Notes under the pieces: model-generated
Told to the model about the DNA's origin: nothing
Database searches by the model: none
Seen by the model: only the letters and a program-made list of their open reading frames with translations
Translations under genes and position numbers: made by a program
Source of the DNA: a virus
Taxonomy: Duplodnaviria; Heunggongvirae; Uroviricota; Caudoviricetes
Reading direction: 5' to 3' (one strand)
IMG/VR virus record: IMGVR_UViG_3300009285_000507
Coordinates: 32,749 to 96,748 of that record
Length of the DNA: 64,000 nt
Shown here: in pieces, positions 1 through 64,000 of the stretch
How the letters are laid out: the number at the start of each line of letters is the position of its first letter
Numbering within the stretch: position 1 is the first letter of the stretch

Positions 1-2049
1 TCTTGTTGATCCAACAGGATTGTCTGTGAAGAACCTGTTTGCTCCTGAGGTAGCAGTTTCACCCTGTGTACCAAAGCGGATAACAAACTGCCAGTTCTCG
101 GTAATTGAATCACGCCACACACCGTACATCTTGTTGATTGACCTGTTATCAGGCATAATGTAGTTAACGCCATAGCGTAGGTTAACCTTGTTCAAGCGGT
201 CACGAATCTCTTTCTTGAACTCAAGAGTGCTACCACGCTCCTGCTGCTTGCTCTCTTTGAAGTGAAGCCGGAGAAGATACCCGTAACCACTGTTGGTGTT
301 TGAGGACTCACTGCGAGTCTCGTGGGTTACAAGGTACTTGTCAGAAGCATAATTGCTTGCCTGTGATCCCTTAACTCCACCAAGTACTGGAGAAGCCTGG
401 TCTCTGGCTTCAGGAGTTGCAAACCAAATCTCCTGAACGTTCTCACCTTTGGTGATATGATGATAAGCAAAGTACATCATACCAAGAGTTGGATCAAGTA
501 GCATAAGAACATAGGCTAGCCAATCAGGATGACGGCGTAGGAAGTCTGCCTTAACCTGTTTCAGCATGCTCTTAATGTATGTCTGCTTATCCTCACTTAG
601 AGTTGGCAGCATACTGTTGATTGCGTTGACAACATTGCGTGACATGTTAGTGTTAACCTTACGAGCTCTGTTGTACAGCTGGTACACAATCTGTACACGC
701 TCTTCAGGTGTCTTACCATTTAGTGTTGACAGATCAAAGTCCTGGGGTGCTTTGTCACGTGCAGCCCTGATCTCATTAACGTAGTCAGCAATGAGTTTCT
801 TGTTCTCTGGGGTAGCTGTGATAGCTTCCTCCAAGTGAATGTCAACCTTGATCTTGTCTGGGTTACCATTGAGGAACTTGACCCATGCATCCCATGTGAT
901 ACCATCAATCATCGCTGGGTGGGCCTGGGACTCAAATGAGCCACTTGGACGAACACCTGTGTACTCTACTGGTTCTGGTGTCCACATCTCTTCAGCAGCC
1001 GCTGCAGCTGAAGCAGGGGCACTCTCTGGAGGTGCTGACTCACCTTGCGTGGTCTCAGTAATACCTGCCTTAATATTAGCAGCTATCTCAGGTGTCATTC
1101 CACGGGCAGAGGTTGGGGTGATCTTGTTGTCTTGAAGCTCACCAAAGATAAGAGCAGACATCTTGGTTGGATCTTCAAACCTGCTAACAAAGTCCTCACC
1201 CATGAACTCCTGATTGTGTTTGTCACAGAAAGTACTTGGAACTCTGTGGAACTTCTTAGCAGGTGTCAAGTACTTAAAGATAGCCAACTTGGTAGCCGGT
1301 AGTCCACAACGATGTGATGCCTTTGTTGGGTCAGGGAAGTCACAGTAGCACTTGTCAGCCTGTGCATTGTACCATTCACACATATAGCTTGTGAACTTCC
1401 TGCCAACAAAGCGTGACTCTGGAACGTACTTAACATTACCAAGGAATAGCTTTAGAGCCTGAAGGAATATCTTTGCTTCTTCACTAGCTGGCTCTGTGTT
1501 AGCATCACCAGTTACCAGTGAAGGTGCACTCTCAGCTGGGGCCTGTGCTGGTACTGCAGCAACTGCTGACTCAGGTGTGACAATGCCAGCCTCTTTATCT
1601 GTCTGAATGATATCCTTGCGTAGCTCTGATGCCATGCCACGCAAGTACTTAGGATCAATAGCAATCCTGGCTGTAGCTGGATTGTAGTTATCCTTGTCTA
1701 CCTTTATAACTTCAAAGTTTTTACGTGCTGCATATATTTTTAGGTTAGCAAGTTTATTAAACTCAAAGGAGACAATCTTACTGGTAGATGTATCAAAGTC
1801 ACCCTGCAGTACATGCTTGCCTTTGAGGATCTGTTTTAGTTTTGCATTATCTTCAGGAGTTGCACCAACATAGATGCCGTTGTGTTTCTCATCGTTTGCT
1901 TCTACTTCATCGTACTCCTTGATGTTTACAATGAACACAGGCTCCCTATCATACGGAAGTGGGGGAGCTGATTCTGGAGTACCTTGATTAAAATCGGCCT
2001 CCTCCGCTTCACGAATAAAGCGGAGGAGGGCACGTTCATGACTTCTCAT
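1..2049 (-). CDS. large hypothetical protein (>680 aa), C-terminus truncated by window edge
   Basis: Uninterrupted minus-strand reading frame from ATG at 2049 (AAGGTGG Shine-Dalgarno about 8 nt upstream) to the window start. Hand translation begins MRSHERALLRFIREAEEADFNQGTPESAPPLPYDREPVFIVNI. No Walker A or polymerase motif recognised, so function unknown. Confidence 0.5.
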   Translation of the reverse strand, partial: MRSHERALLRFIREAEEADFNQGTPESAPPLPYDREPVFIVNIKEYDEVEANDEKHNGIYVGATPEDNAKLKQILKGKHVLQGDFDTSTSKIVSFEFNKLANLKIYAARKNFEVIKVDKDNYNPATARIAIDPKYLRGMASELRKDIIQTDKEAGIVTPESAVAAVPAQAPAESAPSLVTGDANTEPASEEAKIFLQALKLFLGNVKYVPESRFVGRKFTSYMCEWYNAQADKCYCDFPDPTKASHRCGLPATKLAIFKYLTPAKKFHRVPSTFCDKHNQEFMGEDFVSRFEDPTKMSALIFGELQDNKITPTSARGMTPEIAANIKAGITETTQGESAPPESAPASAAAAAEEMWTPEPVEYTGVRPSGSFESQAHPAMIDGITWDAWVKFLNGNPDKIKVDIHLEEAITATPENKKLIADYVNEIRAARDKAPQDFDLSTLNGKTPEERVQIVYQLYNRARKVNTNMSRNVVNAINSMLPTLSEDKQTYIKSMLKQVKADFLRRHPDWLAYVLMLLDPTLGMMYFAYHHITKGENVQEIWFATPEARDQASPVLGGVKGSQASNYASDKYLVTHETRSESSNTNSGYGYLLRLHFKESKQQERGSTLEFKKEIRDRLNKVNLRYGVNYIMPDNRSINKMYGVWRDSITENWQFVIRFGTQGETATSGANRFFTDNPVGSTR

Positions 2050-2072
2050 GCTTGTACCACCTTACTGCTTAG

Positions 2073-2513
2073 TTAACCTATGATCCATGCGTTGTTTGTA
2101 AATGTAGCTGCTACTGGAACATATGAATCACCTGAACGACTGTACAGTGCATTTGAGGAATAGATCATTGCTGTAGCATCTGCAACAGGTGCAGAGAACT
2201 GGGCAACAATCTTTACTGCAGTGCCTAGTGAGTATGTCACAGCTGAAAGAGTTGCATTAGCTGAGAAGTCACTGGTCATATCAGTGGCATCATTAACCGA
2301 TACATATGTCTGGCCTGAAAGAGTATAGAGGGGCTGTGACACATTACAAGTAAGTGTGTCTGAGTTATAGGTGTTGATATATAGCTGAGGAGCTCCCATA
2401 AGATCTTCTAGGATTTCCAAGCCACTCTCAATCAAAGCAACTGAGGCAGCAGGGAAGTAATTCAAAAGAGCTAGTTCACTTCTCACATAGGCAACAGCTT
2501 CATCTAGACGCAT
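2073..2513 (-). CDS. hypothetical protein (146 aa)
   Basis: ORF in minus-strand gene array, tightly packed with neighbours; no recognisable motif. Confidence 0.45.
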   Translation of the reverse strand: MRLDEAVAYVRSELALLNYFPAASVALIESGLEILEDLMGAPQLYINTYNSDTLTCNVSQPLYTLSGQTYVSVNDATDMTSDFSANATLSAVTYSLGTAVKIVAQFSAPVADATAMIYSSNALYSRSGDSYVPVAATFTNNAWIIG

Positions 2514-2525
2514 TGGCAGTCTCCT

Positions 2526-2765
2526 TTAATAAGTATTACTACCTTTACGTGTATAAGAAAACAGTTGCTTTAACCGTTCTTCCTTCAATTTGCAACCACT
2601 TATTGCATCAAGGATATCATAATATAGAGCAAAGTATGCACGACCATACTGATTGACTGTGAACCTACAGAGCACTCTATGCATCCAATCATTGACAGCT
2701 ATAGGAACAAAGAAGATAACTTTTAGGATAAAGTTAGCCACCGTAGTCTCCTGTGAGTACGACAT
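2526..2765 (-). CDS. hypothetical small protein (79 aa)
   Basis: ORF in the same orientation as its neighbours; overlaps the next ORF by about 30 nt. Confidence 0.3.
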   Translation of the reverse strand: MSYSQETTVANFILKVIFFVPIAVNDWMHRVLCRFTVNQYGRAYFALYYDILDAISGCKLKEERLKQLFSYTRKGSNTY

Positions 2766-2955
2766 AACCTACTGATATAACTGAAAGAATACAAGCCATT
2801 GTGATAGCTGTGAGAACCAACGACATACCCACCAATGCCATGTAATCTAAGAATTCCTTTAGGTCAAACTTATCTGAGTGTTTCAATGGTAACCCCCAAC
2901 TCTCTGGCTTTAGCAAGACACACAGAGCAAGGATCAATAGGGAGAGTCTCCCCAT
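2734..2955 (-). CDS. small hydrophobic/membrane protein (73 aa)
   Basis: Two hydrophobic stretches (LLILALCVLL and LVLTAITMACILSVISVGYVVL). Confidence 0.3.
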   Translation of the reverse strand: MGRLSLLILALCVLLKPESWGLPLKHSDKFDLKEFLDYMALVGMSLVLTAITMACILSVISVGYVVLTGDYGG

Positions 2956-3226
2956 TGAGATTCATACGACATATAATAATTCTCCGCAAAGACTTGGGTG
3001 AGTTACGCATAACGTTAAGCTCTGCATGCATACCACCACCCTTGCGGGAGAACCTAGGATGGTTAAACTTAATACATATAGGCTTGTTCCTATAATCTAA
3101 ACCGATGGCCGCTATAGAGTAATGACATGAACTTTTTAGTGCTTTCTTTTTGAGCCTTGTAACAATGTCATCAACCTTCATCCTATCCTCTCCTTGTAGA
3201 TATAATCTATCTTCAGTCTCGCACAA
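2870..3226 (-). CDS. hypothetical Cys-containing protein (118 aa)
   Basis: ORF in gene array; scattered Cys/His residues, no firm motif. Confidence 0.4.
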   Translation of the reverse strand: MCETEDRLYLQGEDRMKVDDIVTRLKKKALKSSCHYSIAAIGLDYRNKPICIKFNHPRFSRKGGGMHAELNVMRNSPKSLRRIIICRMNLNGETLPIDPCSVCLAKARELGVTIETLR

Positions 3227-3366
3227 ATCTCCATGACTTCCTCAATGTGCTCTCCTAGACTGTCCAACCTACTACCAGGTATTAACTGGAGTTCCTCAAG
3301 AAACCTCTCCAGCTGATCCTGGTACTGAAACCTCAGGACTATCCCATCCTCCTGCTCTTTTAACAT
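3178..3366 (-). CDS. hypothetical small protein (62 aa)
   Basis: Short ORF in a co-oriented array. Confidence 0.3.
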   Translation of the reverse strand: MLKEQEDGIVLRFQYQDQLERFLEELQLIPGSRLDSLGEHIEEVMEICARLKIDYIYKERIG

Positions 3367-3602
3367 TAGCTTCGGCTGTGTGTAAAGATAAGATCCTTAA
3401 GTCCCCTCTGTGCATCCATCATGCACTTGGCGTTAACCATTGCATCACCATTGATGTACTCCATAATCAAGCTGCGACACATCTCATCAACATCCTCAAA
3501 TAGAAATGTAGCTTTCTTACCTTTGAAGATTACATCAACAATCTTGCGACCCTTTGCTTTTAGATAGCTGGCTTCTGACAAGTCACCTGTCTTGTATACC
3601 AC
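3366..3602 (-). CDS. hypothetical protein (78 aa)
   Basis: ORF in co-oriented array; its stop abuts the next start. Confidence 0.4.
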   Translation of the reverse strand: MVYKTGDLSEASYLKAKGRKIVDVIFKGKKATFLFEDVDEMCRSLIMEYINGDAMVNAKCMMDAQRGLKDLIFTHSRS

Positions 3603-3934
3603 GTGGACATCTCCTTTATCCCCATCATCTGAATTCCATATCTGATCTTCACTATGCTCTCAATGAAAGACATAAGGAAGCATGCTGCATAGTAGAACCC
3701 CAGGAATGATACTCTAAAGATAGACACTATAATTATATTGAACACACAGACAAAAGCCATGATAGCATAACCTATTATCATGTAAGAGAATATAAGCATC
3801 CTCTTCTCAAAGTGATAACACAGATCACGGATGGACATACGCAGAGTAACATGAACACTGTTGTTATACCAGTTGTCTAAACCGAGTATAACAAGTGACT
3901 TATAAACTAACCAATAGGCCAGTTTGAGTAACAT
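3560..3934 (-). CDS. multi-pass membrane protein, putative holin-like
   Basis: 124 aa with 3-4 hydrophobic segments, immediately downstream of the amidase gene on the minus strand. Confidence 0.4.
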   Translation of the reverse strand: MLLKLAYWLVYKSLVILGLDNWYNNSVHVTLRMSIRDLCYHFEKRMLIFSYMIIGYAIMAFVCVFNIIIVSIFRVSFLGFYYAACFLMSFIESIVKIRYGIQMMGIKEMSTWYTRQVTCQKPAI

Positions 3935-3976
3935 TATCCATCTCCTCTATGTGCTGTCTACTACTATTATACCACA

Positions 3977-4576
3977 CTATTTGGCTTGTTTCAAGGAATC
4001 CTTTGCTGAACCCTCATTTAGTTTCTTTAGATAATTAAGGGTGCCAGTAACAATGGCTTTAGCTTCTAGCAGTAGATCTTCCTTGGAGTCAATAGCCTGA
4101 ACATCTTTTGCGTTGTCAACGTAGGCGAACTCAGTGATAATGGCTGGCATGTGTGTGTCACGGATGACAGCAAAGTAATCTCCGTTGCGGCCTTCTTTGT
4201 CATAGATGCCATGTGTGCCATGTGGGTTCTGAAGCTTGTTGAACTCAGTGCTTATTGACTTGGCTAGGTCAAGACCTTTGCCGTGATAGATCGAGTGAAT
4301 GATCTCATAGCCGTCACCACCGCCAGCATTATGATGGATCGAGATGAAGTAGTCAGCCTTGAAAGCATTGGCTAGCTTGCAGCGGTCATTCAAGGAGATA
4401 ATTGATGCATCGCTTCTACGTGTCATGCCAACTGTGTGCCCTGCTTCAGTTAGTAGACGCTCAGCTTCAAGGGATACAGTTAGATTAGCTGCAGCTTCCT
4501 TGATAAACTTGACTGCACCTGGATCACTGCCAGCCTGTACTCCGCTATGCCCTGCGTCTAACCATATACGTGCCAT
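3977..4576 (-). CDS. N-acetylmuramoyl-L-alanine amidase (Amidase_3-type endolysin)
   Basis: N-terminal LDAGHSGVQAGSDPGAV matches the xDxGHGGxDPGA zinc-site motif of Amidase_3. SIHHNAGGG is also present. Length 199 aa. Confidence 0.8.
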   Translation of the reverse strand: MARIWLDAGHSGVQAGSDPGAVKFIKEAAANLTVSLEAERLLTEAGHTVGMTRRSDASIISLNDRCKLANAFKADYFISIHHNAGGGDGYEIIHSIYHGKGLDLAKSISTEFNKLQNPHGTHGIYDKEGRNGDYFAVIRDTHMPAIITEFAYVDNAKDVQAIDSKEDLLLEAKAIVTGTLNYLKKLNEGSAKDSLKQAK

Positions 4577-4615
4577 GTGGTTATCTCCTTGAAGTCTAGA
4601 TAACCAAGTGTATAA

Positions 4616-4969
4616 CTAAGGTGTCTTATGATGCTCTTTGTCGTGGCACTCAACGCAGAGTACCTCGAGCGCAGCAGGATTGCACAATATCTCCTTGAAT
4701 ATATGATCAATAACAGCATCCCAGTTGCATATCCCTTTGGTATGGTGCACGTTTATCTTAACTTCTTTGCCTTTGGCAACTGACCCCTTCTTTGAACAAC
4801 GCTGACATGTGTTGTGCTCACGCTTAACTGCACTTGCTCTTTCCCTGCTGCGGAGCCACAGCTGACGGAGCGCGGCGCGGACACGTGAACGTGGTGTCGT
4901 TGGTAGTTTCTTACCCATTAGCTTTCTCCTTGGCAACCTGTTCCTCCATCTTCCTAATGCAACATCCAC
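4616..4969 (-). CDS. HNH endonuclease
   Basis: CQRCSKKG...VHHTKGICNWDAVIDH...CVECHDKEHH gives paired Cys plus HH/N/H spacing typical of phage HNH nucleases. The true start may be an internal Met. Confidence 0.7.
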   Translation of the reverse strand: MDVALGRWRNRLPRRKLMGKKLPTTPRSRVRAALRQLWLRSRERASAVKREHNTCQRCSKKGSVAKGKEVKINVHHTKGICNWDAVIDHIFKEILCNPAALEVLCVECHDKEHHKTP

Positions 4970-5315
4970 AAAGTGTTATGCCAAGCTTCCTTGCGCTCCA
5001 CTTTAGTATGTTGAAGGAGTAAGCCTTTTTCTTGGAGTACTTCTTTTGGTAGTCCTTAATATAGTTTTTGTACTTTGGACTGTTTTTAAGTTTCTCCTGT
5101 GACTTTATAAAGGCTTCAGTTTTTCTGTACTCAGCCATGTACTTCCTTTGCGCTTCATTTACCTCGTCCTTGTTAGCTATCCTCCGCAGCTTTTCCCTAT
5201 GATTTCTGCACTTCCTGCAAATAGTCTCCTTGTAAACTTTGTTACCACTTTTTTTAAACCTAAATAACTCACTAGACAGCATGTTATCACAAGCCCCACA
5301 CTTAAATAGTTCCAC
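4911..5315 (-). CDS. basic Cys-rich (zinc-ribbon-like) protein, paralog A
   Basis: CGAC...CRKCRN followed by a K/Y-rich basic segment and C-terminal ILKWSARKLGITLC. Clear paralog of the adjacent ORF. Confidence 0.5.
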   Translation of the reverse strand: MELFKCGACDNMLSSELFRFKKSGNKVYKETICRKCRNHREKLRRIANKDEVNEAQRKYMAEYRKTEAFIKSQEKLKNSPKYKNYIKDYQKKYSKKKAYSFNILKWSARKLGITLCGCCIRKMEEQVAKEKANG

Positions 5316-5742
5316 CCATAGCCTCCGTCTTTTCCCTCTTAGCTATACGTGCTAGCTTGTCTAAGTCGAGGTTGCATAACTCCACACCAATTCTCTTGGC
5401 GCAGTACTTAATCATTGATACACTGTGCCTCTTGGTATAGTTATGCTTGAACTTAACTTTGTTTCCTTCTGCGTCCGTTGTTCCTTCCTCGTAATACTTA
5501 CGAGCAGCTTCTTTCATCTTTTTTAGATTAGCAGCTCGATACTTTTTTAGGTACTCTTTGATGCGCTCCGGATTTTTCTGTACACGCTCCCTGCTTTTCC
5601 TATTAAGACATCTCCTACACATCCTACCCCTTGTTTTATTCCTAGCCTTATAGTTACTTCTACGTTTAGGGAACTCTGTGTCTTCCTTCTCCTGTTTACA
5701 GTGAGGGCAATAAGTCATGATTACTCTCCGTCGTTCATCCAA
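5302..5742 (-). CDS. basic Cys-rich (zinc-ribbon-like) protein, paralog B
   Basis: CPHC...CRRCLN, a basic K/Y-rich middle and MIKYCAKRIGVELC tail parallel to paralog A. Confidence 0.5.
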   Translation of the reverse strand: MDERRRVIMTYCPHCKQEKEDTEFPKRRSNYKARNKTRGRMCRRCLNRKSRERVQKNPERIKEYLKKYRAANLKKMKEAARKYYEEGTTDAEGNKVKFKHNYTKRHSVSMIKYCAKRIGVELCNLDLDKLARIAKREKTEAMGGTI

Positions 5743-6461
5743 TAGTGCATATACTTGTCCGTCATCCAGTTCTCAACGAATTCATAGTCTGGCTCTGCTG
5801 GCAGCATTGTTGGGCATGTAGCAAGTTTGTTCTCATAGTCCAGGATAACCTCTGACACCTCACCGAGCTTAAGTGCTCCCTTTCTAATACCGCGTAGGAA
5901 CTTAGCATCAGGCTCAGCCATTGGCAGTGACAGCTTACCGCAAGATAACAGCTCCATCCCCTGTATACATAGACGAATGATATGGGATGCATATTTTGTG
6001 TCATAACCATACTTATCAACAAGCTCTGGTCTTGTTACATTGCGCTGGCCTCTTAGTCCCAGCATACGCTCGTGCTGCTGCCGTGCATAGCCCATAAACG
6101 GAGTCCTGATCTTTGCTGACACTATCTTACTGGCTAGGCCACGGAGCTCGTCACCCTCTGTTGTGCACTGGGTAATGAACTGTGTTGGGGCAAACAATGG
6201 AAGCAGTACTGACGGGTTACCGCCTAGAGCTAGGCGAAGGTACTTACGAAGCCCATAGGTTACACGGTCAACATCACCAGCCTCACTGCGAACACCCTCC
6301 GGCTTAGTACGCTCTACAATTGTACCCTTCCACTCAGCAAGGCCAATGAGCTTCTTCTTATCCTCAATGCAGACACCCATGTAGTCAGTGTCCTCAAGAC
6401 CATCATTGACAGCTATGCCATGAAGTGTTGAGCCAACTACTGTCTCAAGTATTGTAATCAT
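5721..6461 (-). CDS. Pol-beta superfamily nucleotidyltransferase (predicted)
   Basis: N-terminal GSTLHGIAVNDGLEDTDYMGVCIE fits the GS-x9-13-DxD nucleotidyltransferase signature. A roughly 150-aa helical C-terminal region follows. Confidence 0.55.
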   Translation of the reverse strand: MITILETVVGSTLHGIAVNDGLEDTDYMGVCIEDKKKLIGLAEWKGTIVERTKPEGVRSEAGDVDRVTYGLRKYLRLALGGNPSVLLPLFAPTQFITQCTTEGDELRGLASKIVSAKIRTPFMGYARQQHERMLGLRGQRNVTRPELVDKYGYDTKYASHIIRLCIQGMELLSCGKLSLPMAEPDAKFLRGIRKGALKLGEVSEVILDYENKLATCPTMLPAEPDYEFVENWMTDKYMHYWMNDGE

Positions 6462-6463
6462 AT

Positions 6464-6802
6464 CTATTCGCTCCCAATATGAGTATTGACAAACTTAACT
6501 AGATTACCATTATCAAAAGATGCTCTATATTCCACCCACCCATATCTATCTGTACCAGTGTAGAAGTCAATGTCTCCAGTGTAATCGCATGCACTCTCTA
6601 CGTAAACCTCAAGATCGTGATTCCACTTAGATATAAAAAGAGTCCTATCTGCACTTATTCTGTACGTATTCATATGACACTCTGTGCACTTTGTTTGAAA
6701 CTCACCTTTACACCTAGGATCTTTTACTACCCTTGAAAACTGTGGGCGAAGTGATCCTGGGACAGCATTAATATTAACCTTTACATAATCAAACATTCCC
6801 AT
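6464..6802 (-). CDS. hypothetical protein (112 aa)
   Basis: ORF immediately downstream of the DNA polymerase gene, same strand. Confidence 0.45.
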   Translation of the reverse strand: MGMFDYVKVNINAVPGSLRPQFSRVVKDPRCKGEFQTKCTECHMNTYRISADRTLFISKWNHDLEVYVESACDYTGDIDFYTGTDRYGWVEYRASFDNGNLVKFVNTHIGSE

Positions 6803-6805
6803 GGT

Positions 6806-8842
6806 CTAGATCTCCACCTCGTATTTGCCACAAAGGATAATCTTGTCGCCATCGAACTCAACTGGAACTCCATCGGCATAGCTTGTGCCAACCGTGAAGT
6901 CGGCAGTCATTGGCAGCTTCCAGCCCTTGACACTGATCTCCATGTTCTTCTTGACCATCTTTGCCAGCTCAAGGAAGCGGTTAGGATCAGCTGGCACGGA
7001 GAAGTTAAACTCGTCGTGCACACACAGAAGAAGCTTGATGTCTTCATTGGTCATGAGGACATTGTTGTGGATACGATGCAAGGCCAGCTTGGAGATGTCA
7101 GCTGCTGTACCCTGGATAGGCGAGTTAATAATGGTACGCATTGCATAACCACGCCTGTCCTCACTAGCCAAGTCCTCATGAACCCAACGCTGCCGTCCAA
7201 AGTATGTCTTGACGTACCCGCACTTCTTTGCCTTCACAACTTCTCCTGCGTTCCACTTCTTGATCTCAGGGTACACACTCCACCACTTGTCAACGATAAC
7301 CTGGGCCTCTTCACGTGAGATTCCAAGGTTAGACCCTACAGTGCCAGCCCCGCCACCATAAGCAACCGCAAAGTTAATGGTCTTAGCAATGGTACGATAC
7401 TTCTTCTTATCTGTTTCGTACTCCGCACCAAAGAGCATCTTTGCTGTCTCTTCATGGATGTCTAAACCATTCTGGATGAAGTCAACCATCTTGCAACCAG
7501 TTAGGTTTGCTATGAGGCGAATTTCTTGGGCAGCGAAGTCACCATGGAAGAACAGTTCTCCAGGTTTAGCTTTGATGGCATGGCGAATGGAGTTCTTAAG
7601 ACTCAGTGCCTCAAAGTCGTAGTCATCATCGTGACCTACATCCTTATAGCCATACCCGAAGATGGGACCACCCTTGATCAGCTTGTACCGTGTAGGAGGT
7701 GTCTTAGGCATGTTCTGGCAATTGATGCTGGCAAAGAAGCTATTGAGCTTGTCACCACCACCTGCAAGGCGACCAGTGGCAGCTTCAGTTACCTTGTAGT
7801 TAAAATACACCCCGCCATTGTGCTTCTCTGCTTCCTCAATGAACGTGTCAACGTAGGTTCCCATAAGCTTCTTGAGACCACGTACCTCAAGGATACTGGC
7901 AACGAACGGGTAGTCCTTCTGCAGCGGGACAAGTGCTGCCTCACCTGTTGACATTGAACCCTTGTCTGTAACCTGCCCAGTGTTGATCCCAAGCTTCTTG
8001 AATACCTCAATGAGCTGCTTGGTTGACCCAATATTAAACTTGGAGCCAGCTGACTCATAGATTGATTCTTCCAGACGTGCCATGCGGCTCTCAAGCTCAG
8101 GCTTGTAGCTCTTGAGCAGCTCAACGTCAACTGGGATGAGCCCCTCCTCCTCAACCATCAAAGGAAGCAGACAGGCATTGTCAAGGTCAACCACGGTCTT
8201 GAGCTGCTTCTCGTATAGACCCTTGAACATCTCCCAGATCTGGAACGTGGCAGCAGCATCCATGCTAGCGTAGGACACCACATCCTTTGAGTCAATGTAG
8301 GAGATATCATGTGAATCACCAACAACGTCCTCAAAGTTCTGAAACTTCCACTTGAGAATATTCTCCATACACCACTTGAGACCAAGACGTTTAACGTTTG
8401 TATCAGCGTTCCACACCAGGAGTTGTGTGTCGAAGTACTTAACCTTAAATGGATCAAGTCCGCTGGACTCCCTCAGTATACGCATGTCAAACCTTGCATT
8501 GAAGAACAGAACCTTTGAACTTGCATATAGCATCTTGTTAAAGAACTTGCTGAACTTATTGAAGTCAGTGAAGTTCTCACCGACCTTATGGGAGATCGGG
8601 ATGTAATATGCTTTGTCAAGAGTAAAGCATAGTGAGATGCCTACAAGGCCAGCAAGCTTATGATTAAGATCAGTGGTCTCTGTATCAATGGCAATGATAC
8701 GCTGAGCCTCAGGCAATGACATGTATTGCTTACACACAGCCTTAATGGAATCCTCATCCTTGAGCATAATATACTGGGTTTTATCTTGAGCAATGAGTGG
8801 CTTAAGATTCTTCAGGTACATCGGGGTGTACTTCGCAAACAT
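6806..8842 (-). CDS. DNA polymerase I family (Pol A) with 3'-5' exonuclease domain
   Basis: Exo I AIDTETTDL. Motif A DFAAQEIRL. Motif B RTIAKTINFAVAYGG. Motif C CVHDEF. Length 678 aa. Confidence 0.9.
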   Translation of the reverse strand: MFAKYTPMYLKNLKPLIAQDKTQYIMLKDEDSIKAVCKQYMSLPEAQRIIAIDTETTDLNHKLAGLVGISLCFTLDKAYYIPISHKVGENFTDFNKFSKFFNKMLYASSKVLFFNARFDMRILRESSGLDPFKVKYFDTQLLVWNADTNVKRLGLKWCMENILKWKFQNFEDVVGDSHDISYIDSKDVVSYASMDAAATFQIWEMFKGLYEKQLKTVVDLDNACLLPLMVEEEGLIPVDVELLKSYKPELESRMARLEESIYESAGSKFNIGSTKQLIEVFKKLGINTGQVTDKGSMSTGEAALVPLQKDYPFVASILEVRGLKKLMGTYVDTFIEEAEKHNGGVYFNYKVTEAATGRLAGGGDKLNSFFASINCQNMPKTPPTRYKLIKGGPIFGYGYKDVGHDDDYDFEALSLKNSIRHAIKAKPGELFFHGDFAAQEIRLIANLTGCKMVDFIQNGLDIHEETAKMLFGAEYETDKKKYRTIAKTINFAVAYGGGAGTVGSNLGISREEAQVIVDKWWSVYPEIKKWNAGEVVKAKKCGYVKTYFGRQRWVHEDLASEDRRGYAMRTIINSPIQGTAADISKLALHRIHNNVLMTNEDIKLLLCVHDEFNFSVPADPNRFLELAKMVKKNMEISVKGWKLPMTADFTVGTSYADGVPVEFDGDKIILCGKYEVEI

Positions 8843-9242
8843 GGATGCTCTTCTCCTTTATAAGCTTACAAGCTTGATTCATTGTAAGCTTCTTCAGCAA
8901 TACTTTCTTCTGTAAGTCCTTTATGAAATCCATATCCAGATCAACTTTGTCCAGCTTCTTCTCTTCTATTATTGTACCAAGTTTACCTGACTTCTTCAAC
9001 TGGAGGAATATATCTTTATCAGAGAACTCCATATGTCTAAGCATATCATAAGATCCGTAGACCCTGCGCTCAGCAAAGCAATACATGTTGTTAGCATCCT
9101 CGTAGAACTTCGCTGAGTTGTGGTTGTCATCATGGAAAGGGCACAGGAATACATTGTTACCATAAATCCTGACACCCAAGGATTCAAGTAGCTTCCTGGC
9201 AGAGAATACCTTGTCTACTATCTTTATGAGCCTAAGCTCCAT
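8802..9242 (-). CDS. stand-alone primase-type CHC2 zinc-finger protein
   Basis: CPFHDDNHNSAKF...YCFAE matches the DnaG/T7 gp4 CHC2 zinc-binding domain. Only 146 aa with no TOPRIM domain. Confidence 0.6.
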   Translation of the reverse strand: MELRLIKIVDKVFSARKLLESLGVRIYGNNVFLCPFHDDNHNSAKFYEDANNMYCFAERRVYGSYDMLRHMEFSDKDIFLQLKKSGKLGTIIEEKKLDKVDLDMDFIKDLQKKVLLKKLTMNQACKLIKEKSIHVCEVHPDVPEES

Positions 9243-9251
9243 GTCCTGTCC

Positions 9252-9426
9252 TCTACTTAATTATACCACGCATACCCTTGGTTGTTCTACGTCCCCTCTG
9301 TCTTTTCCATCCAGATATATGAGAAGTGTTATGCCATGTACCAAACAACTCTCCTGTCTCCATCTCGATAAATCTTAGTGCTCTCTCCTCGCTACGTGCT
9401 CTCTTACTCTTCTGCTGTCTTGACAT
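9252..9426 (-). CDS. small basic protein (58 aa), not in supplied ORF track
   Basis: Hand translation MSRQQKSKRARSEERALRFIEMETGELFGTWHNTSHISGWKRQRGRRTTKGMRGIIK. Sits between the primase-ZBD gene and tRNA-Trp. Confidence 0.25.
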
Positions 9427-9445
9427 AAACAGTTCCTTTTAAATG

Positions 9446-9518
9446 CGACTCGGCTGAGATTTGGACTCAGATTACCAGTGTTGGAGACTGGTGTGTTACC
9501 AGGTTACACTACCAAGTC
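9446..9518 (-). tRNA. tRNA-Trp (anticodon CCA)
   Basis: Reverse complement GACTTGGTAGTGTAACCTGGTAACACACCAGTCTCCAACACTGGTAATCTGAGTCCAAATCTCAGCCGAGTCG folds as a cloverleaf. Acceptor 7 bp with one GU. D stem GTGT/ACAC. Anticodon stem CCAGT/ACTGG with loop CTCCAAC. T stem CTGAG/CTCAG. Discriminator G. No CCA encoded. Confidence 0.7.
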
Positions 9519-9523
9519 ATTAT

Positions 9524-9775
9524 TTAACCACCTATCATTCTCTGCCATGACTCATCCAGCTCTCGTCTTACCTCTGATCTAATAGATCTGCCATGCTTGT
9601 TGCAAGAACCAGTTGAGCATGTGCATAGTAAGTCATCGTCTAGCTTTAGCTCATACGCTTTACCAGACCACCCACAGTCACAACAGTTAACATCGTTCTC
9701 GTTTCTACAGTTAATAAAACCCATCAATGTAGTAATGTAATGACTACTTCCGCACTGAGGACATTTCTTACTCAT
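9524..9775 (-). CDS. zinc-ribbon protein (83 aa)
   Basis: CPQCGSS...CCDCGWSG...CTCSTGSC give multiple CxxC pairs. Confidence 0.45.
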   Translation of the reverse strand: MSKKCPQCGSSHYITTLMGFINCRNENDVNCCDCGWSGKAYELKLDDDLLCTCSTGSCNKHGRSIRSEVRRELDESWQRMIGG

Positions 9776-9993
9776 TGAGCAATACTTTCATAGTTAACCC
9801 TAGCAAAAGTAGTCTCTCCTGTAGTATTGTTTCTTAGCTTTTTAACCCAATAAATTTCATTAACCTTAGTGTCCTTAAATTGTCTAATCCAACCGTATAA
9901 TGCTTTCTTGTTTGTTAGCACACAGTTGTCTCTAAGCTCTACCATTGAAATACAATCATCCATCATTTCAACATTGTATTCAGTGTAGTCCAT
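9772..9993 (-). CDS. hypothetical protein (73 aa)
   Basis: ORF between the two tRNAs; start overlaps the stop of the downstream gene. Confidence 0.4.
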   Translation of the reverse strand: MDYTEYNVEMMDDCISMVELRDNCVLTNKKALYGWIRQFKDTKVNEIYWVKKLRNNTTGETTFARVNYESIAQ

Positions 9994-10013
9994 AAGAATC
10001 TCCTAGTAAATTA

Positions 10014-10101
10014 TGGTGGACGATGATGGATTTGAACCACCGAGTTTAGCGCAAGGCACCTGATTTACAGTCAGGCGGCATCACCACTAGCCGAATCGTC
10101 C
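10014..10101 (-). tRNA. tRNA-Tyr (anticodon GTA), type II with long variable arm, CCA encoded
   Basis: Reverse complement GGACGATTCGGCTAGTGGTGATGCCGCCTGACTGTAAATCAGGTGCCTTGCGCTAAACTCGGTGGTTCAAATCCATCATCGTCCACCA. Acceptor GGACGAT/ATCGTCC. Anticodon stem CCTGA/TCAGG with loop CTGTAAA, as in bacterial tRNA-Tyr. T loop TTCAAAT. Confidence 0.75.
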
Positions 10102-10275
10102 TTAATCTGCATCAGTGTAAGCTACTTTAAAACCCCTGACAGGACTCATTTCAACATACTCGTCCCAGCACTTGGTGTGAAATGCCACAACATGTCCCTG
10201 AGCATTTTTCTTACGCAAACGTCCTTTAGGCTGGAAGCACACAGGGCACACATCAGCCTTAATCTTCTTTGGCAT
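10102..10275 (-). CDS. small zinc-binding protein (about 58 aa from ATG at 10275)
   Basis: MPKKIKADVCPVCFQ...HTKCWDEY; AGGAGA Shine-Dalgarno 6 nt upstream of the ATG at 10275. The track ORF 10102..10335 extends further upstream without an SD. Confidence 0.4.
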   Translation of the reverse strand: MPKKIKADVCPVCFQPKGRLRKKNAQGHVVAFHTKCWDEYVEMSPVRGFKVAYTDAD

Positions 10276-10285
10276 ACTCTGTCTC

Positions 10286-10792
10286 CTAAGGTTCAAGTAC
10301 GACTTTAAATCTAACCAACGCCGCTTCAAGAGCAATCATCCCTTTGTTACCGAAGTAGGGGATCTTAGCCAGCTCTGCTCTCCCCAGTTTAACTGCATCA
10401 CCAATTGTGGCAATCCCTGACTTCATCAAACGTGACTTGTTCTGAGCATTAATATCAACAGCTGTAATGGGTGTAACCATAACATCAATCTCACCCTGCT
10501 CATTAGGAACGCTCTCCATAATGGCAATCTTCTGCCGCAATGAACTAACCTCTTCCTGGAGCTTCTCGTAGTTCTCCAGAACTGCTAGGCGTTCCTTAAT
10601 ACGCGTCTCAACACTGTTCATGCGCTCGCCACTACGCTCGCTAAGCATGACACTGCTACCAAGCTTCATCTGATGTTCCTTGAAGTACCCAGAGTTTCGC
10701 TGACTCAGAAGCCCTAGGTACATAAGCATTTCTGCTACATTAAGACCAACCAGCTTCTCAATGTCCATCTTGAACTCATAGTGAAATTTCAT
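10286..10792 (-). CDS. hypothetical protein (168 aa), first gene of minus-strand operon
   Basis: ORF starting 20 nt downstream of a TACAAT -10 element on the minus strand; coiled-coil-like middle section. Confidence 0.5.
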   Translation of the reverse strand: MKFHYEFKMDIEKLVGLNVAEMLMYLGLLSQRNSGYFKEHQMKLGSSVMLSERSGERMNSVETRIKERLAVLENYEKLQEEVSSLRQKIAIMESVPNEQGEIDVMVTPITAVDINAQNKSRLMKSGIATIGDAVKLGRAELAKIPYFGNKGMIALEAALVRFKVVLEP

Positions 10793-10812
10793 TTGACTCT
10801 CCTGTTATTAAC

Positions 10813-10841
10813 ATTGTACTCCAGAGTATATCAGAAATAAA
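10813..10841 (-). promoter_or_regulatory. candidate promoter for minus-strand operon (-10 TACAAT)
   Basis: Minus-strand sequence GGAGTACAATGT resembles the recurring TAGTACAATGT motif, 21 nt upstream of the ATG at 10792. Confidence 0.35.
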
Positions 10842-10847
10842 GCAGAA

Positions 10848-10876
10848 TAGAAAACAAAGTGTGGTTGTGGTATAAT
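10848..10876 (+). promoter_or_regulatory. candidate promoter TAGAAA-N17-TGGTATAAT (extended -10)
   Basis: TATAAT at 10871-10876 preceded by TGG. TAGAAA sits at the -35 position. The ATG of the first plus-strand gene is at 10896, with a GAGGAT Shine-Dalgarno. Confidence 0.55.
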
Positions 10877-10895
10877 ATGTATAGAGGATAGGACT

Positions 10896-12095
10896 ATGAT
10901 CAAGACGCTTAGCACAACTGAAATTGAGACAATTGCGAGGCTCAATAATGTTGACCTAAGCCAGTGCCAGTCAATGCATGATAAGCTGTCCTGCGTTGTT
11001 ACAGATGAGCTGAACAGCCATCCAGAGCTAAGCTCCTACAAGAAGTACGCCCATCTGACTAGCCCAATGCTGTGCTACTCCTATTATGAGATGAACAAGA
11101 AATGCCAAGATGGTGTCTATGAGGATACTTGGGCATTTGAGTACAACATGGATGGACTACGTGGCTTTTTAGTGTATGACAGAGAAGGATTTAGTTTATT
11201 ACTCAGAGATAGAATAGGTAACGTATCTCTCCTACGTGAGACGGTAAATCCCAGGCTACCTTTGTTGCATAACCAACGCATCAAAGGTCTAGTGCTTGAT
11301 GTCAGAGTTGAGGTTGAGCTTATTGACCCATCAGAGATGGACAACAGGGTTAAAGGTACGTTCTCTGACATGTCTGAGTACACCAAGTTTATGCTTACAT
11401 GTGCTCCACGTAAAGTACGGTCCAAGGTAAATATACTTGACACACTCGTAGTTAATAGATCCTTGATAGCTAACAAGCCCTACATAGAGAGAACCCGCTA
11501 TACTGATGCTGTGTACAAGGATATGTGTCACTCACTTATACCGTGTATGGTTAGTAAGCGTTGCACCAAAAAAGAAGAAAAGTTATCCTTTGTATCAAAG
11601 GCGCACAGTTTAGGTTATAATGGTATCATAGCAAAGCAGTTATACAAATCGTACCTGAGCGACAACACTCGTAACAAGGGTGTCTGTGTTAAAAGAAAGC
11701 TCAGCTTCTCAGACATAACTGGAAGTGGTGTACTTGGTTACATTGATTCCCCTCTATATAATAAACATCATCACGTTAACGGCCTAAGAATCTATACGAA
11801 TGTATCAAATGGTGTACTGAAAAAAGATCAGTTTCTATGCACCCTAAAAGTTGGCAGAGAGCTAAGACATCTGTTCCAGGTTGAGACAAGTCACAAATGG
11901 TATGATTTCAACTGTGACTTAAAGGGATCAGTGATAGAGCTTGATGGCACCAAGTTCAAGACCAACGGTGAACTAGCGGATCCAGTATTTATCCGCATTG
12001 ATGAAGACAAGGTAAAGTCTGACTGCATCATAAATCAAAACTTCATGGATAGGTACAGAGATGAGCGACGAAAAAACTATAGACTACAAAGCTGA
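10896..12095 (+). CDS. ATP-dependent ligase/nucleotidyltransferase-like protein with substituted catalytic residues
   Basis: EYNMDGLRG resembles ligase motif I KxDGxR but has Asn in place of Lys. GLVLDVRVEV is motif III-like. YNGIIAK is motif IV-like with Asn for Glu. CVKRK is motif V-like. Length 399 aa. Confidence 0.4.
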   Translation: MIKTLSTTEIETIARLNNVDLSQCQSMHDKLSCVVTDELNSHPELSSYKKYAHLTSPMLCYSYYEMNKKCQDGVYEDTWAFEYNMDGLRGFLVYDREGFSLLLRDRIGNVSLLRETVNPRLPLLHNQRIKGLVLDVRVEVELIDPSEMDNRVKGTFSDMSEYTKFMLTCAPRKVRSKVNILDTLVVNRSLIANKPYIERTRYTDAVYKDMCHSLIPCMVSKRCTKKEEKLSFVSKAHSLGYNGIIAKQLYKSYLSDNTRNKGVCVKRKLSFSDITGSGVLGYIDSPLYNKHHHVNGLRIYTNVSNGVLKKDQFLCTLKVGRELRHLFQVETSHKWYDFNCDLKGSVIELDGTKFKTNGELADPVFIRIDEDKVKSDCIINQNFMDRYRDERRKNYRLQS

Positions 12096-12205
12096 GTCTG
12101 CTCCACCAGTGTCCTGCTCAAAGGTTGAGTATGCTACTACTAAGCTCATCATGAGTGCGAACAGAGCACCCTTTCAGAAGAGACTGCTGGAGCTAGTTGT
12201 AGGCA

Positions 12206-12898
12206 ATGATTGAGCTTATAAAGGTATCCAATAAGTCTTTCATACCCTACCTGTACCCAAAGTGTCTACTAGCGTACACATTAGCAGACATTTCGTGTCA
12301 TGATACTGTACTAAACTACACTCCTAACATGGGTTACATAATGTCAATTATCAAGGACAACAGGGACAGAGAAAGCAATCTTATCATAATATGTAATGAT
12401 GGTGTGTCTTCTGGGTATGTAGATCTAGACTCAAGAGACATCATGATCAACTATATCAAGACAAAGCTGGGTATGGCCATACATAAGAAGTACACAAAGA
12501 AGTTTGAGCTGATCAAAAATTTAGATAATAAGACCTACGAGAGGTTCATCAAGGAATCATTAGTACTTAAGAAATGGAAAATAGAACTACTTGAAACAAA
12601 GGATGAGATCTTCTCTTTGTTTGACACGTACACCAAGTCCAAAGAGGAGTTCATATCTAGCTATCTATCATGTAGTTATAAGTTTGGTGCAGCGTACTCT
12701 CTAGCATCACTATTAACGTTTCTAGAGAAGGCAGCAAAGTACAAAGACATAAAGCAAGACATGCGTGGAAGATATAGAAAATCTGTGCGCAAAGCCTCAG
12801 GACGTATGAAGAAACCGAAGGACTTTGCAAACAACCTTATACACTTAAATAGCGAGATACCGCTTGAACTAAAGGTGATACTCGCATATCTGCAATAG
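12206..12898 (+). CDS. hypothetical protein (230 aa)
   Basis: ORF following the ligase-like gene; no motif recognised. Confidence 0.45.
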   Translation: MIELIKVSNKSFIPYLYPKCLLAYTLADISCHDTVLNYTPNMGYIMSIIKDNRDRESNLIIICNDGVSSGYVDLDSRDIMINYIKTKLGMAIHKKYTKKFELIKNLDNKTYERFIKESLVLKKWKIELLETKDEIFSLFDTYTKSKEEFISSYLSCSYKFGAAYSLASLLTFLEKAAKYKDIKQDMRGRYRKSVRKASGRMKKPKDFANNLIHLNSEIPLELKVILAYLQ

Positions 12899-13223
12899 AC
12901 TACCTGGTGCGCATGCCGTGCGGCCAGGGTTAAGAAAGAGGGTGGTTAACAAGGGAGCAGCAAACAACTAAAACCAGAAGGGGTCAGATGTGGGGCTGTG
13001 TACATGTTCTAATGGAGTGGCTTATCCTGACTGGGGCGAAGTAACCGATCAACACCTGAGAGTACTTCAAACCACATGAGGTTATCAATGATCCCAAAGG
13101 ACACGATAATCTCGAGCTACCTGTAACTATGTATTTACCTCACGCGACCATACTACTAGTTAACATTTACAATAAAGGTTGGCTAAGGCATTAGTCACTT
13201 CTTATTGGGTAGGCAGACGACGA

Positions 13224-13267
13224 CTATAATAGTAATAATAATAATTATAGCTATAGATAATAACAAG
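13224..13267. repeat. 44-bp AT-rich direct repeat, copy 1
   Basis: CTATAATAGTAATAATAATAATTATAGCTATAGATAATAACAAG. Near-identical second copy 217 bp downstream, inside a 690-bp ORF-free region. Confidence 0.7.
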
Positions 13268-13440
13268 ATAGAATGAATGATTAGGTACAATATGGACTGT
13301 ACCGCGTATGGATCCGCAGTGGTCCACAAACGAGCCGGTGGGGTAATCTCACCAAGAGAAAGTTAAGGAGGGCATCAAAGGTTAGTTGAAGTAGATCAGA
13401 ATACTAGTTACTATATATATTATTCTTTCTACTTACTAAA

Positions 13441-13486
13441 CTATAATAGTAATAATAAAAAATAAAGCTAAAGATAATAACAAGCG
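13441..13486. repeat. 44-bp AT-rich direct repeat, copy 2
   Basis: CTATAATAGTAATAATAAAAAATAAAGCTAAAGATAATAACAAG. Confidence 0.7.
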
Positions 13487-13591
13487 CAGTTTTTTAACTC
13501 TACTTTGTTGTTATCTAAGACTAAGTTGCTCTCCTTCAAAGTGTTACAGTAGATAACCCTTTGATGCGAACTAAAAAACAGGGGTGGGAAT

Positions 13592-14278
13592 ATGAAACTA
13601 GCGGTAGAGTTGGATATTGCCAGCGGAGATTGTGTGTCCGCTTGTAAGGAAGTTGGCGCAACTGTATGTGTCCATGAAATCAAAGCATGTGATCATAGCC
13701 TGAAGAACCCTTCAGTACTGAATGAACTAAAAAAGAAAATACTCAGTTTGGGGCAGAATGGTATCGAGGTTGTATTTAGTGCCTCAGACTATGACCTTGT
13801 TTGCGACTCACGTAAGGAACCACATCACCTAGCCAATGTGCGCTCAGCACTGTGTGCAGCTAAGTACTGTGGGATCCGAACGTTCATCCTTGCTGCAGAC
13901 AATAACATTACTGATGATATTGGGTACAAGTCACTATATGCTAATATCTCCAGGGTGATGCGTGACGTACCATTGTTTCTTCATATCAAGGCATCCGGTA
14001 GCACAGACCCAAGCTTGCTGTTCCGGCACATGCAGCCTATCATTGAATTCAAGTCAGCTGGTATTATGGTAGATGCTGCTGTTAAGTCTAATGTACCTAT
14101 TATTGGAAGCTGCTCGGCAGTGTGTATACCTTACTCGTTTAACCCCAGTAAGCTAGCTAAAGAGGACCTCCACGAGCTTTGTACAAGTCTTAGCTATTAC
14201 AATGGTTGTCTCATCTTCAGTGGTAAGCATAAGAATCCAGTGTCAAGGGCTTTAAAGCTGAAGGAGTTAGTGGTATAA
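13592..14278 (+). CDS. hypothetical protein (228 aa)
   Basis: ORF with GTGGGAATATG start context after the long non-coding region; alternating beta/alpha character, no firm motif. Confidence 0.45.
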   Translation: MKLAVELDIASGDCVSACKEVGATVCVHEIKACDHSLKNPSVLNELKKKILSLGQNGIEVVFSASDYDLVCDSRKEPHHLANVRSALCAAKYCGIRTFILAADNNITDDIGYKSLYANISRVMRDVPLFLHIKASGSTDPSLLFRHMQPIIEFKSAGIMVDAAVKSNVPIIGSCSAVCIPYSFNPSKLAKEDLHELCTSLSYYNGCLIFSGKHKNPVSRALKLKELVV

Positions 14279-14285
14279 TGTATGT

Positions 14286-14678
14286 ATGGAAGAGAACGAT
14301 CTATTAGAGATTTACGCTAGGGTTGAAGAATACCTGGAATCGGTTCACGAGACTGATCCGATTCCAGAGTTGACTGCCTTCAACACCTTGATGAACTCGC
14401 CTGCATCCTTGCGGGAAGAGTTGCACAAGTATGGAGACATACTTATCAAGCTACAGAACAAGTTTGCTGAGCTTCGCTACAATTCCTATGGGTGCAGGGA
14501 GATGATGGTTACTCCCCCTGATCTCCCTAAGGTAGTTACCTCTACGTTTAGACATAGAATGGATCAGTACCTCAGCTTGTTTCAGATGCTGGAGGATACT
14601 ATTCGTATGAAGATGAAGACAGCCAATGAGGTTGTGGAAGTTCTACGTAGTATAAACTCAAGCACAAGGTTAGGCTAA
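14286..14678 (+). CDS. hypothetical protein (130 aa)
   Basis: ORF; TGGTATAAT overlaps the upstream stop only 6 nt before the ATG. Confidence 0.45.
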   Translation: MEENDLLEIYARVEEYLESVHETDPIPELTAFNTLMNSPASLREELHKYGDILIKLQNKFAELRYNSYGCREMMVTPPDLPKVVTSTFRHRMDQYLSLFQMLEDTIRMKMKTANEVVEVLRSINSSTRLG

Positions 14679-15028
14679 TGGGCAGGGTTGGTCGTGTTGG
14701 TGAGAAGCAGTCTCTGCTTCGTACACAGATAGTAGAGGGTGTGCGTCACCTTACAGGTCTGAACATTACTGGTGACACAGCATACGCCATTATAGGACTT
14801 GTTGTTGCTTGCCTCATTGACGCAACCATTAATAGCCCAAATCACAAGTTGCCTTTAAATGGTATTGGTGAATGTATCATACGTGCTGCTAAGCATAAAT
14901 ATGTGCCACATGGAAACAACAGGTGGCGTGATATGGGTATTCCATTTATGCCTAAGTTCTCATTGTTGTTAAACGATGTGGTCAAAGAAGCTATGGTCAA
15001 AAAGATGTTTACCTTGAAAGGAGAATAG
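14678..15028 (+). CDS. hypothetical protein (116 aa)
   Basis: ORF with ATG overlapping the previous stop (TAATGG). Confidence 0.45.
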   Translation: MGRVGRVGEKQSLLRTQIVEGVRHLTGLNITGDTAYAIIGLVVACLIDATINSPNHKLPLNGIGECIIRAAKHKYVPHGNNRWRDMGIPFMPKFSLLLNDVVKEAMVKKMFTLKGE

Positions 15029-15031
15029 AGT

Positions 15032-16081
15032 ATGGCAGAAGAAAGTTATGAGGACATTTTTGGTTCAAGTGATGAGGTGGAGGAGAAGCCAGCTCCTAAG
15101 GCAGTTAAGAAAGCTGCTCCGGTAAAGGCTGCTCCTAAGGAAGAAGTTGTTGAAGAAGAGGAGGAAGAGCAGGATGCTTTTGTCGCTGCAGCTACAAAGA
15201 AGCCAGCTGCTCCTGCACCTAAGGCTAAGCCTGTGGTGTCTGATGATGTAGAGGATCTGAACTTCCTTGGCGCACAGACTAACGAGGCACATGATCTGTC
15301 CGCTGGCCAGGGTCCTTTGTACAAGTTCATGCAGTGGGTTGAGCCAGATCCTAAGGCTGCTATGGGTTCGTTTCAGAATCTAGGAGGTTTCTTTCTGCCT
15401 GAGGAACAGTTCCCCTTCGGCTTTACTCCATCACGTAAGCTCAATAAGATCACGTTCGACAATGGTAGCAGTCAGGTTGGTCTAGGCTTCCCGAAGATTA
15501 TGGTGTCAATCATTGGCTACCGTCTTGACTGGTTCTCAAAGGGTGGGGACAAGCGCACCTTCTACAAGAGCTACGACGAGGGTATCAAGGATGCTGGTAA
15601 GAAGAATCTCCGTGGTCGTACCCGCTATGTCGTTCTTGTTAAGAACGAGGATCTGTGGAAGTATGGTCCTTTGATGATCACTGTATCAGGCATTAAGGGT
15701 CGTACACTGCAGTCGGCTGTGAGTAGCTATGACACAAATCTTCGTCGTACACTTGAGCGCAAGTTTAGCCGCAAGTTTGCACCATACTGTTTCTGGTGCC
15801 CACTGAAGCCAGGTGAGCGTGTCAAGATCTCTGAGGAGTACAACAAGTATGCAACCTCACCGGCATTGGCATTGCCTGAGAAGTTTGACGCTGTGGAGAT
15901 TGGTAAGAAAGCATTTGTTGGCAAGGAAGTAATTGAGGCTTGTGAGGGTTATTGGGATGAGGTTCAGGAGTGGTCCAAGGCTAGTACAAGCGGTGACCAT
16001 GGCGAGCCACAGATGGCCCTTGCTGAAGAGGTTGTAAAGGAAGAAGCACCCAAGAAGCTTGAAGAGTTCTTTGAGGAATAA
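15032..16081 (+). CDS. DNA-binding protein candidate with AKP-rich N-terminus and acidic aromatic C-tail (possible SSB-like)
   Basis: N-terminal KPAPKAVKKAAPVKAAPKEE histone-H1-like low complexity. C-terminus EEAPKKLEEFFEE resembles the acidic tails of phage SSBs. Sits among recombination genes. Confidence 0.35.
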   Translation: MAEESYEDIFGSSDEVEEKPAPKAVKKAAPVKAAPKEEVVEEEEEEQDAFVAAATKKPAAPAPKAKPVVSDDVEDLNFLGAQTNEAHDLSAGQGPLYKFMQWVEPDPKAAMGSFQNLGGFFLPEEQFPFGFTPSRKLNKITFDNGSSQVGLGFPKIMVSIIGYRLDWFSKGGDKRTFYKSYDEGIKDAGKKNLRGRTRYVVLVKNEDLWKYGPLMITVSGIKGRTLQSAVSSYDTNLRRTLERKFSRKFAPYCFWCPLKPGERVKISEEYNKYATSPALALPEKFDAVEIGKKAFVGKEVIEACEGYWDEVQEWSKASTSGDHGEPQMALAEEVVKEEAPKKLEEFFEE

Positions 16082-16111
16082 AACGGTACTACTGTACCAA
16101 AGGAGAATACA

Positions 16112-16399
16112 ATGGCAGAAAATGTTCAGAAGCGTACATTAGCAGACGCAGTTGCAGAGAAGCTAAGTGCAGACAAGTCTCAGACTCTGGCGGTTATTGA
16201 TTGCTTCATGGAACTTATGATGGAGCATCTAAAAGAAGGCAACACCCTGGAGTTCCGTAACTTTGGTGTATTCAAAGTAAAGAAGTATGAGGCTCGTAAG
16301 GGTCGTAACCCCAAGACTGGTGAATCAGTTGAGATCCCAGCACGTTCAAAGGTTTCATTCCGTCCAGGTAAAGTCATGAAAGAGATGTTCACCAAGTAA
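16112..16399 (+). CDS. HU/IHF-family histone-like DNA-binding protein
   Basis: 95 aa. RNFGVFKVKKYEARKGRNPKTGESVEIPARSKVSFRPGK matches the HU arm (GRNPxTGExxxIPA). Confidence 0.85.
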   Translation: MAENVQKRTLADAVAEKLSADKSQTLAVIDCFMELMMEHLKEGNTLEFRNFGVFKVKKYEARKGRNPKTGESVEIPARSKVSFRPGKVMKEMFTK

Positions 16400-16408
16400 G
16401 GAGATACT

Positions 16409-17407
16409 ATGGCAAAGAAGAGTGCTGACACTATTAGTAAGAGTGGGGCTGATATCTACAAGAAGATGGCTGCTAAGTACCCATCCCGTCTACAGTGCAG
16501 ACGTATTCCTTTGACGGACAAGGCACTGAATGATGGCTTCGGTGGTGGTTACCCAATGGCCAAGCAGGTTATGTTATACAGCCGTGAGGGTGTTGGTAAA
16601 ACAAACGTAGCCCTTGCCATCTGTAAGGCATATTGTGACGCTGGTTATGCTGTGGTCTACATGGACTTCGAGAACTCTCTAGTTGAGTCATTGATTGAGA
16701 ATTTCGGTCTTACTCAGTATGAGGGTACCCTGTTCTTTCTTCACCAGGATGTCCATACTTACACGGACTTCCAGAACATGGCAGATGCATATCTGGACAT
16801 GGAGAATCTTGGACTCATTGTTATTGATAGCGAATCTGACATTGTACCGGATCAGGTTTGCGACGGTGACATCCAGGATATCCAGCCAGGTTTGAAGTCA
16901 CGGCTGACATCAAATATTCAGATGAAGTACAACAGTCAGTGGCGTAGTCGTGACATTGGTATCCTGTGGATCCAGCAGATGCGGGCCAAGTTTAACTTTG
17001 GCTTCGCTCCTCCTGGGGCTCGTACAGAGGAAGCAGCTGGGGCAAAGTCACTGAAGTTCGCTCTTGATGTTCAGGTAGAACTACGTGTTAAGAAGCAGCT
17101 ATCACACGCAGATACAACTGTGTATGGTGCAGACATTTCATTCATCTTTGACAAGAACAAGACGGCACCACGTAAGAAGGTTGAGTCAACTATTATCTAT
17201 GGTCATGGCTTTGATCCACTTGCGTCACTGACAGCTGCACTGACTGAGTTCGGGTACTTGAAGCAGGACGAAAAGCTTTACGAGCTGCACTGCTTGCTTG
17301 AAGACAAGATCATTAAGTTTAAGAGTAGGACTGCTTTGTACAAGTACTTTAATGACAACATGAACAAGATTCTAGATCTGCTGAAAGAGAAGCACGGAGT
17401 AGAGTAG
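16409..17407 (+). CDS. RecA/UvsX-family recombinase
   Basis: GGGYPMAKQVMLYSREGVGKT gives the Walker A in RecA context. VYMDFENSL parallels RecA AFIDAEHAL. Length 332 aa. Confidence 0.6.
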   Translation: MAKKSADTISKSGADIYKKMAAKYPSRLQCRRIPLTDKALNDGFGGGYPMAKQVMLYSREGVGKTNVALAICKAYCDAGYAVVYMDFENSLVESLIENFGLTQYEGTLFFLHQDVHTYTDFQNMADAYLDMENLGLIVIDSESDIVPDQVCDGDIQDIQPGLKSRLTSNIQMKYNSQWRSRDIGILWIQQMRAKFNFGFAPPGARTEEAAGAKSLKFALDVQVELRVKKQLSHADTTVYGADISFIFDKNKTAPRKKVESTIIYGHGFDPLASLTAALTEFGYLKQDEKLYELHCLLEDKIIKFKSRTALYKYFNDNMNKILDLLKEKHGVE

Positions 17408-18471
17408 TGCTTAAAGTATTCATCAAGGACTTTCAAATCATCGGTCAGACCAGGCTTGATATAGATGGTCTGACCTTTCTGGTTGGTTCTGGCGATAACG
17501 GTAAGTCCTCAGTTGTAAGAGCTATGCAGTATGGGATATACAACAAGCTCGGTGATGACTTCATTAGGCAGGGTGTTAACGGTTGCAGCGTAGCACTAAA
17601 GTTTAATGATGACTTTAAGTTCGCTTGGAAGAAGTCTAGGGGTAAGGGTGGAGAGTACCTTCTTCCAAGCGGTGAATACGGAAAGCTTGGGAAGTCTGAT
17701 TTTGAGGGTGTTGTTGAGGAAGGACTGCTCCCTCTAACCACAAGTGTGGGTGATTTCTACCTTAACTTCTGGAACCAGATGGAGCAGTTCCTTGTTGTAA
17801 ATCGCCCAGACACGCATAAGTTCGAGATACTCTCCAGTATATTCTCTGGAGAGAAATACCAGGAGATGCTCAAAAAGGTTGGGGATGATCTAAAGGCAGT
17901 TCAGAAAGCATGCTCTAATGAGTATATGAAGAAGGAGATGCTATCAGGGTATGTAGCTTCAAGCACTGATAAGCTGCAGTTGTTCTCTGATATTGATAGC
18001 ATAAAAAATGAGGTAAGCAAGCTCTCTATGTCTGTAGACAGACTTGACACAATGAGTAGCTTATTGGAAAGACACACTACTACTGAGGGTAAGCTTTCCT
18101 CAATGACTGACACGGCTGCAACATGTACAAAGATAGTTAGTTTCTTTGTTAAGAAGCAGGGTGTTGTAGTTGAGGATATTGACGAGTTAAAGAATATTGA
18201 TTCAAAGTATAGATTGGTACTTAAAGCCAGGGATCTTAGAAACTCCATTAAAAGGCTGGAGGAATACTGTAGTGCTGCGAGTGTGAAGCTGGTTGTGAGC
18301 AAGTCAGATGTGGATAAATGTGCACAGATGGAATCATTACTACAACTAAGAAAAGTAAAGCTAGTCACTATATCAGCGATGTCTTCCAAGTTAGAGGATA
18401 CTTTGTTTAAACTCAAAGAGGAAGAAGCTGTTAAGAGCGAATTTGACACATGTCCATTCTGCGGAAAATAG
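17407..18471 (+). CDS. sbcC: SbcC/Rad50-like ATPase, N-terminal half ending at a CxxC zinc hook
   Basis: FLVGSGDNGKSSVVRAM is a Walker A in the Rad50/SbcC N-lobe context. A long coiled-coil region follows. The ORF terminates with CPFCGK, the hook motif. Confidence 0.6.
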   Translation: MLKVFIKDFQIIGQTRLDIDGLTFLVGSGDNGKSSVVRAMQYGIYNKLGDDFIRQGVNGCSVALKFNDDFKFAWKKSRGKGGEYLLPSGEYGKLGKSDFEGVVEEGLLPLTTSVGDFYLNFWNQMEQFLVVNRPDTHKFEILSSIFSGEKYQEMLKKVGDDLKAVQKACSNEYMKKEMLSGYVASSTDKLQLFSDIDSIKNEVSKLSMSVDRLDTMSSLLERHTTTEGKLSSMTDTAATCTKIVSFFVKKQGVVVEDIDELKNIDSKYRLVLKARDLRNSIKRLEEYCSAASVKLVVSKSDVDKCAQMESLLQLRKVKLVTISAMSSKLEDTLFKLKEEEAVKSEFDTCPFCGK

Positions 18472-18486
18472 ATTAGGAGCTATAAA

Positions 18487-18750
18487 ATGAATTTACAGGA
18501 ACGCTACCTAAGGTGCAGTGAGAACATCGAGGAGCTAAAGCGTAAGTCTGTTGAGTACGAGACACGCAAGAAGTCTCTTGAGGCAGAGCTGAAAGACATT
18601 GATGCTGAGATTAACAGTATTGGCTTATCCCCAGAGACACTCCAGAAGCAGTACGAGGATCTTAAGAAAAAGATTGAGGCTAGGATGGCAGTTCTTGAGG
18701 AGAACCTCAAACAGGCTGCTGCCAAGATAGCCGGTGAAGAGGAAGACTAA
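18487..18750 (+). CDS. coiled-coil protein (87 aa)
   Basis: Own AGGAG Shine-Dalgarno; heptad-rich sequence between the two SbcC halves. Confidence 0.45.
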   Translation: MNLQERYLRCSENIEELKRKSVEYETRKKSLEAELKDIDAEINSIGLSPETLQKQYEDLKKKIEARMAVLEENLKQAAAKIAGEEED

Positions 18751-19142
18751 TGGTTGTCAGAAGAAAGTTCGAGTCACTTAAGGACGCAATAGCAAGTGTA
18801 AAGTGTCCTTCCCAGAAGTTTGTTAAGCTAAACATCTGGTGCAGTAACAAGGGCCTTGATCTATTTCTTACCAAGACTGACGATGGGATGTGTGTTGTGC
18901 AGGTGTTAACTCGTGAGGAGTTCAAGCGGATCATCTTCATGAAGAAGATAAACATGCTTGACTATGATTTAAACACTACTATAACAAGTATTGCTGACAA
19001 CATAGAGATGAACTACAGCTATTACATTAGGGTTGTTAGCAGGGCCAAGGCTGACTTTATAGCCTCAACTGCTTTCCCTGTGGTTGTGTTCTTCAGTGGA
19101 AATGTTGCGAAGTACAGTGAGGGCTCAATCTATGTTGAGTAA
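18750..19142 (+). CDS. hypothetical protein (130 aa) inserted between SbcC halves
   Basis: Translationally coupled to the upstream gene (TAATGG). Not coiled-coil, no motif. Confidence 0.4.
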   Translation: MVVRRKFESLKDAIASVKCPSQKFVKLNIWCSNKGLDLFLTKTDDGMCVVQVLTREEFKRIIFMKKINMLDYDLNTTITSIADNIEMNYSYYIRVVSRAKADFIASTAFPVVVFFSGNVAKYSEGSIYVE

Positions 19143-19791
19143 GCGTCTCCAGGCTATATCTGATTCAGTGAACAGATTGGATGGGGAGAGAGATTCCTTA
19201 GTTAAGTCGATTGAATCATTCGTTGAGTCCATTGCTGAATGTGACAGCAACATAAGCACACTTGAGACAGACCTTAAAGTACTTGGCACAAGCATGGAGA
19301 TACTAAAAGAGTTCATCAGTATCCTATCAACATATGGTTTAAGCCAGTACACTGAGTTGATTAACCGTGGTCTAAAGACTATCTTTGTAGACAGAAACTA
19401 CGAGTTCAAGATCGAGATTGACAACAGGGGTAGAACAAAGAAAGCAACCATGCTTTCACGAAGGGAAATTGATGGGGAGTGGTGTGACTGGAGAAACATT
19501 GACCACGCGAACGGTGGAACACTACGTGCTATAATTGACCTAATAACAAGGGTTTATCTAATTAGCTCAATGGGCCGTAGGCGGTTCATAGTGTTTGATG
19601 AGTCACTGTCTCAGATGTCTGAGGAGTACGTTCCCAATGTAATTAGCTTCCTTGAGGTTCTCTCAAAGGAGATGGGTTTCGACATACTGTTCCTTAGCCA
19701 GGATCCAAGATACATAGGGCATGCTAACAGAGCGTACAAGATGTCCTGGGGTAACGCAGTTCTACTAGAGACAGAGGCTAGCAATGGATAA
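19084..19791 (+). CDS. sbcC: SbcC/Rad50-like ATPase, C-terminal half
   Basis: Coiled-coil. GGTLRAII is signature-like. Walker B IVFDESLSQM. H-loop LSQDPRYIGHANRAY. The in-frame ATG at 19132 (MLSKRL) is a plausible true start. Confidence 0.6.
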   Translation: MCSSVEMLRSTVRAQSMLSKRLQAISDSVNRLDGERDSLVKSIESFVESIAECDSNISTLETDLKVLGTSMEILKEFISILSTYGLSQYTELINRGLKTIFVDRNYEFKIEIDNRGRTKKATMLSRREIDGEWCDWRNIDHANGGTLRAIIDLITRVYLISSMGRRRFIVFDESLSQMSEEYVPNVISFLEVLSKEMGFDILFLSQDPRYIGHANRAYKMSWGNAVLLETEASNG

Positions 19792-20701
19792 AATAGCCAT
19801 TATTGGTGACCTTCATATAGATCAGAAAGCCCCTGCATCGCGCAAGGATGACTATACACGAACGTTGTTCTCAAAGCTGGACCAAGTATACTCCATAGCT
19901 CATACGAACAACTGCAGTGCCATTGTGTGCACTGGTGACGTATTCAACAGGAAGACCATATCCATCCCATTCCTTGTTGAGGTTATTGATTTCTTCAAGA
20001 AACATGCAGACGAGGATAAAGATCTACTATTCTATTCTGTGGCTGGTAATCACGACCTATACTATGGGAGAGCAGACTCCCTATTTAAGACACCACTAGG
20101 TGTTCTGTTCTCCTCAGGTGCCATTAAACACGGTGTCATCACCACAACTTATGGTAGTACGATATCCTGTATTGACTATGACAGAGCACCACAAGACAAG
20201 ATTACTCTTGAATCAGACATTACAGCTATGCACAAGTACATGCATAGTGACTACAAGAGTGATGAAGATTACGTTGATTACAAAGCCATAGAGGGTTGTG
20301 GTGTTATAGCGTGTGGTCATGATCACAATAGCTATGAACCAGTAAGTCATAAAGGTAAGATACTTGTTCGTCCTGGGTCTCTCATGAGGTGCACCAGCAG
20401 TATTGAGGACCAGCAGAGGGAGATAGTAGTTGATATTATTGGGGTTGAAAATAAGGGATCCAGAGTAGTATCATATATAGACAGGGTTAGATTAGATATT
20501 GAGCCTTGCGAGAACATATACTCAGAGCAGAAGTTGGCAAGCAAGGAGTACAAGAAGGGTCTTATCTCGTTCATTGAGGATATGAAGAAGGCACCCAGCA
20601 AGAGGGGTGACTCCGTTAAGATACTGAAGGATCTGTGCAAAGGAAACAAGGTTCTATATGATACCTGTTCTGAGTATCTGAGAACATACAGTATCATATA
20701 A
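19784..20701 (+). CDS. sbcD: SbcD/Mre11 nuclease (calcineurin-like phosphoesterase)
   Basis: Motifs IIGDLHID, TGDVFN, GNHD and GHDH in canonical order. Length 305 aa. Confidence 0.85.
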   Translation: MDKIAIIGDLHIDQKAPASRKDDYTRTLFSKLDQVYSIAHTNNCSAIVCTGDVFNRKTISIPFLVEVIDFFKKHADEDKDLLFYSVAGNHDLYYGRADSLFKTPLGVLFSSGAIKHGVITTTYGSTISCIDYDRAPQDKITLESDITAMHKYMHSDYKSDEDYVDYKAIEGCGVIACGHDHNSYEPVSHKGKILVRPGSLMRCTSSIEDQQREIVVDIIGVENKGSRVVSYIDRVRLDIEPCENIYSEQKLASKEYKKGLISFIEDMKKAPSKRGDSVKILKDLCKGNKVLYDTCSEYLRTYSII

Positions 20702-20712
20702 CAGGAGAGGAC

Positions 20713-21396
20713 ATGGTTTCAGATGAAGAAGCCAAGAAGTACTGGGGGAAATCTCGTCCAGTACAGGATTTCAATAGTAACTTTAATGAGGCACACTACT
20801 GGGTGGAGTACCTGAAAGCTAGGAAGAACAGGTGCATCAGGGTTGGTGTGGATAAGCTTGATGGGTTCTCAACAGACTCAAGAGACTACCCATTGTTCAT
20901 TATACCCATGTTCTTTATGAATGAGCATATTGGTTTTCAGCTGCGTTCAATAAAGACGGACAGGAGAATGATAGTAAAGAGCTGTGGCTTCATCTGTTAC
21001 ACACCTGACAGGTTGAGAGCTACACTCATGAAAGGAAATGTAGCAAGAATTCCTTACATGGTTCTGTCAGAAGGTCCTATGGATTCTGAGGTTATAGAGG
21101 AGCAGGTTACGTACTCTATGGCTTGTTGTGGTTCACTGCCATCCAGGAATCTTCTGAAGGCACTTTCAGTGTTCACAAGTAAGATTATTTTTATCCCTGA
21201 TAATGATGAAACTGGTAGAGAGCAGGGGGAAAGATTTGAAAAGTATGTTAGTAAGGTGGTAGAATACAGTAGGGTTGGGGTTATCTACCCTGATAAAAGA
21301 GTTAAGGACTTTGGTGACTTGGCACGTAGAAAGTATATTGGAATACGAAGAGAGCTACTAGACAGTCTTCAAACTAAACTGGAGGTATTGATATGA
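20713..21396 (+). CDS. DnaG-type primase catalytic (TOPRIM) domain protein
   Basis: MVLSEGPMDS supplies the TOPRIM Glu. FIPDNDETGREQGERF supplies the DxD. Length 227 aa. No Zn finger and no helicase domain. Confidence 0.6.
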   Translation: MVSDEEAKKYWGKSRPVQDFNSNFNEAHYWVEYLKARKNRCIRVGVDKLDGFSTDSRDYPLFIIPMFFMNEHIGFQLRSIKTDRRMIVKSCGFICYTPDRLRATLMKGNVARIPYMVLSEGPMDSEVIEEQVTYSMACCGSLPSRNLLKALSVFTSKIIFIPDNDETGREQGERFEKYVSKVVEYSRVGVIYPDKRVKDFGDLARRKYIGIRRELLDSLQTKLEVLI

Positions 21397-21641
21397 GCAA
21401 TGCAGAGAGTGCACCTATTGAGGTAGAGACAGAGGAGCTTGTGAAATTCATCAAGGATAACGCTGATGATATTCGTAAGCATATGGTAAGCAAGGAACTT
21501 AGTAAGATTAACTGCAAGAAGTGCAATGCAACTGGTGTGTATGGCTACTCTAAGGGTAAGCCAATTGTGTGCAGTTGTGTGTACAAGGTTTACAAGAGTC
21601 TCAACCCAGTTATTGAGCCGGTTATTGAGGCAAAGATCTAG
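21393..21641 (+). CDS. small zinc-ribbon protein (82 aa)
   Basis: CKKCNATG...CSCV; overlaps neighbours by 4 nt on each side. Confidence 0.45.
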   Translation: MSNAESAPIEVETEELVKFIKDNADDIRKHMVSKELSKINCKKCNATGVYGYSKGKPIVCSCVYKVYKSLNPVIEPVIEAKI

Positions 21642-22706
21642 GTGAAGTTAGCCGACAGGATTCAACCTCTAGCTTTCAGTAGTATTCGTGGCCAGTCAAA
21701 TGCCATAGGATTACTGAAAGCTATTCTGTCTGATCCGTCGTCTGCTCCACGGAGTATCATTATTCACGGTGGTCCTGGCTATGGCAAGACCACCATTGCT
21801 AGGATATTTGCAAGAGCACTGAACTGCACAAATGGAACATCAAACGACTGTTGTTCTGTGTGTGAGTCTTGCTCAAGTAGTATTGACAGTGCACCATATT
21901 ACAAGGACTTTAACCCCATGTTTAGCGTTAATGCTTTGGCTAACATGGTGTCAGGTGCGCCTGAAGGATCTAAGAGGGTTATAGTTATAGACTGTCTTAA
22001 TAGATCTGTCAACCAGGATCACGTAGTTCGTATGCTGGATGAGTACTACTCAAAGGTATTCTTTGTGTTCACATCCAATGATATTAGTTGTTTGCATGAC
22101 CGTATAAGAGCAAGGTCAGTTGAGATATGTCTTGACAAGCCCACTCTGAAAGACGTGTGTCTAGTTCTAAAGGGGGCTAATGTTACAGACATCACAGGGG
22201 TTGCTCCTAGTAACGATCTTATCTTCAAGATTGCCTGTGCATCGAATGGGGACTACAATAAGGCCATAACCTCACTATGCATGTTCACGGTTACAGGAGA
22301 CATAGCACAACTGAGAAATAGCTTGACTGATAATGAGCACCTTATTGTTGATCTGATGTCCAAGTATGAGGACGAGGTTGAATATAGTAATGCACTAGCA
22401 CACTTGACCGCGTTATCCCTTGACATGCTGCGTGATAACTTCTTTAGCGTTGTACTAAAGATGGTCAACAACAAGGTTGGGGTTGGTTCACAACCTGATT
22501 ATATCAAGTCATTTGTGGAATCACACAATAAAATTATATTCGATTTAGTTAAGTTCAGTGGCAAGGACTGGGTTGTAAATTCATTCGCTAACCATATGTC
22601 TTTTGTTAGTGTTATGTGGGCCTTGCGTGAGCTACTTCTGTCATCAAAGTCTACGAGCAGTTCAGTAGTTAGCATGGATAAGTTTAAGAAAAAGATAGAA
22701 AGCTAG
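21642..22706 (+). CDS. AAA+ clamp-loader subunit (DnaX gamma/tau-like)
   Basis: HGGPGYGKTTIARIFARALNC followed by the zinc module CCSVCESC, as in DnaX. VIVIDCL is the Walker B. SNDISCLHDRIRARS is SRC-like. GTG start. Confidence 0.7.
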   Translation: MKLADRIQPLAFSSIRGQSNAIGLLKAILSDPSSAPRSIIIHGGPGYGKTTIARIFARALNCTNGTSNDCCSVCESCSSSIDSAPYYKDFNPMFSVNALANMVSGAPEGSKRVIVIDCLNRSVNQDHVVRMLDEYYSKVFFVFTSNDISCLHDRIRARSVEICLDKPTLKDVCLVLKGANVTDITGVAPSNDLIFKIACASNGDYNKAITSLCMFTVTGDIAQLRNSLTDNEHLIVDLMSKYEDEVEYSNALAHLTALSLDMLRDNFFSVVLKMVNNKVGVGSQPDYIKSFVESHNKIIFDLVKFSGKDWVVNSFANHMSFVSVMWALRELLLSSKSTSSSVVSMDKFKKKIES

Positions 22707-22724
22707 CGTTTATTGTGGTATAAT
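22696..22724 (+). promoter_or_regulatory. candidate promoter TAGAAA-N17-TGGTATAAT
   Basis: Same bipartite arrangement as at 10848; 31 nt upstream of the ATG at 22756. Confidence 0.5.
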
Positions 22725-22755
22725 ATAGGTATACTACAGGTGTGGGGTATACTTA

Positions 22756-23208
22756 ATGATAAGTGTAGATTCATTTATCTCCTATGCTAGGGGAGATAAA
22801 TTTGATGAGAAAGATTTTTATCTAAATCTAAACAAGTTGGTCAGTGTTGTCATTAATCGCTACTTTAGGTATTACCAAGACAGAGAAGAGCTGGAAGCAA
22901 TAGCAAACCTGGAAGTTATCAAACTGCTAAAAGATGAAGCGTTTGATGAGAGTAACAAAGTCCTAAACTATTTATTCACAGGCATTCGTAACAGACTAAC
23001 AAATTTCCTATATAATCTAAATACTAAGTTTCCATTGATAGTTGAGGATGAAGCAACCCTTGATGTATCAGATGAGACTTTTGACTTCCATGATGTTGCT
23101 CTTCCAAGTGATGAGTACAACGATTCATGGATAGACAAGAAATTTGGTAAAAACATAGATCACTATAAAGGTATCTATTTGTTTAGATTCTTCCAGAGGA
23201 ATGGGTGA
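22756..23208 (+). CDS. sigma factor, region-2-like (gp55-like candidate)
   Basis: VVINRYFRYYQDREELEAIANLEVIKLLKDEAFDESNKVLNYLFTGIRNRLTNFL follows the sigma-70 region 2.1-2.4 pattern. Length 150 aa. Confidence 0.5.
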   Translation: MISVDSFISYARGDKFDEKDFYLNLNKLVSVVINRYFRYYQDREELEAIANLEVIKLLKDEAFDESNKVLNYLFTGIRNRLTNFLYNLNTKFPLIVEDEATLDVSDETFDFHDVALPSDEYNDSWIDKKFGKNIDHYKGIYLFRFFQRNG

Positions 23209-23647
23209 TATGGCAAAGAAAGCCAAGAAGGAAGTTATACAAAAGATTGATAAGGTTGACTTTATAGAGAGCTACGGGGATACAGTTGACTTCATGACTG
23301 CTCGTTACCTGTCATCACGTAGAAAGACAAAGACATTCCTTGAGCTATACGTTCTTCTTGGAGCTGACTTCTTTACGTTCATGTCAATCTTCGCTGGTAA
23401 ATCAATTAAGTTCCCTAAGCTTAGCGTTGTTCGTAAGATGCAGCGTGATCTTAATGTATGCTTTGACTATGGCAAGATGACACTGGAGGACATGACAAAA
23501 AAGTATGGCTTGCGCAAGGCGGCTGTATTGAGCATAAAGAGAAAGATTGATAGAAACTTAGCATCATATGACATTCTAGATGAGGAGATCGAAGATGGCA
23601 GATTCCAAGAGTCCTATAGAACTTACAAAAAATTTACTAGGTCCTGA
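23201..23647 (+). CDS. sigma region-4-like HTH protein (possible second half of split sigma or gp33-like partner)
   Basis: TLEDMTKKYGLRKAAVLSIKRKIDRNL resembles the sigma region 4.2 HTH. Overlaps the previous gene by 8 nt. Confidence 0.4.
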   Translation: MGDMAKKAKKEVIQKIDKVDFIESYGDTVDFMTARYLSSRRKTKTFLELYVLLGADFFTFMSIFAGKSIKFPKLSVVRKMQRDLNVCFDYGKMTLEDMTKKYGLRKAAVLSIKRKIDRNLASYDILDEEIEDGRFQESYRTYKKFTRS

Positions 23648-24140
23648 TTTCTTTGAGACCATCACTAAGATGGCGGCATCACAGGGCACAGATGTAAACA
23701 GGGAAGTAGAGAAGAGCACTGGTCAACTCAACCTGGCACTGTCGCACATCATCATCAGCAGACTACCGATCCTCCAGAAGATGATTGACTTCCTAAACAG
23801 GACAGAGACCCGTCTATTTAGTGATGAGGTGTTTGAGCTCAGTACCATGAAGTTCTTCAATGCTGAAGGTGAGCAGATTGATGTGTTCAATAGTGAGGGG
23901 CGCAAGCTTGACACAATCTATGATCTAAAGATGCTACGTGACTTCTATGAGAAGGTTAACAAGGACTTCCTCAACATCCTCGAGTTCATACGTAAGTACA
24001 CCAGCAAGATTCCATTAGAGTCTGGTAATGAGCTTACAGAGCGCGAGAAGGATATCATGCGTGTTCTGTCACAGCTATCAGATGAAGAGCTTGCTGAGAT
24101 CAGCCGCATTGTTTATGAAAGGCAGTCAAAGAAGAAATGA
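23595..24140 (+). CDS. putative terminase small subunit
   Basis: About 180-aa protein immediately upstream of and overlapping terL. Assignment is positional only. Confidence 0.3.
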   Translation: MADSKSPIELTKNLLGPDFFETITKMAASQGTDVNREVEKSTGQLNLALSHIIISRLPILQKMIDFLNRTETRLFSDEVFELSTMKFFNAEGEQIDVFNSEGRKLDTIYDLKMLRDFYEKVNKDFLNILEFIRKYTSKIPLESGNELTEREKDIMRVLSQLSDEELAEISRIVYERQSKKK

Positions 24141-26098
24141 GTGACAAGTTATCCGATGCCCTCTCTGGCCTTTTAAAGGTAGAGAGGAAGCATCGTGAGG
24201 TCAAGGATGACCCTGAGCAGATACGAGAAGTAGTTCCTATTGAGGACTGGCTATCCCCGTACTATATTGGTAGCCATGCAGATAAGCTCTATCCTTTCTG
24301 GCAGGAACACATGAGGGAGTTCAGAAAATCCAAATGTTCTGAGCTGCTCATCGACGGCAGTTTGGGTGCAGGAAAAAGTACTTTTGGTTATATTGTGTTT
24401 TTACGAAGGATATACGAGCTCTCTTGTTACAAGTACCCCCAAAGACTTTTTAAGGTGCCAGATTCATCACGACTATTCTTTGGGTACATAGCCGTGACAT
24501 CTGCTCAGACGAAGCTATCAGGGTTCTCTGACTTGATGGCAATCATTGATGATGCTCCATACTTCAGAAATGACTACAAGAGAAACATGGACATAACATC
24601 AGCCGCACAGTTCCCCAATGGTGTTAACCTTGTTCATGGTTCTGACTCTGTATCAGTTCTAGGTACAAACCTTCTAGGGTGCTTTTGCGATGAGGTAAAC
24701 TTCTGGAAGGAAGGTGGCGGTGGTAAAGCCGGTGATCTTGAAAAGGCCCGTCGTATCTATAGGGACACCACTGACAGAAGACGTAACCGTTTCATGAAGC
24801 ATGGTGTAGATCCTGGTATATCAATTCTTGTATCTTCGTCAACTAATGATTCATCATTCACAGATGACCGCAGAGAAAAAGCTAAGCCTGGAACATGTTA
24901 CTTTGTCAACGTAAAGATCTGGGATGTAAAGCCTAATGATTACTCCAAAGAAATGTTCTGCGTGTTTGCTGGTGATGAAGACAGAGTTCCAGCTGTAATT
25001 GAGGATACAAAAAACCTTAATGATATCCTTGTGTCCTACGGCTATGATACTATGGCTGAGGATACTAAGTCACTGGCAGATAATGTAGATAACCTTGAGG
25101 GTAGTCTTAAGCATAAGTTCCTATTCATTCCAGTTGACTTCAAGAATGACTTCCTTGATGATCCAGTAAGATCACTGCAGAACATTGGTGGTGTGTCTGT
25201 AACATCTGTGTCAAAGTTGTTCACGGATATCAAGGCATTCAATAATTGTATTGATCCTATCCGTGAGCACCCTTTCATAGCCCAGGAGATTGTTGTATCT
25301 ACCTCTGATTACAAAGAGATAGAGGGTTACTTTATACCAGAGAAGATCTGTAACTGCCCAGACAACGCAGCTAACTCCAAGGCTAAGATCTATTCACCGA
25401 AGTATTTCCCAGGTGCTAAGAGAGTTATCCATGTTGACTTGTCTGCTACTGGGGATCCAACTGGTATAGCTATGGGTTGTGTGTCAAACTTTAAACAAGT
25501 TAGAGGTGGTGACTTTTCACTACCTGTTATACACATTGACTTTATGCTACGTATTCAACCACCAAAAGCACCTGCAAGAATTGACTATGAGAAGATTAAG
25601 TCCTTCATTATGGCTCTCAAGGAGAAGTTTAACTTTGAGATCAACAGCGTATCGTTCGACCAAAACCAATCTGAAAGCATGCTGCAGTTCTTTGAGAAGG
25701 CCATAGGTGATAGCAAGCGGATCAGTATGGATAGAAGTGACACAGTGTGGATGGATGCATGCGAACTTATGTATTCCACTAGAATTTCCTTTTACTTATA
25801 TAGTATATTCAGGACTGAGTGGTTTAACTTAATCCACGACAGGACCCGTGGCGACGTTGATCACCCTATTAAAAATGGGGATGGGTCAGACGGAACCAAG
25901 GACGTAAGTGACGCAGTAGTTGGTGTTATAACAAATCTACTTCAAAGGGAGATGCTAGAAAGATCTTCTGTTGACAATCTAATGGGCATAAGTAAACTTG
26001 GGGACACAAGTGACGCATGGGTATCTCCGAGCATTGGTATTAACCCGTTTCAAAGTAAGGACAAAGCTAGGGCTAAGGCCAGTAGCTTATTTTTCTAG
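24137..26098 (+). CDS. terL: terminase large subunit
   Basis: Walker A LIDGSLGAGKST. Walker B region GCFCDEVNFW. C-terminal nuclease-like VIHVDLSATGDPTGIAMG. Length 653 aa. Confidence 0.75.
   Translation: MSDKLSDALSGLLKVERKHREVKDDPEQIREVVPIEDWLSPYYIGSHADKLYPFWQEHMREFRKSKCSELLIDGSLGAGKSTFGYIVFLRRIYELSCYKYPQRLFKVPDSSRLFFGYIAVTSAQTKLSGFSDLMAIIDDAPYFRNDYKRNMDITSAAQFPNGVNLVHGSDSVSVLGTNLLGCFCDEVNFWKEGGGGKAGDLEKARRIYRDTTDRRRNRFMKHGVDPGISILVSSSTNDSSFTDDRREKAKPGTCYFVNVKIWDVKPNDYSKEMFCVFAGDEDRVPAVIEDTKNLNDILVSYGYDTMAEDTKSLADNVDNLEGSLKHKFLFIPVDFKNDFLDDPVRSLQNIGGVSVTSVSKLFTDIKAFNNCIDPIREHPFIAQEIVVSTSDYKEIEGYFIPEKICNCPDNAANSKAKIYSPKYFPGAKRVIHVDLSATGDPTGIAMGCVSNFKQVRGGDFSLPVIHIDFMLRIQPPKAPARIDYEKIKSFIMALKEKFNFEINSVSFDQNQSESMLQFFEKAIGDSKRISMDRSDTVWMDACELMYSTRISFYLYSIFRTEWFNLIHDRTRGDVDHPIKNGDGSDGTKDVSDAVVGVITNLLQREMLERSSVDNLMGISKLGDTSDAWVSPSIGINPFQSKDKARAKASSLFF
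25790..25806 (+). promoter_or_regulatory. late-promoter-like motif inside terL (CCTTTTACTTATATAGT)
   Basis: Near-identical to the intergenic motif at 56771 (CCTTTTTACTTATACATT). Confidence 0.3.
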
Positions 26099-26109
26099 TG
26101 AGGTAAAAG

Positions 26110-26418
26110 ATGATCACTCCAATTTCTCCTATAGTAGAACAGTCAGCAACTCTAGCTGCTGATAACCCACTGACTAGCTTACATGTAATCAATAAGTGTC
26201 AACAGTATCAGGTGTCATGTGTTGCGGGCACCGTTGTTGTTCACTTTGTTTATTCAACTGACAGTGGTGTTACCTATACTGGTGAGGCACTTCCCTCACT
26301 TACACTCACCGCCGGTCAGACATACTCAAGGAACAATGGTTTCTCAGATTACCCTTGTTCTCTTTACATAGACGGAGCTGCTGGAAGCACTTATACAGTT
26401 CTTATTGAGTACATCTAG
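26110..26418 (+). CDS. hypothetical protein (102 aa)
   Basis: ORF with AGGTAAAAGATG start context, directly after terL. Confidence 0.45.
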   Translation: MITPISPIVEQSATLAADNPLTSLHVINKCQQYQVSCVAGTVVVHFVYSTDSGVTYTGEALPSLTLTAGQTYSRNNGFSDYPCSLYIDGAAGSTYTVLIEYI

Positions 26419-26432
26419 GAGGAGACTAGCAA

Positions 26433-26819
26433 ATGCCTATTACAACATCAGTTGATATTCAGATGAACAGTGTGAATATCAATGTTAAGGATCTAGAAGA
26501 TCTCACTACACTTAACAATCAGTACACACTAACAGCTAACGCTTTGCTGAATAGTGTTAACAACGAGACAGCTGTTATCATTGACCTTCTTGATGGTCCT
26601 GGCTCAGCTTCAGAGGGTGCAAGTGCTAATGTAGTTACCGATGCTGACATTGATGGCACCAATTATTGCCAGGGTAGTCAGGGAAACGTCAAGAATATAG
26701 TTGAGGTTACTAACCCAGCCGGAACAGTGAATGAGTACATCACTACTTTCTTCTACCAGAATGCTACATATCCTTATGTAATGACTTCTTATAACAAGAT
26801 TCCTTACGCACCAGCTTAA
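26433..26819 (+). CDS. hypothetical protein (128 aa)
   Basis: ORF with AGGAGACTAGCAAATG start context. Confidence 0.45.
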   Translation: MPITTSVDIQMNSVNINVKDLEDLTTLNNQYTLTANALLNSVNNETAVIIDLLDGPGSASEGASANVVTDADIDGTNYCQGSQGNVKNIVEVTNPAGTVNEYITTFFYQNATYPYVMTSYNKIPYAPA

Positions 26820-26834
26820 CTACAGGAGATACTA

Positions 26835-27902
26835 ATGGGATTACTTTCAACTTATGACATCATACAGGATAGCAAGATTAATTTTTGCTTTCCTTTTGTA
26901 AAGAATCTCACCTCGAATATCTCAGCAAACGCTAACACTGGTGATATTTGGGTATCCCATAACCTGTTTGTTTTGGGGGACATCTCAGCAAATGGAATTC
27001 AGGGAACACTAGGTTCATTTGTTGTTACAGATTTTACCATTAACGGTGACGCAAGCTTTAATGGCAGTGTTGCATTTGCTGATCCTATTGTTGGTGGCAT
27101 CTCTGTTGAAGGCGAAGGTCTTCCAATAGCGACGTTCTCAAGACCTTCAGAGAGCACTTCTCTTTTCTACTCGGCCATTGGTAACATCAATCAGTCACGT
27201 ATAAGTTCAACAGGGTCAATAGTTTTCTTTAACAACGACCCAACTGGTGATGGTACAGATGGTGTTCAGATTATGCAGCTCAGCAGCAATGGAGTTAACA
27301 GTGGCGACAAAGGTACTGTTAACATTTATGGTGAGCTCGTTGTTGATGACATTAACAAGGATGGTCTAGTACTTAATGTAGGTACAGGATGCTTCTTCAA
27401 TGGAGCTAACGGTGGTACTGGTGACATCGCAAAGTTTACACGTACAGATGAGAATACCTCGGTTATCATCTCTGCTGTGAGTAACGTTGACTCACGTATT
27501 AGCTCAACAAAGAAACTAAAGCTTGTTGTAGCTGCTACAGATGGCATTACAGGTACCACAGCAATTGAGATGAGTGGTAATACAATCACCTTTAATGGTG
27601 ATGTTCTGTTTACTAATGGTCTTGATCTGGGTGACGTTACTTTTAACAATGCTTTAGTTGATAATGACCTTACAGTTTCGGGTTCATTTAGTGCACCAGG
27701 AGTACCACACTTTTTCAGCCAGACATATAATAGTGCAAGCTCCTACCTAGTTGTTCATTCAGTTAATAACATGGTACCAATCGTTCAGATATACTCAGCC
27801 AACAAACAGTATGGTGCTGACAGCATTGATGTTGTAGATGCTAATTCAGTAACTGTTAGCTTCAATGCTTCTTATGATGTAACGATTTCAGTGGTAGGGT
27901 AG
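26835..27902 (+). CDS. tail fiber-like protein (355 aa), paralog of the next gene at its C-terminus
   Basis: G/T/N/S-rich beta-type sequence. C-terminal SVTVSFNASYDVTISVVG parallels the ...NTVNCYVTVVG end of the 798-aa fiber. Confidence 0.45.
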   Translation: MGLLSTYDIIQDSKINFCFPFVKNLTSNISANANTGDIWVSHNLFVLGDISANGIQGTLGSFVVTDFTINGDASFNGSVAFADPIVGGISVEGEGLPIATFSRPSESTSLFYSAIGNINQSRISSTGSIVFFNNDPTGDGTDGVQIMQLSSNGVNSGDKGTVNIYGELVVDDINKDGLVLNVGTGCFFNGANGGTGDIAKFTRTDENTSVIISAVSNVDSRISSTKKLKLVVAATDGITGTTAIEMSGNTITFNGDVLFTNGLDLGDVTFNNALVDNDLTVSGSFSAPGVPHFFSQTYNSASSYLVVHSVNNMVPIVQIYSANKQYGADSIDVVDANSVTVSFNASYDVTISVVG

Positions 27903-27912
27903 GAGAATATAA

Positions 27913-30309
27913 ATGTCACGTATACTTGGTAATATTACTGCTAATGATTCTGTATTCAATAACTTAACAGCTACCAACACTGTTAACCTTGCTACAGTTA
28001 TTATGCAAGATGTGTCGGTTAATGGAAGACTTGTTGCTGCTGATTTATATGTTGCAGGTGACGTTGTAACAGTAAACAGTATTGAGATTAGTGGTAATCT
28101 ACATGCAAGCGGTAACACTGTTCTCGGTGATGAGCCTTTTGATACACTAACAGTTAATGGAAACTCCTACTTTGCTGATACAGTTAACATTATTGGTTTA
28201 CTTGATGTCCATACCATTAGCCACAATGGTGGTGTAACATTTAACACTCCTATCAATGCTGTTGATATGGTAATTGAAGCCGGTAACATTGATGCAAGTG
28301 CAGTTGACAATCTTACTCTTCAGGGTTCAAACGGAGTAAAGATTGAGATTGTTGGTGGGGATGACCTAATTAACCTTGTATCACCTCTGGTAAGTATAAA
28401 CTCAACGCTTGACGTTGCTACTATTAGTCATAGCGGTAATATTGACATTGGTGGTACATCAACCGTGTCAATTATTACTCTGTCAAACAACGCTGGTTCT
28501 GTTATTAAGTTGTGGGATGACAGTGGTATTGAGTTAAATGCTGCTAGTTATATTGACCTAAACTCACCTTTCGTAAACATTACAGCAAATGGTACACTAG
28601 ACGTAGCCACCATTGCTCATACAGGTAACATCCTTATCGGCAGCGGCGACGGCTACACCATTGACATGAACTATGACTCAGATAGCTTCGCAGTTTCTTA
28701 CCCCTACATTAACCTTAATGCAGAGATTGTTACTGTCACCACAAATGGTGTTCTCGATGTAGCCACTATTAGCCATCTGACAAGCGAGATGCAAATTTCA
28801 GCTAACCTTCAGATTACAGGAGATAATGGTAATGTTCGTATCACTGATGAAGGCATTATCCTATCATCAAATGTAGCTACAACTACCTCTATTATTGGTG
28901 GTGCACTTGACGTAGCTACTGTTAGCCATAACAGTACCATTAATCTGACAGCGGCAAACTTCAATCTAAATGCAGTGTCAGCAGAGCCAACATCACTAGC
29001 TCTTGGTGATGATGGCTGGGCTAATATTTCAGCTAAGAACGGTATCAACTTTGACGTTGCCTCAGGTTCTATTGAGGTTAATATTACTGAAGACCTAATT
29101 GAACTCAGTGGTAACACTGCTATTGCTGGCACTCTTGATGTAACCACTGTATCACACAATGGGCAGATAGGGATAACAGCCACAGAGGTTCAAATATGGG
29201 GTAACGTAGGGGCACAGAACAACACAGACGAGTGGAGAGTTTACAAGATTCTAATGGGTGGTGGTGGAGATACCCTACAAGTAGGCGAGGGTAACACAGC
29301 ACTTCTGTTTGATCTTGGTACAAATACTGTGACACTAACCGCAAATGGTACCCTGGATGTAACCACAATATCACATAGTGGTGGTACCAATGTAGTAACA
29401 GGTATAACACTAAATCAGGGTATGCAGATAGAGGGTACAGGCAATGGCTATGGATTTCAGTTTGGCGCAAATGACAATGCCATTCTATTTACAGACCCAG
29501 GAATCATAACGCTAAGGGCAGAGGATAGTATTGAGTTGTTTAGTGATGTTCTAATATCTGCTAACAAGTCCTTGGACGTAGCTACCATCTCCCACCTATC
29601 AAGCGAGATGCAGATTTCAGCTAACTTGCAAATCACTGCCGATAACGCAAATGTTCGCTTCACTGATGAGGGGATTGTTCTTTCTTCTAACTCCGCTACG
29701 AGTACTTCGATTATAGGTGGCGCACTTGATGTAGCCACAATTAGCCACCTAACAAGTGAGATGCAGATTTCAGCCAACATTCAGATTACAGGTGACAATG
29801 GCAATGTACGCATCACCGATGAAGGTATTATTCTATCGTCCAACTCTGCTACTTCAACTTCTATTATTGGTGGTGCTTTAGATGTAGCTACTATCAGTCA
29901 CTTATCGGGAGAGATGCAGATTTCCGCTAACCTGCAAATCACGGCTGATAATGCAAATGTGAGGTTCACAGATGAGGGTATTATATTCTCGTCCAATGCA
30001 GCTACAACCACCTCTATTATTGGTGGTGCACTGGATGTAGCTACCGTGTCACACAACGGTGGAACTACGTTTAACACTGGGGTAATGATTGAGGGGGCAA
30101 GAGTTTCACGCACCTATGAATCACCTAACCTCACAGCCAATACATTCTACACTGTTAACCATGCTCTTGCTGTAGCGTATCCCCAGGTAACAGTTATCTC
30201 AAACAATGAAGTTGTAATTCCTTGGAAGGTTAGTTACAACGATACAAACAATGTAGTGGTTGATTTCAGTGGTAACACTGTTAATTGCTATGTGACAGTG
30301 GTAGGGTAG
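27913..30309 (+). CDS. tail fiber/receptor-binding protein with tandem roughly 50-aa repeats (798 aa)
   Basis: At least four near-identical copies of LDVATISHLTSEMQISANLQITGDNGNVRITDEGIILSSNSATSTSIIGGA plus degenerate LDVxTxSHxG units. Confidence 0.55.
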   Translation: MSRILGNITANDSVFNNLTATNTVNLATVIMQDVSVNGRLVAADLYVAGDVVTVNSIEISGNLHASGNTVLGDEPFDTLTVNGNSYFADTVNIIGLLDVHTISHNGGVTFNTPINAVDMVIEAGNIDASAVDNLTLQGSNGVKIEIVGGDDLINLVSPLVSINSTLDVATISHSGNIDIGGTSTVSIITLSNNAGSVIKLWDDSGIELNAASYIDLNSPFVNITANGTLDVATIAHTGNILIGSGDGYTIDMNYDSDSFAVSYPYINLNAEIVTVTTNGVLDVATISHLTSEMQISANLQITGDNGNVRITDEGIILSSNVATTTSIIGGALDVATVSHNSTINLTAANFNLNAVSAEPTSLALGDDGWANISAKNGINFDVASGSIEVNITEDLIELSGNTAIAGTLDVTTVSHNGQIGITATEVQIWGNVGAQNNTDEWRVYKILMGGGGDTLQVGEGNTALLFDLGTNTVTLTANGTLDVTTISHSGGTNVVTGITLNQGMQIEGTGNGYGFQFGANDNAILFTDPGIITLRAEDSIELFSDVLISANKSLDVATISHLSSEMQISANLQITADNANVRFTDEGIVLSSNSATSTSIIGGALDVATISHLTSEMQISANIQITGDNGNVRITDEGIILSSNSATSTSIIGGALDVATISHLSGEMQISANLQITADNANVRFTDEGIIFSSNAATTTSIIGGALDVATVSHNGGTTFNTGVMIEGARVSRTYESPNLTANTFYTVNHALAVAYPQVTVISNNEVVIPWKVSYNDTNNVVVDFSGNTVNCYVTVVG
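28741..30060 (+). repeat. tandem roughly 150-bp coding repeats within the fiber gene
   Basis: Near-identical DNA blocks at about 28755, 29575, 29725 and 29875. Further degenerate copies lie between 28180 and 29400. Confidence 0.7.
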
Positions 30310-30449
30310 TTATATGCGCTCCATAGGTGATATAACTCTGTCAGACACTAAGAGTGTTGATGGTCTGTTATAGTGGAGAACACACCACCTTATATAGTTG
30401 GTGAGATGGTGAGCACAGTAATAGAAGTGATAGCGGAGGTAAAACAATA

Positions 30450-32066
30450 ATGGAATATTTTGGTCAGCATAAATTCGATGATAAGGTGTCAGCCAATACC
30501 TACGAGAACCTGTCGAGTACTCTTATTGGCGTTAATGGGTCTAAGATAACTGACACTCAATCGTCATTGACAAACTACAACGGCATAGACAACAACACAG
30601 CGGTATCCCTTGCGTATGACTCGGCTAATATGGTTGTTACCATGTCTGCTAACGGTGCATCGGCGTATGTGGCAGGGGTAAAGTATCCACTGCCTACTCA
30701 GACCTTTAACCATGTTGATGTCACCGACTCATACTTCTTGCAGGTACTTAGCAGTGGAGCAGTTACATTTAACACAGCATCTTGGAATTTAGTAGACGAT
30801 GCCCCGATAGCAGCAGTGTACTATAATGCCACTACAGGCAAGGGAATCCTAATGGATGAGAGACACCCTGCTTCAAGTGGTATGAGCAATGCAACTCACC
30901 TGTACGAGCACACTCACGAGGGTACACGGGTTACAAGCGGGTTTGCTATTTCAAGCTACACCGTCAACTCAAATGTCCTTGTTGATGTTCAACCAACAGT
31001 GGGCACAGGGGTTATTGCAGACGAAGACCTGTACACTACTATCCCCGCTGTGTCAGCTAATACTTCCTATAACTGTTGGTATCGCAGTGGGGCAGATGTG
31101 ACTGGCGAGTGGGATTGGCAAGACAGTAACACTCCATTTATCAACAACACAACCAACCCGTTCTATAATCAGTTGTCGGGTGGTAATTGGACAAACACAG
31201 AAATCAGCACAATCAATAGTTGGTTCAACGTGTGGGTATGTGCAGTACCTACAATAGACAATAAACACAAGATGGTATTTATCCAAGGACAGGTTCTCCA
31301 CACATCAAGCGCAACTGCGTCAGCAGCTTCATTTGCCACAGCTATCTCATGGGGGGCACATGTACCATTTAGAGAACTTGCCCCACTATATCAGATTGTC
31401 TGCAAGCGTGGAACAGTGGCAGGTACTTCGTTCTACACTGTAATTGAGTCTGTTAATCGTCTGATTGGTACAAGGTCAGTGCTTAGTGGTATTGTTTCAG
31501 CCACGTCACACTCTGCGCTATCTAACCGTACAGATGCTAACTCACACCCTGCGACAGCGATTGCGCCAGACACTACTAATTTCAGTAAGCGTTTGTCAAC
31601 AGCAGACACCACTGTACAAGCAGCATTAGACACGCTAGATGATTCACCAATGACAAGAGCGTTCGTACTTAGAGACGTAAATACAACTGTTACTACATCT
31701 GTTGACGGTTACCCTGCGTACAAGACAGGAACAACAACTCAAATAAGAGTCCCATTAATTAACGTTTGGGGTTCAGAGACAGTAGTTGCTGCTATGGGAA
31801 ACTCTTGTTTTGGCTTGAAGACAGATAACGCAGGAGTACCTGCATATGGTAGAATTAAGATTATTGTTAATGGAGTTTCTTACTACAGTGGGGATATATC
31901 AACTAATGCTACGGATTACGTTGACCTAACACCTACAGTGAACATAAGTGTTAACGACATTGTGAACGGTAATGTCACAGCTTCAACTGAGGTATGTATT
32001 GGTACTACCGGAAACACAGCGTCAATCATTCCTGGCAAGGTTTGTATAAACATTAAATACATTTAG
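30450..32066 (+). CDS. structural protein, possible tail spike/receptor-binding protein (538 aa)
   Basis: S/T/N/G-rich beta-type composition downstream of the fibers. No enzymatic motif recognised. Confidence 0.4.
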   Translation: MEYFGQHKFDDKVSANTYENLSSTLIGVNGSKITDTQSSLTNYNGIDNNTAVSLAYDSANMVVTMSANGASAYVAGVKYPLPTQTFNHVDVTDSYFLQVLSSGAVTFNTASWNLVDDAPIAAVYYNATTGKGILMDERHPASSGMSNATHLYEHTHEGTRVTSGFAISSYTVNSNVLVDVQPTVGTGVIADEDLYTTIPAVSANTSYNCWYRSGADVTGEWDWQDSNTPFINNTTNPFYNQLSGGNWTNTEISTINSWFNVWVCAVPTIDNKHKMVFIQGQVLHTSSATASAASFATAISWGAHVPFRELAPLYQIVCKRGTVAGTSFYTVIESVNRLIGTRSVLSGIVSATSHSALSNRTDANSHPATAIAPDTTNFSKRLSTADTTVQAALDTLDDSPMTRAFVLRDVNTTVTTSVDGYPAYKTGTTTQIRVPLINVWGSETVVAAMGNSCFGLKTDNAGVPAYGRIKIIVNGVSYYSGDISTNATDYVDLTPTVNISVNDIVNGNVTASTEVCIGTTGNTASIIPGKVCINIKYI

Positions 32067-32078
32067 TGGAGCAGACAT

Positions 32079-32255
32079 ATGAGAGAAGAACGAAAATTCA
32101 ACAATAGCTCGTGGGTTATATCCGAGGAACTTCACACCGCTATAAAGGAACTAACAGGAGTGTCATTACTCGCTGTTACCTGTGAGCTTGGCTATTCCCT
32201 TGTTGATGGGGACTTTACCGCAGAGCAATGGTTACAAATTGACACCTTGTTTTAG
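32079..32255 (+). CDS. small protein (58 aa), not in ORF track
   Basis: MREERKFNNSSWVISEELHTAIKELTGVSLLAVTCELGYSLVDGDFTAEQWLQIDTLF. GGAG 8 nt upstream. Confidence 0.3.
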   Translation: MREERKFNNSSWVISEELHTAIKELTGVSLLAVTCELGYSLVDGDFTAEQWLQIDTLF

Positions 32256-32256
32256 A

Positions 32257-32270
32257 ATTACTTATATACT
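32257..32270 (+). promoter_or_regulatory. late-promoter-like motif ATTACTTATATACT
   Basis: Recurring motif family; 32 nt upstream of the ATG at 32302. Confidence 0.35.
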
Positions 32271-32301
32271 CAGGCAATAACTACAGCACGAGGGAACAAC
32301 A

Positions 32302-32643
32302 ATGGCACCTGATGATCAAGAGATGAACGCGGTGAAGTCCCAGGTTAACAACATCGAGAACACTGTAGGTAATATCTCGCAGGATATCAGGGAGATACGT
32401 GAGATGGCGCACTCCTTTGCCAAGGAAGTAAGAGAAGCTATCTCAACTCTAGTTGGTATGCAGACAGAGATTAAGAACCTAACTGAGAGAGTAAATAAAA
32501 GAGATGCACATTGCGAGAAGTACAACCCAGAGTTCATTGCAGTACAGCAGCAGGTATCCTGGCATAACAAACTCCTTATGATTTTAGGCACAACCACAAT
32601 AGGTGCCATTGCTGCTGCATTATACAAACTAATCTTAAAGTAA
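32302..32643 (+). CDS. coiled-coil protein with C-terminal transmembrane helix (XhlA-like or holin-like candidate)
   Basis: Roughly 85-aa heptad region followed by LLMILGTTTIGAIAAALYKLIL. Confidence 0.4.
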   Translation: MAPDDQEMNAVKSQVNNIENTVGNISQDIREIREMAHSFAKEVREAISTLVGMQTEIKNLTERVNKRDAHCEKYNPEFIAVQQQVSWHNKLLMILGTTTIGAIAAALYKLILK

Positions 32644-32646
32644 CAC

Positions 32647-32675
32647 TTTAAAAAATACCTCCTACCTAGTATAAT
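32647..32675 (+). promoter_or_regulatory. candidate promoter (TTTAAA-N17-TAGTATAAT)
   Basis: TATAAT at 32670-32675, 28 nt upstream of the ATG at 32704. Confidence 0.4.
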
Positions 32676-32703
32676 ATAAGTGTAAGTAAAAACCACATAG
32701 GAG

Positions 32704-35016
32704 ATGCATGTGCGTAAGATTCTAATCATTGGCGATTCTCCGGCTCAACACACAGGGTTCTCAAACCAGATCAGACTAATTGCAAACGGGTTCATTAACA
32801 ATGGTAGCGAGGTTGTGTCCATTGGGTTCAATGCAAAGGACCAAGGTATCTCAATGTTCCAGCCACATTGGAAGCTATATGGTGTGAAGGGTACAAGTGA
32901 GTACCACGAGATCTATCACATCATTCTTGTTGAGCAGCCAGATGTAATTATTTCAGTTGCTGAGTTTAGCTGGACAATGGATATTGCAAAGCTGCCTGAG
33001 AAGTGGCGTAACCGTTGTATTCACTGGGTGGCGGTTGACTGCGAGCCAATCAATGAGCCTGCAGTTCATAGCCAGATCTGGTTCCGTAAGCATCTTGTAT
33101 TCATGGCTGATTATGGCAAGAGAATATATAGCACGTATTTAGATAAACATCCTAATGAGCACACTGTTTCAACTATTTATCTGGGTGTTGATACTGAAGT
33201 GTTCAAGCCTGTAGCAGACAAGAAGGAGCTTAAGAAGAAGGGTGGCTTCGAGGACAAGTTTGTAGCACTATTTGTTTCGCGTAACCAGTGGAGAAAGCGT
33301 CCTGATCTTCTTATTCGTGCGTGGGCTAAGTTCGTAAAAGACAAGAAGGATGCAGTTCTTATTATGCACACTGACGTGAGTACTGTGTCAACTAATCTTC
33401 AGACAGGGTACAACCTTCCTTACCTGATTGAACGTTTTGGTGTGAAGGACTCATGTGGTCTATCAAGTAAGCTGCAGTGCTCCACAGAAGAACTGGTCAG
33501 CCTAATGAACATGGCAGATGTACATTGTTTGCCATCAGCGTCAGAAGGATTCGGAGTAACACTGATTGAGACAATGGCATGTGGTGTTGTCAATATCACT
33601 ACCAAGAGCTCAACTATGCCTGAGATCATTGACAACCATGGAGTTCTTATTGATCCAATTGCCTTTGACATCCAGCCAGACCTTGGTGTTGATCGTCCAT
33701 TGATGGACACGGACAAAGCAGCTGAAGCACTCGAGGTGATGTACCAGACATGGAAGAACAATGTTTCCATTGAAGAAGAAAAGACTGCGATGCGTGAGTA
33801 CATCATTGCAAAGTATAGTGCACCAGTAATTCAGAAGCAGTGGGTTGATTTGGTTGAGAATATAGTTTGTGTAGAAAATGAGCCAAGAGGGTGTTTTATT
33901 GGTAGTACGGCTCGTAGCATTCTTATCCAGGGTAATGATAGCCCAACATTCTCTTACGGAGTAGTGTGCAGGGCACTAGCTGAGGAGTTCAGCAAACGTG
34001 GGTATGTTGTAGAGCACACTAACTTCACAGTGGATCACTGGAACCAGAACAAGGAGCTAGCACGTACAGCATGCTACAATAGCTATGCACACCGTAACTT
34101 TGATTACCACCTGAGAGTATCCTATCCACTAGACAGTAAGCTTATGGTTGGTCGGACAAATGTAAATCTTGTTCCTTATGAATGGCAGAACCTTCCTAAG
34201 TCGTGGGTCCAGGAATCATGGAACCCAGGTTTGCACTATGTTATGCCTTTGTCCAAGCATGAGGAGTTTGTATTCACTGGCTCAGGTGTTCCAAAAGAAA
34301 AGGTTAAAGGCATGGGTCTGGGGTACAACCAGTCAGTGTTCAACACTGATGCCACGCCACATGATTTCTCTGACATCAAGAAAGATACATTTGTAATCCT
34401 TATGCTTGGTAGTCTAATGTCAGTTGATAGCCGCAAGGGTGTTAGCTATGTTCTGGATGCATATACAAAAGCATTTAGCAAGTCAGACAATGTTGCCCTT
34501 GTTATCAAGACACTGCAGGCTCCTAACATGCCTAACTTTGTGCAGCAGGTTCGGCAGCACATGCAGGGCAAGGAGAATTATCCGCGCATTACTGTGATGG
34601 ATTCATTCATGCCACAGGAAGCTATCGCTGGGTTGTACAAGAGGGCCAATGTAGTAGTTAGTCCCAACCGTGGAGAAGGGTTCAACCTATGCGCTCTTGA
34701 GGCTATGGCTGTAGGTACACCAGCTATTATCACAGCCGGTGGTGGTAGTATGGATTTCACTTCAAAGGATACAAGTTACTTGGTAACCTGCAGCACAGTT
34801 GCTTGTGGAGCTCCAGCATACATTGATGCAAAGGATACAGACAATGGCTGGTTCAATCTTCAGCCAAGTATGGACTCACTTGTAGCTCATATGCGTAACT
34901 CGTATGATGATCGTGAGACACTGAAGAAGAAGTCAGAGGCTGGTATTAAGAAGGCTCAGATGTTTACATGGGGTGCTGCAGTCAGAGCCTTCGAACTTAT
35001 GGTTGGTGCTGCATAA
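32704..35016 (+). CDS. tandem GT4-family (GT-B fold) glycosyltransferase, 770 aa
   Basis: Two complete units, each ending in the GT4 E-x7-E region (SEGFGVTLIETMACGV and GEGFNLCALEAMAVGTP). Each has a preceding Rossmann-like half (FVALFVSRNQWRKRPDLL and FVILMLGSLMSVDSRKG). Confidence 0.7.
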   Translation: MHVRKILIIGDSPAQHTGFSNQIRLIANGFINNGSEVVSIGFNAKDQGISMFQPHWKLYGVKGTSEYHEIYHIILVEQPDVIISVAEFSWTMDIAKLPEKWRNRCIHWVAVDCEPINEPAVHSQIWFRKHLVFMADYGKRIYSTYLDKHPNEHTVSTIYLGVDTEVFKPVADKKELKKKGGFEDKFVALFVSRNQWRKRPDLLIRAWAKFVKDKKDAVLIMHTDVSTVSTNLQTGYNLPYLIERFGVKDSCGLSSKLQCSTEELVSLMNMADVHCLPSASEGFGVTLIETMACGVVNITTKSSTMPEIIDNHGVLIDPIAFDIQPDLGVDRPLMDTDKAAEALEVMYQTWKNNVSIEEEKTAMREYIIAKYSAPVIQKQWVDLVENIVCVENEPRGCFIGSTARSILIQGNDSPTFSYGVVCRALAEEFSKRGYVVEHTNFTVDHWNQNKELARTACYNSYAHRNFDYHLRVSYPLDSKLMVGRTNVNLVPYEWQNLPKSWVQESWNPGLHYVMPLSKHEEFVFTGSGVPKEKVKGMGLGYNQSVFNTDATPHDFSDIKKDTFVILMLGSLMSVDSRKGVSYVLDAYTKAFSKSDNVALVIKTLQAPNMPNFVQQVRQHMQGKENYPRITVMDSFMPQEAIAGLYKRANVVVSPNRGEGFNLCALEAMAVGTPAIITAGGGSMDFTSKDTSYLVTCSTVACGAPAYIDAKDTDNGWFNLQPSMDSLVAHMRNSYDDRETLKKKSEAGIKKAQMFTWGAAVRAFELMVGAA

Positions 35017-35020
35017 CTTT

Positions 35021-35034
35021 TTAGTTATACATTG
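35021..35034 (+). promoter_or_regulatory. late-promoter-like motif TTAGTTATACATTG
   Basis: Variant of the recurring motif, 25 nt upstream of the ATG at 35059. Confidence 0.3.
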
Positions 35035-35058
35035 AGCAAAGGGTTAGAGGTGTGCTCA

Positions 35059-35313
35059 ATGAAAAAGACAATCTGTGATAAGTGTTTTAAGCTTTTGACT
35101 AAGAACGATTTAGATAATAAGCTGGTATACTTAGGTGATCTGGAACTTTGTTCAGAGTGCAGTAAAGAGCTGCACTCCATCATAAAGATGCTGTATAGCT
35201 CGTTTTCATTTAATAGAAAGAGAGCCATGGATAACGCAGTTAGAGATTTCATGTCAGATGAGGACAAGAAGCCATCTGCATGGAGCATAATTAAATCCTG
35301 GTTCACATGGTAG
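35059..35313 (+). CDS. small zinc-finger protein (84 aa from ATG at 35059)
   Basis: CDKCFKLL...CSECSKEL. GAGG Shine-Dalgarno. The track ORF starts at a TTG at 35032. Confidence 0.4.
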   Translation: MKKTICDKCFKLLTKNDLDNKLVYLGDLELCSECSKELHSIIKMLYSSFSFNRKRAMDNAVRDFMSDEDKKPSAWSIIKSWFTW

Positions 35314-35570
35314 ACATGAAATTTAAGGACAAAATTCTTCACGCCTTGGTAAGCTTCATAATCTGCTGGGTCCTGCTGTATGGACAATCACTCAGTTCAG
35401 TGTTGTTTGTGTGCGCTGTAGCTCTGGGTATTGGCGCAGCAAAGGAAATGTGGGATCACTATAACCCACCACACTGCTGTGATTTATGGGATTTATTTGC
35501 AGATCTTGCTGGCATTATGTTATTCTTGGTATCAATTTATTTGTATACTATTCTAGGAGGTGTTAAATGA
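35307..35570 (+). CDS. small membrane protein, holin-like (87 aa)
   Basis: Two to three hydrophobic helices (LVSFIICWVLLYG, VLFVCAVALGIGAA, LAGIMLFLVSIYLYTIL). Confidence 0.4.
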   Translation: MVDMKFKDKILHALVSFIICWVLLYGQSLSSVLFVCAVALGIGAAKEMWDHYNPPHCCDLWDLFADLAGIMLFLVSIYLYTILGGVK

Positions 35571-35977
35571 CACCAGAAATTAAGGCAGCATTAGTAAATG
35601 CATTGACCCAAGCAGATCTTTGGCAGTATGTGTTTGGCGTTCTTGCAGTAGTTGGTGCCCCAGTTTGGGCAGCTTTTAAGATGTGGGCAGCAAAGAAGAC
35701 AGAGGCACTCCGTAAGAAGAACGATCTGTATGAGGAAGCCTACAAGCTAGTAGAGGTTGCAGTTGAGCAGGTGTACGTTGAAACTGTTCGTGCGTTGAAG
35801 GCAAAGAAGGGCAAGCTTAAAAAGAAGGATATCCTTGAAGCACGTGACGAGGCAACTAAGATTGCAATCAATCTGGGCAAGACAAAGGGTATGGATATTC
35901 TAGCTATTCTTGGTAAAGAGTACATGCCTGTTATCATTGCAAAGATTGTAACTTATGCTAAGCCATCAAAGGGCTAG
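35567..35977 (+). CDS. membrane-anchored protein with charged helical C-domain (136 aa)
   Basis: N-terminal TM YVFGVLAVVGAPVWAAF followed by a K/E-rich helix. Could be i-spanin-like. Confidence 0.35.
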   Translation: MTPEIKAALVNALTQADLWQYVFGVLAVVGAPVWAAFKMWAAKKTEALRKKNDLYEEAYKLVEVAVEQVYVETVRALKAKKGKLKKKDILEARDEATKIAINLGKTKGMDILAILGKEYMPVIIAKIVTYAKPSKG

Positions 35978-35986
35978 GAGGAACGT

Positions 35987-36442
35987 ATGAAGAAACTGTT
36001 GGGTTTGGTTCTACTCTGTGCTATTCTAGCTGCTCCAGGATGTGTTGGTACAAAGTACTATATTCAGGATGGTCAGGTAACAAACAAGTTTCTGCAGGTT
36101 AGCACTAATACCATGATGACCACACGTGCTACATGGTATAATACCCAAGATGCATTTGCTAAAGCAAAGATTGCTGGTATGATGACAGATGCACAGTGGA
36201 ACAGTTGGAGTTCAGTTGATGCTAAGTTCAGAGCATCTCAGAATGCATTAACAGAGGTATTAAAGGTTTACGCTGGGATGTTACAGCAGCTTGCTACGGC
36301 AGATCAGGCTGGAGATGCAGCATCAGTATCACAGATTGAAAGTAAGATGTCAGCTAAGGAAGCTCTTATTAATTCAGCACTTGCAAACATCACAGGTATT
36401 CTTGTTGAAGGGCAGAATCTTCTTACTGCCGTCCAACAGTAA
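35987..36442 (+). CDS. secreted protein or lipoprotein (151 aa)
   Basis: Signal peptide MKKLLGLVLLCAILAAPGCVG with Cys at the end of the h-region (imperfect lipobox). Confidence 0.45.
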   Translation: MKKLLGLVLLCAILAAPGCVGTKYYIQDGQVTNKFLQVSTNTMMTTRATWYNTQDAFAKAKIAGMMTDAQWNSWSSVDAKFRASQNALTEVLKVYAGMLQQLATADQAGDAASVSQIESKMSAKEALINSALANITGILVEGQNLLTAVQQ

Positions 36443-36455
36443 AAGGAGATAGAAC

Positions 36456-36644
36456 ATGTCTACTAAGATTGATCCTGAACTAGTTAAGTTGATTCTTCAG
36501 TTAGCAAGTGATGTTATCCCCAATATCCTTGACGCAATTAACCGTGGGGAAACAAAGTTTGTTCTTCCTTTAGACCAGTACGATGCAAAGCTAAAGATTA
36601 CACGTACAGCAGAGGATGCCCTAAAGGAACAGGAGGGCAAATAG
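36456..36644 (+). CDS. hypothetical small protein (62 aa)
   Basis: ORF with GGAGATAGAACATG start context. Confidence 0.35.
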   Translation: MSTKIDPELVKLILQLASDVIPNILDAINRGETKFVLPLDQYDAKLKITRTAEDALKEQEGK

Positions 36645-36645
36645 T

Positions 36646-36819
36646 ATGAACTGTTGTGGTAACAACGAAGGTTGGTGCAGGAAGGATACGTGCGCTTGTG
36701 ACAAACATGTATGTGCATTGTTCGAAGACACAAGAACACCTGGAGTAAAGCGTTGTACTGAGTGTGGCAAGCTATATAGTACAGAGTCAAACCAATCCGT
36801 CAGCGTGAAGCTAGGGTAA
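36646..36819 (+). CDS. small Cys-rich protein (57 aa), not in ORF track
   Basis: MNCCGNNEGWCRKDTCACDKHVCALFEDTRTPGVKRCTECGKLYSTESNQSVSVKLG. Stop embedded in the terminator stem. Confidence 0.3.
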   Translation: MNCCGNNEGWCRKDTCACDKHVCALFEDTRTPGVKRCTECGKLYSTESNQSVSVKLG

Positions 36820-36838
36820 CCCCCTAGCTTCTTTTTTT
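36807..36838 (+). terminator. rho-independent terminator
   Basis: GAAGCTAGGG-TAAC-CCCCTAGCTTC followed by TTTTTTT. Confidence 0.7.
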
Positions 36839-36840
36839 CC

Positions 36841-36856
36841 CTTACTTATACATATG
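36841..36856 (+). promoter_or_regulatory. late-promoter-like motif CTTACTTATACATATG
   Basis: Immediately after the terminator; 27 nt upstream of the ATG at 36883. Confidence 0.4.
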
Positions 36857-36882
36857 TTGTGTAGTTACATCAGGAGACATAA

Positions 36883-37701
36883 ATGGCACGATCCCCTAAA
36901 GATATGATACTTGGTCTTATTGCTATTGGTGCAGCTGACTCAGACAAAGGTAATGATATCAAGAATTTAGCCTTCGCTGATTACAATCAAGAGACAGATG
37001 TACTAACCCTGCAGGATGGTAACTTTGCTCCTGTGGAGGATCTTCCTTCAGGTCAGAGGCAGGTTGGCAAGAAGGAACTAAGACTAACAAATCCAACCTT
37101 AACCAATGGTATTCTTCCAGTTAAGATTGACGCATGTGATGTTTCATTAGTAATATCTAATGCTGTTCTAGCCTCATTCCAGAACTTTCCTCAAGAGATC
37201 AACGGTAACTTCACACTGAACAACTGTGTCATTAAGTCCTTTGCTGGATTCCCAACAAAGGTGTCTGGTGATATCAAACTGAACAGTGTATACATTATGG
37301 CTAAGGACTTCACTGGTTTTGCACAGCCAACTGGTAAGGGCCTAATTGAGATTATTGTAACACCAAACATGCAGCGGGAGTTCACTCTAGCTGGTATGCC
37401 GCAGAGACTTGACAGCAGCTTGACACTAACCAACATGAAGTTCAAGAAGGGTAGTGTGTCAGGCGGCGTTGCTGAACGTCCAGTTGGAATTATCGAGGGT
37501 GACCTAACATTGAATAACTGTGGTCTTACCAGTGCTATTGGTTTGCCTATGCGCATTGGTGGTAATCTAAATGCAACAGGTAGTAACTCTATTGATATGA
37601 AGGACATAAGTGAAGCTGGCATTTCTGTTATAGGCCAGGAGAGCAAGCTTGTTAAGTCAGGGATAATAGAAGATACCTCAGCTAAAGAATGGGATCTATA
37701 A
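36883..37701 (+). CDS. leucine-rich-repeat-like protein (272 aa)
   Basis: Repeated roughly 22-24-aa units such as GNFTLNNCVIKSFAGFPTKVSGDIKLN and GDLTLNNCGLTSAIGLPMRIGGNLN, resembling BspA-type LRRs. Confidence 0.45.
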   Translation: MARSPKDMILGLIAIGAADSDKGNDIKNLAFADYNQETDVLTLQDGNFAPVEDLPSGQRQVGKKELRLTNPTLTNGILPVKIDACDVSLVISNAVLASFQNFPQEINGNFTLNNCVIKSFAGFPTKVSGDIKLNSVYIMAKDFTGFAQPTGKGLIEIIVTPNMQREFTLAGMPQRLDSSLTLTNMKFKKGSVSGGVAERPVGIIEGDLTLNNCGLTSAIGLPMRIGGNLNATGSNSIDMKDISEAGISVIGQESKLVKSGIIEDTSAKEWDL

Positions 37702-37704
37702 GAT

Positions 37705-39567
37705 ATGGAACCTAAGAGTCCAGTAGTTCGCCGTAAAAAGAAAGTTAAAGTCGAGGCACTTCCAGCACTAGTTCCTAAGAACGAATACTTTGGAACTGGT
37801 GGTAATGAGGCTCTAGCCAAAGCTGCTGACGTACAGGATGGTGAGTACTTACAGGTACAGACATCCAACAAGATGTTCCAGTTCTATCAGGACTACGTAA
37901 AGCCAGCAGCTTCACGTGACCAAGTATACGTGCAGATTGAAGATATGTCCTATGACTCAATCGTTAACTCAGTCCTTGAGCTGTATGCTGAGGATGCCTT
38001 TGGTGATGTTCTAGAGGGTAAGGATAATCATATTTGGTGCTCATGCCTTAACAGTAAGGTTCGTGATATCGTTGATGAGTTCCTTGAGTCCTCAGGTATT
38101 CTTGAGCGTGTATGGTCTATCACGTTCCAACATATTAAGTATGGTGACCACTTCGTTAAGGTTGATGGCGAACGTGGTCATGGTGTTACAAATTTAGATT
38201 ACGACATCCATCCAAAACTTATTAAGAGATATGAAAAGAATGGTAGCCTATTCGCATTCTCGTCAGCTGCATTCAGCCAGGATCATAATGAGGTAACTTA
38301 TTTTACTCCATGGCAGTTTGCACATTTCCGTAATGGTACTCAGAGACTTCGTGAGCGTCTGTTCTACGGAAGCATCAAAGAAGGAACCTATGGTGATCCT
38401 CTGCTAAGCCAGTCAATCCTCACATGGCGCAAGCTTAACATGATGGAAGACTCAATGGTGCTGTACCGCAATGCCAAGATCAGTCGTCCAATGATTGTAA
38501 AGATCAACATGGATGCAGTTCCAAAGGCTCAGCAGCGCGAGTACTTTGACAGAGTTATTAATCGCTTTGAGTACACATCCAGCTTCTCTCCTAATGAGAG
38601 TATCTATCAGCAGCAGGCTAAAGCATTGTCAGCTTCTGAGCCCATTTATATTCCTATGTCTAAGGATGGTGGGGATATAACTCATGAAGACTGGAGCGAA
38701 GATCCCTCAGTTTCAGGCATTATTGACATTGAATATATGCGCAACAAGCTCTATGGGAGTTTCAAAGTACCACCTCCGTTCATTGGCATCACTGCTGATA
38801 TGGGTGGACTTAACTCTGATAATTTGTACATGATGTCTATGCGTTATGCACGTACAGTACGGCGTATTAAGATGCAGGTACTGTGGGGTATTAAACGTAT
38901 ATGCCGTATCCATTTAGCTTATCGTGATCCACTACTACTTCGTCATGACTTTGACCTAAACACTGCATCAGTTACCACAGCGGAAGATCTGTCACGGGCA
39001 GAGACAACCAAGACAATCATTGGGTTCCTCTCTGAGTTTGCTCGGTTGCTTGAAGGCGTTGGGGTTGAGTATGATCGTTACAAGTTTGCTAAGTGGGCAA
39101 TCAAGCATCTTAACCTAAATGACTTTGATGTAAATGATATCCTTAAGAAGGTTGAGACTGAGCTTGGTGCAGCACCACAGGGTACACCAATGGGTGGTGC
39201 TCTAGGAGGCGTAGGTGGCGGTATTGACCTAGGTGCACCAGCACCTGTCCCAGGACCAGAGGCAGGCCCAGCTGCTCCAGGAGCGTCACCTATGACCCCT
39301 GGTGCTATGCCTCCAGAGGGTATCCCGCTTGATCAGTTCCTAGCACAGAAGGAAAAGACACTAGGTGAGATCAAGATGGAGAAGAAGACCAAGCTAACCA
39401 AGTTGTTTGGTGAGCTAACCCCAACTGATAACAAGGATGTAACGGCGGCTACGCCAGATAAATATGAAGACAAAGGTAAGGGCAAGTATGACTTCAAGGA
39501 AGTTAGAAAGTTTGTACGAGTTTCAGATAGTAAAGGAAAGAGTAAAGAGGTACAAAGCAAAGAGTAG
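37705..39567 (+). CDS. putative portal protein (620 aa)
   Basis: Large protein immediately upstream of the protease/scaffold and capsid genes. Gly/Pro-rich flexible C-terminal region. Assignment is positional and by size, not by motif. Confidence 0.45.
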   Translation: MEPKSPVVRRKKKVKVEALPALVPKNEYFGTGGNEALAKAADVQDGEYLQVQTSNKMFQFYQDYVKPAASRDQVYVQIEDMSYDSIVNSVLELYAEDAFGDVLEGKDNHIWCSCLNSKVRDIVDEFLESSGILERVWSITFQHIKYGDHFVKVDGERGHGVTNLDYDIHPKLIKRYEKNGSLFAFSSAAFSQDHNEVTYFTPWQFAHFRNGTQRLRERLFYGSIKEGTYGDPLLSQSILTWRKLNMMEDSMVLYRNAKISRPMIVKINMDAVPKAQQREYFDRVINRFEYTSSFSPNESIYQQQAKALSASEPIYIPMSKDGGDITHEDWSEDPSVSGIIDIEYMRNKLYGSFKVPPPFIGITADMGGLNSDNLYMMSMRYARTVRRIKMQVLWGIKRICRIHLAYRDPLLLRHDFDLNTASVTTAEDLSRAETTKTIIGFLSEFARLLEGVGVEYDRYKFAKWAIKHLNLNDFDVNDILKKVETELGAAPQGTPMGGALGGVGGGIDLGAPAPVPGPEAGPAAPGASPMTPGAMPPEGIPLDQFLAQKEKTLGEIKMEKKTKLTKLFGELTPTDNKDVTAATPDKYEDKGKGKYDFKEVRKFVRVSDSKGKSKEVQSKE

Positions 39568-39958
39568 TAGCGAAGACCTTTCCTATCTGAAGAACCTTAT
39601 TCAAACAAATGAATCCTTCGTCCTAGATAATCTTAACTTATTCAAGACAGAGGATTTGTGTGTCCTTCAGGAGGCACTATTCCTATCCCACTTTAGGGAG
39701 TACTCCAAGGACAAACCATTCTTCCGTAACTTCCAGAGAGTGTTGTCTGGAAGCCTGCAGGAAGAGAGCATGAACAAGATAGTGTCTAGCGCAATGACAC
39801 ATCTGTTTATTGAATTTGAGAAGCTGGGAAATGTTAAGTCTATCTTCCAACGGTTTAATAATATACTCAGAAAAGTATGTGAGCAATCAGATTATGCATT
39901 TGCAATCGAAGGAATGAAATACATTTTAGGACTAGAGGTAACCAATAATGAGCGATAA
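39464..39958 (+). CDS. hypothetical protein (ORF overlaps 3' end of portal gene; true start probably internal)
   Basis: 164-aa ORF overlapping the portal gene by about 100 nt in another frame. Downstream in-frame Met codons exist. Confidence 0.3.
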   Translation: MKTKVRASMTSRKLESLYEFQIVKERVKRYKAKSSSEDLSYLKNLIQTNESFVLDNLNLFKTEDLCVLQEALFLSHFREYSKDKPFFRNFQRVLSGSLQEESMNKIVSSAMTHLFIEFEKLGNVKSIFQRFNNILRKVCEQSDYAFAIEGMKYILGLEVTNNER

Positions 39959-41420
39959 GAAAATGCTTACAGTAGCTTGTGAGAGTACTGGTGGCTTCAC
40001 AGCTGTTGCTGGCATTACCAGTAACCCAGCTATCATAGGCACTTATGAAGGTATCGTTCAGCAGATTGATACTGCCAACCAGAACAAGCGTCGGTACACT
40101 AAGAAGTTCTGGGACACATGGCTCAATCAGGAATCAACCAAAGAGAAGCTTGAAGGCAAGCTACTACTTGGTCAGTACTCACACCCACGTAACCTTGATG
40201 ATGGTTCATTCTTTGAGAACCTAACCTCACATGCAATCACAAGCCTTCGTGTTGAAGGCAACAACGTCATGGGTAAAGTTGAAGTATTCAATACCTCAGC
40301 TGGTCGTGACGTTAAAGTTCTTCTAGATGCAGGTGTTCGCCTAGGTGTTAGCTCACGTGCTCTTGCTGTATCAGAGTACAACGGTGAGTTCGAAGACATC
40401 AATGAAGGTGAGATCTTCGGTTGGGATTATGTCATTGATCCCTCAGTTAAGTGTGCAGTACTAAAGCCTATTGGCGAATCATTGGATATTAGAAAGGGTG
40501 CTAAGTCACTTATGGAAAGTATCGCTAAGTCTAACTCTGATGATTCCAAGGTTATTATGGAAGCACTTGGCTACAAGAAAGTTACAGAGGAAGCAGTTAA
40601 GGAAGTAGTAGCAGAGCCAGTAGTTGAGGCACCTAAAGAAGAGACCACCACTGAGAAGGAGATCAACCCAATGGAAAGCACAGAAGTCCAGGAACTACTT
40701 GAGAAGGCAGCAAAAGAAAAGGTTGATCTCCAGGAGCAGCTAGCTAAGGCTAATGAAGAGGTTGCATCCTTCACTGCTAAGATTGACACAGTGAAGAGCA
40801 ATTATCTAAAGATGCGTGAAAGCTTCATTAACACAGCCAAGGACCTACGCTCTAAGATTGCAGAGAGCTCAGTTAAGATGGAAGAGGTTAAGGCAGAGGC
40901 TGATCGTCAGGTCCAGCTAGCAGATGGCCTTGTTGGTCGTATGCGTGAGAAGCTCAACAGCACTGAGTCAACTGGCGAAGTCCTTACGGAGAAGTCAGTT
41001 GTGGCTATTGAGAAGATGCGTGATATGATCAATGACCAGAAGGCAAAGCTTGCTGCAGCAGATGAGATGAAGGCCCGCTACGAGTCAGCTATTACTCGTC
41101 TTACAGCTAAGGTTAAGGAACTACAGGGTACCAATGAAGAGGTAGAGGTTAAGCTGGCTGGTGAGGCAGTACTAAAGAATCTAGGCCAGACTAACAATGA
41201 TGAGTTCCGCAGCCTTGTTGAATCGTGCAAGTCAGTTAAGGAAGTCAAGATGGTTGAGCAGCGTTACACTGAGCTACACGAAACAATGAAGGAAGCACTA
41301 CCTACAGAGATGATTAAGGTTGAGAATATTCAGCGTGAGATCGAGGACGAGCTAGGCAAGCAGGTTGATCCTGAAGTTAATCGCCTGACAAATGTTATAA
41401 AGAAGTCAGCTCGGCGTTAA
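39948..41420 (+). CDS. putative prohead protease-scaffold fusion protein (490 aa)
   Basis: N-terminal roughly 200-aa globular domain followed by a roughly 250-aa charged coiled-coil (EVQELLEKAAKEKVDLQEQLAKANEE...). Sits between the portal and capsid genes. Confidence 0.4.
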   Translation: MSDKKMLTVACESTGGFTAVAGITSNPAIIGTYEGIVQQIDTANQNKRRYTKKFWDTWLNQESTKEKLEGKLLLGQYSHPRNLDDGSFFENLTSHAITSLRVEGNNVMGKVEVFNTSAGRDVKVLLDAGVRLGVSSRALAVSEYNGEFEDINEGEIFGWDYVIDPSVKCAVLKPIGESLDIRKGAKSLMESIAKSNSDDSKVIMEALGYKKVTEEAVKEVVAEPVVEAPKEETTTEKEINPMESTEVQELLEKAAKEKVDLQEQLAKANEEVASFTAKIDTVKSNYLKMRESFINTAKDLRSKIAESSVKMEEVKAEADRQVQLADGLVGRMREKLNSTESTGEVLTEKSVVAIEKMRDMINDQKAKLAAADEMKARYESAITRLTAKVKELQGTNEEVEVKLAGEAVLKNLGQTNNDEFRSLVESCKSVKEVKMVEQRYTELHETMKEALPTEMIKVENIQREIEDELGKQVDPEVNRLTNVIKKSARR

Positions 41421-41431
41421 CATTCTCTGAA

Positions 41432-41446
41432 TTACTTATATACCTA
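41432..41446 (+). promoter_or_regulatory. late-promoter-like motif ATTACTTATATACCT
   Basis: About 107 nt upstream of the capsid gene ATG. Confidence 0.35.
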
Positions 41447-41552
41447 TTTGGTTAGCAAAGTTCTTAAGTGTGAGACTTTCTACTTGAGGCAAGAGCGAAA
41501 CCACCTAGTTATAAAAAGCAGTGAAAACTAAAACCCAAAAGGGAGAACACAG

Positions 41553-43034
41553 ATGGCAAATCACACACAGCTAGTTGAGCAGGGTTGCAAAGCTGCCAAC
41601 AGCAAATTCAAGAAACACCTGGAAGCAGTCCAGAGCTTCTACAAGACAGCTCATGGCCGCAACCTACCTGAGAACGTTGAAGCAGTTCTAGGGCAGTGCC
41701 TCACCAATACCCAGGCTTACTTCGAAGGGATTGCAAAGAAACGCGGTTACCTAAAGACTGAAGGGCTAACCACTTCAGACCTAGGCACCTACATTCGTCA
41801 TGGTTTCGAGCTGATCAGCGCACTGATCCCAAGCTCAATCCTAGACGACATTGTTAGCGTTCAGCCTATGGATCGTAAGACTGGTCAGGTCTTCTGGCTA
41901 GACTACCAGTATGAAACAGGCCAGGGTATCATTCGCCCAGGCGACACAATGTTCCATGCACAGAAGGTTACTGGTCTCCGTAACAATGGTAATGCCTATA
42001 AGTACTTCAGCTCAGACATCGTTCAGGGCGAGCCTATTGCAGCCTTTGGTGCAATTGGTACCAACTATGAACACAGCTTCGAGCATTTCCCATTCAAGAC
42101 TGGGGCTACTGTTACTGTTGGTTACTGGGATGGTGCAGCTGTTCGTACCTTCACTGGCACTGCAGCAGCTAGTTCATTCACCATCACTGATGGCGTTGAC
42201 ACAGTAACAATCGTTCATGACAACACCCAGGCAATTGGTACCTTCAACGTTGGTGTTGCGTTCGTTCCTCAGACCAATGCACTAACAGTTGCAAGCTATG
42301 AGTTCGACTTCGAAAGTCGCCCAGCCAACACTGGCCGCGTGAAGCTCGCAATCCGTGAGGCAGTCGTGGTAGCACAGAAGCGTCAGCTAGCAATGAATTG
42401 GTTGCTTGACTCAGCATTCGAACTAGAGCAGCACTATGGCAAGAGCATTGACGACGAAGCAATCGCAATTCTCGCCGGTGAGCTCCGCGCCGAAATCGAC
42501 CAGCTAGTTCTGGACGACATTATGGCACAGGCTCCTGCATCAACTCTAGCCGGTGCAGACCGCTTCCTAGCAGCTAACCCAGTGTTCATCAGCGAAATGG
42601 AACGCGCCCAGGACTTCGTGAAGCATCTACAGCGCGAAAGTTCACAGATCTACAAGACCACACGGCGTATCCAGGGCACATGGCTGGGTGCAGGTAACGA
42701 AGTTTGCAACCTGATCATGTCAATGCCTAACACAATGTTCAAGGTTGAGAACAACGGCATGCAGCCACCTACAGGTCCACACAAGGTTGGTCGGTTGATG
42801 GATCGTTGGGACATCTACCGTAACCTAGCGTATGGTGACAATGAGTATGTCATGGGCGCAAAGGGTAACAGCTGGATCGAAGCCGGTTATGCATGGCTTC
42901 CATTCATTCCAATCATGGTCACTGATCCATATCCAGTAGGGAACATGGAATATGAACGTGGCGTGATCACAAAGAATGCCCAGACAATGCTGAACGACGG
43001 CTTCTTCGTGAAGAGCAGCATCCGGTGGGTGTAG
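41553..43034 (+). CDS. putative major capsid protein (493 aa)
   Basis: Follows the scaffold gene with a long leader, GGGAGAACACAGATG start context, and a strong terminator downstream. Shares an N-terminal motif (VSVQPMDRKTGQVFWLDYQY) with the ORF at 61705. Confidence 0.5.
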   Translation: MANHTQLVEQGCKAANSKFKKHLEAVQSFYKTAHGRNLPENVEAVLGQCLTNTQAYFEGIAKKRGYLKTEGLTTSDLGTYIRHGFELISALIPSSILDDIVSVQPMDRKTGQVFWLDYQYETGQGIIRPGDTMFHAQKVTGLRNNGNAYKYFSSDIVQGEPIAAFGAIGTNYEHSFEHFPFKTGATVTVGYWDGAAVRTFTGTAAASSFTITDGVDTVTIVHDNTQAIGTFNVGVAFVPQTNALTVASYEFDFESRPANTGRVKLAIREAVVVAQKRQLAMNWLLDSAFELEQHYGKSIDDEAIAILAGELRAEIDQLVLDDIMAQAPASTLAGADRFLAANPVFISEMERAQDFVKHLQRESSQIYKTTRRIQGTWLGAGNEVCNLIMSMPNTMFKVENNGMQPPTGPHKVGRLMDRWDIYRNLAYGDNEYVMGAKGNSWIEAGYAWLPFIPIMVTDPYPVGNMEYERGVITKNAQTMLNDGFFVKSSIRWV

Positions 43035-43062
43035 TAGTTAGTAAGTAACTTGATTCAAATAA

Positions 43063-43096
43063 AGGAGCTGGGCGTAAAAGCTCAGCTCCTTTTTTC
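43063..43096 (+). terminator. rho-independent terminator after capsid gene
   Basis: AGGAGCTG-GGCGTAAAAGCT-CAGCTCCT followed by TTTTTT. Confidence 0.75.
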
Positions 43097-43112
43097 ATAG
43101 GTAGGAGCCCTC

Positions 43113-43838
43113 ATGCTACTAAGCTATATAGTAGACTATTTAGATAATTACTTTCAACCGATTCCTACAATTGAACCTGGGACACCAGAGAGTTGTGTAG
43201 CCCATGCTTTAGATTATTTTAACTGTGAGTGTGGCGAGACACGCTGTGATGAGATCAGCCCAACAATAGGGCAGAACAGATCTGCTGTTATTGATATGAC
43301 AGATCTTAATGCTATCTCAGTTGTAGATGTTATTCCTCGTGTACCTAACATGGTCAGTGAAGTTGGCAGCGTTGACAGTATCACTGACCTTATTCTTTTA
43401 AACTGGACAGATAAGATGCTGACTGGTGGTGGCGGTCAGTACCGTGATATGCAGCAGCTAATCCTTACAAGACAGTTTCTGGCCCAGTATCGTCAGTACT
43501 TTGGGCTCAGGTTTGACTGGAGATTCTTCCAGGAGATTGGCAGACTAACAGTAAACCAGATGCCTTATGGCGCAGTGTCATTGTTTGTTACATACAAGAG
43601 AGAGATCCCTGCTCATCCATTCTCACCTAATTATCGTTTGCAGGATAGGTTTGCATTCCGTTGGATCAAAGAGTACTCACTAGCTTTGTTCCAGTTGAGG
43701 CAGGGCGAAATACTATCCAAGGCAACAGCGGTAGGTCTTGATGTACAGGGTGCAAGCATTAAGCAAGAAGGTCTAGCAAGTAAGGAACGCTTGGAGCAGC
43801 AGTTGGCTAAGGCCATTCCAATGCCTTCTATTAGGTAG
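43113..43838 (+). CDS. hypothetical structural protein (241 aa)
   Basis: ORF directly after the capsid terminator. Confidence 0.45.
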   Translation: MLLSYIVDYLDNYFQPIPTIEPGTPESCVAHALDYFNCECGETRCDEISPTIGQNRSAVIDMTDLNAISVVDVIPRVPNMVSEVGSVDSITDLILLNWTDKMLTGGGGQYRDMQQLILTRQFLAQYRQYFGLRFDWRFFQEIGRLTVNQMPYGAVSLFVTYKREIPAHPFSPNYRLQDRFAFRWIKEYSLALFQLRQGEILSKATAVGLDVQGASIKQEGLASKERLEQQLAKAIPMPSIR

Positions 43839-43848
43839 GATTAAACTA

Positions 43849-44109
43849 ATGTACCAAGTACACAATAAGAGTGACGAGGCAGTAGCAGTTAACACAGGAG
43901 TCAGCAGCATTGTGCTTCAGCCAAACTGTCAGATGACTACAACCTATGTAGGTAACATCCAGTACCTTCTTGGTGTCTGTGATATATTCCGTGACGGATC
44001 AAAGATTATGTCCTTCACAAATGAGACAGCTGAAGAAGTTATTAATAAACTAGAAGAGACTGAAGCACAGCCCACTAAGGCTGCTAAGAAAACCAAAAAG
44101 AAAAAGTAG
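43849..44109 (+). CDS. small protein with Lys-rich C-terminus (86 aa)
   Basis: Ends KAAKKTKKKK. Confidence 0.4.
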   Translation: MYQVHNKSDEAVAVNTGVSSIVLQPNCQMTTTYVGNIQYLLGVCDIFRDGSKIMSFTNETAEEVINKLEETEAQPTKAAKKTKKKK

Positions 44110-44121
44110 TGGAGGAACACA

Positions 44122-44976
44122 ATGTCTATTGAATTCAAGGGTTTAGAGTTCGTTGATGCCAAGGTTATCAAGAACAGTGACGGGACTATCTATGCCCCTA
44201 TCTGTAATACCTGTCGTCTAATCTCAGGCATCAGCAACAGTGTGCTCCTAGCTTTCAAGGAAGATGATGAACGCATTGACAAGTGCTCCGTTGACGGGTG
44301 CGATGGCTATGCTACGTCACTAGTAAATATTCCACCAGATACCATCAAGGGTATGCCAGACGGTATCAAGGTATCAACTGTGGAGAACTTTGAAGAGGAA
44401 CTCGATGACGAGTTTTATACTGCTATGTTTGAAGATAAGGATGATAATGATGACAAAGAAAAAGAAGGTAGTGACTCAGAAGATTTCAACAAAGAAACCA
44501 AAGAAGACTCAGAAGACGCTGATGACGAAGATAAAGATGACCGCCATGGAGATTCTGAACCTGATGAAGCTTCGGACAAAAAGAAAGTCCTTGAAGAAAG
44601 ATGGGAAGAAATCCTAGATCTTATCGAAGAGAAGGCTGATGAGCTCGCAGTTAACCTGCGCTCGAAGGCTGAAGAGATGCGCCAGATCATGCAGGAGTCA
44701 GAGAAGGAAGGCGAGGATATCATTGAGGAGATCCTTGCTCGCATTAAGGCAATTGATGTTAGCGACCTACCTCCTATCATTGAGGATCTCGAAACCGATC
44801 TTAACAAGGAAGTTAGGGCTGCAGAGAAGGACGCTGAAGAAGAGGGTACTGAAGACGAGAAGGAAGAGCTTGATGAGCTGGGTAACAACAACGATGTAAC
44901 CCAGGATGAAGCCATTCATACCCCTGATGAAGATAACCTTGATGACATTATCTCCCGTATCAAGAAGGGTCAGTAG
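44122..44976 (+). CDS. highly acidic protein (284 aa)
   Basis: Globular N-terminal 100 aa with Cys pairs, then long D/E/K low complexity (EDKDDNDDKEKEGSDSEDF...DADDEDKDD). Confidence 0.5.
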   Translation: MSIEFKGLEFVDAKVIKNSDGTIYAPICNTCRLISGISNSVLLAFKEDDERIDKCSVDGCDGYATSLVNIPPDTIKGMPDGIKVSTVENFEEELDDEFYTAMFEDKDDNDDKEKEGSDSEDFNKETKEDSEDADDEDKDDRHGDSEPDEASDKKKVLEERWEEILDLIEEKADELAVNLRSKAEEMRQIMQESEKEGEDIIEEILARIKAIDVSDLPPIIEDLETDLNKEVRAAEKDAEEEGTEDEKEELDELGNNNDVTQDEAIHTPDEDNLDDIISRIKKGQ

Positions 44977-44981
44977 TATAT

Positions 44982-45326
44982 ATGGCTCAGCCACAGGTTC
45001 AAGTAGTTCCCATTGACCAGCTCCAGAGTCTTCTGGGGCATGGTCAGCAGCAGTTCCCTCAGGATATAATGGATCAGGATATGGCAATGATGGGTGGTGC
45101 AGATGGTGTGCAGCCTATCATCATTGTTGTCAATGTATCCAACAGCACAGCATCAATCAAGGATCCAGCCATGCTGCAGATGGCTCAGGCTATGGGAATG
45201 GATGCTATGCCAGCTGCTGTAGATGTGGTTGATGATGAGAGCTGTGGTGAGGATCAAGGTATCCCAGTTAACATCGGTGGGGTCATGGTAACTGTTCCAA
45301 GTGATCTAGGTCTAAAGACGGTTTAG
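44982..45326 (+). CDS. hypothetical Met/Gln-rich protein (114 aa)
   Basis: ORF with start directly after the previous stop. Confidence 0.4.
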   Translation: MAQPQVQVVPIDQLQSLLGHGQQQFPQDIMDQDMAMMGGADGVQPIIIVVNVSNSTASIKDPAMLQMAQAMGMDAMPAAVDVVDDESCGEDQGIPVNIGGVMVTVPSDLGLKTV

Positions 45327-45336
45327 TTATATACTT
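45324..45336 (+). promoter_or_regulatory. late-promoter-like motif variant TAGTTATATACTT
   Basis: 30 nt upstream of the ATG at 45367. Confidence 0.25.
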
Positions 45337-45366
45337 CTGTAAGTAAGTATACTAAGAGGTACTTAA

Positions 45367-48300
45367 ATGTCTGAAACAAAAGATACTACAATTGCGCTTG
45401 AGGCAGCTCCTGGACTTTTTGAGTACAAGAAGTCTGTCATCTCCAATCTACTAAAGGATTTAGACTCAAGTGCCCTAGCCAAAGTAAGTGATAAGATCCT
45501 AGGTGCAGACCGTGTTGCTCGCTATGGCAAAGACAAGAACAAGCTAACAGCAGACATTGCAGCTTCAGTCATTGATGATCAGTCCTACAGCGAAGTATCC
45601 AATGCCCTTGTTGAAGCTGGGGTTCCAAAGGAGTACTTTGACTTCATTAATATCTCAACAGCCAAAGCCCAGGAGATCCCTGACCTGGTTAAGAAGCTGG
45701 CCATACTTAAGAAGCAGGTAAGAGATGCAGCCAGTTTGATCAGTGACGACAACCAGCTAGCTGAGCTGGCTGGCATTGTTGGCAATGCATCAGTAGCTGA
45801 TAAGATTGCGTTGAAGGGCAGGGAAGCACTGCTTGATTATATTCGTGATGAGATCGGCATTGAGAGGGTTGGAGAGGGCAAGACAGTTGCAGGTAAGCTC
45901 AATGCTTTCAAGTCAATTCTGAAATCACGGTATGGTCAGGACTTTGGTGCACTAAGACCTGAACCATCAGAGTCCAGTATTACAACAGCTAATGTATATC
46001 TAAATGATATTGAGCGCAACGAGTACTTCACCAAGCGTTTGCTTGATGCTATTGATACAAAGAACAACGACTACTACAAATACATTGATATCTATAAGAA
46101 GGGTAAGGAAGATAAGAAAGCAGCCAAGACAAAGGTCAAGGAGAAAGGTACATCACAGAAGCAGATTGATGACACCAGAACCCTTGAGGATCTTTATGTT
46201 GCTCAGCAGGCAGCTATTGAGACAGGTGAGAACCTTGATCCCAATGCTGACAAGACTGGGGCACAGAAGATCTCTGCATCAAGTGGTGACTTCTATACTC
46301 TTAACTGGAGATCATATAGTAAGAAGGTTGGTCGCCAGAGTCCAGTAACAACCCTCCACTTTGTGTACAAGTACTCAAAGGATGATGCTGTCAGCTCACG
46401 AGCTGGCGATAAGCTGTTTGATACCTACGAGGGAATGGACGCACAGAAGCTGTGGGATGCTTACGAGCAGGCTAACACTGAGCAGACCACCAATCGTGGT
46501 GTGGTTAAAGAACAGGTAGACCTGTTACATACATACAAAGATATTATCATTAGCCATAAAGAAGTTGATCAGAAGTTCATAGCCGCACTAAAGGTTTCTA
46601 TCCGGAAGCTTGCTGCAGCCAACAATGCTTTGTTAGAGTCAAGCATGAAAGTGTTTGAGATTGTCAGACAGATCTCCATGCGTATGGCTGTTGCTGCCCC
46701 TGGAACCTTTCCTATTCGCTGGTCAGCTGATGGTAAGAACCTTGAGTTGTCAGTTCCAAAGCAGGCTGGCGAGAAGGAAGATGAGTACCAGAAGCGTAAG
46801 AACACAGCATCACCAAAGGAAGTATTTGACTTCTTCAAGGATAAGTCTGTGGCTTCAAGCTTCCTTAACTATGACCAGAGCTTGTGCTTGAGTGATATGC
46901 AGGTTGCCACCAAGGCATTTGTTGAGGGTGACAAGAATGCACAGAAAGCATTTGAGATTCCCAATGAATCCTTTGGTGAGAGCGAAGAACTACTAGCCAC
47001 CAAGAAGGGCGTAGCTAAACACTTTGTCTCGTCAATCGGCAAGAAGATTGCCACTGACTTCAGCAATGCAGTCATCTCAAAGAACTCTGGTAAGATCCTC
47101 AGTATTGAGTTCAGCATTGGTGACAAGGTTCCAGATACCAAGAACCCAGCCAAAGCAAATGTGATGAAAGAGTTCGTGCAGAAAGAGGGTAAGCAGGTTA
47201 GAGATGCAGTTCCTGTTGAGACCCATAATGTTATTCTACGCAATATGTCTTTGTATCTAGTTGGGTACTACAATGATATTGTACGCAAGTACTCCGACTA
47301 TACACCATTCAGTGTAAGCTTGGCTCAGCGTAACATTGCCAGTGCAGTGCAGTCATCCAAGTCTGGTTCTTCAGATGCTGCACAGGCAAGGAAGATGATC
47401 GTTGACAGCCTGAGGATCAAGGGCAAAGCAGCTGATGTCCTTGTTACTAAGCTGCGCTTCATCCGTAAGCCTGGAGCTTGGTCAGTTGTATATCTGACTG
47501 ATAACAACACTGTTGTTGGTGTGCATGATGCCACATATAGCATCAGCGCAGTGTACACATGGTTCACCTGTATGGAAGCGTACATGCAGGGCAAGCCACT
47601 TAAGTACGAGAGTGTCAGCATCTTTGCTGAAGCCCGTGCCAAAGTAAAGAAGGATGTAGCTGATGATGTGCTAGACATGGGCGCAGACTTTAACACTGCT
47701 CTTAACAACCTACGCACAGCTAAGGATCAGTTCGTACAGGATGCCAATGAGATCCGTGATGCATACAGAAGGTTCGAGAGCACCCTTGACTACGAGCGTG
47801 TAGCCAATGCAACACTTGCAGCTGAGAAGGAATCATCAAAGGGTGCTGATATCAATGATGCTTTCAAGGATGCATTTAAGACAGCAGCAGGCACAGGAAC
47901 AAAATACCTAGGTGTATCTGAAACACCTGCAGGTGACGTGTACATCAGCGATATCTTCCCTGTGCTTGGCAAGTCTATGAAGAAAGATTTCTTTGTCTTT
48001 GACACACCAGAGGGCACAGTTAACCTTCTTGAGTATGGTCAGCCATATAGAGATTTCAGAAGCTCATTGAAGAACTTCCAGTTCACAACTGATGGTAAGA
48101 AGGAAACTGGTGAGCTACAGACTCAGACAGTTGTACAGGCTGCGGAACAGATTGATGCAGTGATTAGTGATTATCTAAAACGTGTAGGTAAGAAGGCCAG
48201 GGTTGCTACTTCCAAGGAAGAAGCCCGTCTGCTTGATCTACTCAACCAGCAGCTCGCTGGCTTGACTGGCCCAAAGAAGATGGACAACGCAATCAAGTTC

Positions 48301-49383
48301 TTCCTTGAGCTATCCTCTTCAACCTACGAGAGACTGTACCGTGTAACCAATCGCCTGTTAAGATCATTTGAAGTACTCTACAAGGAAGTAGAAAACATTA
48401 ACAAGATGGTATCAGACAAGCAGGTAGAGACCGAGAAGACCTTTGACTATGAGTATCTAAAGAGTGCATTGTCAAGTGGTGTTGAGGCCGATGAACTTCT
48501 TGCGTACAATTGGGGAGCAACTGAGGAAGTACCGTCAGGCACAACCCCCACTCTTACAGAGGAACTAAAGAAGGAGTTTATTATAGATGTTAGTAAGCTA
48601 CCTAGCTTTGACCTTACCTCGAGAGGGTTGCTTGAGAAGAGCCTGAAGGATCTAGGTCGTGTAGTTAACAGCTTCTTGTGGCAGACCAACGTAAACTACA
48701 AGAAGACTGGTGATGATACAGAGGAACCATTCAGTTATGTTGGTGATGTAAAGGGCAAAGAAGTTGACAACAAAGGCAACGTACTAACCACAGATGCACA
48801 AGGTAACCCAGTTCAGGCTGGGCACTTATCTGCTATGTTCGGACCAAGCAGATCACAGGCGACATTACGAGGAGAGAGCAAGATGAAGAAAGCAACAGAA
48901 GAGTTCAGCGGCATTGGCGGTTCACAGAGTATGGATTCTCCAGCAGGTGAGGTAGAGTCAAGCTTGGCTATGGATGTGCCTGCAGTTCCAGAGAGCGCAC
49001 CATCAGATGAGTTTGACAGCATGGACATTGGTGAGGATGCTTGGGATGAAGCTGGCTCAGCAGCCGACAAGCTTGCCGAAGTTGACACCAAGATCTCTGA
49101 GGCAGAGGCAGCTGGTGCAGATGCAGCTGACATTGCCAAGATGAAAGAGAAGCGTGATGGTCTTGCTGAAGATCTTGATGCACTGATCAGTGACGCAGAG
49201 GAAGCCACTGCAGATGCAGAGTCAGACAATGAAGAGGATGTTGACACTGACGTTGCTGATGCAGACACTGATGAACTAGAAGTGGAAGAGCCAGCTAAGG
49301 ATGAGCCAAAGAAGGAAGAGAGCTGCCAGGTTTGTAATGAGTCAGTTATCTTCCGTGCACTACAGTACAATACACGTCGGTAG
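45367..49383 (+). CDS. very large virion-associated protein (1338 aa), possibly an internal/ejection protein
   Basis: Single uninterrupted 4-kb ORF in the structural block. Mostly helical composition. Acidic D/E-rich C-terminal 150 aa. No catalytic motif recognised. Confidence 0.5.
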   Translation: MSETKDTTIALEAAPGLFEYKKSVISNLLKDLDSSALAKVSDKILGADRVARYGKDKNKLTADIAASVIDDQSYSEVSNALVEAGVPKEYFDFINISTAKAQEIPDLVKKLAILKKQVRDAASLISDDNQLAELAGIVGNASVADKIALKGREALLDYIRDEIGIERVGEGKTVAGKLNAFKSILKSRYGQDFGALRPEPSESSITTANVYLNDIERNEYFTKRLLDAIDTKNNDYYKYIDIYKKGKEDKKAAKTKVKEKGTSQKQIDDTRTLEDLYVAQQAAIETGENLDPNADKTGAQKISASSGDFYTLNWRSYSKKVGRQSPVTTLHFVYKYSKDDAVSSRAGDKLFDTYEGMDAQKLWDAYEQANTEQTTNRGVVKEQVDLLHTYKDIIISHKEVDQKFIAALKVSIRKLAAANNALLESSMKVFEIVRQISMRMAVAAPGTFPIRWSADGKNLELSVPKQAGEKEDEYQKRKNTASPKEVFDFFKDKSVASSFLNYDQSLCLSDMQVATKAFVEGDKNAQKAFEIPNESFGESEELLATKKGVAKHFVSSIGKKIATDFSNAVISKNSGKILSIEFSIGDKVPDTKNPAKANVMKEFVQKEGKQVRDAVPVETHNVILRNMSLYLVGYYNDIVRKYSDYTPFSVSLAQRNIASAVQSSKSGSSDAAQARKMIVDSLRIKGKAADVLVTKLRFIRKPGAWSVVYLTDNNTVVGVHDATYSISAVYTWFTCMEAYMQGKPLKYESVSIFAEARAKVKKDVADDVLDMGADFNTALNNLRTAKDQFVQDANEIRDAYRRFESTLDYERVANATLAAEKESSKGADINDAFKDAFKTAAGTGTKYLGVSETPAGDVYISDIFPVLGKSMKKDFFVFDTPEGTVNLLEYGQPYRDFRSSLKNFQFTTDGKKETGELQTQTVVQAAEQIDAVISDYLKRVGKKARVATSKEEARLLDLLNQQLAGLTGPKKMDNAIKFFLELSSSTYERLYRVTNRLLRSFEVLYKEVENINKMVSDKQVETEKTFDYEYLKSALSSGVEADELLAYNWGATEEVPSGTTPTLTEELKKEFIIDVSKLPSFDLTSRGLLEKSLKDLGRVVNSFLWQTNVNYKKTGDDTEEPFSYVGDVKGKEVDNKGNVLTTDAQGNPVQAGHLSAMFGPSRSQATLRGESKMKKATEEFSGIGGSQSMDSPAGEVESSLAMDVPAVPESAPSDEFDSMDIGEDAWDEAGSAADKLAEVDTKISEAEAAGADAADIAKMKEKRDGLAEDLDALISDAEEATADAESDNEEDVDTDVADADTDELEVEEPAKDEPKKEESCQVCNESVIFRALQYNTRR

Positions 49384-49395
49384 ATAGGTGTACAA

Positions 49396-50385
49396 ATGGG
49401 ACACAGTGCTATGCAAAGCTTAGTGCAGGACTTCAAGGTAGCTTGTGATGCACTTGAGGATTCAGGTACCAAAGAACTTCTACGTGCTGATGCTGACAAG
49501 ATCAGTGGGCACGTAGAAGGTGTGCTTCTTTGTGGGTACGCCTCTGAGTCAATTCGCTCAGAGGGTATCCGTGCAATTCTAGAGTGCGCATCAGATGCAC
49601 GGGACAGGGTTTCCAAGTTGTCATGCCCAGGTATCATGGATGTTATCTCTGTGCTTGAGAGTATCAATGATGCAGTGCTGATGGAAGCTGACTATAAGAG
49701 ACAGCGGTTTGCTGAAGTCCTTGGCAAGCTGCGTAACATTGTTGTGTCCTATGAATCATTGAAGGACGGGGTTGAAGACCCTGAGCTTATCAATGCCATT
49801 GATACCATGGTAGCACAGCTGGACTCCGCACTGCTTGATACTAACACAGCTATCAAGTCAGCCGCTACGGATGCTGAAGCCCTAACCAAGCTCAATGAGT
49901 TGTACACCACGTTCTCTAAGGTTACCCTACCTGAGAATGTAGCAGCCTTGATGTCATCCAAGCCAGAGTTTTCAGGCGTTCTCAAGTCAGCACTGGCAGA
50001 CATCCAGGCAAGTCTAACAGCTCTTGGCCAGGAACCAGTAAGCAACAAGGATGTCAAGAGCGTAGATGAGCCAGTGGCTACTGACAGGCTAAAGGGTGCA
50101 CTCAAGGCAGCTAAGGAGCTGTGCATTAGTATAGCCAGGAAGTACTCTGACAACGAAAGAATAGATGAGTTAAACAAAGAGATGTTCGGCTACATCCAGA
50201 AGCTTGAGAACGGCGATGATAACGCTGTGGACTTCATCCTAAGACTGGCTGATGCCATTCAAAAGAATGCTGCTGATGAGGACAAGAGCTTCATCAACAG
50301 CAAGATGATTGAGCTCAACAGAGTATCCAAGAAGTTTATTAAACAGCAGGGTCCAGCTAACAGCACACCAACTGCTAAAGGTTAG
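49396..50385 (+). CDS. hypothetical structural protein (329 aa)
   Basis: ORF directly after the giant gene. Confidence 0.45.
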   Translation: MGHSAMQSLVQDFKVACDALEDSGTKELLRADADKISGHVEGVLLCGYASESIRSEGIRAILECASDARDRVSKLSCPGIMDVISVLESINDAVLMEADYKRQRFAEVLGKLRNIVVSYESLKDGVEDPELINAIDTMVAQLDSALLDTNTAIKSAATDAEALTKLNELYTTFSKVTLPENVAALMSSKPEFSGVLKSALADIQASLTALGQEPVSNKDVKSVDEPVATDRLKGALKAAKELCISIARKYSDNERIDELNKEMFGYIQKLENGDDNAVDFILRLADAIQKNAADEDKSFINSKMIELNRVSKKFIKQQGPANSTPTAKG

Positions 50386-50393
50386 GTAGATAG

Positions 50394-51773
50394 ATGCGGC
50401 CTTTGGAGTTAGCAATAGAGTTCCCAGATACTAATAATAAAGAAGTGAAAGCTGCGCAGGATTCCCTTGAGAAATCTGCTGAGGATCTTCTGTCCTCAGC
50501 TCAAGCTGCGTCTACCAAGATATTAGATAAGATCCCTGAGGAATCAATACCCGACATTGAAGATGACTTCGAAGCATTGACTAATGTTGTTGGCAGTATC
50601 TTTGATTGGATCGGTAACGAAGACTGGGCTGACGATGTAGACGCAGAGGATGATGAGCACAATAAGACTGTGGAAGCTGAGTACGTAAAGGGAGTTAAGA
50701 CTGGCATTGATAAACTGGCCAGCATTGTGGAATCAATACTAGCCACCATTCGTTCAGAGGGTATTGAAGAGCCACTCTTTGATGATCTCATTGATAGTAC
50801 GCTGGCTCTATCTGGTTCATTATCTAAAGCTGGATTCAATACCCTACCCATAACCAGGAGACTGGTTGGTATTACCGAGACAACTGCTGACAAGCCTGCT
50901 GAGGATGTACCAGATGAAGCACCAGCTGAGGAACCTGTCGCACCCCCAGAGGACACAAGTTCATATGAGAAGCCTGTAGAGAAGCCTACTGCCAAGGGTG
51001 ACGTGCATACCCTTAACATGCAGAAGGAAGCTCTGCTTAACTATCTTGAGTCAGGCATCTCTGAGTCAAAGCTTAGGGCATTCCTTGCCGCCTTTACTGG
51101 TGAGAAGGAAGAAGACATTGAAGGTAATGAGGAGTCAGTGCTCAGAGAAGTTATGAATAGCATTGAAACCTTTGAGGATGTGGAGACAGCTGTGTACATT
51201 ATCAACACAGCATCTGGTACTAAGTACACCATCAATGATCTACTTGAGGCTGCAGCTGAAGACCAGGGTGAGGAAGATGTCAACGTACCTGATGAGGATG
51301 GCGAGGAAGCTGAGCCAGAGTCCGAGGTAGACGTTGAAGAACCTAGTGCTCCAGTTGAGGAGCCAGCTGAAGCCGACAAAGAACCTATTGAAGCTGATGT
51401 CACACCAGAGGATAAGCTAGTACTGCTTCAGGAACAGATAGACTTTGGTGTGGAACTTCTAGATAGGATACAACCTAATGGCAAGTCAGCACTGGTTAAC
51501 ACCAAGACAAGCACCAGTACACCACTGGGAAGCGGTGAGATATTCCTGCTTAAGAATAACTTTAGTGCCATTGACCTGTCTGAGTTCAAGGATGTCATTG
51601 ACTTAAGTAAAGATGACATGGCAATGAATAAGCTCTACAGGGCTATCATGCTTGTTGGATCACTGTCTGATCCCAAGATAGTTAAGTCACCAGATCTAAC
51701 AGATGAGGATAGAGTAAAGGCTAAGTCAGCTTACACTGCAGCTGTTCTTGTGTACACCACCTTAAAAAAGTAA
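50394..51773 (+). CDS. acidic Pro/Glu-rich protein (459 aa)
   Basis: Long PEDT/E-rich segments (VPDEAPAEEPVAPPEDTSSYEKP). Confidence 0.45.
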   Translation: MRPLELAIEFPDTNNKEVKAAQDSLEKSAEDLLSSAQAASTKILDKIPEESIPDIEDDFEALTNVVGSIFDWIGNEDWADDVDAEDDEHNKTVEAEYVKGVKTGIDKLASIVESILATIRSEGIEEPLFDDLIDSTLALSGSLSKAGFNTLPITRRLVGITETTADKPAEDVPDEAPAEEPVAPPEDTSSYEKPVEKPTAKGDVHTLNMQKEALLNYLESGISESKLRAFLAAFTGEKEEDIEGNEESVLREVMNSIETFEDVETAVYIINTASGTKYTINDLLEAAAEDQGEEDVNVPDEDGEEAEPESEVDVEEPSAPVEEPAEADKEPIEADVTPEDKLVLLQEQIDFGVELLDRIQPNGKSALVNTKTSTSTPLGSGEIFLLKNNFSAIDLSEFKDVIDLSKDDMAMNKLYRAIMLVGSLSDPKIVKSPDLTDEDRVKAKSAYTAAVLVYTTLKK

Positions 51774-51790
51774 TCTCCTAGTAGTATAAT
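51762..51790 (+). promoter_or_regulatory. candidate promoter (TTAAAA-N17-TAGTATAAT)
   Basis: TATAAT at 51785-51790. GAGGAG Shine-Dalgarno. ATG at 51813. Confidence 0.4.
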
Positions 51791-51812
51791 GTAAGAGGAC
51801 AGAGGAGATGGT

Positions 51813-52025
51813 ATGCAAGCTACGTTCTGTGATGACTGTGGTAAACTAATAGAAAACCCTGACAGGGGTAGTGTAGAAGTAGCAGTACAGCGTACAACAT
51901 TCCACCAGAAACTAAATGAAGAGAAGTTCATAGTGTGCCTTCAGTGTGGTGATAAAGTGTCCAAGCATTGGCTAAAGACCAGATCCAAGAATATGTTGCA
52001 GATTAAGAAGGAGCACAAAAAGTGA
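51813..52025 (+). CDS. zinc-ribbon protein (70 aa)
   Basis: CDDCGK...CLQCGDK. Confidence 0.4.
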   Translation: MQATFCDDCGKLIENPDRGSVEVAVQRTTFHQKLNEEKFIVCLQCGDKVSKHWLKTRSKNMLQIKKEHKK

Positions 52026-52753
52026 AGACCTTTTTACATTCAGGAGACATGGGGGACATTGTATATGCGCTTCCAACGATACGCGCAATGGGTGGTGGAG
52101 TACTGTATCTGGATACTAGCGGGGGTGGAAACGATCCGTTTGTTAACCGGCAGCTTGGATCTGGGTGGCACCTTAAGTTCAATGACACTTGTTATAACTT
52201 CCTTAAGCCGCTGATTGAAGCTCAGCCTTACATACATGGCGTAGAGAAGTATGTATCACAGAAGATCAATGTAAATCTAAATGGCTTTAGAACAAGGCTT
52301 AGGGCAGATAATCAAGAGAACCTAGCTCAGTCCCATCTTAAGTACTTCAATCTAGATCTATCTGATAAAGAGATTATACCTTGGATTGAGGTTCCTGATA
52401 GTGGTAGAGCTCCTGTCAGAGAGATAGTTGTTAACAGAAGTCTTAGATATCACACAGCCTATATCATGTGGGTAACCCTTGCTGGTATGTGTAGGGACAA
52501 GGCAGAGTTCGTAGGCACACCGTTTGAGCACGAGGTGTTCAGTAAGACCTTTGAGATTGACATCCCCTATTACCCCTGTGAGAACGCATTGGTGCTAGCT
52601 CAGAGGCTCAAGGACGCACGATATTTCATTGGTAACCAAAGTATGCCTATGTCAGTTCGCATCGGCCTAGGGCTTCCCTTTGCGCAGGAATCGTATATCA
52701 AGTGTCCCAACTGCATCTTTGATGGTATCTCAGGCCGCTACACATTTAACTAG
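52022..52753 (+). CDS. GT9-like glycosyltransferase (heptosyltransferase-like), 243 aa
   Basis: N-terminal HSGDMGDIVYALPTIRA resembles the GT9 SxGDxxxxxPxxxxL motif. C-terminal FIGNQSMPMSVRIGLGLP resembles GT9 GNDSGPMHLAAALGTP. Shorter than canonical GT9 enzymes. Confidence 0.45.
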   Translation: MKTFLHSGDMGDIVYALPTIRAMGGGVLYLDTSGGGNDPFVNRQLGSGWHLKFNDTCYNFLKPLIEAQPYIHGVEKYVSQKINVNLNGFRTRLRADNQENLAQSHLKYFNLDLSDKEIIPWIEVPDSGRAPVREIVVNRSLRYHTAYIMWVTLAGMCRDKAEFVGTPFEHEVFSKTFEIDIPYYPCENALVLAQRLKDARYFIGNQSMPMSVRIGLGLPFAQESYIKCPNCIFDGISGRYTFN

Positions 52754-52761
52754 GAGATTAC

Positions 52762-53427
52762 ATGAATACCGTATTGCTTACAGGTTACAGGGAAGACTTT
52801 GCATGGATGGGTGCACGTACCAAGCAGGGTAAAGAATGGTACGCTGAGAAGTACGGGCTATCATTTAAGTGTAACGTTGACTACCCAGAAGAGTTTGGTC
52901 TGCCATCTTGGCAGAAGCTACGTTTAATCAAGGAACTGTTTCAGCAAGGGTATGATGCTGTACTATGGCTTGATGCTGATGCAGTTATAACTAATCAGTT
53001 CATTGACATCATGACTCTGATTAAGACCCTGCATAACATTGACGGTCAGAAATGCTTGTATGCATCTACTGACTGGGGTAACCATCCTATTGACCAGCCC
53101 TACAGTAACTTCTCTATGGGTAACTTTGTGTGGATGAATACCACTAGAGGTAATGAACTGCTGGACCTTGCTAGCTCTTTGCTTAAGTACTCACGTGCAG
53201 TCTATGAGCAGGATCAAGGTGCAGTAAGGGAAGTGCTCAAGACTGTGCCACACACAAGGTACTATATTAATATTCTAAATCGTCGTATCCTAAATGCTGT
53301 GCCAGCTTTTGTTCAACCATTGGCTTTGGATCCATGGGCTGAGGGTGACTTCCTTGCACACCTTACTTCAGTGGACAAGGACTTAAGGGTTGCGGCACTG
53401 AGCAGACTGAACGTGCACAATGAGTAA
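52762..53427 (+). CDS. GT-A fold nucleotide-sugar transferase with DxD motif
   Basis: YDAVLWLDADAVI is a classic DxD in GT-A context. Length 221 aa. Confidence 0.5.
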   Translation: MNTVLLTGYREDFAWMGARTKQGKEWYAEKYGLSFKCNVDYPEEFGLPSWQKLRLIKELFQQGYDAVLWLDADAVITNQFIDIMTLIKTLHNIDGQKCLYASTDWGNHPIDQPYSNFSMGNFVWMNTTRGNELLDLASSLLKYSRAVYEQDQGAVREVLKTVPHTRYYINILNRRILNAVPAFVQPLALDPWAEGDFLAHLTSVDKDLRVAALSRLNVHNE

Positions 53428-54043
53428 CATTAACTTTGCTGAGCTAGGTGTGACAGACTTCGACATTGGTATGTCAATTGACACGAGGCATTTAGAGTGG
53501 ATGCACTACGTGTTGAGCAACCCTGTTGGTGGGCCATGGCTATCATCATTGGAGTCTGGCTCGTGGAAGGGTGTGTCGAGCTCTGTGTTCGTTGATGCAG
53601 CCAACAAGGGGCATATCCTTAGAGCTATGTTCGCTGACATTAACTTTCAGCCACAGGCAATAAAGGTTATTGGTGGGCATGAGATCTTCCATGGTAAGGG
53701 TGCTGATGCCATACGTATCAACCCACCCTTTGATGTTGTGTTCCTGGACAGCGACCATCGCCTTGCTCCAACCCAGGAGGAGTGGAAAGCTATCATAGCT
53801 AAGCCAGAACTACCTAGGCTATTGGTAGCTCATGACACCAACTCGGTTAACCTAAAGCTCGGTGGTTGCGAAGGACCAGCATGGTTGTACAACGTTATAG
53901 TTAATGACCCAAGTTATTACTGGGTACATGATTGTGAACAGCGGGACAACGAGAGAACAGATCGTGGTCTGTTCATGGCTACAAAGGATGAGAACATACT
54001 AGAGGTAATCATGGAGGGGTACAGAGCCACATGCTTTGCATAA
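53420..54043 (+). CDS. class I SAM-dependent methyltransferase (O-methyltransferase-like)
   Basis: SLESGSWKGVSSSVFVD is motif-I-like. FDVVFLDSDH resembles the D-x-V-F-I-D-A-D-K/H segment of CmcI/TylF-type O-methyltransferases. Confidence 0.45.
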   Translation: MSNINFAELGVTDFDIGMSIDTRHLEWMHYVLSNPVGGPWLSSLESGSWKGVSSSVFVDAANKGHILRAMFADINFQPQAIKVIGGHEIFHGKGADAIRINPPFDVVFLDSDHRLAPTQEEWKAIIAKPELPRLLVAHDTNSVNLKLGGCEGPAWLYNVIVNDPSYYWVHDCEQRDNERTDRGLFMATKDENILEVIMEGYRATCFA

Positions 54044-54747
54044 CATTCACTGCATTCAACAGAGTTGATTACTTTGTTGAGACTATGAATTCCTGGGCAG
54101 CAGTTAACAATCTTGATAAGGTAAAGATGATATTCAATATAGAGAAGACTGACAAGCTCAAGGAGATGATTGCTGTCCTTGATTCGTTCTGTCATAACTC
54201 TTCAGTGGGTGATGTAACAATCAATGTTAATGAGGGAGTCATTGGTTGTGCAAAGAACAGCTGGAATGCTTTGGAGCGTGGGTTTGAACATTCAGATAGT
54301 GTAGTACTGGCAGAGGAAGACTTCATTGTATCTAATGATATCATTGATATGTTCACTGCAGCTGATAAGTTGTTCAAGGATCAGAAGGATGTGATGGTTG
54401 TCAGTGGTAGGAATGAAACGGTGCAAGAGGATAACCCATATGCATTTAGAAAATTAGGATTGCTAACCTGCTGGGTATGGATGACATGGAAGGACAGATG
54501 GAATACGTATCTGCGTAACACATGGGACTTTGATTACTCAAGTGGTAAGGCTACAGGAACTCCAGGTGGTTGGGACTGGAACATACGAAGGATCATTGAG
54601 AGGAACAATATGTTCAATGTTGTTCCTGGTCACTCACGTAGTAACCATATAGGTATCAATGGTATACACAGTAATGCAAAGTCATTCACAACTAATGCCA
54701 CGTTTAAACCAGTGTTTGAGCTAAAGGAGTTCACGTATGAAGCATAG
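54031..54747 (+). CDS. GT2-like (GT-A fold) glycosyltransferase
   Basis: N-terminal ITFTAFNRVDYFVETMNS follows the GT2 opening pattern. Acidic EED at LAEEDFIV sits in the DxD position. Confidence 0.4.
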   Translation: MLCITFTAFNRVDYFVETMNSWAAVNNLDKVKMIFNIEKTDKLKEMIAVLDSFCHNSSVGDVTINVNEGVIGCAKNSWNALERGFEHSDSVVLAEEDFIVSNDIIDMFTAADKLFKDQKDVMVVSGRNETVQEDNPYAFRKLGLLTCWVWMTWKDRWNTYLRNTWDFDYSSGKATGTPGGWDWNIRRIIERNNMFNVVPGHSRSNHIGINGIHSNAKSFTTNATFKPVFELKEFTYEA

Positions 54748-55333
54748 TGTTGTTGGTAATTCAGGTAGGCTTGACTTCCTTGGGTACCCAATGTCACAGA
54801 ACGAGTATGCTCTTGAGGCTTTTGATATGCTCTTCAAGACTGTGAAGCCAGCTCGTGTCATTGAGCTAGGTGCTCTCAATGGTGGGCTCACTACATTCCT
54901 TGGTTTATACAGCCTAACAGCAGGTTGCTCTGTAATCTCCTACGACATTGCTAACTCATTGTTTGACAAGTCAGTACTGGATAAGCTCGGTGTTGATATG
55001 CGGTTCAAGGATATCTTTGCAAGTGATACACTAAAAGAGATCTCTGATATGATCAGGCAGGATGGCATCACAGTTCTACTATGCGACAATGGTAACAAGA
55101 TTGGTGAGTTCAATCACTTCTCCCAATTCCTTAAGGTTGGGGATATTATTATGGCTCATGACTATGCACCTGATATGACATTCTTTAATAAGGAGATGCG
55201 TGGTAAGGTGTGGCCTTGCTGCGAGATTACAGAGAATCATATAGAGGAATGTAGCCGGAGATACCTACTACGACCACTGCTTGCTGATCCATTCCTCCAG
55301 GCTGCATGGGTGTGTAAAGTTAAAGTAGCTTAG
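54737..55333 (+). CDS. class I SAM-dependent methyltransferase
   Basis: VIELGALNGGLTTFL is motif I. ITVLLCDNGNK is post-I acidic. Length 198 aa. Confidence 0.45.
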   Translation: MKHSVVGNSGRLDFLGYPMSQNEYALEAFDMLFKTVKPARVIELGALNGGLTTFLGLYSLTAGCSVISYDIANSLFDKSVLDKLGVDMRFKDIFASDTLKEISDMIRQDGITVLLCDNGNKIGEFNHFSQFLKVGDIIMAHDYAPDMTFFNKEMRGKVWPCCEITENHIEECSRRYLLRPLLADPFLQAAWVCKVKVA

Positions 55334-55392
55334 TAACTATTTTCTTATACACTACTGCGTGACATCTAAGGCTAGTACCTATTAAATTTAGA

Positions 55393-55408
55393 TATCACAG
55401 TGACGGAA
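55393..55408. promoter_or_regulatory. operator-like site TATCACAGTGACGGAA (copy 1)
   Basis: Contains the palindrome TCAC-A-GTGA. Identical 16-mer 85 bp downstream. Confidence 0.45.
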
Positions 55409-55477
55409 ACAGACAATTTAGATTTAGAAAACTGAAGTCATAAGTCTTTTAAATACGTGATACAAAATCCTGTTTAG

Positions 55478-55493
55478 TATCACAGTGACGGAA
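55478..55493. promoter_or_regulatory. operator-like site TATCACAGTGACGGAA (copy 2)
   Basis: Identical to copy 1; 35 nt upstream of the ATG at 55528. Confidence 0.45.
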
Positions 55494-55527
55494 TAAGAGC
55501 ACCTAAAAAATTTTCAGGAGTTGAAGC

Positions 55528-55887
55528 ATGGGAACACGGTTTAACATGAAGAACCTGGTAGAGATGCTTGAGAAGGATCGGGTTCCCCTTGAGTTCTTTA
55601 ACAACATTAAACGTGACATCACAGAGCTGCTTACAGTGTGCACCACATATAAAGAAGGTCCGGTTCGTGAACAGGCAGTGAAGACCTTGACAGAGATTGG
55701 CGAAGCCATCCAGCAGTTCGTTCAGGCTAACCCACAAGCTCAGCAGCAGACCCAGAGGCCAGAGGGTGGCACTCAGTCACCTCCAGGTAATCCTCCTTCA
55801 GTGGGGGCAGAGACTCCAACAGGCGGTATGGTTGGAGCTAACAGTCCAGGGTCAGCAGCAGTAACACCAGCTGGTATGGGAGCCTAG
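55528..55887 (+). CDS. hypothetical protein with Pro/Gly/Gln-rich C-terminus (119 aa)
   Basis: ORF with AGGAGTTGAAGCATG start context. Confidence 0.45.
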   Translation: MGTRFNMKNLVEMLEKDRVPLEFFNNIKRDITELLTVCTTYKEGPVREQAVKTLTEIGEAIQQFVQANPQAQQQTQRPEGGTQSPPGNPPSVGAETPTGGMVGANSPGSAAVTPAGMGA

Positions 55888-55900
55888 TTAGTAATTCAGC

Positions 55901-55929
55901 TTGACATTTATAAACAACTGTAGTATAAT
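55901..55929 (+). promoter_or_regulatory. consensus sigma-70-type promoter TTGACA-N17-TATAAT
   Basis: Perfect hexamers with 17-bp spacer. 27 nt upstream of the ATG at 55956, with GGAAAGGAGA as Shine-Dalgarno. Confidence 0.65.
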
Positions 55930-55955
55930 ATAATCATAGAGGAAAGGAGACGGAC

Positions 55956-56414
55956 ATGAAGACTCGTCTTATCGTTGCAGCGTTATCAGTATTCCTTCTG
56001 TACACACCCACCTTTGCTGATGAGATGCACAAGCTTACAAAGACTGACACCACCTACACCAAAGGTGTCCTGCGTGACATGGGCAGGGCTATTGGTCGAG
56101 AGGTACGTGACAGGGTTGAGCAGGAAGTACGTGGTCGTGTAGAGGACGCAATTGGTATTAGCCTACCTGAGCAAGCTAATGGTAACACCGAGAACAATGG
56201 TAATCATTATGGTTGGGATTATCAGTCACAGTATCAGATAGTCGGTGACAACCCAGCGTCCACAATCACTGAGGCTCCGCTTAACACACCGCATCAAGCA
56301 CTTAGTATTGACTGGCAAGCAGTGATCCGTGGTGAGCAGACCGTCATTGTAGAGGGTGATGGCAAGACCCATGTTAACACTGAGCGTGATTATCTAAACA
56401 GAAGTGACCGTTAG
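55956..56414 (+). CDS. secreted protein (152 aa)
   Basis: Signal peptide MKTRLIVAALSVFLLYTPTFA. Confidence 0.45.
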   Translation: MKTRLIVAALSVFLLYTPTFADEMHKLTKTDTTYTKGVLRDMGRAIGREVRDRVEQEVRGRVEDAIGISLPEQANGNTENNGNHYGWDYQSQYQIVGDNPASTITEAPLNTPHQALSIDWQAVIRGEQTVIVEGDGKTHVNTERDYLNRSDR

Positions 56415-56444
56415 AGTCACTAACAATACGGACAGGAGATAGTT

Positions 56445-56729
56445 ATGTCAGAAGATGAGAGCAAAGTAATCGGTGGAGATACACAGCCAACACCCATGGA
56501 GGAAGCTGCTGCAAGTGAGAAGCCAGCTGTTGATCGTTTCGTTCAGTACAACATGGCTAAGAAGGAAGCATATGTAGAGATCATTACCACTATCAATAAG
56601 TACATGAGCGAGTTCAATCTATCACCTGTGGACATTGCTGGCATGCTTAACTGGGTTGTGCTTGACCTACACATGAGCGCAGTACAGGATGCACATGAGA
56701 AGCAGCAGAGCCGCATCATCCGTCCGTAA
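56445..56729 (+). CDS. hypothetical protein (94 aa)
   Basis: ORF with CAGGAGATAGTTATG start context. Confidence 0.4.
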   Translation: MSEDESKVIGGDTQPTPMEEAAASEKPAVDRFVQYNMAKKEAYVEIITTINKYMSEFNLSPVDIAGMLNWVVLDLHMSAVQDAHEKQQSRIIRP

Positions 56730-56746
56730 CAACACTGAGTACACAG

Positions 56747-56778
56747 GGGAGGTGCCCATCAAGGCATCTCCCTTTTTA
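56747..56778 (+). terminator. rho-independent terminator
   Basis: GGGAGGTGCC-CATCAA-GGCATCTCCC (one G-U pair) followed by TTTTT. Confidence 0.65.
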
Positions 56779-56790
56779 CTTATACATTTA
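56776..56790 (+). promoter_or_regulatory. late-promoter-like motif TTACTTATACATTTA
   Basis: Directly after the terminator. Near-identical 35-nt block (TTTTACTTATACATT-ACA-CATAAC-AGTA-GAGG) repeated at 57766. Confidence 0.45.
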
Positions 56791-56809
56791 CATCATAACA
56801 AGTACAGAG

Positions 56810-57241
56810 GTGAGGACAATGATCAAGGACATTCGTGGGCTACTTAAGTCAGTCAAGGAAGCAGTGACCACACACTATACATCTGCGGATGACCCAGCTG
56901 CTGGTGGCTATGACCAGCACGGTAACTTCGTTGGCGGGGAAGGTAGCAAGAGCAATGCTTCCTATCCAACCAGTGAGGCAAGCCTTGATGAAACCATGGA
57001 TATGCTAGAGCGTAACGTGCCTTACGAGACCACTGCTGATGGGGTTATCTTTAAGGATCCAATGGGTGAGATGGAGCAGGGTATGCCAGTACCCACCACA
57101 GTAACCAAGGATCAGTTTGAACGTGCACAGCGGGCCCTTAACGATAAGAAGGCAGGGAACAAGCCAGTACCTGGAGCAGTTGATGTCAGTGTACAGAAGC
57201 CAACTAATGTCCCTGTTCCTGGTGCTACAAATCCAGAGTAG
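56810..57241 (+). CDS. hypothetical protein (143 aa)
   Basis: ORF with GAGGTGAGGACAATG start context. Confidence 0.4.
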   Translation: MRTMIKDIRGLLKSVKEAVTTHYTSADDPAAGGYDQHGNFVGGEGSKSNASYPTSEASLDETMDMLERNVPYETTADGVIFKDPMGEMEQGMPVPTTVTKDQFERAQRALNDKKAGNKPVPGAVDVSVQKPTNVPVPGATNPE

Positions 57242-57266
57242 AAGTTTGTGCTCGCCAGTAGTACAA
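57239..57266 (+). promoter_or_regulatory. candidate promoter (TAGAA-N17-TAGTACAAT)
   Basis: TACAAT at 57261-57266. ATG at 57285. Confidence 0.4.
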
Positions 57267-57284
57267 TATAGATAGGAGAACTAA

Positions 57285-57518
57285 ATGGAAACCTTAGAGA
57301 TCTATCCAATCGGAACACAGGTTAGCTTTGTCCTATGCCCTGAGCTCACTGGCTTTGTTGTGGGAGTAACTATAGGACGCAACAACGTTATCACCTATCA
57401 GGTATCATACTGGACTGATAACCCACGTGAAGGTATGTTCCGTGAGTTCGAGGTACAAGCTGCTGAGGTTGACGCTAAGACCTGTATTGGATTCAAGGAG
57501 TTAGATCTAGATGAGTGA
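57285..57518 (+). CDS. hypothetical small protein (77 aa)
   Basis: ORF with ATAGGAGAACTAAATG start context. Confidence 0.4.
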   Translation: METLEIYPIGTQVSFVLCPELTGFVVGVTIGRNNVITYQVSYWTDNPREGMFREFEVQAAEVDAKTCIGFKELDLDE

Positions 57519-57762
57519 TGTAATTAAGGAGCTCATCCTATCCATATGTCCTGGACAGACTGTGGTTATAGGTCGCAAGGACATAGAGGATAACTTCGTT
57601 GACGTGGTAGAGGGCAGGGGATTCTATATGTTTGACAGGGATAAGCAGGTGGTCAAGCAGCTAGAGATGGTTAAGCTTACAGAGTGCACATGTCACATTA
57701 AGTGCCACGCTGATAAGAGTATAGGACAGAGCTACCAGGATAAAGAATGGTGGTTTAAATAG
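57511..57762 (+). CDS. hypothetical small protein (83 aa)
   Basis: ORF overlapping the previous gene by 8 nt. Confidence 0.4.
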   Translation: MSDVIKELILSICPGQTVVIGRKDIEDNFVDVVEGRGFYMFDRDKQVVKQLEMVKLTECTCHIKCHADKSIGQSYQDKEWWFK

Positions 57763-57770
57763 GCAACCTT

Positions 57771-57785
57771 TTACTTATACATTAT
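57771..57785 (+). promoter_or_regulatory. late-promoter-like motif TTACTTATACATTAT
   Basis: Second copy of the 35-nt block seen at 56768. 26 nt upstream of the ATG at 57811. Confidence 0.45.
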
Positions 57786-57810
57786 CACATAACGAGTAAG
57801 AGGATACTAC

Positions 57811-58203
57811 ATGCAAGCTACTATTCAGTTGCTCAAGATGCTACGAGAAGATGTGGTTGACTTCACTGGTCCCAAGGACAGAGTAACAACTCCGACAGGC
57901 GATGGTCACACACAGGTTACCTTTGGGTCAGATGAGGTAGACGCACTCAACCAGCCAGTGAAGGCAGATAACTTTGCCCTGCATAAGCTGCCAGAGGTTG
58001 GCTCAAGGGCATCAGAAGTACTGAAGAGCATGACAGTACTAGCACACACCTTGTCACAGCTAAGCAAGTCAGATAGCAAGTCACTTGAGAAGTCCTTCGA
58101 GCACATCCAAGGACTACGTGATTCACTTACAGAGCTCGATACATTCCTAGCCAGCTATCAGACAGAGGTAGCCAACACAGCATCAGAGACTGGCAATGTC
58201 TAA
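57811..58203 (+). CDS. hypothetical protein (130 aa)
   Basis: ORF with AAGAGGATACTACATG start context. Confidence 0.4.
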   Translation: MQATIQLLKMLREDVVDFTGPKDRVTTPTGDGHTQVTFGSDEVDALNQPVKADNFALHKLPEVGSRASEVLKSMTVLAHTLSQLSKSDSKSLEKSFEHIQGLRDSLTELDTFLASYQTEVANTASETGNV

Positions 58204-58516
58204 AGAGCTTCTCATCCTCAAGTACTTGAAGGAGTCCATGGACTCCAACGCTATCAAGTATGACCCTGCTACCCACATGTACAACGGTGTCTACCTTAAG
58301 CCAGGGGACATTGTAGTTGATCGCAAGGTAGGTTCCGAGTACAGAGTAGATGCCATTGATGTAAACGTACCCACCACATTGGTGCTCCAAGAGTTAAACT
58401 CAGATGATCAGCCTACAGAGAATGCACCAGTAACAGTAAGTGTAGATCCCTCCTCGACCAACCCATTGTACCGAGAGTTGTTCCTGTTCGGTACCTCACC
58501 TAATAATAGATTCTAG
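58196..58516 (+). CDS. hypothetical protein (106 aa)
   Basis: ORF overlapping the previous gene by 8 nt. Confidence 0.4.
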   Translation: MSKELLILKYLKESMDSNAIKYDPATHMYNGVYLKPGDIVVDRKVGSEYRVDAIDVNVPTTLVLQELNSDDQPTENAPVTVSVDPSSTNPLYRELFLFGTSPNNRF

Positions 58517-58527
58517 CTTTAAATCTC

Positions 58528-58556
58528 TTCCAGCTAGTAGTACAATATTAACAAGA
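58528..58556 (+). promoter_or_regulatory. candidate promoter (TAGTACAAT -10)
   Basis: TACAAT at 58551-58556. ATG at 58574, with GAGGAG Shine-Dalgarno. Confidence 0.35.
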
Positions 58557-58573
58557 GCTAGAGGAGAATTCAC

Positions 58574-59083
58574 ATGGACTTTGAGAGTTTTGTAATCAAG
58601 TTCTTTGTCTACGGTTTTGGAACGCCCGTCGCTGGGCTGCTAGGTTACTGGGCATATGATAAGCACATCGCTACTCTATCTGGTGAGGAGCGTACTGATC
58701 TAATCAACAAGGCTGTGCTTGGGTTGATCAGTGTTGGCACTAAGGTTGGCTTGGTTAAGAAGACTGATAGCCTGCAGAAGATCATTGATAAGTATAGTGT
58801 TAACAAGTATCGTCAGAAGAGAGAAGAGCTTAAAAAGAATGGTGTTAACTGTGAGCACTTGGACTTCTTAAGTAGGGTGGTGAGAATTGAGAAAAATCTT
58901 AATCAAATTCACCACCACCCATCATACAAGGAACGTGTAGCTGATATCAGAAGGAGAGAGCTGGCTTCTGGAAGAAGGCAGTCAGGGCTTACACCATCTC
59001 TTTATGCACAGCTATATGATATGAGCAGTGATCCAAGTAACATTGAGTGTACTCATGTTGTGACTAAGAAGGTAGCAAAATGA
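58574..59083 (+). CDS. hypothetical protein with N-terminal TM segment (169 aa)
   Basis: FVYGFGTPVAGLLGYWAY hydrophobic N-terminus. Confidence 0.4.
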   Translation: MDFESFVIKFFVYGFGTPVAGLLGYWAYDKHIATLSGEERTDLINKAVLGLISVGTKVGLVKKTDSLQKIIDKYSVNKYRQKREELKKNGVNCEHLDFLSRVVRIEKNLNQIHHHPSYKERVADIRRRELASGRRQSGLTPSLYAQLYDMSSDPSNIECTHVVTKKVAK

Positions 59084-59118
59084 TATCACCCCGCAAGAGG
59101 GTAATAAAAGGAGAGGCA

Positions 59119-59904
59119 ATGGACTTTGTTAATTGGAAGGTTGTTGTAGGTGGTGTGTTGGTTGTTCTAGTTCTATGTGCTATCAGTGGTACGTTCGGTA
59201 TTGTAGGGGCTGGTGAGCGTGGTGTTACTACTACGTTCGGTGCAGTGTCCTCAGACGTAAAGGGTGAAGGTCTATACATTAAGATCCCGTTCGTGCAGGA
59301 AGTTATCATTGCTGACGTTCGTGTTCAGAAGAAGCAGACTGAAGCCTCTGCAGCATCCAAGGATCTTCAGATAGTGCATAGTGTTGTGGCTCTTAACTTT
59401 AACATTAAGCCTGAGGCAGTGGCAACTATCTACCAGCAGTTCGGTGTTGACTTCAAGGATCGTATGATTGACCCTGCCCTGCAGGAATCAGTGAAGTCAG
59501 TGACAGCACGTTATACAGCAGAGGAACTGGTTACCAAGCGTGAAGAGGTGCGCGAGGCTATCAAGGTTCTACTGCGTGAGAAGCTTGCCCCCATGGGTAT
59601 TGTAGTGGACGAGCTTAACATTGTTAACTTCGACTTCTCTCCCAGCTTCAATGCTGCCGTTGAGGCCAAGGTTACAGCAGAGCAGAATGCTCTAGCAGCA
59701 GAGAACAAGCTAGCGCAGGTTAGGTTTGAAGCTGATCAGGCCATTGCTGAAGCCAAGGGTAAGGCTGAGGCTATCCGTCTTACTGCCCAGGCCCTGGCTC
59801 AGAGCCCACAGGTTCTTCAGCTGCGTTGGATTGAGAGATGGAATGGTGCAATGCCTACCACGGTTCTAGGAAACAACACTACAGCAATGATTCAGGTTCC
59901 TTAA
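59119..59904 (+). CDS. SPFH/Band-7 (prohibitin/HflKC-like) domain protein
   Basis: N-terminal TM (VVVGGVLVVLVLCAISG). GERGVTTTFGAV...GEGLYIKIPFVQEV matches the SPFH core. Ala/Glu-rich coiled-coil tail. Start taken at MDFVNW (the track ORF starts at 59080). Confidence 0.65.
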   Translation: MDFVNWKVVVGGVLVVLVLCAISGTFGIVGAGERGVTTTFGAVSSDVKGEGLYIKIPFVQEVIIADVRVQKKQTEASAASKDLQIVHSVVALNFNIKPEAVATIYQQFGVDFKDRMIDPALQESVKSVTARYTAEELVTKREEVREAIKVLLREKLAPMGIVVDELNIVNFDFSPSFNAAVEAKVTAEQNALAAENKLAQVRFEADQAIAEAKGKAEAIRLTAQALAQSPQVLQLRWIERWNGAMPTTVLGNNTTAMIQVP

Positions 59905-60027
59905 CAGTTATACATGCGCTGATCCGTAGGGGTGTGGTGTTCAGACCACGCAGTAATAAACAGCCGCTAGCTATGAGGCCCACAGCTGAGCGAGTGAGTG
60001 GTTGATAATAGATGCCAGCGCATTTAT

Positions 60028-60098
60028 GGGCAGGTAGCTCAATGGATAGAGCACCACTGATCATGGGGTTGCGAGTTCAAGTCTCGCCACTCCCTCCA
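60028..60098 (+). ncRNA. tRNA-like element (degenerate; possible pseudo-tRNA or att-site remnant)
   Basis: Canonical 5' half GGGCAGG-TA-GCTC-AATGGATA-GAGC. Perfect T arm GCGAG-TTCAAGT-CTCGC followed by CACTCCC-T-CCA. The acceptor strands pair at only 4 of 7 positions. The anticodon arm is poorly paired and there is no room for a variable loop. Confidence 0.3.
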
Positions 60099-60115
60099 TT
60101 TTAAAGGAGTTACAC

Positions 60116-60670
60116 ATGAGACGTAATCCAATAAAGCTAGGGGACGGTGATGAGCTCCTAGCTGGTACCAACCACCTGTCCTTCATTGATAGGACATATG
60201 AGATCAAGGGTAACACAAAGCATTGGCAGTTCGTCACAAGGCGTACTGGTGTCAACGCTGTAATGATTGTGGCTACCATAGGTGACAACATTATTATCAC
60301 TAGGGAGTACAGGGCACCTCTTGGCGGCTACGAGTGGGGGTTCCCTGCAGGGCTCATAGATGATGGGGAGAGCGTTGAGGACGCAGCATACAGGGAGATC
60401 AAGGAAGAGACAGGGTTTTCACTCTTCGGTATAAATCGTGTAAGTCCTTTTGTGTATAACTCAGCTGGCCTTACAGATGAAGCTATAGCCATTGTATACT
60501 GTGAGGCACGTGGTGGTGTAGGAGAACCTGACCTACAGGACTCAGAGGACATAACTACTTATGTAGCAACTCGAGCAGAGGTTTCAGATCTACTTAAGGA
60601 TAGCAGTGCAATGATCAGTGCAAAGGCATGGATCATACTAGAACGGTTCGCTAGGGAGGGTAAGGTTTAA
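60116..60670 (+). CDS. Nudix hydrolase
   Basis: Nudix box GFPAGLIDDGESVEDAAYREIKEETGF (Gx5Ex7REUxEExGU). Length 184 aa. AAGGAG Shine-Dalgarno. Confidence 0.75.
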   Translation: MRRNPIKLGDGDELLAGTNHLSFIDRTYEIKGNTKHWQFVTRRTGVNAVMIVATIGDNIIITREYRAPLGGYEWGFPAGLIDDGESVEDAAYREIKEETGFSLFGINRVSPFVYNSAGLTDEAIAIVYCEARGGVGEPDLQDSEDITTYVATRAEVSDLLKDSSAMISAKAWIILERFAREGKV

Positions 60671-61098
60671 TGGCTAGTAGAGTTAAGAAGAGGACTAAGA
60701 AGGAACTACCTAAGCACACGTACTTCCTAAGCTGGATCTCTCCTTGTAGCAAGAAGGAGTTTGAGTACCATGGTCCTTGGTGGATCACTGGTATGGACTG
60801 TGACATGAATGACATTATGGTTGGGGCTATCAAGGCATCAAGCCCAGAGGAAGCTGTGGATGTAATGCGTAAGAGCTATGATAACGTACCGGAAACATTA
60901 CAGGTTAAGTTCTGCAACATGCTACCTGATGAGCAGTGCATCTTCTCCGACACATACAAGCGGGAGCAGTGTATGGTGTGGCCCATTGATTCCATTGAGG
61001 CAGAGCTGCGCAAGAAGAAGGCTATAGCTGAGAGAGAAGCTAATGATATGGATGACGAGCACAGGCATGGTAACAAGAACTATTATCCAGAAGACTAG
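60670..61098 (+). CDS. hypothetical protein (142 aa)
   Basis: ORF whose start overlaps the Nudix stop (TAATGG). Confidence 0.4.
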   Translation: MASRVKKRTKKELPKHTYFLSWISPCSKKEFEYHGPWWITGMDCDMNDIMVGAIKASSPEEAVDVMRKSYDNVPETLQVKFCNMLPDEQCIFSDTYKREQCMVWPIDSIEAELRKKKAIAEREANDMDDEHRHGNKNYYPED

Positions 61099-61124
61099 AA
61101 TATAAAGGAGATATGTAGTACAAT
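61096..61124 (+). promoter_or_regulatory. candidate promoter TAGAAT-N17-TAGTACAAT
   Basis: TACAAT at 61119-61124. GTG start at 61150. Confidence 0.4.
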
Positions 61125-61149
61125 GTAAGTATAGGACAGGAGAGATCCA

Positions 61150-61428
61150 GTGAGATCATTAACTATAGCAGACGTACATATGGGCTCAATACTTGGATGC
61201 GTACCTCGTGCAGTTACTAATGCTGATCACATGATCTCCTATGAGGGTATGTGCCGTATAGTGGTTTCATGTAGGCGTTTATGTGTAGACAAGGAACACA
61301 TGCACAATTATATTCCTCTCTTTAATCCTAGGTACATTCAACCCAATGTGTTCCCTGTAGGAAGTAGAGTGTTTGATATGATCCAGTCGTGGTCAACGGA
61401 GGTTAACAATAATGGACAACCAGTTTGA
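61150..61428 (+). CDS. hypothetical protein (92 aa)
   Basis: ORF with GTG start after GGACAGGAGAGATCCA. Confidence 0.35.
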   Translation: MRSLTIADVHMGSILGCVPRAVTNADHMISYEGMCRIVVSCRRLCVDKEHMHNYIPLFNPRYIQPNVFPVGSRVFDMIQSWSTEVNNNGQPV

Positions 61429-61702
61429 GAGCAACGAGCACCTTAACTCCATAGAATTATATAGGATGCAGATGGCTGCTATCAGTACAGCTGCAGAGTG
61501 CAACACCAGGAAGTCAGCTCTGCAGCAGAGGATCCCTTTCCATAGCCAGTACTACACCCCTGCGTATCGCTATGTATGCGAGGCAGTTGACAGGGAGATC
61601 AGTACAAGGGATCAATTGAACCTGGCACTCAAGGAGTTGTCCCGTGTGTCAAGGGAGCTTGGCTATGCCCAGGCTGAGATTGATCAGCTGAGAGCTAAGT
61701 AG
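61412..61702 (+). CDS. hypothetical protein (96 aa)
   Basis: ORF overlapping the previous gene by 17 nt. Confidence 0.4.
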   Translation: MDNQFESNEHLNSIELYRMQMAAISTAAECNTRKSALQQRIPFHSQYYTPAYRYVCEAVDREISTRDQLNLALKELSRVSRELGYAQAEIDQLRAK

Positions 61703-61704
61703 TA

Positions 61705-62115
61705 ATGTCCATTGTATCTAACGTTATAAGTACAGTAAACAACTATATAGAGTATACTGTTGAGAGAGTTACAGAAGCCGCTTTTGTCGGAGTATCCATG
61801 CTTACGCAAGCTCTAGGACCAAATACTAACAGAAGATACAGCCAGGAGTTCTGGAATAGTTGGTTGGAAGATGTTGTATCTGTCCAGCCTATGGATCGTA
61901 CTACTGGTCAGGTCTTCTGGATGGACTATAGGTATGGGTCTGATGATACTTACCTTGGTCAGCAGGGTAGCTTTCTCAATATATGGAATGGTCACACAAT
62001 GCAGCGTGTGTTCATCAATAAGATTGTTGGTGAGGATATAAAGTATAGGATTATAAGGCTTAATGAGTACGTGAACAAAGAGGATATGAGTAAGTACACT
62101 AAGCAGTTGAGGTAA
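61705..62115 (+). CDS. small protein sharing the N-terminal capsid motif and the C-terminal VNKEDM family motif (136 aa)
   Basis: VSVQPMDRTTGQVFWMDYRY matches VSVQPMDRKTGQVFWLDYQY in the 41553 gene. C-terminus RLNEYVNKEDMSKY. Confidence 0.45.
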   Translation: MSIVSNVISTVNNYIEYTVERVTEAAFVGVSMLTQALGPNTNRRYSQEFWNSWLEDVVSVQPMDRTTGQVFWMDYRYGSDDTYLGQQGSFLNIWNGHTMQRVFINKIVGEDIKYRIIRLNEYVNKEDMSKYTKQLR

Positions 62116-62120
62116 TAACT

Positions 62121-62417
62121 ATGGAGCGCATACTAGCAGGAGAAACTACCATTAGCTTTGAGTTACCCTTTATAGACAATGAACAACCATATATATCACC
62201 TTTTATTTTTACTGATATAACAGTACCACCAGAGCATATTCCATGCTCAATACTGAGTATAGATCAGGAGGATAACATAGGTACGTCTCTTGGTGTTAGG
62301 CTGTACTTCTATCCAAGGGAAATATTGAGAAGGAAGATTGAGAGACTTAACTCCTATGTAAATAAAGAGAATATACTTAAGTACGCGGATGCATTATTGA
62401 AAGGGCGGGTGGATTAA
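62121..62417 (+). CDS. small protein of the VNKE family (98 aa)
   Basis: C-terminus RLNSYVNKENILKYADALLKGRVD parallels the previous gene. Confidence 0.45.
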   Translation: MERILAGETTISFELPFIDNEQPYISPFIFTDITVPPEHIPCSILSIDQEDNIGTSLGVRLYFYPREILRRKIERLNSYVNKENILKYADALLKGRVD

Positions 62418-62816
62418 ATGGACTGGACAGGTGGAGACACAACTGGGGATACTTCTATTCATCAGCGGTACGCGTATACCATACATAGTGCTGATACTAT
62501 TGATTGGGGAGCTCTGGACACTCGTGTTATATATGAACCTTGGCATGCACGTAGCACAGTTAGCACTGGTTACGTTTATCAGGATCCCCAGCCACATGAT
62601 AATGTAGTGTTTACGATAGGTGGTGAGGAGATCCTTAAGATAGACAAGGATGGTATGCATTATAAGAACGTGCTCATAAGGGATGCAGGGGAAGCACATG
62701 CTGCATTCGTTAAGGCAATGGATTCCATGTATAGATACAATGTTAGCAGGGGTACATATACTCCAATGTACACAGGGCAGATACAATTCGTGGATGATCC
62801 TCCATCAACCCCTTGA
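62418..62816 (+). CDS. hypothetical protein (132 aa)
   Basis: ORF whose start abuts the previous stop. Confidence 0.4.
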   Translation: MDWTGGDTTGDTSIHQRYAYTIHSADTIDWGALDTRVIYEPWHARSTVSTGYVYQDPQPHDNVVFTIGGEEILKIDKDGMHYKNVLIRDAGEAHAAFVKAMDSMYRYNVSRGTYTPMYTGQIQFVDDPPSTP

Positions 62817-62841
62817 TTGTTAATCTAATCTATGGTATAAT
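62813..62841 (+). promoter_or_regulatory. candidate promoter TTGATT-N17-TGGTATAAT, with -10 only 6 nt from ATG (leaderless candidate)
   Basis: TATAAT at 62836-62841. ATG at 62848. No room for a Shine-Dalgarno. Confidence 0.4.
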
Positions 62842-62847
62842 ATAGAC

Positions 62848-63048
62848 ATGGAGATAGCTTTTAATATGACCTACGTTGGTAATGACTACCTCAGTGCTAG
62901 CTTCTCCACAGTTGTGGAGGTTTCGTATGGCACTGTCCCGTCTGTTAAGGACATAAGTGACATAATTACTTCGTACTTCCCATGCACAAACAAGGAAAAT
63001 ATGATAGAGAAGTTCATCTTTATGGGGCCTGATGGTACACCTCAATGA
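62848..63048 (+). CDS. hypothetical small protein (66 aa)
   Basis: ORF directly after the TGGTATAAT element. Confidence 0.35.
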   Translation: MEIAFNMTYVGNDYLSASFSTVVEVSYGTVPSVKDISDIITSYFPCTNKENMIEKFIFMGPDGTPQ

Positions 63049-63251
63049 TACTCATAACTGGTAAGAACGAGCACAAGATTATTGATGCTGTTGCTATAAG
63101 ACTTGGTCCTAATGGTCATCTACGTAATGTGCACAAAGAGGATATGAGTAACTACTTAAAGGTTGTGCTGAAGGATTCTTGTGATGATGCGGCAGAGGAG
63201 TTCAGTATGTACATATGGCCATCACCCTGGATCTGGAACAGGATATACTAA
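63045..63251 (+). CDS. small protein with HKEDMSNY motif (68 aa)
   Basis: GHLRNVHKEDMSNYLKV relates it to the VNKEDMSKY family. Confidence 0.4.
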   Translation: MILITGKNEHKIIDAVAIRLGPNGHLRNVHKEDMSNYLKVVLKDSCDDAAEEFSMYIWPSPWIWNRIY

Positions 63252-63523
63252 TGATACTGCTTGATAATGATTGGGATTCAGAAGACTTTGAGGATGACGT
63301 AGATGATGACTTTGAGGGTATTCCAGAGACCGCTGCATTACCTCCTGGAGTATGTAGTGCATTGCTTATCATGAAGACATTTGTCAATGGGGTACAGATA
63401 CCTATTTATAGTAGGCCAGCTAGTAATACCTATGTTATACACAAAGAGAGAATGCACTGTTATATAGACTTAGATATGATAAAGAAGGTAGCGAGGGATA
63501 GAGGAGATACATTGGTACCGTGA
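63215..63523 (+). CDS. acidic small protein (102 aa)
   Basis: D/E-rich N-terminus. C-terminal ERMHCYIDLDMIKKV resembles DMHIYVNVDVIKSL in the next small ORF. Confidence 0.4.
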   Translation: MAITLDLEQDILMILLDNDWDSEDFEDDVDDDFEGIPETAALPPGVCSALLIMKTFVNGVQIPIYSRPASNTYVIHKERMHCYIDLDMIKKVARDRGDTLVP

Positions 63524-64000
63524 TGATAAACCTGGGAAGGATTGAGTTATTCATAAGAGGGCTGCAATCCTTTGGTGTACATAAAGAGAATATGTGTGCA
63601 CATGATTCACTGCCCAACTGGGTTACACATTTCTATGAGGAGGTAGCCAATGAAATGGACAATCACTCAACTGCTTAGGTACCACATAGAGCATGTGCAG
63701 GGCTATAGATATGAGGTACCTGGTCCGATTATACCTAGGGATAAAGAAGATATGCATATATATGTTAATGTAGATGTAATAAAGAGTTTATATGAAGGAT
63801 CATTGATTGATGGCTAGTCTTATGGATACCTATTATGTAATTAAAGGGGAAGAACTCATAGAGCAATGTCAGAGATGGGGAGTGAACAAGGAACATATAG
63901 ACATAAGCATAGCCCAAGCTCAGTCACGTAGCTCCTTTATTGTTAACCCACGTAGAGTTCGTATTGTGTGGGATGATGAAGAGGGCCAGGTAGCTATATG

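Follow-up and report, generated by a model that had tools for sequence, protein, structure and literature searches.

A phage gene fusing two GT4 glycosyltransferase units and its probable part in the synthesis of a methylated glycan

The fusion gene and its surroundings

The DNA analyzed here is a 64-kb stretch (hereafter, the window) of a phage genome of ~139.6 kb (contigs of P0194 and P0195); the window scans cover this stretch, with ~75 kb of the genome lying outside it. On the late/structural strand of the window lies a gene encoding two GT4 glycosyltransferase (GT) units in one chain (Table 1), flanked on one side by large ORFs without annotation and on the other by the genes for the portal, the protease, and the MCP (the last at 41553-43034). 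A preliminary description of this DNA placed the gene between fiber/structural genes and a membrane-protein cassette. The downstream membrane proteins are there, and the upstream "fiber" label is plausible, the three upstream ORFs (355, 798, and 538 aa, at 26835-32066) giving no informative match in family profile searches. The small protein with a lipoprotein-type signal suggests a diderm host. As a separate observation, the N-termini of the two zinc-ribbon-like ORFs, one directly after the fusion gene and the other opening the downstream cluster, are weakly alike (E 0.001 over 17 aa).

TABLE 1 Features of the fusion locus and of the downstream GT/methyltransferase (MTase) cluster, with positions in the window
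Feature	Position	Strand	Evidence or remark
Promoter-like element, TTAAAAAA-N-CTCCTA-N-GTATAATATAAG	32648-32680	+	~30 nt before the fusion start codon
Double-GT4 fusion gene	32704-35016	+	770 codons and stop from ATG 32704
N-type GT4/GT-B unit, aa 1-391	32704-33876	+	PHROG 2170, PF00534, AF2 secondary structure, BshA alignment; Rossmann domain 1 ~aa 1-165, Rossmann domain 2 ~aa 166-335, then C-terminal helices
E-x7-E motif 1, EGFGVTLIE, aa 281-289	33544-33570	+
Inter-unit linker, aa 392-402	33877-33909	+	pLDDT below 50
C-type GT4/GT-B unit, aa 403-770	33910-35013	+	PF13692, PF20706, Streptomyces-phage GTs, PDB 3oy2 B736L, AF2
E-x7-E motif 2, EGFNLCALE, aa 658-666	34675-34701	+
CxxC...CxxC zinc-ribbon-like ORF, 84 aa	35059-35313	+	directly 3' of the fusion gene
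Small membrane protein	35307-35570		two hydrophobic segments
Small membrane protein	35567-35977		one hydrophobic segment
Small protein	35987-36442		lipoprotein-type signal
Portal gene	37705-39567		downstream of the fusion gene
Promoter-like element, second copy	51762-51795	+	heads the downstream GT/MTase cluster
CxxC...CxxC zinc-ribbon-like ORF, 70 aa	51813-52025	+	first in the GT/MTase cluster
GT9-like (heptosyltransferase-fold) compact GT-B, 243 aa	52022-52753	+	structure only
GT-A glycosyltransferase, Glyco_transf_34/Nucleotid_trans	52762-53427	+	37.1 bits, cutoff 23
Putative SAM methyltransferase, Methyltransf_24	53420-54043	+	below cutoff
Possible GT-A glycosyltransferase, GNT-I/MGAT2-like	54031-54747	+	below Pfam cutoff
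FtsJ-like SAM methyltransferase	54737-55333	+	24.2 bits, cutoff 24.1

In the ORF listing of the window, the frame of the fusion gene runs without a break and gives a product of 770 aa from ATG. The AGGAG at 32699-32703 directly abuts this ATG but is spaced 6 nt from GTG 32710, and for this reason the true start is probably the GTG, for a product of 768 aa rather than 770 aa. The 768-aa product is the one called in public assemblies. The same protein was found intact (768-770 aa) on 28 contigs (1 + 19 + 6 + 2) from ENA, Logan, and JGI, one of which reaches 139.7 kb, the greatest length; these are independent assemblies, from several runs and pipelines. Thus, the single uninterrupted ORF reported earlier holds, and the fusion gene is real. 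In other phages, unfused pairs of this kind occur in N-to-C order with gaps of 0-20 nt, so that one error could imitate a fusion: a misassembly, or the deletion of a stop codon between two adjoining GT genes by a sequencing error, could have made the long ORF. Against this stand the identical protein on 28 independently assembled contigs and the presence of collinear fused homologues (26-30% identity) in unrelated phage contigs, and we regard such an artefact as next to impossible.

No cultured relative emerged: the DNA-level search against GenBank phages gave no match, and the protein search gave half-length matches only, with 22-27% identity. The source phage, itself uncultured, looks T4-like and lytic and comes from groundwater (site of runs SRR2177362 and SRR3989314), and no integrase was seen in the window.

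Two GT-B/GT4 units in a single chain

Domain annotation and structure prediction both gave two GT-B units, not one, in line with the two complete GT4 modules proposed in the preliminary description. Pfam Glycos_transf_1 (PF00534) matched with 132.3 bits (cutoff 26.4) over two stretches, of which aa 173-318 scored highest, and Glyco_trans_1_4 (PF13692) with 111.8 bits, again in two places (aa 173-318 and 563-695), the second giving the better match. The C-type unit was also matched by PF20706 (aa 550-762). Furthermore, PHROG 2170 ("glycosyltransferase") aligned end to end with aa 5-387, and Streptomyces-phage GTs of ~328 aa aligned to aa 408-756.

The AlphaFold2 (AF2) model of the protein (mean pLDDT 86) comprises four Rossmann-like beta/alpha domains, paired into two GT-B units that a disordered linker joins; pLDDT falls below 50 only at aa 392-401 and 227-232. 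The pTM is 0.59, and how the two units are oriented to each other is uncertain. Compared to the PDB with Foldseek, the model matched the GT4 enzymes 3oy2, MshA, BshA, PimB', and PimA with target-normalised TM of 0.74-0.78, the unit aligned being unspecified for each match. By hydropathy, the protein has no hydrophobic segment.

Each module also has its own E-x7-E motif, as described earlier; four other E-x7-E strings in the protein fall outside a GT4 context and are due to chance. Three collinear fused homologues (P0022, P0026, and P0080), with identities of 26-30%, retain without exception the glutamates E281/E289 and E658/E666 and the basic pairs R197/K198 and R577/K578. When bacterial tandem GT4s are added, for a total of 18 aligned sequences, E289 becomes nearly invariant and the other residues stay invariant. 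On these domain, fold, and motif grounds, both units are of the retaining GT-B/GT4 class, and retaining transfer is predicted for both.

Non-catalytic GT-B partners exist, such as GtfB with the GT4 enzyme GtfA, and one of the two modules could likewise be a degenerate GT-B, acting as a scaffold, a chaperone, or an acceptor-binding partner of a single catalytic module. Coherently with this possibility, Pfam Glyco_transf_4 does not detect the N-terminal acceptor domain of either unit, both having diverged too far; GtfA itself is here a very weak NCBIfam match only. However, the fused homologues and the wider tandem alignment keep the E-x7-E motif and the basic pair of each unit, separately encoded genes of both types (see below) have the same motifs, and both C-terminal domains exceed the Pfam thresholds. 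A single active module is thus improbable.

All 25 listed NCBIfam matches (MshA, BshA, EpsE, PglH, GtfA, and others) were far below their cutoffs, the best being MshA (94.8 bits vs 462.5), with BshA at 70.2 bits vs 273.7, so that neither the donor nor the acceptor can be read from homology.

Fusion of a recurrent phage gene pair

The fused collinear homologues were found by an exhaustive HMMER search. The word-indexed protein search, run with the single sequence and with an alignment, returned only the fusion protein itself and remote bacterial tandem GT4s. With either half of the protein as query, the fused P0022 and P0026 rank first or nearly first among the relatives; with the N half, the score of the closest standalone N-type protein (P0137, contig L096) falls between those of the two, and in that contig a C-type gene begins 4 nt after the N-type gene. 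A 1340-aa ORF beside this pair was considered as a counterpart of the 1338-aa ORF of the window and was found not to be homologous.

In the IMG/VR loci, N-type genes (~390-415 aa) and C-type genes (~360-375 aa) are encoded separately, as two genes instead of the one ORF of the fusion and its three collinear homologues. The pair is present in at least 22 of the 80 loci fetched. It is adjacent in N-to-C order in three loci (L004, L020, and L025), adjacent in C-to-N order in one (L051), and separated by 4-8 kb in ~20 further loci. The split genes retain the same donor-site motifs, and concatenated N+C pairs align well. A MAFFT alignment of the fusion with the separate N-type and C-type ORFs was dropped, the C-type sequences having landed on the N half. 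Since the same two subfamilies are usually separate genes in IMG/VR phage contigs, the gene is, judging from sequence, the fused form of a GT4 pair that recurs in phages, its members drawn from two distinct subfamilies.

The split pairs of environmental phages lie inside islands for glycan synthesis, among NDP-sugar epimerase, radical SAM, B12-radical SAM, and GT2-FkbM methyltransferase genes; the epimerase and radical-SAM genes are absent near the fusion in the window. Two phage backbones, unrelated to each other, carry fused homologues, in both cases where the tail module ends and adjoining a small methyltransferase. Besides the GT itself, no window gene has a homologue near the fused homologues, and the 80 IMG/VR loci gave just two incidental matches to window genes. 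Thus, no related phage was usable for comparison.

The fusion lends itself to a "Rosetta stone" argument, by which two GT4 subfamilies common in phages would act in the same pathway. It is also a compact single-gene target for the biochemistry of donor and acceptor specificity.

The downstream cluster and a shared promoter-like element

A downstream GT/MTase cluster had also been described, and it is present at 52022-55333 (Table 1). The product of its first GT gene, modeled by AF2 with pLDDT 95, matched 3tov in Foldseek (E 4e-7), as well as WaaC and TibC; it had no Pfam, PHROG, or NCBIfam match, and none of its 46 homologues has a Pfam domain. Sequence searches of the PDB with three proteins of the downstream cluster gave nothing significant. 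Counting the fusion, the at least five GT domains of the preliminary description can be reached, with uneven confidence: the two GT4 are firm, the GT34-like one passes the Pfam cutoff, the GT9-like one is a structure-only assignment, and the GNT-I-like one is below cutoff. No nucleotide-sugar synthesis gene was found in the 64-kb window.

The fusion gene and the cluster, ~17 kb apart, are each preceded by a composite promoter-like element, which has two copies in the whole window, at 32648 and 51762 only. The motif was derived from these two sites, so its uniqueness is descriptive and not an independent test. Its sharing by these two loci only suggests that the fusion gene and the cluster belong to one co-regulated pathway, and the element would tie together two separated glycosylation loci of one genome. 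The site of the fusion gene is sigma-70-like, whereas some neighboring genes are preceded by a ACTTATACAT-type motif instead, a difference that weighs against the reading proposed in the next section. Considered as a late promoter, ACTTATACAT was rejected, not being enriched over shuffles.

A candidate pathway for a methylated glycan and its acceptor

Phage-encoded glycosylation is, to our knowledge, poorly understood: virion glycans are documented in a few actinobacteriophages and in chloroviruses, and DNA glycans in several phages, and we know of no role assigned to the large glycan islands of aquatic and groundwater phages. For the fusion gene, we lean, by a narrow preference, toward a soluble bifunctional retaining enzyme with two GT4 modules, arisen by gene fusion and belonging to a co-regulated methylated-glycan pathway, with virion proteins as the guessed acceptor. 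The joining of an N-type and a C-type gene would have produced a single chain with two different modules, each binding its own nucleotide-sugar donor through the Lys/Arg pair and E-x7-E and transferring one type of sugar. As each module would transfer one kind of sugar, the enzyme could form two linkages as the glycan grows, in succession or in alternation. The donor sugars would be supplied by the host, the window having no genes for nucleotide-sugar synthesis.

The earlier wording, "processive or bifunctional," can be narrowed. The two halves are ~25% identical (over 218 aa) and match two separately encoded phage subfamilies, and for this reason the bifunctional part is the better supported. 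The product is thus most likely bifunctional, with two predicted linkages. Together with the GT9-like, GT34-like, and GNT-I-like transferases and the two SAM methyltransferases, it could build a methylated oligo- or polysaccharide, and the gene probably helps to make such a glycan during infection.

Virion proteins are our leading guess for the acceptor: one or more of them could be coated with glycan, as is the case in chloroviruses and in some mycobacteriophages. Like viral virion-glycosylation genes of the chlorovirus or mycobacteriophage Che8 type, the gene encodes a soluble GT (no transmembrane segment) near structural genes, and a GT/MTase cluster accompanies it; gene position is in itself weak evidence on the acceptor. 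According to a passage of PMC11256854 that cites Freeman 2023, mycobacteriophage capsids are glycosylated by phage GTs; the fusion protein has no Mycobacterium phage match at E 1e-5. In chloroviruses, a soluble GT34-like GT-A, methyltransferases, and a GT-B (A546L/B736L) glycosylate the capsid protein with a methylated glycan (PMC9614988). The predicted toolkit of our phage is the same, with soluble multidomain GTs, a GT34-like GT-A, and SAM methyltransferases. Chlorovirus B736L (PDB 3oy2), whose own role is putative, is the top structural match of the fusion (Foldseek E 1.8e-19) and among its best PDB sequence matches (phmmer E 5.1e-9 at aa 629-697); the identity is only ~17%. The chlorovirus set also includes A061L, a methyltransferase. 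On the other hand, chlorovirus A064R (GT34-like GT-A, GT, and methyltransferase) is GT-A based and not GT4+GT4, and the chlorovirus host is eukaryotic, unlike that of a phage.

A glycan of the host envelope is the main rival acceptor, and DNA is an unlikely one. The envelope case starts from WbdA, the mannan polymerase of Escherichia coli O9a/Klebsiella O3 and of the Pseudomonas syringae CPA locus, which carries two GT4 modules per polypeptide, one per linkage type, and works with a partner that adds methyl or phosphomethyl terminators (PMC11231755; PMC7820976). The fusion has the same dual-GT4 architecture, and its phage likewise encodes methyltransferases, of the small SAM type. The fusion could be a WbdA-like polymerase extending an Und-PP- or other lipid-linked glycan at the inner membrane face, which the phage methyltransferases would cap or decorate; LPS, capsule, or EPS would then be altered in infection, for example blocking superinfection or lessening progeny adsorption to debris. 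The lipoprotein-signal protein, with its hint of a diderm host, points the same way, as do the methyltransferase adjoining the fused phage homologues and the JGI label of the relatives, "glycosyltransferase involved in cell wall biosynthesis." Furthermore, of the bacterial tandem GT4s examined, the closest (P0166, Syntrophobacteraceae) sits in a polysaccharide-synthesis cluster, next to another GT4, a UDP-galactopyranose mutase, a GT2-GT2-GT4 protein, and a methyltransferase-sulfotransferase. This setting weighs against a virion acceptor, fitting a lipid-linked one at least as well.

However, WbdA belongs to an O-antigen locus and the fusion gene is phage-borne, and the Wzm/Wzt ABC transporter, Wzx/Wzy, a polyprenyl-phosphate transferase, and a WbdD-like coiled-coil kinase-methyltransferase are absent among the scanned window ORFs. 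Hydropathy showed no amphipathic or hydrophobic anchor, and the N unit has an acceptor domain that is not basic (pI 6.35), although subdomain pI values are not decisive on membrane association. Serotype conversion is, moreover, typical of temperate phages, and this one looks lytic and T4-like, with a window free of integrase. Altogether, we judge remodeling of the host envelope somewhat unlikely.

For DNA, one or both modules would add sugar to a modified base such as 5hmC or 5hmU, and the phage would so evade restriction. Among cultured phages, the MCP is best matched by that of Bacillus phage SP-15 (27% identity), the DNA of which is glycosylated, and an SP-15 GT is among the fold matches of the fusion model, at rank 37. 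BshA-, MshA-, and PglH-like phage GT-Bs do glycosylate 5hmC, with some of the clusters adjoining structural genes (bioRxiv 10.1101/2023.12.21.572611). Nevertheless, a C5-cytosine methyltransferase, TET/5mYOX, a dCMP/dUMP hydroxymethylase, and a base kinase are absent in the scanned ORFs of the 64-kb window, the two methyltransferases are of Methyltransf_24 and FtsJ types and not DNA C5-MTases, and no sequence match to SP-15 was found at E 1e-5. Judged on this 64-kb window of the ~139.6-kb genome, DNA hypermodification is, in our opinion, very improbable.

Returning to virion proteins as the acceptor, if the particles are decorated, T4-like phages infecting environmental bacteria would join the viruses shielded by glycans, which would matter for adsorption, for the stability of the particles, and for how phages are recognized by the immune system. 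A more ambitious reading, possible although doubtful, is that this T4-like groundwater myovirus, probably of a diderm host, has a self-contained pathway of five GT domains and two MTases, in two loci under a dedicated shared promoter, placing a methylated glycan on its own capsid or fibers. In such a case, chlorovirus-style "autonomous" virion glycosylation would be present in a tailed phage outside Actinobacteria, and the N-type/C-type GT4 pair could be the core of a widespread, unrecognized phage virion-glycosylation module.

Other two-unit and single-unit relatives

The dual-GT4 design is already known from WbdA and from giant-virus proteins, and the phage gene is a new example of it, not a new type of system. 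The giant-virus proteins are tandem GT1-family (Pfam "group 1") proteins of Terrestrivirus (A0A3G4ZM66), Yasminevirus (A0A5K0UAG6), Catovirus, and Tupanvirus, with two GT-B units per chain. Their predicted structures align with the fusion over both units (850-1070 columns, E 5e-27 and 3e-25), but with identity of 11-14% and high RMSD, so that the inter-unit geometry is not common to both; they also differ in coming from eukaryotic viruses. MshA, BshA, PimA, and PimB' have the fold and the donor-site motifs in common with the fusion, but each has a single module, and their acceptors are small molecules or lipids. Flavobacterium phage immuto has two adjacent GT genes, of which only the N-type is matched by sequence.

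An intact gene for two GT4 modules

The fusion gene is one uninterrupted frame of 770 codons, for which public assemblies call a product of 768 aa. The shorter product is the likelier one, because the Shine-Dalgarno-like AGGAG (32699-32703) abuts the ATG but lies 6 nt before the GTG at 32710. The protein is recorded at 768-770 aa on 28 contigs (the longest of 139.7 kb) and is identical from residue 4 on across them. These come from several runs in ENA, Logan, and JGI assemblies, one run being labelled groundwater metagenome (SRR2177362, PRJNA292723). An assembly accident as the origin of the long ORF is ruled out by the 28 contigs, several runs, and three assembly sources, and the single intact ORF with both GT4 units of the preliminary description is borne out. 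The GC content of the gene is like that of its neighbors.

The Pfam profiles Glycos_transf_1 (132 bits, cutoff 26.4) and Glyco_trans_1_4 (112 bits) each match two stretches of the protein, the best at aa 173-318 and aa 563-695. PHROG 2170, a phage GT profile of 374 positions, covers aa 5-387 end to end, and Streptomyces-phage GTs of ~328 aa align with aa 408-756. Four E-x7-E strings besides the two in the table lie outside the canonical GT4 context and are meaningless. The AlphaFold2 model, for which 18 sequences were used (mean pLDDT 86), has four Rossmann-like domains, that is, two GT-B units, with a disordered linker between them (aa 392-401); at a pTM of 0.59 it does not fix their relative orientation. 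Foldseek against PDB returned the GT4 enzymes B736L (chlorovirus NY-2A), MshA, BshA, PimB', and PimA, with target-normalised TM of 0.74-0.78. Profiles, motifs, model, and Foldseek matches thus agree with the earlier claim of two GT-B/GT4 modules, each with its own E-x7-E, and the protein corresponds to GT4 in all sequence and fold criteria. Every NCBIfam equivalog cutoff was missed (the best was MshA, 94.8 vs 462.5 bits), so the specific activity is not transferable by homology.

In a four-way alignment with the collinear fused homologues P0022, P0026, and P0080, E281, E289, R197, and K198 of the N unit and E658, E666, R577, and K578 of the C unit are invariant. The same holds in an 18-sequence alignment including bacterial tandem GT4s, except that E289 is nearly invariant. 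This conservation argues that selection acts on the donor sites of both units. The product is a soluble single chain of two GT-B/GT4 units with donor-site residues kept in each; hydrophobic segments are absent (the 19-residue Kyte-Doolittle mean peaks at 1.4).

Coordinates of the features in the window (aa positions refer to the fusion protein)
Feature	Position	Strand	Remark
Amidase_3 endolysin	3977-4576	-	
Family A DNA polymerase, RlaP-like nucleotidyltransferase	5721-8842	-	polymerase of T7/PolI type
355-aa ORF	26835-27902	+	
798-aa ORF	27913-30309	+	
113-aa ORF	32302-32643	+	coiled coil
Promoter-like copy 1	32648-32680		directly 5' of fusion gene
Fusion gene	32704-35016	+	
E-x7-E motif, N unit	aa 281-289		EGFGVTLIE, canonical
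E-x7-E motif, C unit	aa 658-666		EGFNLCALE, canonical
CxxC...CxxC ORF	35059-35313		
Three small ORFs	35307-36442	+	
Portal	37705-39567	+	
Prohead protease	39948-41420	+	
gp23-like MCP	41553-43034	+	
gp13-like neck protein	43113-43838		
Promoter-like copy 2	51762-51795		directly 5' of small ORF heading cluster
CxxC...CxxC ORF	51813-52025		
243-aa protein	within 52022-55333		no family match; pLDDT 95 model best fits GT9 heptosyltransferases
GT34/Nucleotid_trans GT-A	within 52022-55333		above Pfam cutoff
Methyltransf_24	within 52022-55333		weak match
GNT-I/MGAT2-like GT-A	within 52022-55333		weak match
FtsJ-like methyltransferase	within 52022-55333		
tRNA-like element	60028-60095	+	
136-aa ORF	61705-62115	+	

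Fused relatives and unfused pairs

The two halves share 25% identity over 218 aa (E 8e-6), which rules out a recent internal duplication. From 1.84 billion representatives, an exhaustive HMMER search recovered three relatives that are collinear over their full length: P0022 (766 aa, 30% identity), P0026 (778 aa), and P0080 (777 aa). It also recovered numerous bacterial multi-GT proteins, tandem or giant, that mainly match the C half. The query matches very large proteins (P0023-P0047; 1,000-5,089 aa) in up to six separate stretches, mostly with its C half; the majority come from Logan assemblies, and one cluster from a Brocadiales MAG.

IMG/VR was also scanned, and 80 loci were analysed with phmmer. 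On these phage contigs, GT4 genes matching the N half (N-type, ~390-415 aa) and the C half (C-type, ~360-375 aa) are normally separate: they are neighbors in N-to-C order in three loci (L004, L020, L025) and in C-to-N order in one (L051), and lie 4-8 kb apart in ~20 further loci. The fusion joins two GT4 subfamilies that are usually split into separate phage genes. The commonest companions of the pair are NDP-sugar epimerase/dehydratase (24 loci), radical SAM (19), B12-binding radical SAM (18), and GT2-FkbM methyltransferase (12) genes, and the loci holding it are glycan-synthesis islands. In the case of P0137, the closest standalone N-type (158 bits), a 367-aa C-type gene starts 4 nt later, followed by a GT2, a 972-aa GT4-radical-SAM protein, a SAM methyltransferase, and a GT29-like gene. 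On this phage-like contig (L096), the GT4-radical-SAM fusion lies at 11778-14696 and the GT29 (sialyltransferase-family)-like ORF (172 aa) at 16462-16980, with matches to SLH (weak) and Volactin immediately upstream.

The fused P0022 and P0026 are the best or near-best relatives of both query halves, with P0137 scoring between them for the N half; the simplest reading of the sequences would be one fusion event, then spread. The P0022 and P0026 contigs are phage-like (30-58 kb), and share no further gene with one another or with the window; the fused gene thus behaves like a mobile accessory one. In both, the fused gene ends the tail-gene block and adjoins a small gene that weakly matches Methyltransf_23; the P0022 contig encodes a Phage_tail_2 major tail protein. 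The latter contig (L084) also carries an IS605 OrfB/Cas12f-like TnpB gene (22247-22301) and a DnaN-like sliding clamp.

The phage, the gene neighborhood, and the acceptor

The window comes from a large myovirus (~139.6 kb) whose morphogenesis genes are of T4 type. Identity of its MCP to those of cultured phages does not exceed 28%, which marks the lineage as distant and uncultured. The phage also encodes a ligase, a RecA/UvsX-like protein, an Mre11-like nuclease, a clamp loader, and the endolysin. The T4-type portal, protease, and MCP are combined with a family A DNA polymerase and an RlaP-like nucleotidyltransferase; T4 itself has a family B polymerase. The 136-aa ORF, distinct from the MCP gene, has a weak N-terminal Gp23 major capsid match (E 1.4e-4, below cutoff), and identical copies of its product are on more than 22 contigs.

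The fusion gene lies on the structural strand, with large ORFs of structural type on one side and the portal on the other. The upstream ORFs (653, 355, 798, and 538 aa) gave no informative family match and can reasonably be considered putative fibers. A C-terminal segment of ~57 aa, matching phrog_21918 (unknown function), is common to the 355-aa (aa 291-347) and 798-aa (aa 732-788) ORFs, which may encode two fiber-like proteins sharing a C-terminal domain. The 113-aa ORF, whose Pfam matches are all spurious coiled-coil ones, has one C-terminal hydrophobic segment (tail-anchored) and is immediately 5' of the promoter-like site. On the 3' side come a small zinc-ribbon-like ORF, three small membrane/lipoprotein-signal ORFs, and then the portal. 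The first of the three (87 aa) has two hydrophobic segments, the second (136 aa) has a single N-terminal one, and the third (151 aa) bears a signal of lipoprotein type (LAAPGC). As a set they may be a lysis cassette of holin/spanin-like genes; in that case a diderm host would be indicated. The endolysin gene is far from these ORFs.

Among three candidate acceptors, we rank virion proteins first, because of the placement by structural genes, the tail-side placement in two other backbones, and a chlorovirus-like toolkit. The chlorovirus machinery (GT34-like A064R domain, methyltransferases, and GT-B A546L/B736L) is soluble and acts on capsid protein (PMC9614988), and PMC11256854 offers a precedent for phage capsid glycosylation. 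The second candidate is a lipid-linked glycan of the host envelope: P0166, a bacterial tandem relative (Syntrophobacteraceae), sits in a polysaccharide cluster with a methyltransferase-sulfotransferase, and the only characterised dual-GT4 design known is WbdA, but the window has no transporter or initiating transferase. No nucleotide-sugar synthesis gene, ABC transporter, or flippase was found among the scanned window ORFs. DNA ranks third: BshA/MshA-resembling GT-B enzymes glycosylate 5hmC in some phages (bioRxiv 10.1101/2023.12.21.572611), but the obligatory base-modifying enzymes are all absent from the window, its scanned ORFs including no C5-methyltransferase, TET-like dioxygenase, or hydroxymethylase.

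The downstream cluster and the proposed pathway

The structural matches of the 243-aa cluster protein are 3tov (E 4e-7), WaaC, and the protein heptosyltransferase TibC. The figure of at least five GT domains proposed beforehand is reachable, with three firm by sequence, one based on structure, and one weak.

A composite promoter-like sequence, TTAAAAAA-N3-5-CTCCTA-N3-GTATAAT(A/G)TAAG, occurs exactly twice in the 64 kb; further GTATAATATA sites at 10870, 22718, 55923, and 62835 differ in their upstream halves. It had 0 occurrences in 100 shuffles, which shows only that the sequence is uncommon, because the motif was derived from the same two sites; the real signal is the 14 extra bases common to both. 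The small CxxC...CxxC ORFs at the two loci have weakly similar N-termini (E 0.001 over 17 aa). The shared element and ORF suggest that the fusion gene and the cluster may form one co-regulated pathway. Another motif, ACTTATACAT, follows a T-run at 36807-36853, 56778-56787, and 57773-57782 (+), with variants at 35023 and 59906. Its copies are intergenic (before 36883, 56810, and 57811), and the one at 36807 is preceded by a strong hairpin of terminator type. The motif may act as a promoter specific to the phage; with one mismatch allowed it was not enriched over shuffles.

By analogy with GT4 enzymes and WbdA, each module would use one NDP-sugar and form one type of retaining linkage (PMC11231755; PMC7820976), and the fused enzyme would add two successive or alternating sugars. 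Being fused would hold the modules at 1:1 stoichiometry and let one pass the intermediate to the other. The GT9-like, GT34-like, and GNT-I-like proteins could add further sugars, and the two methyltransferases could yield a methylated or capped product.

The dual-GT4 design is already known: WbdA likewise has two GT4 modules in one chain, although its family's genomic context differs from that of the fusion gene, and giant viruses, too, are predicted to encode two-GT-B proteins (those of Terrestrivirus and Yasminevirus align across both units at 11-14% identity). The chlorovirus toolkit is mirrored in the phage by a GT34-like GT-A, methyltransferases, and GT-B. The novelty is modest. It lies in a phage subfamily that fuses N-type and C-type GT4s, in evidence for functional coupling of the two types, and in the promoter-level tie between the fusion gene and another glycosylation locus of this T4-like groundwater phage. 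That the phage has an autonomous pathway for glycosylating its virions, and that a widespread module is built around the N/C pair, is a tentative and rather doubtful proposal.

Immediately 5' of a NUDIX gene, a tRNA-like element reaches 35.1 bits against Rfam tRNA (gathering score 29) and is absent from the ARAGORN tRNA calls. With three non-standard acceptor-stem pairs and a shortened anticodon arm, it may be a degenerate or pseudo-tRNA.

Follow-up and report, generated by a model that had tools for sequence, protein, structure and literature searches.

A six-gene glycosyltransferase and methyltransferase cassette adjoining the head genes of an uncultured groundwater phage

An uncultured groundwater phage (~139.5 kb, 44% G+C) carries a cassette of six coupled genes at the 3' end of its head-gene block, directly after the head genes. 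Folds or families could be assigned to the products p1, p2, p4, and p5, and the sugar islands of other uncultured phages repeatedly contain relatives of p1 and p5. Taken together, the genes can reasonably be read as a pathway for a methylated oligosaccharide. We tentatively prefer the reading that this pathway builds an O-methylated glycan on the phage's own virion proteins, while stopping short of calling it probable. Cassettes of this type are already known from mycobacteriophages and chloroviruses.

Genomic setting and gene structure

All coordinates refer to the window, that is, the whole stretch of DNA analysed (64,000 nt). An earlier note on this DNA had placed the cassette in a structural region, and the genes that precede it bear this out:

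32704..35016, + strand: 770-aa protein with two GT4 (Glycos_transf_1) domains, inside the structural block
37705-39567, same strand as the cassette: portal
39948-41420, same strand as the cassette: prohead protease
41553-43034, same strand as the cassette: gp23-type major capsid protein
43113-43838, in the structural block: gp13-like neck protein

The head module is of the T4 type. The major capsid protein lacks a Ser/Thr-rich C-terminal extension, and has no evident acceptor tail there. The proteins upstream of the cassette had been described as acidic virion proteins; the acidity was correct for those of 284, 329, and 459 aa (pI 4.1, 4.8, and 4.1, respectively), while the virion status found no backing, as the 1338-, 329-, and 459-aa proteins had no match in Pfam or PHROG and the 1338-aa protein had none in GenBank phages. 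The cassette and the elements that flank it are as follows:

51762..51790, + strand: weak sigma-70-like site (TTAAAA-17-TATAAT, 10/12 matches) in the 39-nt spacer upstream of the cassette
51813..52025, + strand: p0, basic zinc-ribbon protein (CxxC...CxxC), 70 aa
52022..52753, + strand: p1, compact GT-B glycosyltransferase with a GT9-like fold, 243 aa, GTG start
52762..53427, + strand: p2, GT-A glycosyltransferase of the GT34 / nucleotide-diphospho-sugar transferase type, 221 aa
53420..54043, + strand: p3, orphan, candidate Methyltransf_24-type class I SAM methyltransferase, 207 aa
54031..54747, + strand: p4, GT-A glycosyltransferase of the GT13 (GnT-I / POMGnT1) type, 238 aa
54737..55333, + strand: p5, class I SAM-dependent methyltransferase of the CmcI / rhamnosyl O-methyltransferase type, 198 aa
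55341..55352, + strand: one occurrence of TTNCTTATACAY, a recurrent intergenic motif, 8 nt past the p5 stop
55393..55493, + strand: two exact TATCACAGTGACGGAA 16-mers (starts 55393 and 55478), 85 nt apart, the only two in 64 kb
55901..55929, + strand: perfect sigma-70 consensus (TTGACA-17-TATAAT, 12/12 matches), heading the downstream run of small genes

The five consecutive coupled genes of the earlier note, p1 to p5, were all recovered as + strand ORFs in the mechanical ORF list, and independent gene callers had called the identical five on public contigs. The coupled block nevertheless comprises six genes, not five, because the last 4 nt of p0 (GTGA) are shared with the start of p1; gene calls on every public contig include p0. 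The p0 product had a weak match to an NCBIfam TraR-type C4 zinc finger (E 0.0028, far under the cut-off). Between p1 and p2 lie 8 nt, and the p1 stop falls within a Shine-Dalgarno sequence, TAGGAG; p2/p3, p3/p4, and p4/p5 overlap by 8, 13, and 11 nt. The overlaps (4, 8, 13, and 11 nt) speak for translation of the block as a single unit. None of the six proteins contains a hydrophobic segment at transmembrane level; all look soluble.

Sigma-70-like sites in the region were no more numerous than in shuffles, and the site at 51762..51790 may be a promoter, as a candidate only. For the set of genes considered, copies of TTNCTTATACAY are mostly intergenic and oriented to the next gene, with one (41432) upstream of the major capsid gene; the copy at 55341 is a candidate phage promoter that would start the next transcription unit. 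No + strand copy occurs between 41432 and 55341, i.e. from the capsid gene to the end of p5, and it is only from this motif pattern that we infer a possible late co-transcription of the cassette. Each TATCACAGTGACGGAA copy contains the palindrome TCACAGTGA, and the repeats are candidate protein-binding sites outside the cassette. The earlier note had given an operator-repeat region and a consensus promoter as the downstream bounds; the repeats and the consensus sequence are both present.

The encoded enzymes

The predicted fold of p1 was nearest to GT9, as had been proposed, and other GT-B folds followed at a clear distance; the LPS enzymes WaaC and WaaF, both heptosyltransferases, were among the nearest, and a conserved N-terminal Asp motif is present. 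At only 243 aa, p1 is shorter than GT9 heptosyltransferases (WaaC, WaaF, and the protein heptosyltransferases TibC/Aah), which span 320-380 aa. It had no match to Pfam PF01075, its family has no Pfam model, and none of the GT9 chains in the PDB was matched significantly by its profile. Where GT9 enzymes have the Asp of their donor-site motif 'N/V-D-S/T-G', p1 has Gln (GNQS).

The p1 family is an uncharacterised, mainly phage-borne one, with 139 loci in viral contigs as compared to 19 loci in 185,579 bacterial species genomes. The bacterial homologues belong mostly to Planctomycetota and related MAGs, near DegT, PglD, GT2, and GT4 genes. In 74 other viral loci, neighbours of p1 homologues included GT4 (the most frequent, 37 loci), GT2, methyltransferases, DUF5672, and GDP-mannose 4,6-dehydratase. 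One viral homologue was flanked by two ORFs read by eye as methyltransferases, and this locus lay directly upstream of ORFs read as terminase and portal. The best BFVD structural match of p1 was a phage protein named 'Methyltransferase FkbM'; its 467 aa, nearly twice the length of p1, together with its name suggest a p1-like domain fused to a methyltransferase. Similar folds also occur in giant viruses (Klosneuvirus, Pithovirus, and PBCV-1 Q89398).

The assignment of p2 as a GT-A transferase with a DxD motif was upheld by Pfam Glyco_transf_34 (PF05637; 37.1 bits against a cut-off of 23), matched over profile positions 28-229 of 238; PF03407 was also matched (26.4 bits, cut-off 22). The DxD motif is D71-A-D73 (WLDADAV). 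By contrast, p4, described earlier as GT2-like, belongs elsewhere: its family profile matched GT13 instead, with E-values of 2.1e-17 for POMGnT1 (5ggf, positions 4-222), 1.5e-11 for GnT-I, and 1.9e-5 for MGAT2. Pfam GNT-I was matched by 37 of 66 family members, p4 alone scoring 22.8, under the cut-off of 25.4. The profile aligned over nearly all of its length with the POMGnT1 catalytic domain, including the acidic E-D-D metal site and the C-terminal SRS-H-G motif. As differences, p4 comes from a prokaryotic virus, consists of the catalytic domain alone (238 aa), and has a predicted metal-binding motif E95-E96-D97 (EED instead of EDD). POMGnT1 and GnT-I are enzymes that extend protein-linked glycans.

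The product p5 is probably a sugar O-methyltransferase. Its Pfam scores were marginal for FtsJ (24.2 bits, cut-off 24.1) and under the cut-off for RMNT_CmcI (18.8 bits, cut-off 23.2), while relatives at 35-45% identity carry PF04989 and the family profile matched CmcI (2bm8) at E 4.7e-5; the proposed CmcI type thus stands at family level. Homologues of p5 were found in other phage glycosyltransferase islands, and one adjoins capsid and tube genes.

From its motifs (LESGSWKGVSS ... FDVVFLDSDH ... LLVAHD), p3 is probably a class I SAM methyltransferase as well. In favour of this earlier assignment is a sub-threshold match to Methyltransf_24 (PF13578; E 5e-4, 21.3 bits against a cut-off of 26.3, profile positions 1-93 of 105); no homologues were found among 5.8 billion proteins or in IMG/VR, and the AlphaFold single-sequence model had a pLDDT of 35. 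The best PDB match was an isoaspartate O-methyltransferase at E 0.36. Overall, the HMM and structure searches proved no ORF to be something other than a glycosyltransferase or methyltransferase.

Comparison with known systems

That this gene combination is not routinely described, as the earlier note had it, was overstated, given the precedents in cluster O mycobacteriophages and in PBCV-1 A064R. In the cluster O phage Corndog, gp35 is an O-methyltransferase and gp36-gp38 are glycosyltransferases, and the enzymes are not virion components (PMC4351075). The likeness lies in an O-methyltransferase and about three glycosyltransferase genes, adjacent and co-oriented within the virion structural operon; the Che8-type glycosyltransferases of cluster F form a related system, and PMC11600133 gives a further precedent. 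Unlike cluster O, the present phage combines a T4-type head module with 44% G+C and is not an actinobacteriophage. It has two methyltransferase candidates, a zinc-ribbon gene, and a capsid without an evident C-terminal acceptor tail, and its families (GT9-like, GT34-like, GT13-like) have no detectable sequence relationship to those of cluster O. A tblastn search of 50,697 GenBank phages found nothing for p1, p2, or p5, and for p4 only Microbacterium phage Magritte, whose glycosyltransferase gp8 is 30% identical.

PBCV-1 A064R joins two rhamnosyltransferase domains and an O-2 methyltransferase for capsid glycans (PMC7826918); A111/114R is also named among the capsid glycan enzymes. As is predicted for the phage, PBCV-1 combines soluble glycosyltransferases with a sugar O-methyltransferase; in PBCV-1 these make a methylated glycan on the virus's capsid protein without host glycosylation machinery (PMC7826918). 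PBCV-1, however, is a eukaryotic giant virus with multidomain fusions, whereas the cassette consists of separate coupled genes, and the comparison does not rest on homology. Islands of large aquatic phages and cyanomyoviruses similarly cluster several glycosyltransferase and sugar-modifying genes (PMC12801897, PMC12619734), with p5 homologues accompanying HtrL_YibB, PF11397, GT_PLOD, and GT10 genes; only the CmcI-like methyltransferase is held in common with the cassette, and the function of these islands is likewise predicted.

Possible functions of the cassette

In the mechanism we propose, the six products (zinc-ribbon protein, GT9-like GT-B, GT34-like GT-A, probable Methyltransf_24, GT13-like GT-A, and CmcI-like O-methyltransferase) would all be soluble cytoplasmic proteins. 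The three transferases would add sugars stepwise from host nucleotide sugars, and the methyltransferase(s) would cap hydroxyls with S-adenosylmethionine, giving a short O-methylated heteroglycan on one or more virion proteins while these are still in the cytoplasm, late in assembly; the cluster O cassette and PBCV-1 A064R act on their own virion proteins in this manner. We infer the single pathway for the five enzymes, the donor sugars, the acceptor, and that sugar and not protein is methylated. If correct, the phage would bear a glycan coat altering adsorption, stability, or recognition. For a virion acceptor are the shared strand with portal, protease, and capsid genes and the second, double-GT4 gene embedded in the structural block; against it are the capsid without a Ser/Thr-rich tail, the weak sigma-70-like site directly upstream of p0, the unconfirmed methyltransferase identity of p3, and the lack of detected homology to the mycobacteriophage enzymes.

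The main rival is remodelling of the host envelope, in which the enzymes would act at the cytoplasmic face on lipid-linked precursors of LPS core, O-antigen, capsule, or S-layer, whether to exclude superinfecting phages, to keep progeny from being lost on cell debris by re-adsorption, or to divert the flux of sugars. The best-known role of GT9 enzymes is in LPS core synthesis, which counts against a virion acceptor, and soluble transferases are normal in Und-PP-linked assembly. WaaC and WaaF are among the closest folds to p1, the genes near its bacterial homologues are typical of polysaccharide synthesis, and the multi-glycosyltransferase islands of cyanophages are usually interpreted as host-surface remodelling (PMC12801897). 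We nevertheless regard this as rather unlikely: no flippase, polymerase, ligase, GtrA/B/C-type membrane component, or transmembrane segment was found, nor were nucleotide-sugar synthesis genes in the window or flanks; the cassette ends the head-gene block and is not part of the small-gene run that follows the consensus promoter; viral contigs carry p1-family genes far more often than bacterial genomes do; and remodelling would seem of little benefit late in a lytic cycle.

It is improbable that the genes form no single pathway and are instead a mosaic of independently acquired accessory genes with different substrates, packed at an insertion-tolerant junction. Their distributions do differ (p3 an orphan, p4 with 1049 representative relatives, p1 and p5 with about 40-46 clusters each), other phage islands have only p5 or only p1 in common with the cassette, and the cassette sits at the border between structural block and small-gene region. 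The overlaps, however, point to one co-translated unit, every recognisable function is glycan building or methylation, glycosyltransferases and methyltransferases are repeatedly found together near p1 and p5 homologues in numerous unrelated phages, and the base composition does not differ from that of neighbouring sequence. Least likely by our estimate is DNA hypermodification, a (methylated) sugar chain on a modified base for restriction evasion. Phage GT-A and GT-B enzymes can build di- or oligosaccharides on 5hmC, such transferases typically clustering with thymidylate-synthase-like hydroxymethylases, 5mYOX dioxygenases, or C5-methyltransferases (bioRxiv 10.1101/2023.12.21.572611), and ~45 kb of the genome lie outside the sequence inspected. 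No hydroxymethylase, 5mYOX, or C5-methyltransferase genes were found among those window ORFs that were searched for Pfam domains, nor among the called genes on ~10 kb to either side with their precomputed Pfam domains. Furthermore, p1 resembles GT9 most closely in fold and not T4 beta-glucosyltransferase, p3 and p5 match O-methyltransferase-type families and not DNA methylases, and the cassette sits with head genes, not replication genes.

The 770-aa double-GT4 protein may share its glycan substrate with the cassette. It matched PHROG 2170 at E 5e-57 and, in two stretches each, Pfam PF00534 (132 bits) and PF13692. The proteins encoded just upstream of it, at 26835-32066, are fibre-like, with 21-23% Ser+Thr and pI 4.1-5.0.

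Gene organization of the cassette

A mechanical list of open reading frames returned five consecutive plus-strand genes at exactly the coordinates (52022-55333) for which the earlier note had proposed a five-gene glycosyltransferase/methyltransferase cluster, and gene calls on several public contigs carrying the sequence were identical for p1 to p5. Because the last bases of a further upstream frame, p0, overlap the start of p1 (GTGA), the coupled unit comprises six genes, not five:

51813-52025, + strand: p0, 70-aa basic protein with two CxxC pairs
52022-52753, + strand: p1, 243 aa, GTG start, predicted GT9-like fold
52762-53427, + strand: p2, 221 aa, GT34-like
53420-54043, + strand: p3, 207 aa, probable methyltransferase
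54031-54747, + strand: p4, 238 aa, predicted GT13-like
54737-55333, + strand: p5, 198 aa, predicted CmcI-like

An 8-nt gap separates p1 and p2, with a Shine-Dalgarno sequence (TAGGAG) straddling the p1 stop codon; the p2/p3, p3/p4 and p4/p5 pairs overlap by 8, 13 and 11 nt. The base composition of the cassette did not differ from that of the surrounding sequence, and no hydrophobic stretch of transmembrane strength was found in p0 to p5 (maximum 19-residue hydropathy, 1.28). The 3521-nt block spanning the six genes (51813-55333) showed 0 mismatches across five assemblies (loci L003, L015, L017, L018 and L019; JGI 3300025154 and ENA ERZ28563683, ERZ27254733, ERZ27254805 and ERZ909573); as it was 100% identical in all five, no estimate of dN/dS was obtained. 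Repeated assembly of data from one site, or a remarkably clonal phage population, may explain the identity.

Enzymes encoded by the cassette

No match to p1 was found in Pfam or NCBIfam (E ≤ 1) or in PHROGs, and single-sequence searches of the PDB yielded chance-level matches only for p1, as they did for p2, p3 and p5. Homologues among 5.8 billion proteins formed 46 clusters, and Pfam recognised no domain in any of them. The AlphaFold model built from the alignment of these clusters (pLDDT 95.1, pTM 0.92) has a predicted GT-B fold nearest to solved GT9 structures. A profile of 44 family sequences retrieved WaaF from the PDB only at E 2.1, and comparison with E. coli WaaC and WaaF by hhalign was not significant (probability 4-11%); the link to GT9 is therefore one of fold only. 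Despite its non-significant score, hhalign places the C-terminal domain of p1 in the correct register. By eye, the N-terminal motif HSGDMGD of p1, with its invariant D12, resembles SSMGD of WaaC, in which Asp13 has been proposed as the catalytic base. In the GT9 donor-site motif, N/V-D-S/T-G, the Asp is matched by Gln in p1 (GNQS against NDSG by hhalign), so ADP-heptose should not be assumed to be the donor. The model depicts p1 as a compact, 243-aa GT9-like GT-B transferase of an undescribed family.

This family is mainly viral: an alignment-based scan located it at no fewer than 139 loci in IMG/VR, against 19 loci across 185,579 bacterial and archaeal species represented by one genome each. 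The 19 bacterial homologues belong mostly to Planctomycetota (Phycisphaerae; Tepidisphaerales and Phycisphaerales) and related MAGs, a weak hint as to the host range of the gene family. Their gene contexts were heterogeneous, as read with a simple ORF caller that is unreliable in high-G+C MAGs; one apparent 675-aa 'fusion' contained a LysR regulator and was dismissed as a probable artefact of the caller.

To survey viral contexts, ORFs were called in 74 loci, two neighbours on each side of the p1 homologue were clustered, and the 20 largest clusters were annotated with Pfam. A GT4 enzyme was the commonest neighbour (37/74 loci). Twenty-two loci had a PD-(D/E)XK nuclease nearby and 12 had GT2 enzymes; Methyltransf_11 or Methyltransf_23 proteins were present in nine, and DUF5672 and GDP-mannose 4,6-dehydratase in five each. 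The closest homologue (P0002, 62% identity) is surrounded by PglD-like, DegT-like and GT4 genes; another, P0043, shares a phage-like contig with an NDP-sugar epimerase, a methyltransferase and a gene with a faint match to GT2. On contig L001, read by eye, the p1 homologue sits between two putative methyltransferase ORFs directly upstream of a putative terminase and portal. The best structural match in BFVD was A0A6J5NY32, a 467-aa 'FkbM methyltransferase' of an uncultured phage (TM-score 0.83, 26% identity), suggesting that a methyltransferase and a p1-like domain have been fused; other phage matches there carry the names GT9, RfaF or Aah/TibC.

The second enzyme, p2, passed the Pfam cut-offs for both Glyco_transf_34 (PF05637; 37.1 bits against 23, residues 20-202 spanning profile positions 28-229 of 238) and Nucleotid_trans (PF03407; 26.4 bits against 22). 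Its DxD, D71-A-D73 in WLDADAV, we take to be equivalent to the GT34 DxD as in XXT2.

The fourth enzyme, p4, is a member of a large family, with 1049 representatives at E ≤ 1e-3. A 66-sequence profile matched the catalytic domain of POMGnT1 (5ggf) at E 2.1e-17 over positions 4-222, GnT-I at E 1.5e-11 and MGAT2 at 1.9e-5. The Pfam GNT-I model (PF03071) was matched by 37 of the 66 members, and GT2-type models by 20 (13 Glyco_tranf_2_3, 7 Glycos_transf_2); p4 by itself fell under the PF03071 cut-off (22.8 against 25.4). Its acidic triad is E95-E96-D97, with E95 nearly invariant and D97 invariant. Given the profile matches to POMGnT1 and GnT-I and the GNT-I matches of the 37 members, p4 is predicted to be GT13-like rather than GT2. 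The sole relative in an isolated phage, by tblastn of 50,697 phage records, was gp8 of Microbacterium phage Magritte (30% identity), whose gene lies shortly before the terminase and portal genes, in company with those for a UDP-glucose dehydrogenase and a second glycosyltransferase.

The fifth enzyme, p5, barely passed the cut-off for FtsJ (24.2 against 24.1) and fell below that for PF04989 (18.8 against 23.2). Its 38 relatives (32-47% identity) often carry PF04989, many of those at 35-45% identity among them, or the name cephalosporin hydroxylase; its family profile matched CmcI at E 4.7e-5 over the N-terminal half only, and SAM motif I (E43-x-G45...G49-G50) is invariant in the family. On this evidence p5 appears to be a CmcI/rhamnosyl-O-methyltransferase-like enzyme. 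The remaining protein, p3, scored below the cut-off for Methyltransf_24 (21.3 bits against 26.3, E 5e-4, 93 of 105 profile positions). Its best PDB match, at chance level, was an isoaspartate O-methyltransferase (E 0.36). Class I methyltransferase motifs were recognized by eye (LESGSWKGVSS; FDVVFLDSDH; LLVAHD). The search of a large protein database returned only p3 itself and that of IMG/VR returned no homologues; at pLDDT 35, a single-sequence AlphaFold model was of no use. Paralogy between p3 and p5 was considered and rejected; hhalign of p3 against the p5 family found nothing. We regard p3 as a probable but unconfirmed methyltransferase.

Of the five enzyme activities read from the sequence in the earlier note, the GT9-like call for p1 thus holds at the level of fold, p2 as a GT-A DxD transferase is borne out by its GT34 score and D71-A-D73, and the methyltransferase call for p5 appears to stand at the level of the family. 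The GT2-like label on p4 is replaced by GT13-like, and the methyltransferase call for p3 is left below the cut-off and without homologues.

Homologues of p5 also occur in glycosyltransferase islands of other large uncultured phages (contigs L009, L012 and L013, at about 2000-10300 in each). These islands hold six to eight genes, including HtrL_YibB, PF11397 'GlcNAc', GT_PLOD and GT10 fucosyltransferase-like genes along with unknowns, with the p5-type CmcI-like methyltransferase inside or ending each island; it is the only component, a methyltransferase, that they have in common with the cassette. One further p5 homologue adjoins capsid and tube genes. The picture is of glycosyltransferase/methyltransferase cassettes that are modular and common in uncultured phages, with interchangeable parts. 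Contig L009 additionally has a T4 rIIB-like gene.

Phage and genomic setting

The cassette lies downstream of, and on the same strand as, four head and neck genes:

37705-39567, + strand: gp20-type portal
39948-41420, + strand: T4-type prohead protease
41553-43034, + strand: gp23-type major capsid protein
43113-43838, + strand: gp13-like neck protein

Between the neck gene and the cassette are ORFs of 284, 1338, 329 and 459 aa. The earlier note had placed acidic virion proteins here; the 284-, 329- and 459-aa proteins are indeed acidic (pI 4.1-4.8), and a virion role for the four is an assumption, since Pfam and PHROGs gave no match for the 1338-, 329- and 459-aa proteins, nor GenBank phages for the 1338-aa protein. 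The 1338-aa gene is annotated as 1215 aa in L017. A second sugar gene lies within the structural block, encoding a 770-aa protein with two GT4 domains (32704-35016). Directly upstream of it are three acidic proteins with 21-23% Ser+Thr (26835-32066) that look like tail-fibre proteins; two of the three share similar C-termini (...VSFNASYDVTISVVG and ...NTVNCYVTVVG).

The window, which derives from an uncultured phage, also encodes a family A DNA polymerase, a RecA/UvsX-like protein, a ligase and a clamp-loader-like ATPase. More than 20 assemblies, one of them labelled groundwater metagenome, contain the same sequence on contigs 139.0-139.7 kb long, which puts the genome at about 139.5 kb; it is probably circularly permuted because contig start points differ. 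Against GenBank phages (50,697 records), megablast of the cassette found no match, and tblastn of p1, p2, p5 and the 1338-aa protein found nothing. A search of IMG/VR for relatives by way of p2, p4, the capsid protein and the 1338-aa protein, aimed at cassette variation among them, found none. A PADLOC scan gave no noteworthy defence-system match.

The T4 late-promoter motif TATAAATA was absent from the region. Another motif, TTACTTATACAT, recurs in intergenic gaps, oriented toward the downstream gene:

36842, 56776 and 57771: exact copies, all three in intergenic gaps
32258, 35021, 41432 and 55341, + strand: copies with at most 2 mismatches
2549 and 4608, - strand: copies with at most 2 mismatches

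A few other weak matches fall within ORFs, and the total of 14 (at most 2 mismatches) is only a modest excess over the 8.7 found in shuffled sequence. Sites include one before the major capsid gene (41432) and one before an amidase gene, and the motif appears again 8 nt past the p5 stop codon (55341). We consider it a candidate phage-specific promoter. As no plus-strand copy lies between 41432 and 55341, its spacing suggests that the cassette is co-transcribed with the head genes.

Proposed function of the cassette

A single coupled unit encodes three predicted soluble glycosyltransferases of distinct families together with one well-supported and one probable SAM methyltransferase, and a single pathway to a methylated glycan is a reasonable, and the simplest, reading. 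GT-A and GT-B Leloir enzymes draw on nucleotide sugars as donors; structurally characterised GT13 enzymes elongate mannose on protein-linked glycans, GT34 enzymes elongate mannan or galactomannan-type chains, and the CmcI family includes sugar O-methyltransferases. The reconstructed pathway would be as follows: the three transferases build a short heteroglycan stepwise from host donors, methylation caps its hydroxyl groups, and virion proteins of the phage serve as the acceptor. The ORFs scanned in the window and the annotated flanks revealed no gene for nucleotide-sugar synthesis.

We infer, and favour, virion proteins as the acceptor because the cassette forms the end of the head-gene block and shares its strand, because the spacing of TTACTTATACAT suggests co-transcription with the head genes, because a second glycosyltransferase gene also sits among structural genes, and because there are two well-documented precedents in which viruses decorate their own capsids by means of encoded glycosyltransferases and an O-methyltransferase: the cluster O mycobacteriophages (PMC4351075; PMC11600133) and the A064R protein of PBCV-1 (PMC7826918). 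Counting against virion proteins are the failure to find any acceptor signature (the capsid protein has no Ser/Thr-rich C-terminal tail), a weak sigma-70-like site just upstream of p0, and the lack of detected homology to the mycobacteriophage enzymes. The proposal in full, that the cassette, possibly with the 770-aa GT4 protein, glycosylates the virion proteins of a non-actinobacteriophage with a T4-type head, using an O-methylated heteroglycan made by eukaryote-like GT13 and GT34 enzymes and a miniature GT9-like enzyme, is tentative, and we think it somewhat improbable when taken as a whole.

The main alternative is that the cassette remodels the host envelope. Such a role would fit the resemblance of p1 in fold to LPS heptosyltransferases and the polysaccharide-type contexts of some p1 homologues, and it is the usual interpretation of cyanophage islands (PMC12801897). 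The membrane, flippase and ligase components that might be expected are absent from the cassette, however, with no Pfam matches to Gtr-type components (GtrA flippase, GtrB or a GtrC-type transferase), and both the late structural position of the cassette and the viral bias of the p1 family argue against it. Hypermodification of DNA by sugar attachment is unlikely. Transferases of that kind normally adjoin genes for a ThyS-like hydroxymethylase, 5mYOX or a C5-methyltransferase (bioRxiv 10.1101/2023.12.21.572611), none of which was detected in the scanned window ORFs and about 10 kb of annotated sequence on each flank, although about 45 kb of the ~139.5-kb genome lies outside them; the folds and methyltransferase families of the cassette also point elsewhere. 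It is possible, too, that the cassette is a mosaic of unrelated accessory genes, since the five proteins are distributed so differently, but the overlapping reading frames favour one unit and the pairing of glycosyltransferase and methyltransferase recurs in other phages.

The earlier note's view that no such role is routinely described with this gene combination was too strong in light of the mycobacteriophage and PBCV-1 systems. Like the virion-glycosylation cassettes of actinobacteriophages (PMC4351075), the present one places glycosyltransferase and O-methyltransferase genes within the structural block. No homology of its enzymes to those of Corndog or Che8 was detected: tblastn of p1, p2, p4 and p5 against the 50,697 phage records matched only Magritte gp8, through p4. 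What is new are the component families (a phage-enriched, miniature GT9-like family lacking a Pfam model, a GT13-type enzyme and the orphan p3) and the presence of the cassette in a lineage of phages that is not actinobacterial, has a T4-type head and lacks any cultured relative.

Among the published cases found, bacteriophage virion glycosylation has been demonstrated experimentally only in actinobacteriophages, where it alters antibody recognition. If virion decoration also occurred in this unrelated aquatic lineage, this would point to glycan coats as a strategy general to phages, which would bear on adsorption and stability, on recognition by predators or immune systems and on phage engineering; with the p1 family on 139 or more IMG/VR contigs, virion glycosylation would then be widespread in environmental phages and not peculiar to mycobacteriophages. 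Should the host envelope turn out to be the acceptor, the cassette would be a further example of the surface remodelling suspected of large aquatic phages. Whatever the acceptor, p1 represents an uncharacterised GT9-like family of about 240 aa that is far commoner among viral contigs than among the genomes of bacteria; p4 indicates that GnT-I/POMGnT1-type enzymes circulate in phages, and both are tractable for enzymology.

Downstream boundary and other features

The repeat region and consensus promoter said in the earlier note to bound the cluster downstream were both recovered. The 16-mer TATCACAGTGACGGAA occurs exactly twice (55393-55408 and 55478-55493, 85 nt apart), just upstream of a 119-aa ORF at 55528; each copy holds the 9-nt palindrome TCACAGTGA, and the pair look like candidate operator sites. 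A perfect TTGACA-17-TATAAT follows at 55901-55929, ahead of a long run of small genes.

Several other genes in the window have no evident connection with the cassette:

5721-6461, - strand: RlaP-type nucleotidyltransferase
9445-9518, - strand: tRNA-Trp
10014-10101, - strand: tRNA-Tyr
59080-59904: SPFH/Band 7 protein
60116-60670: NUDIX hydrolase

Within the small-gene region, a 136-aa ORF (61705-62115) weakly matches the N-terminal part of the Pfam Gp23 model (E 1.4e-4, residues 55-83), far from the genuine capsid gene.
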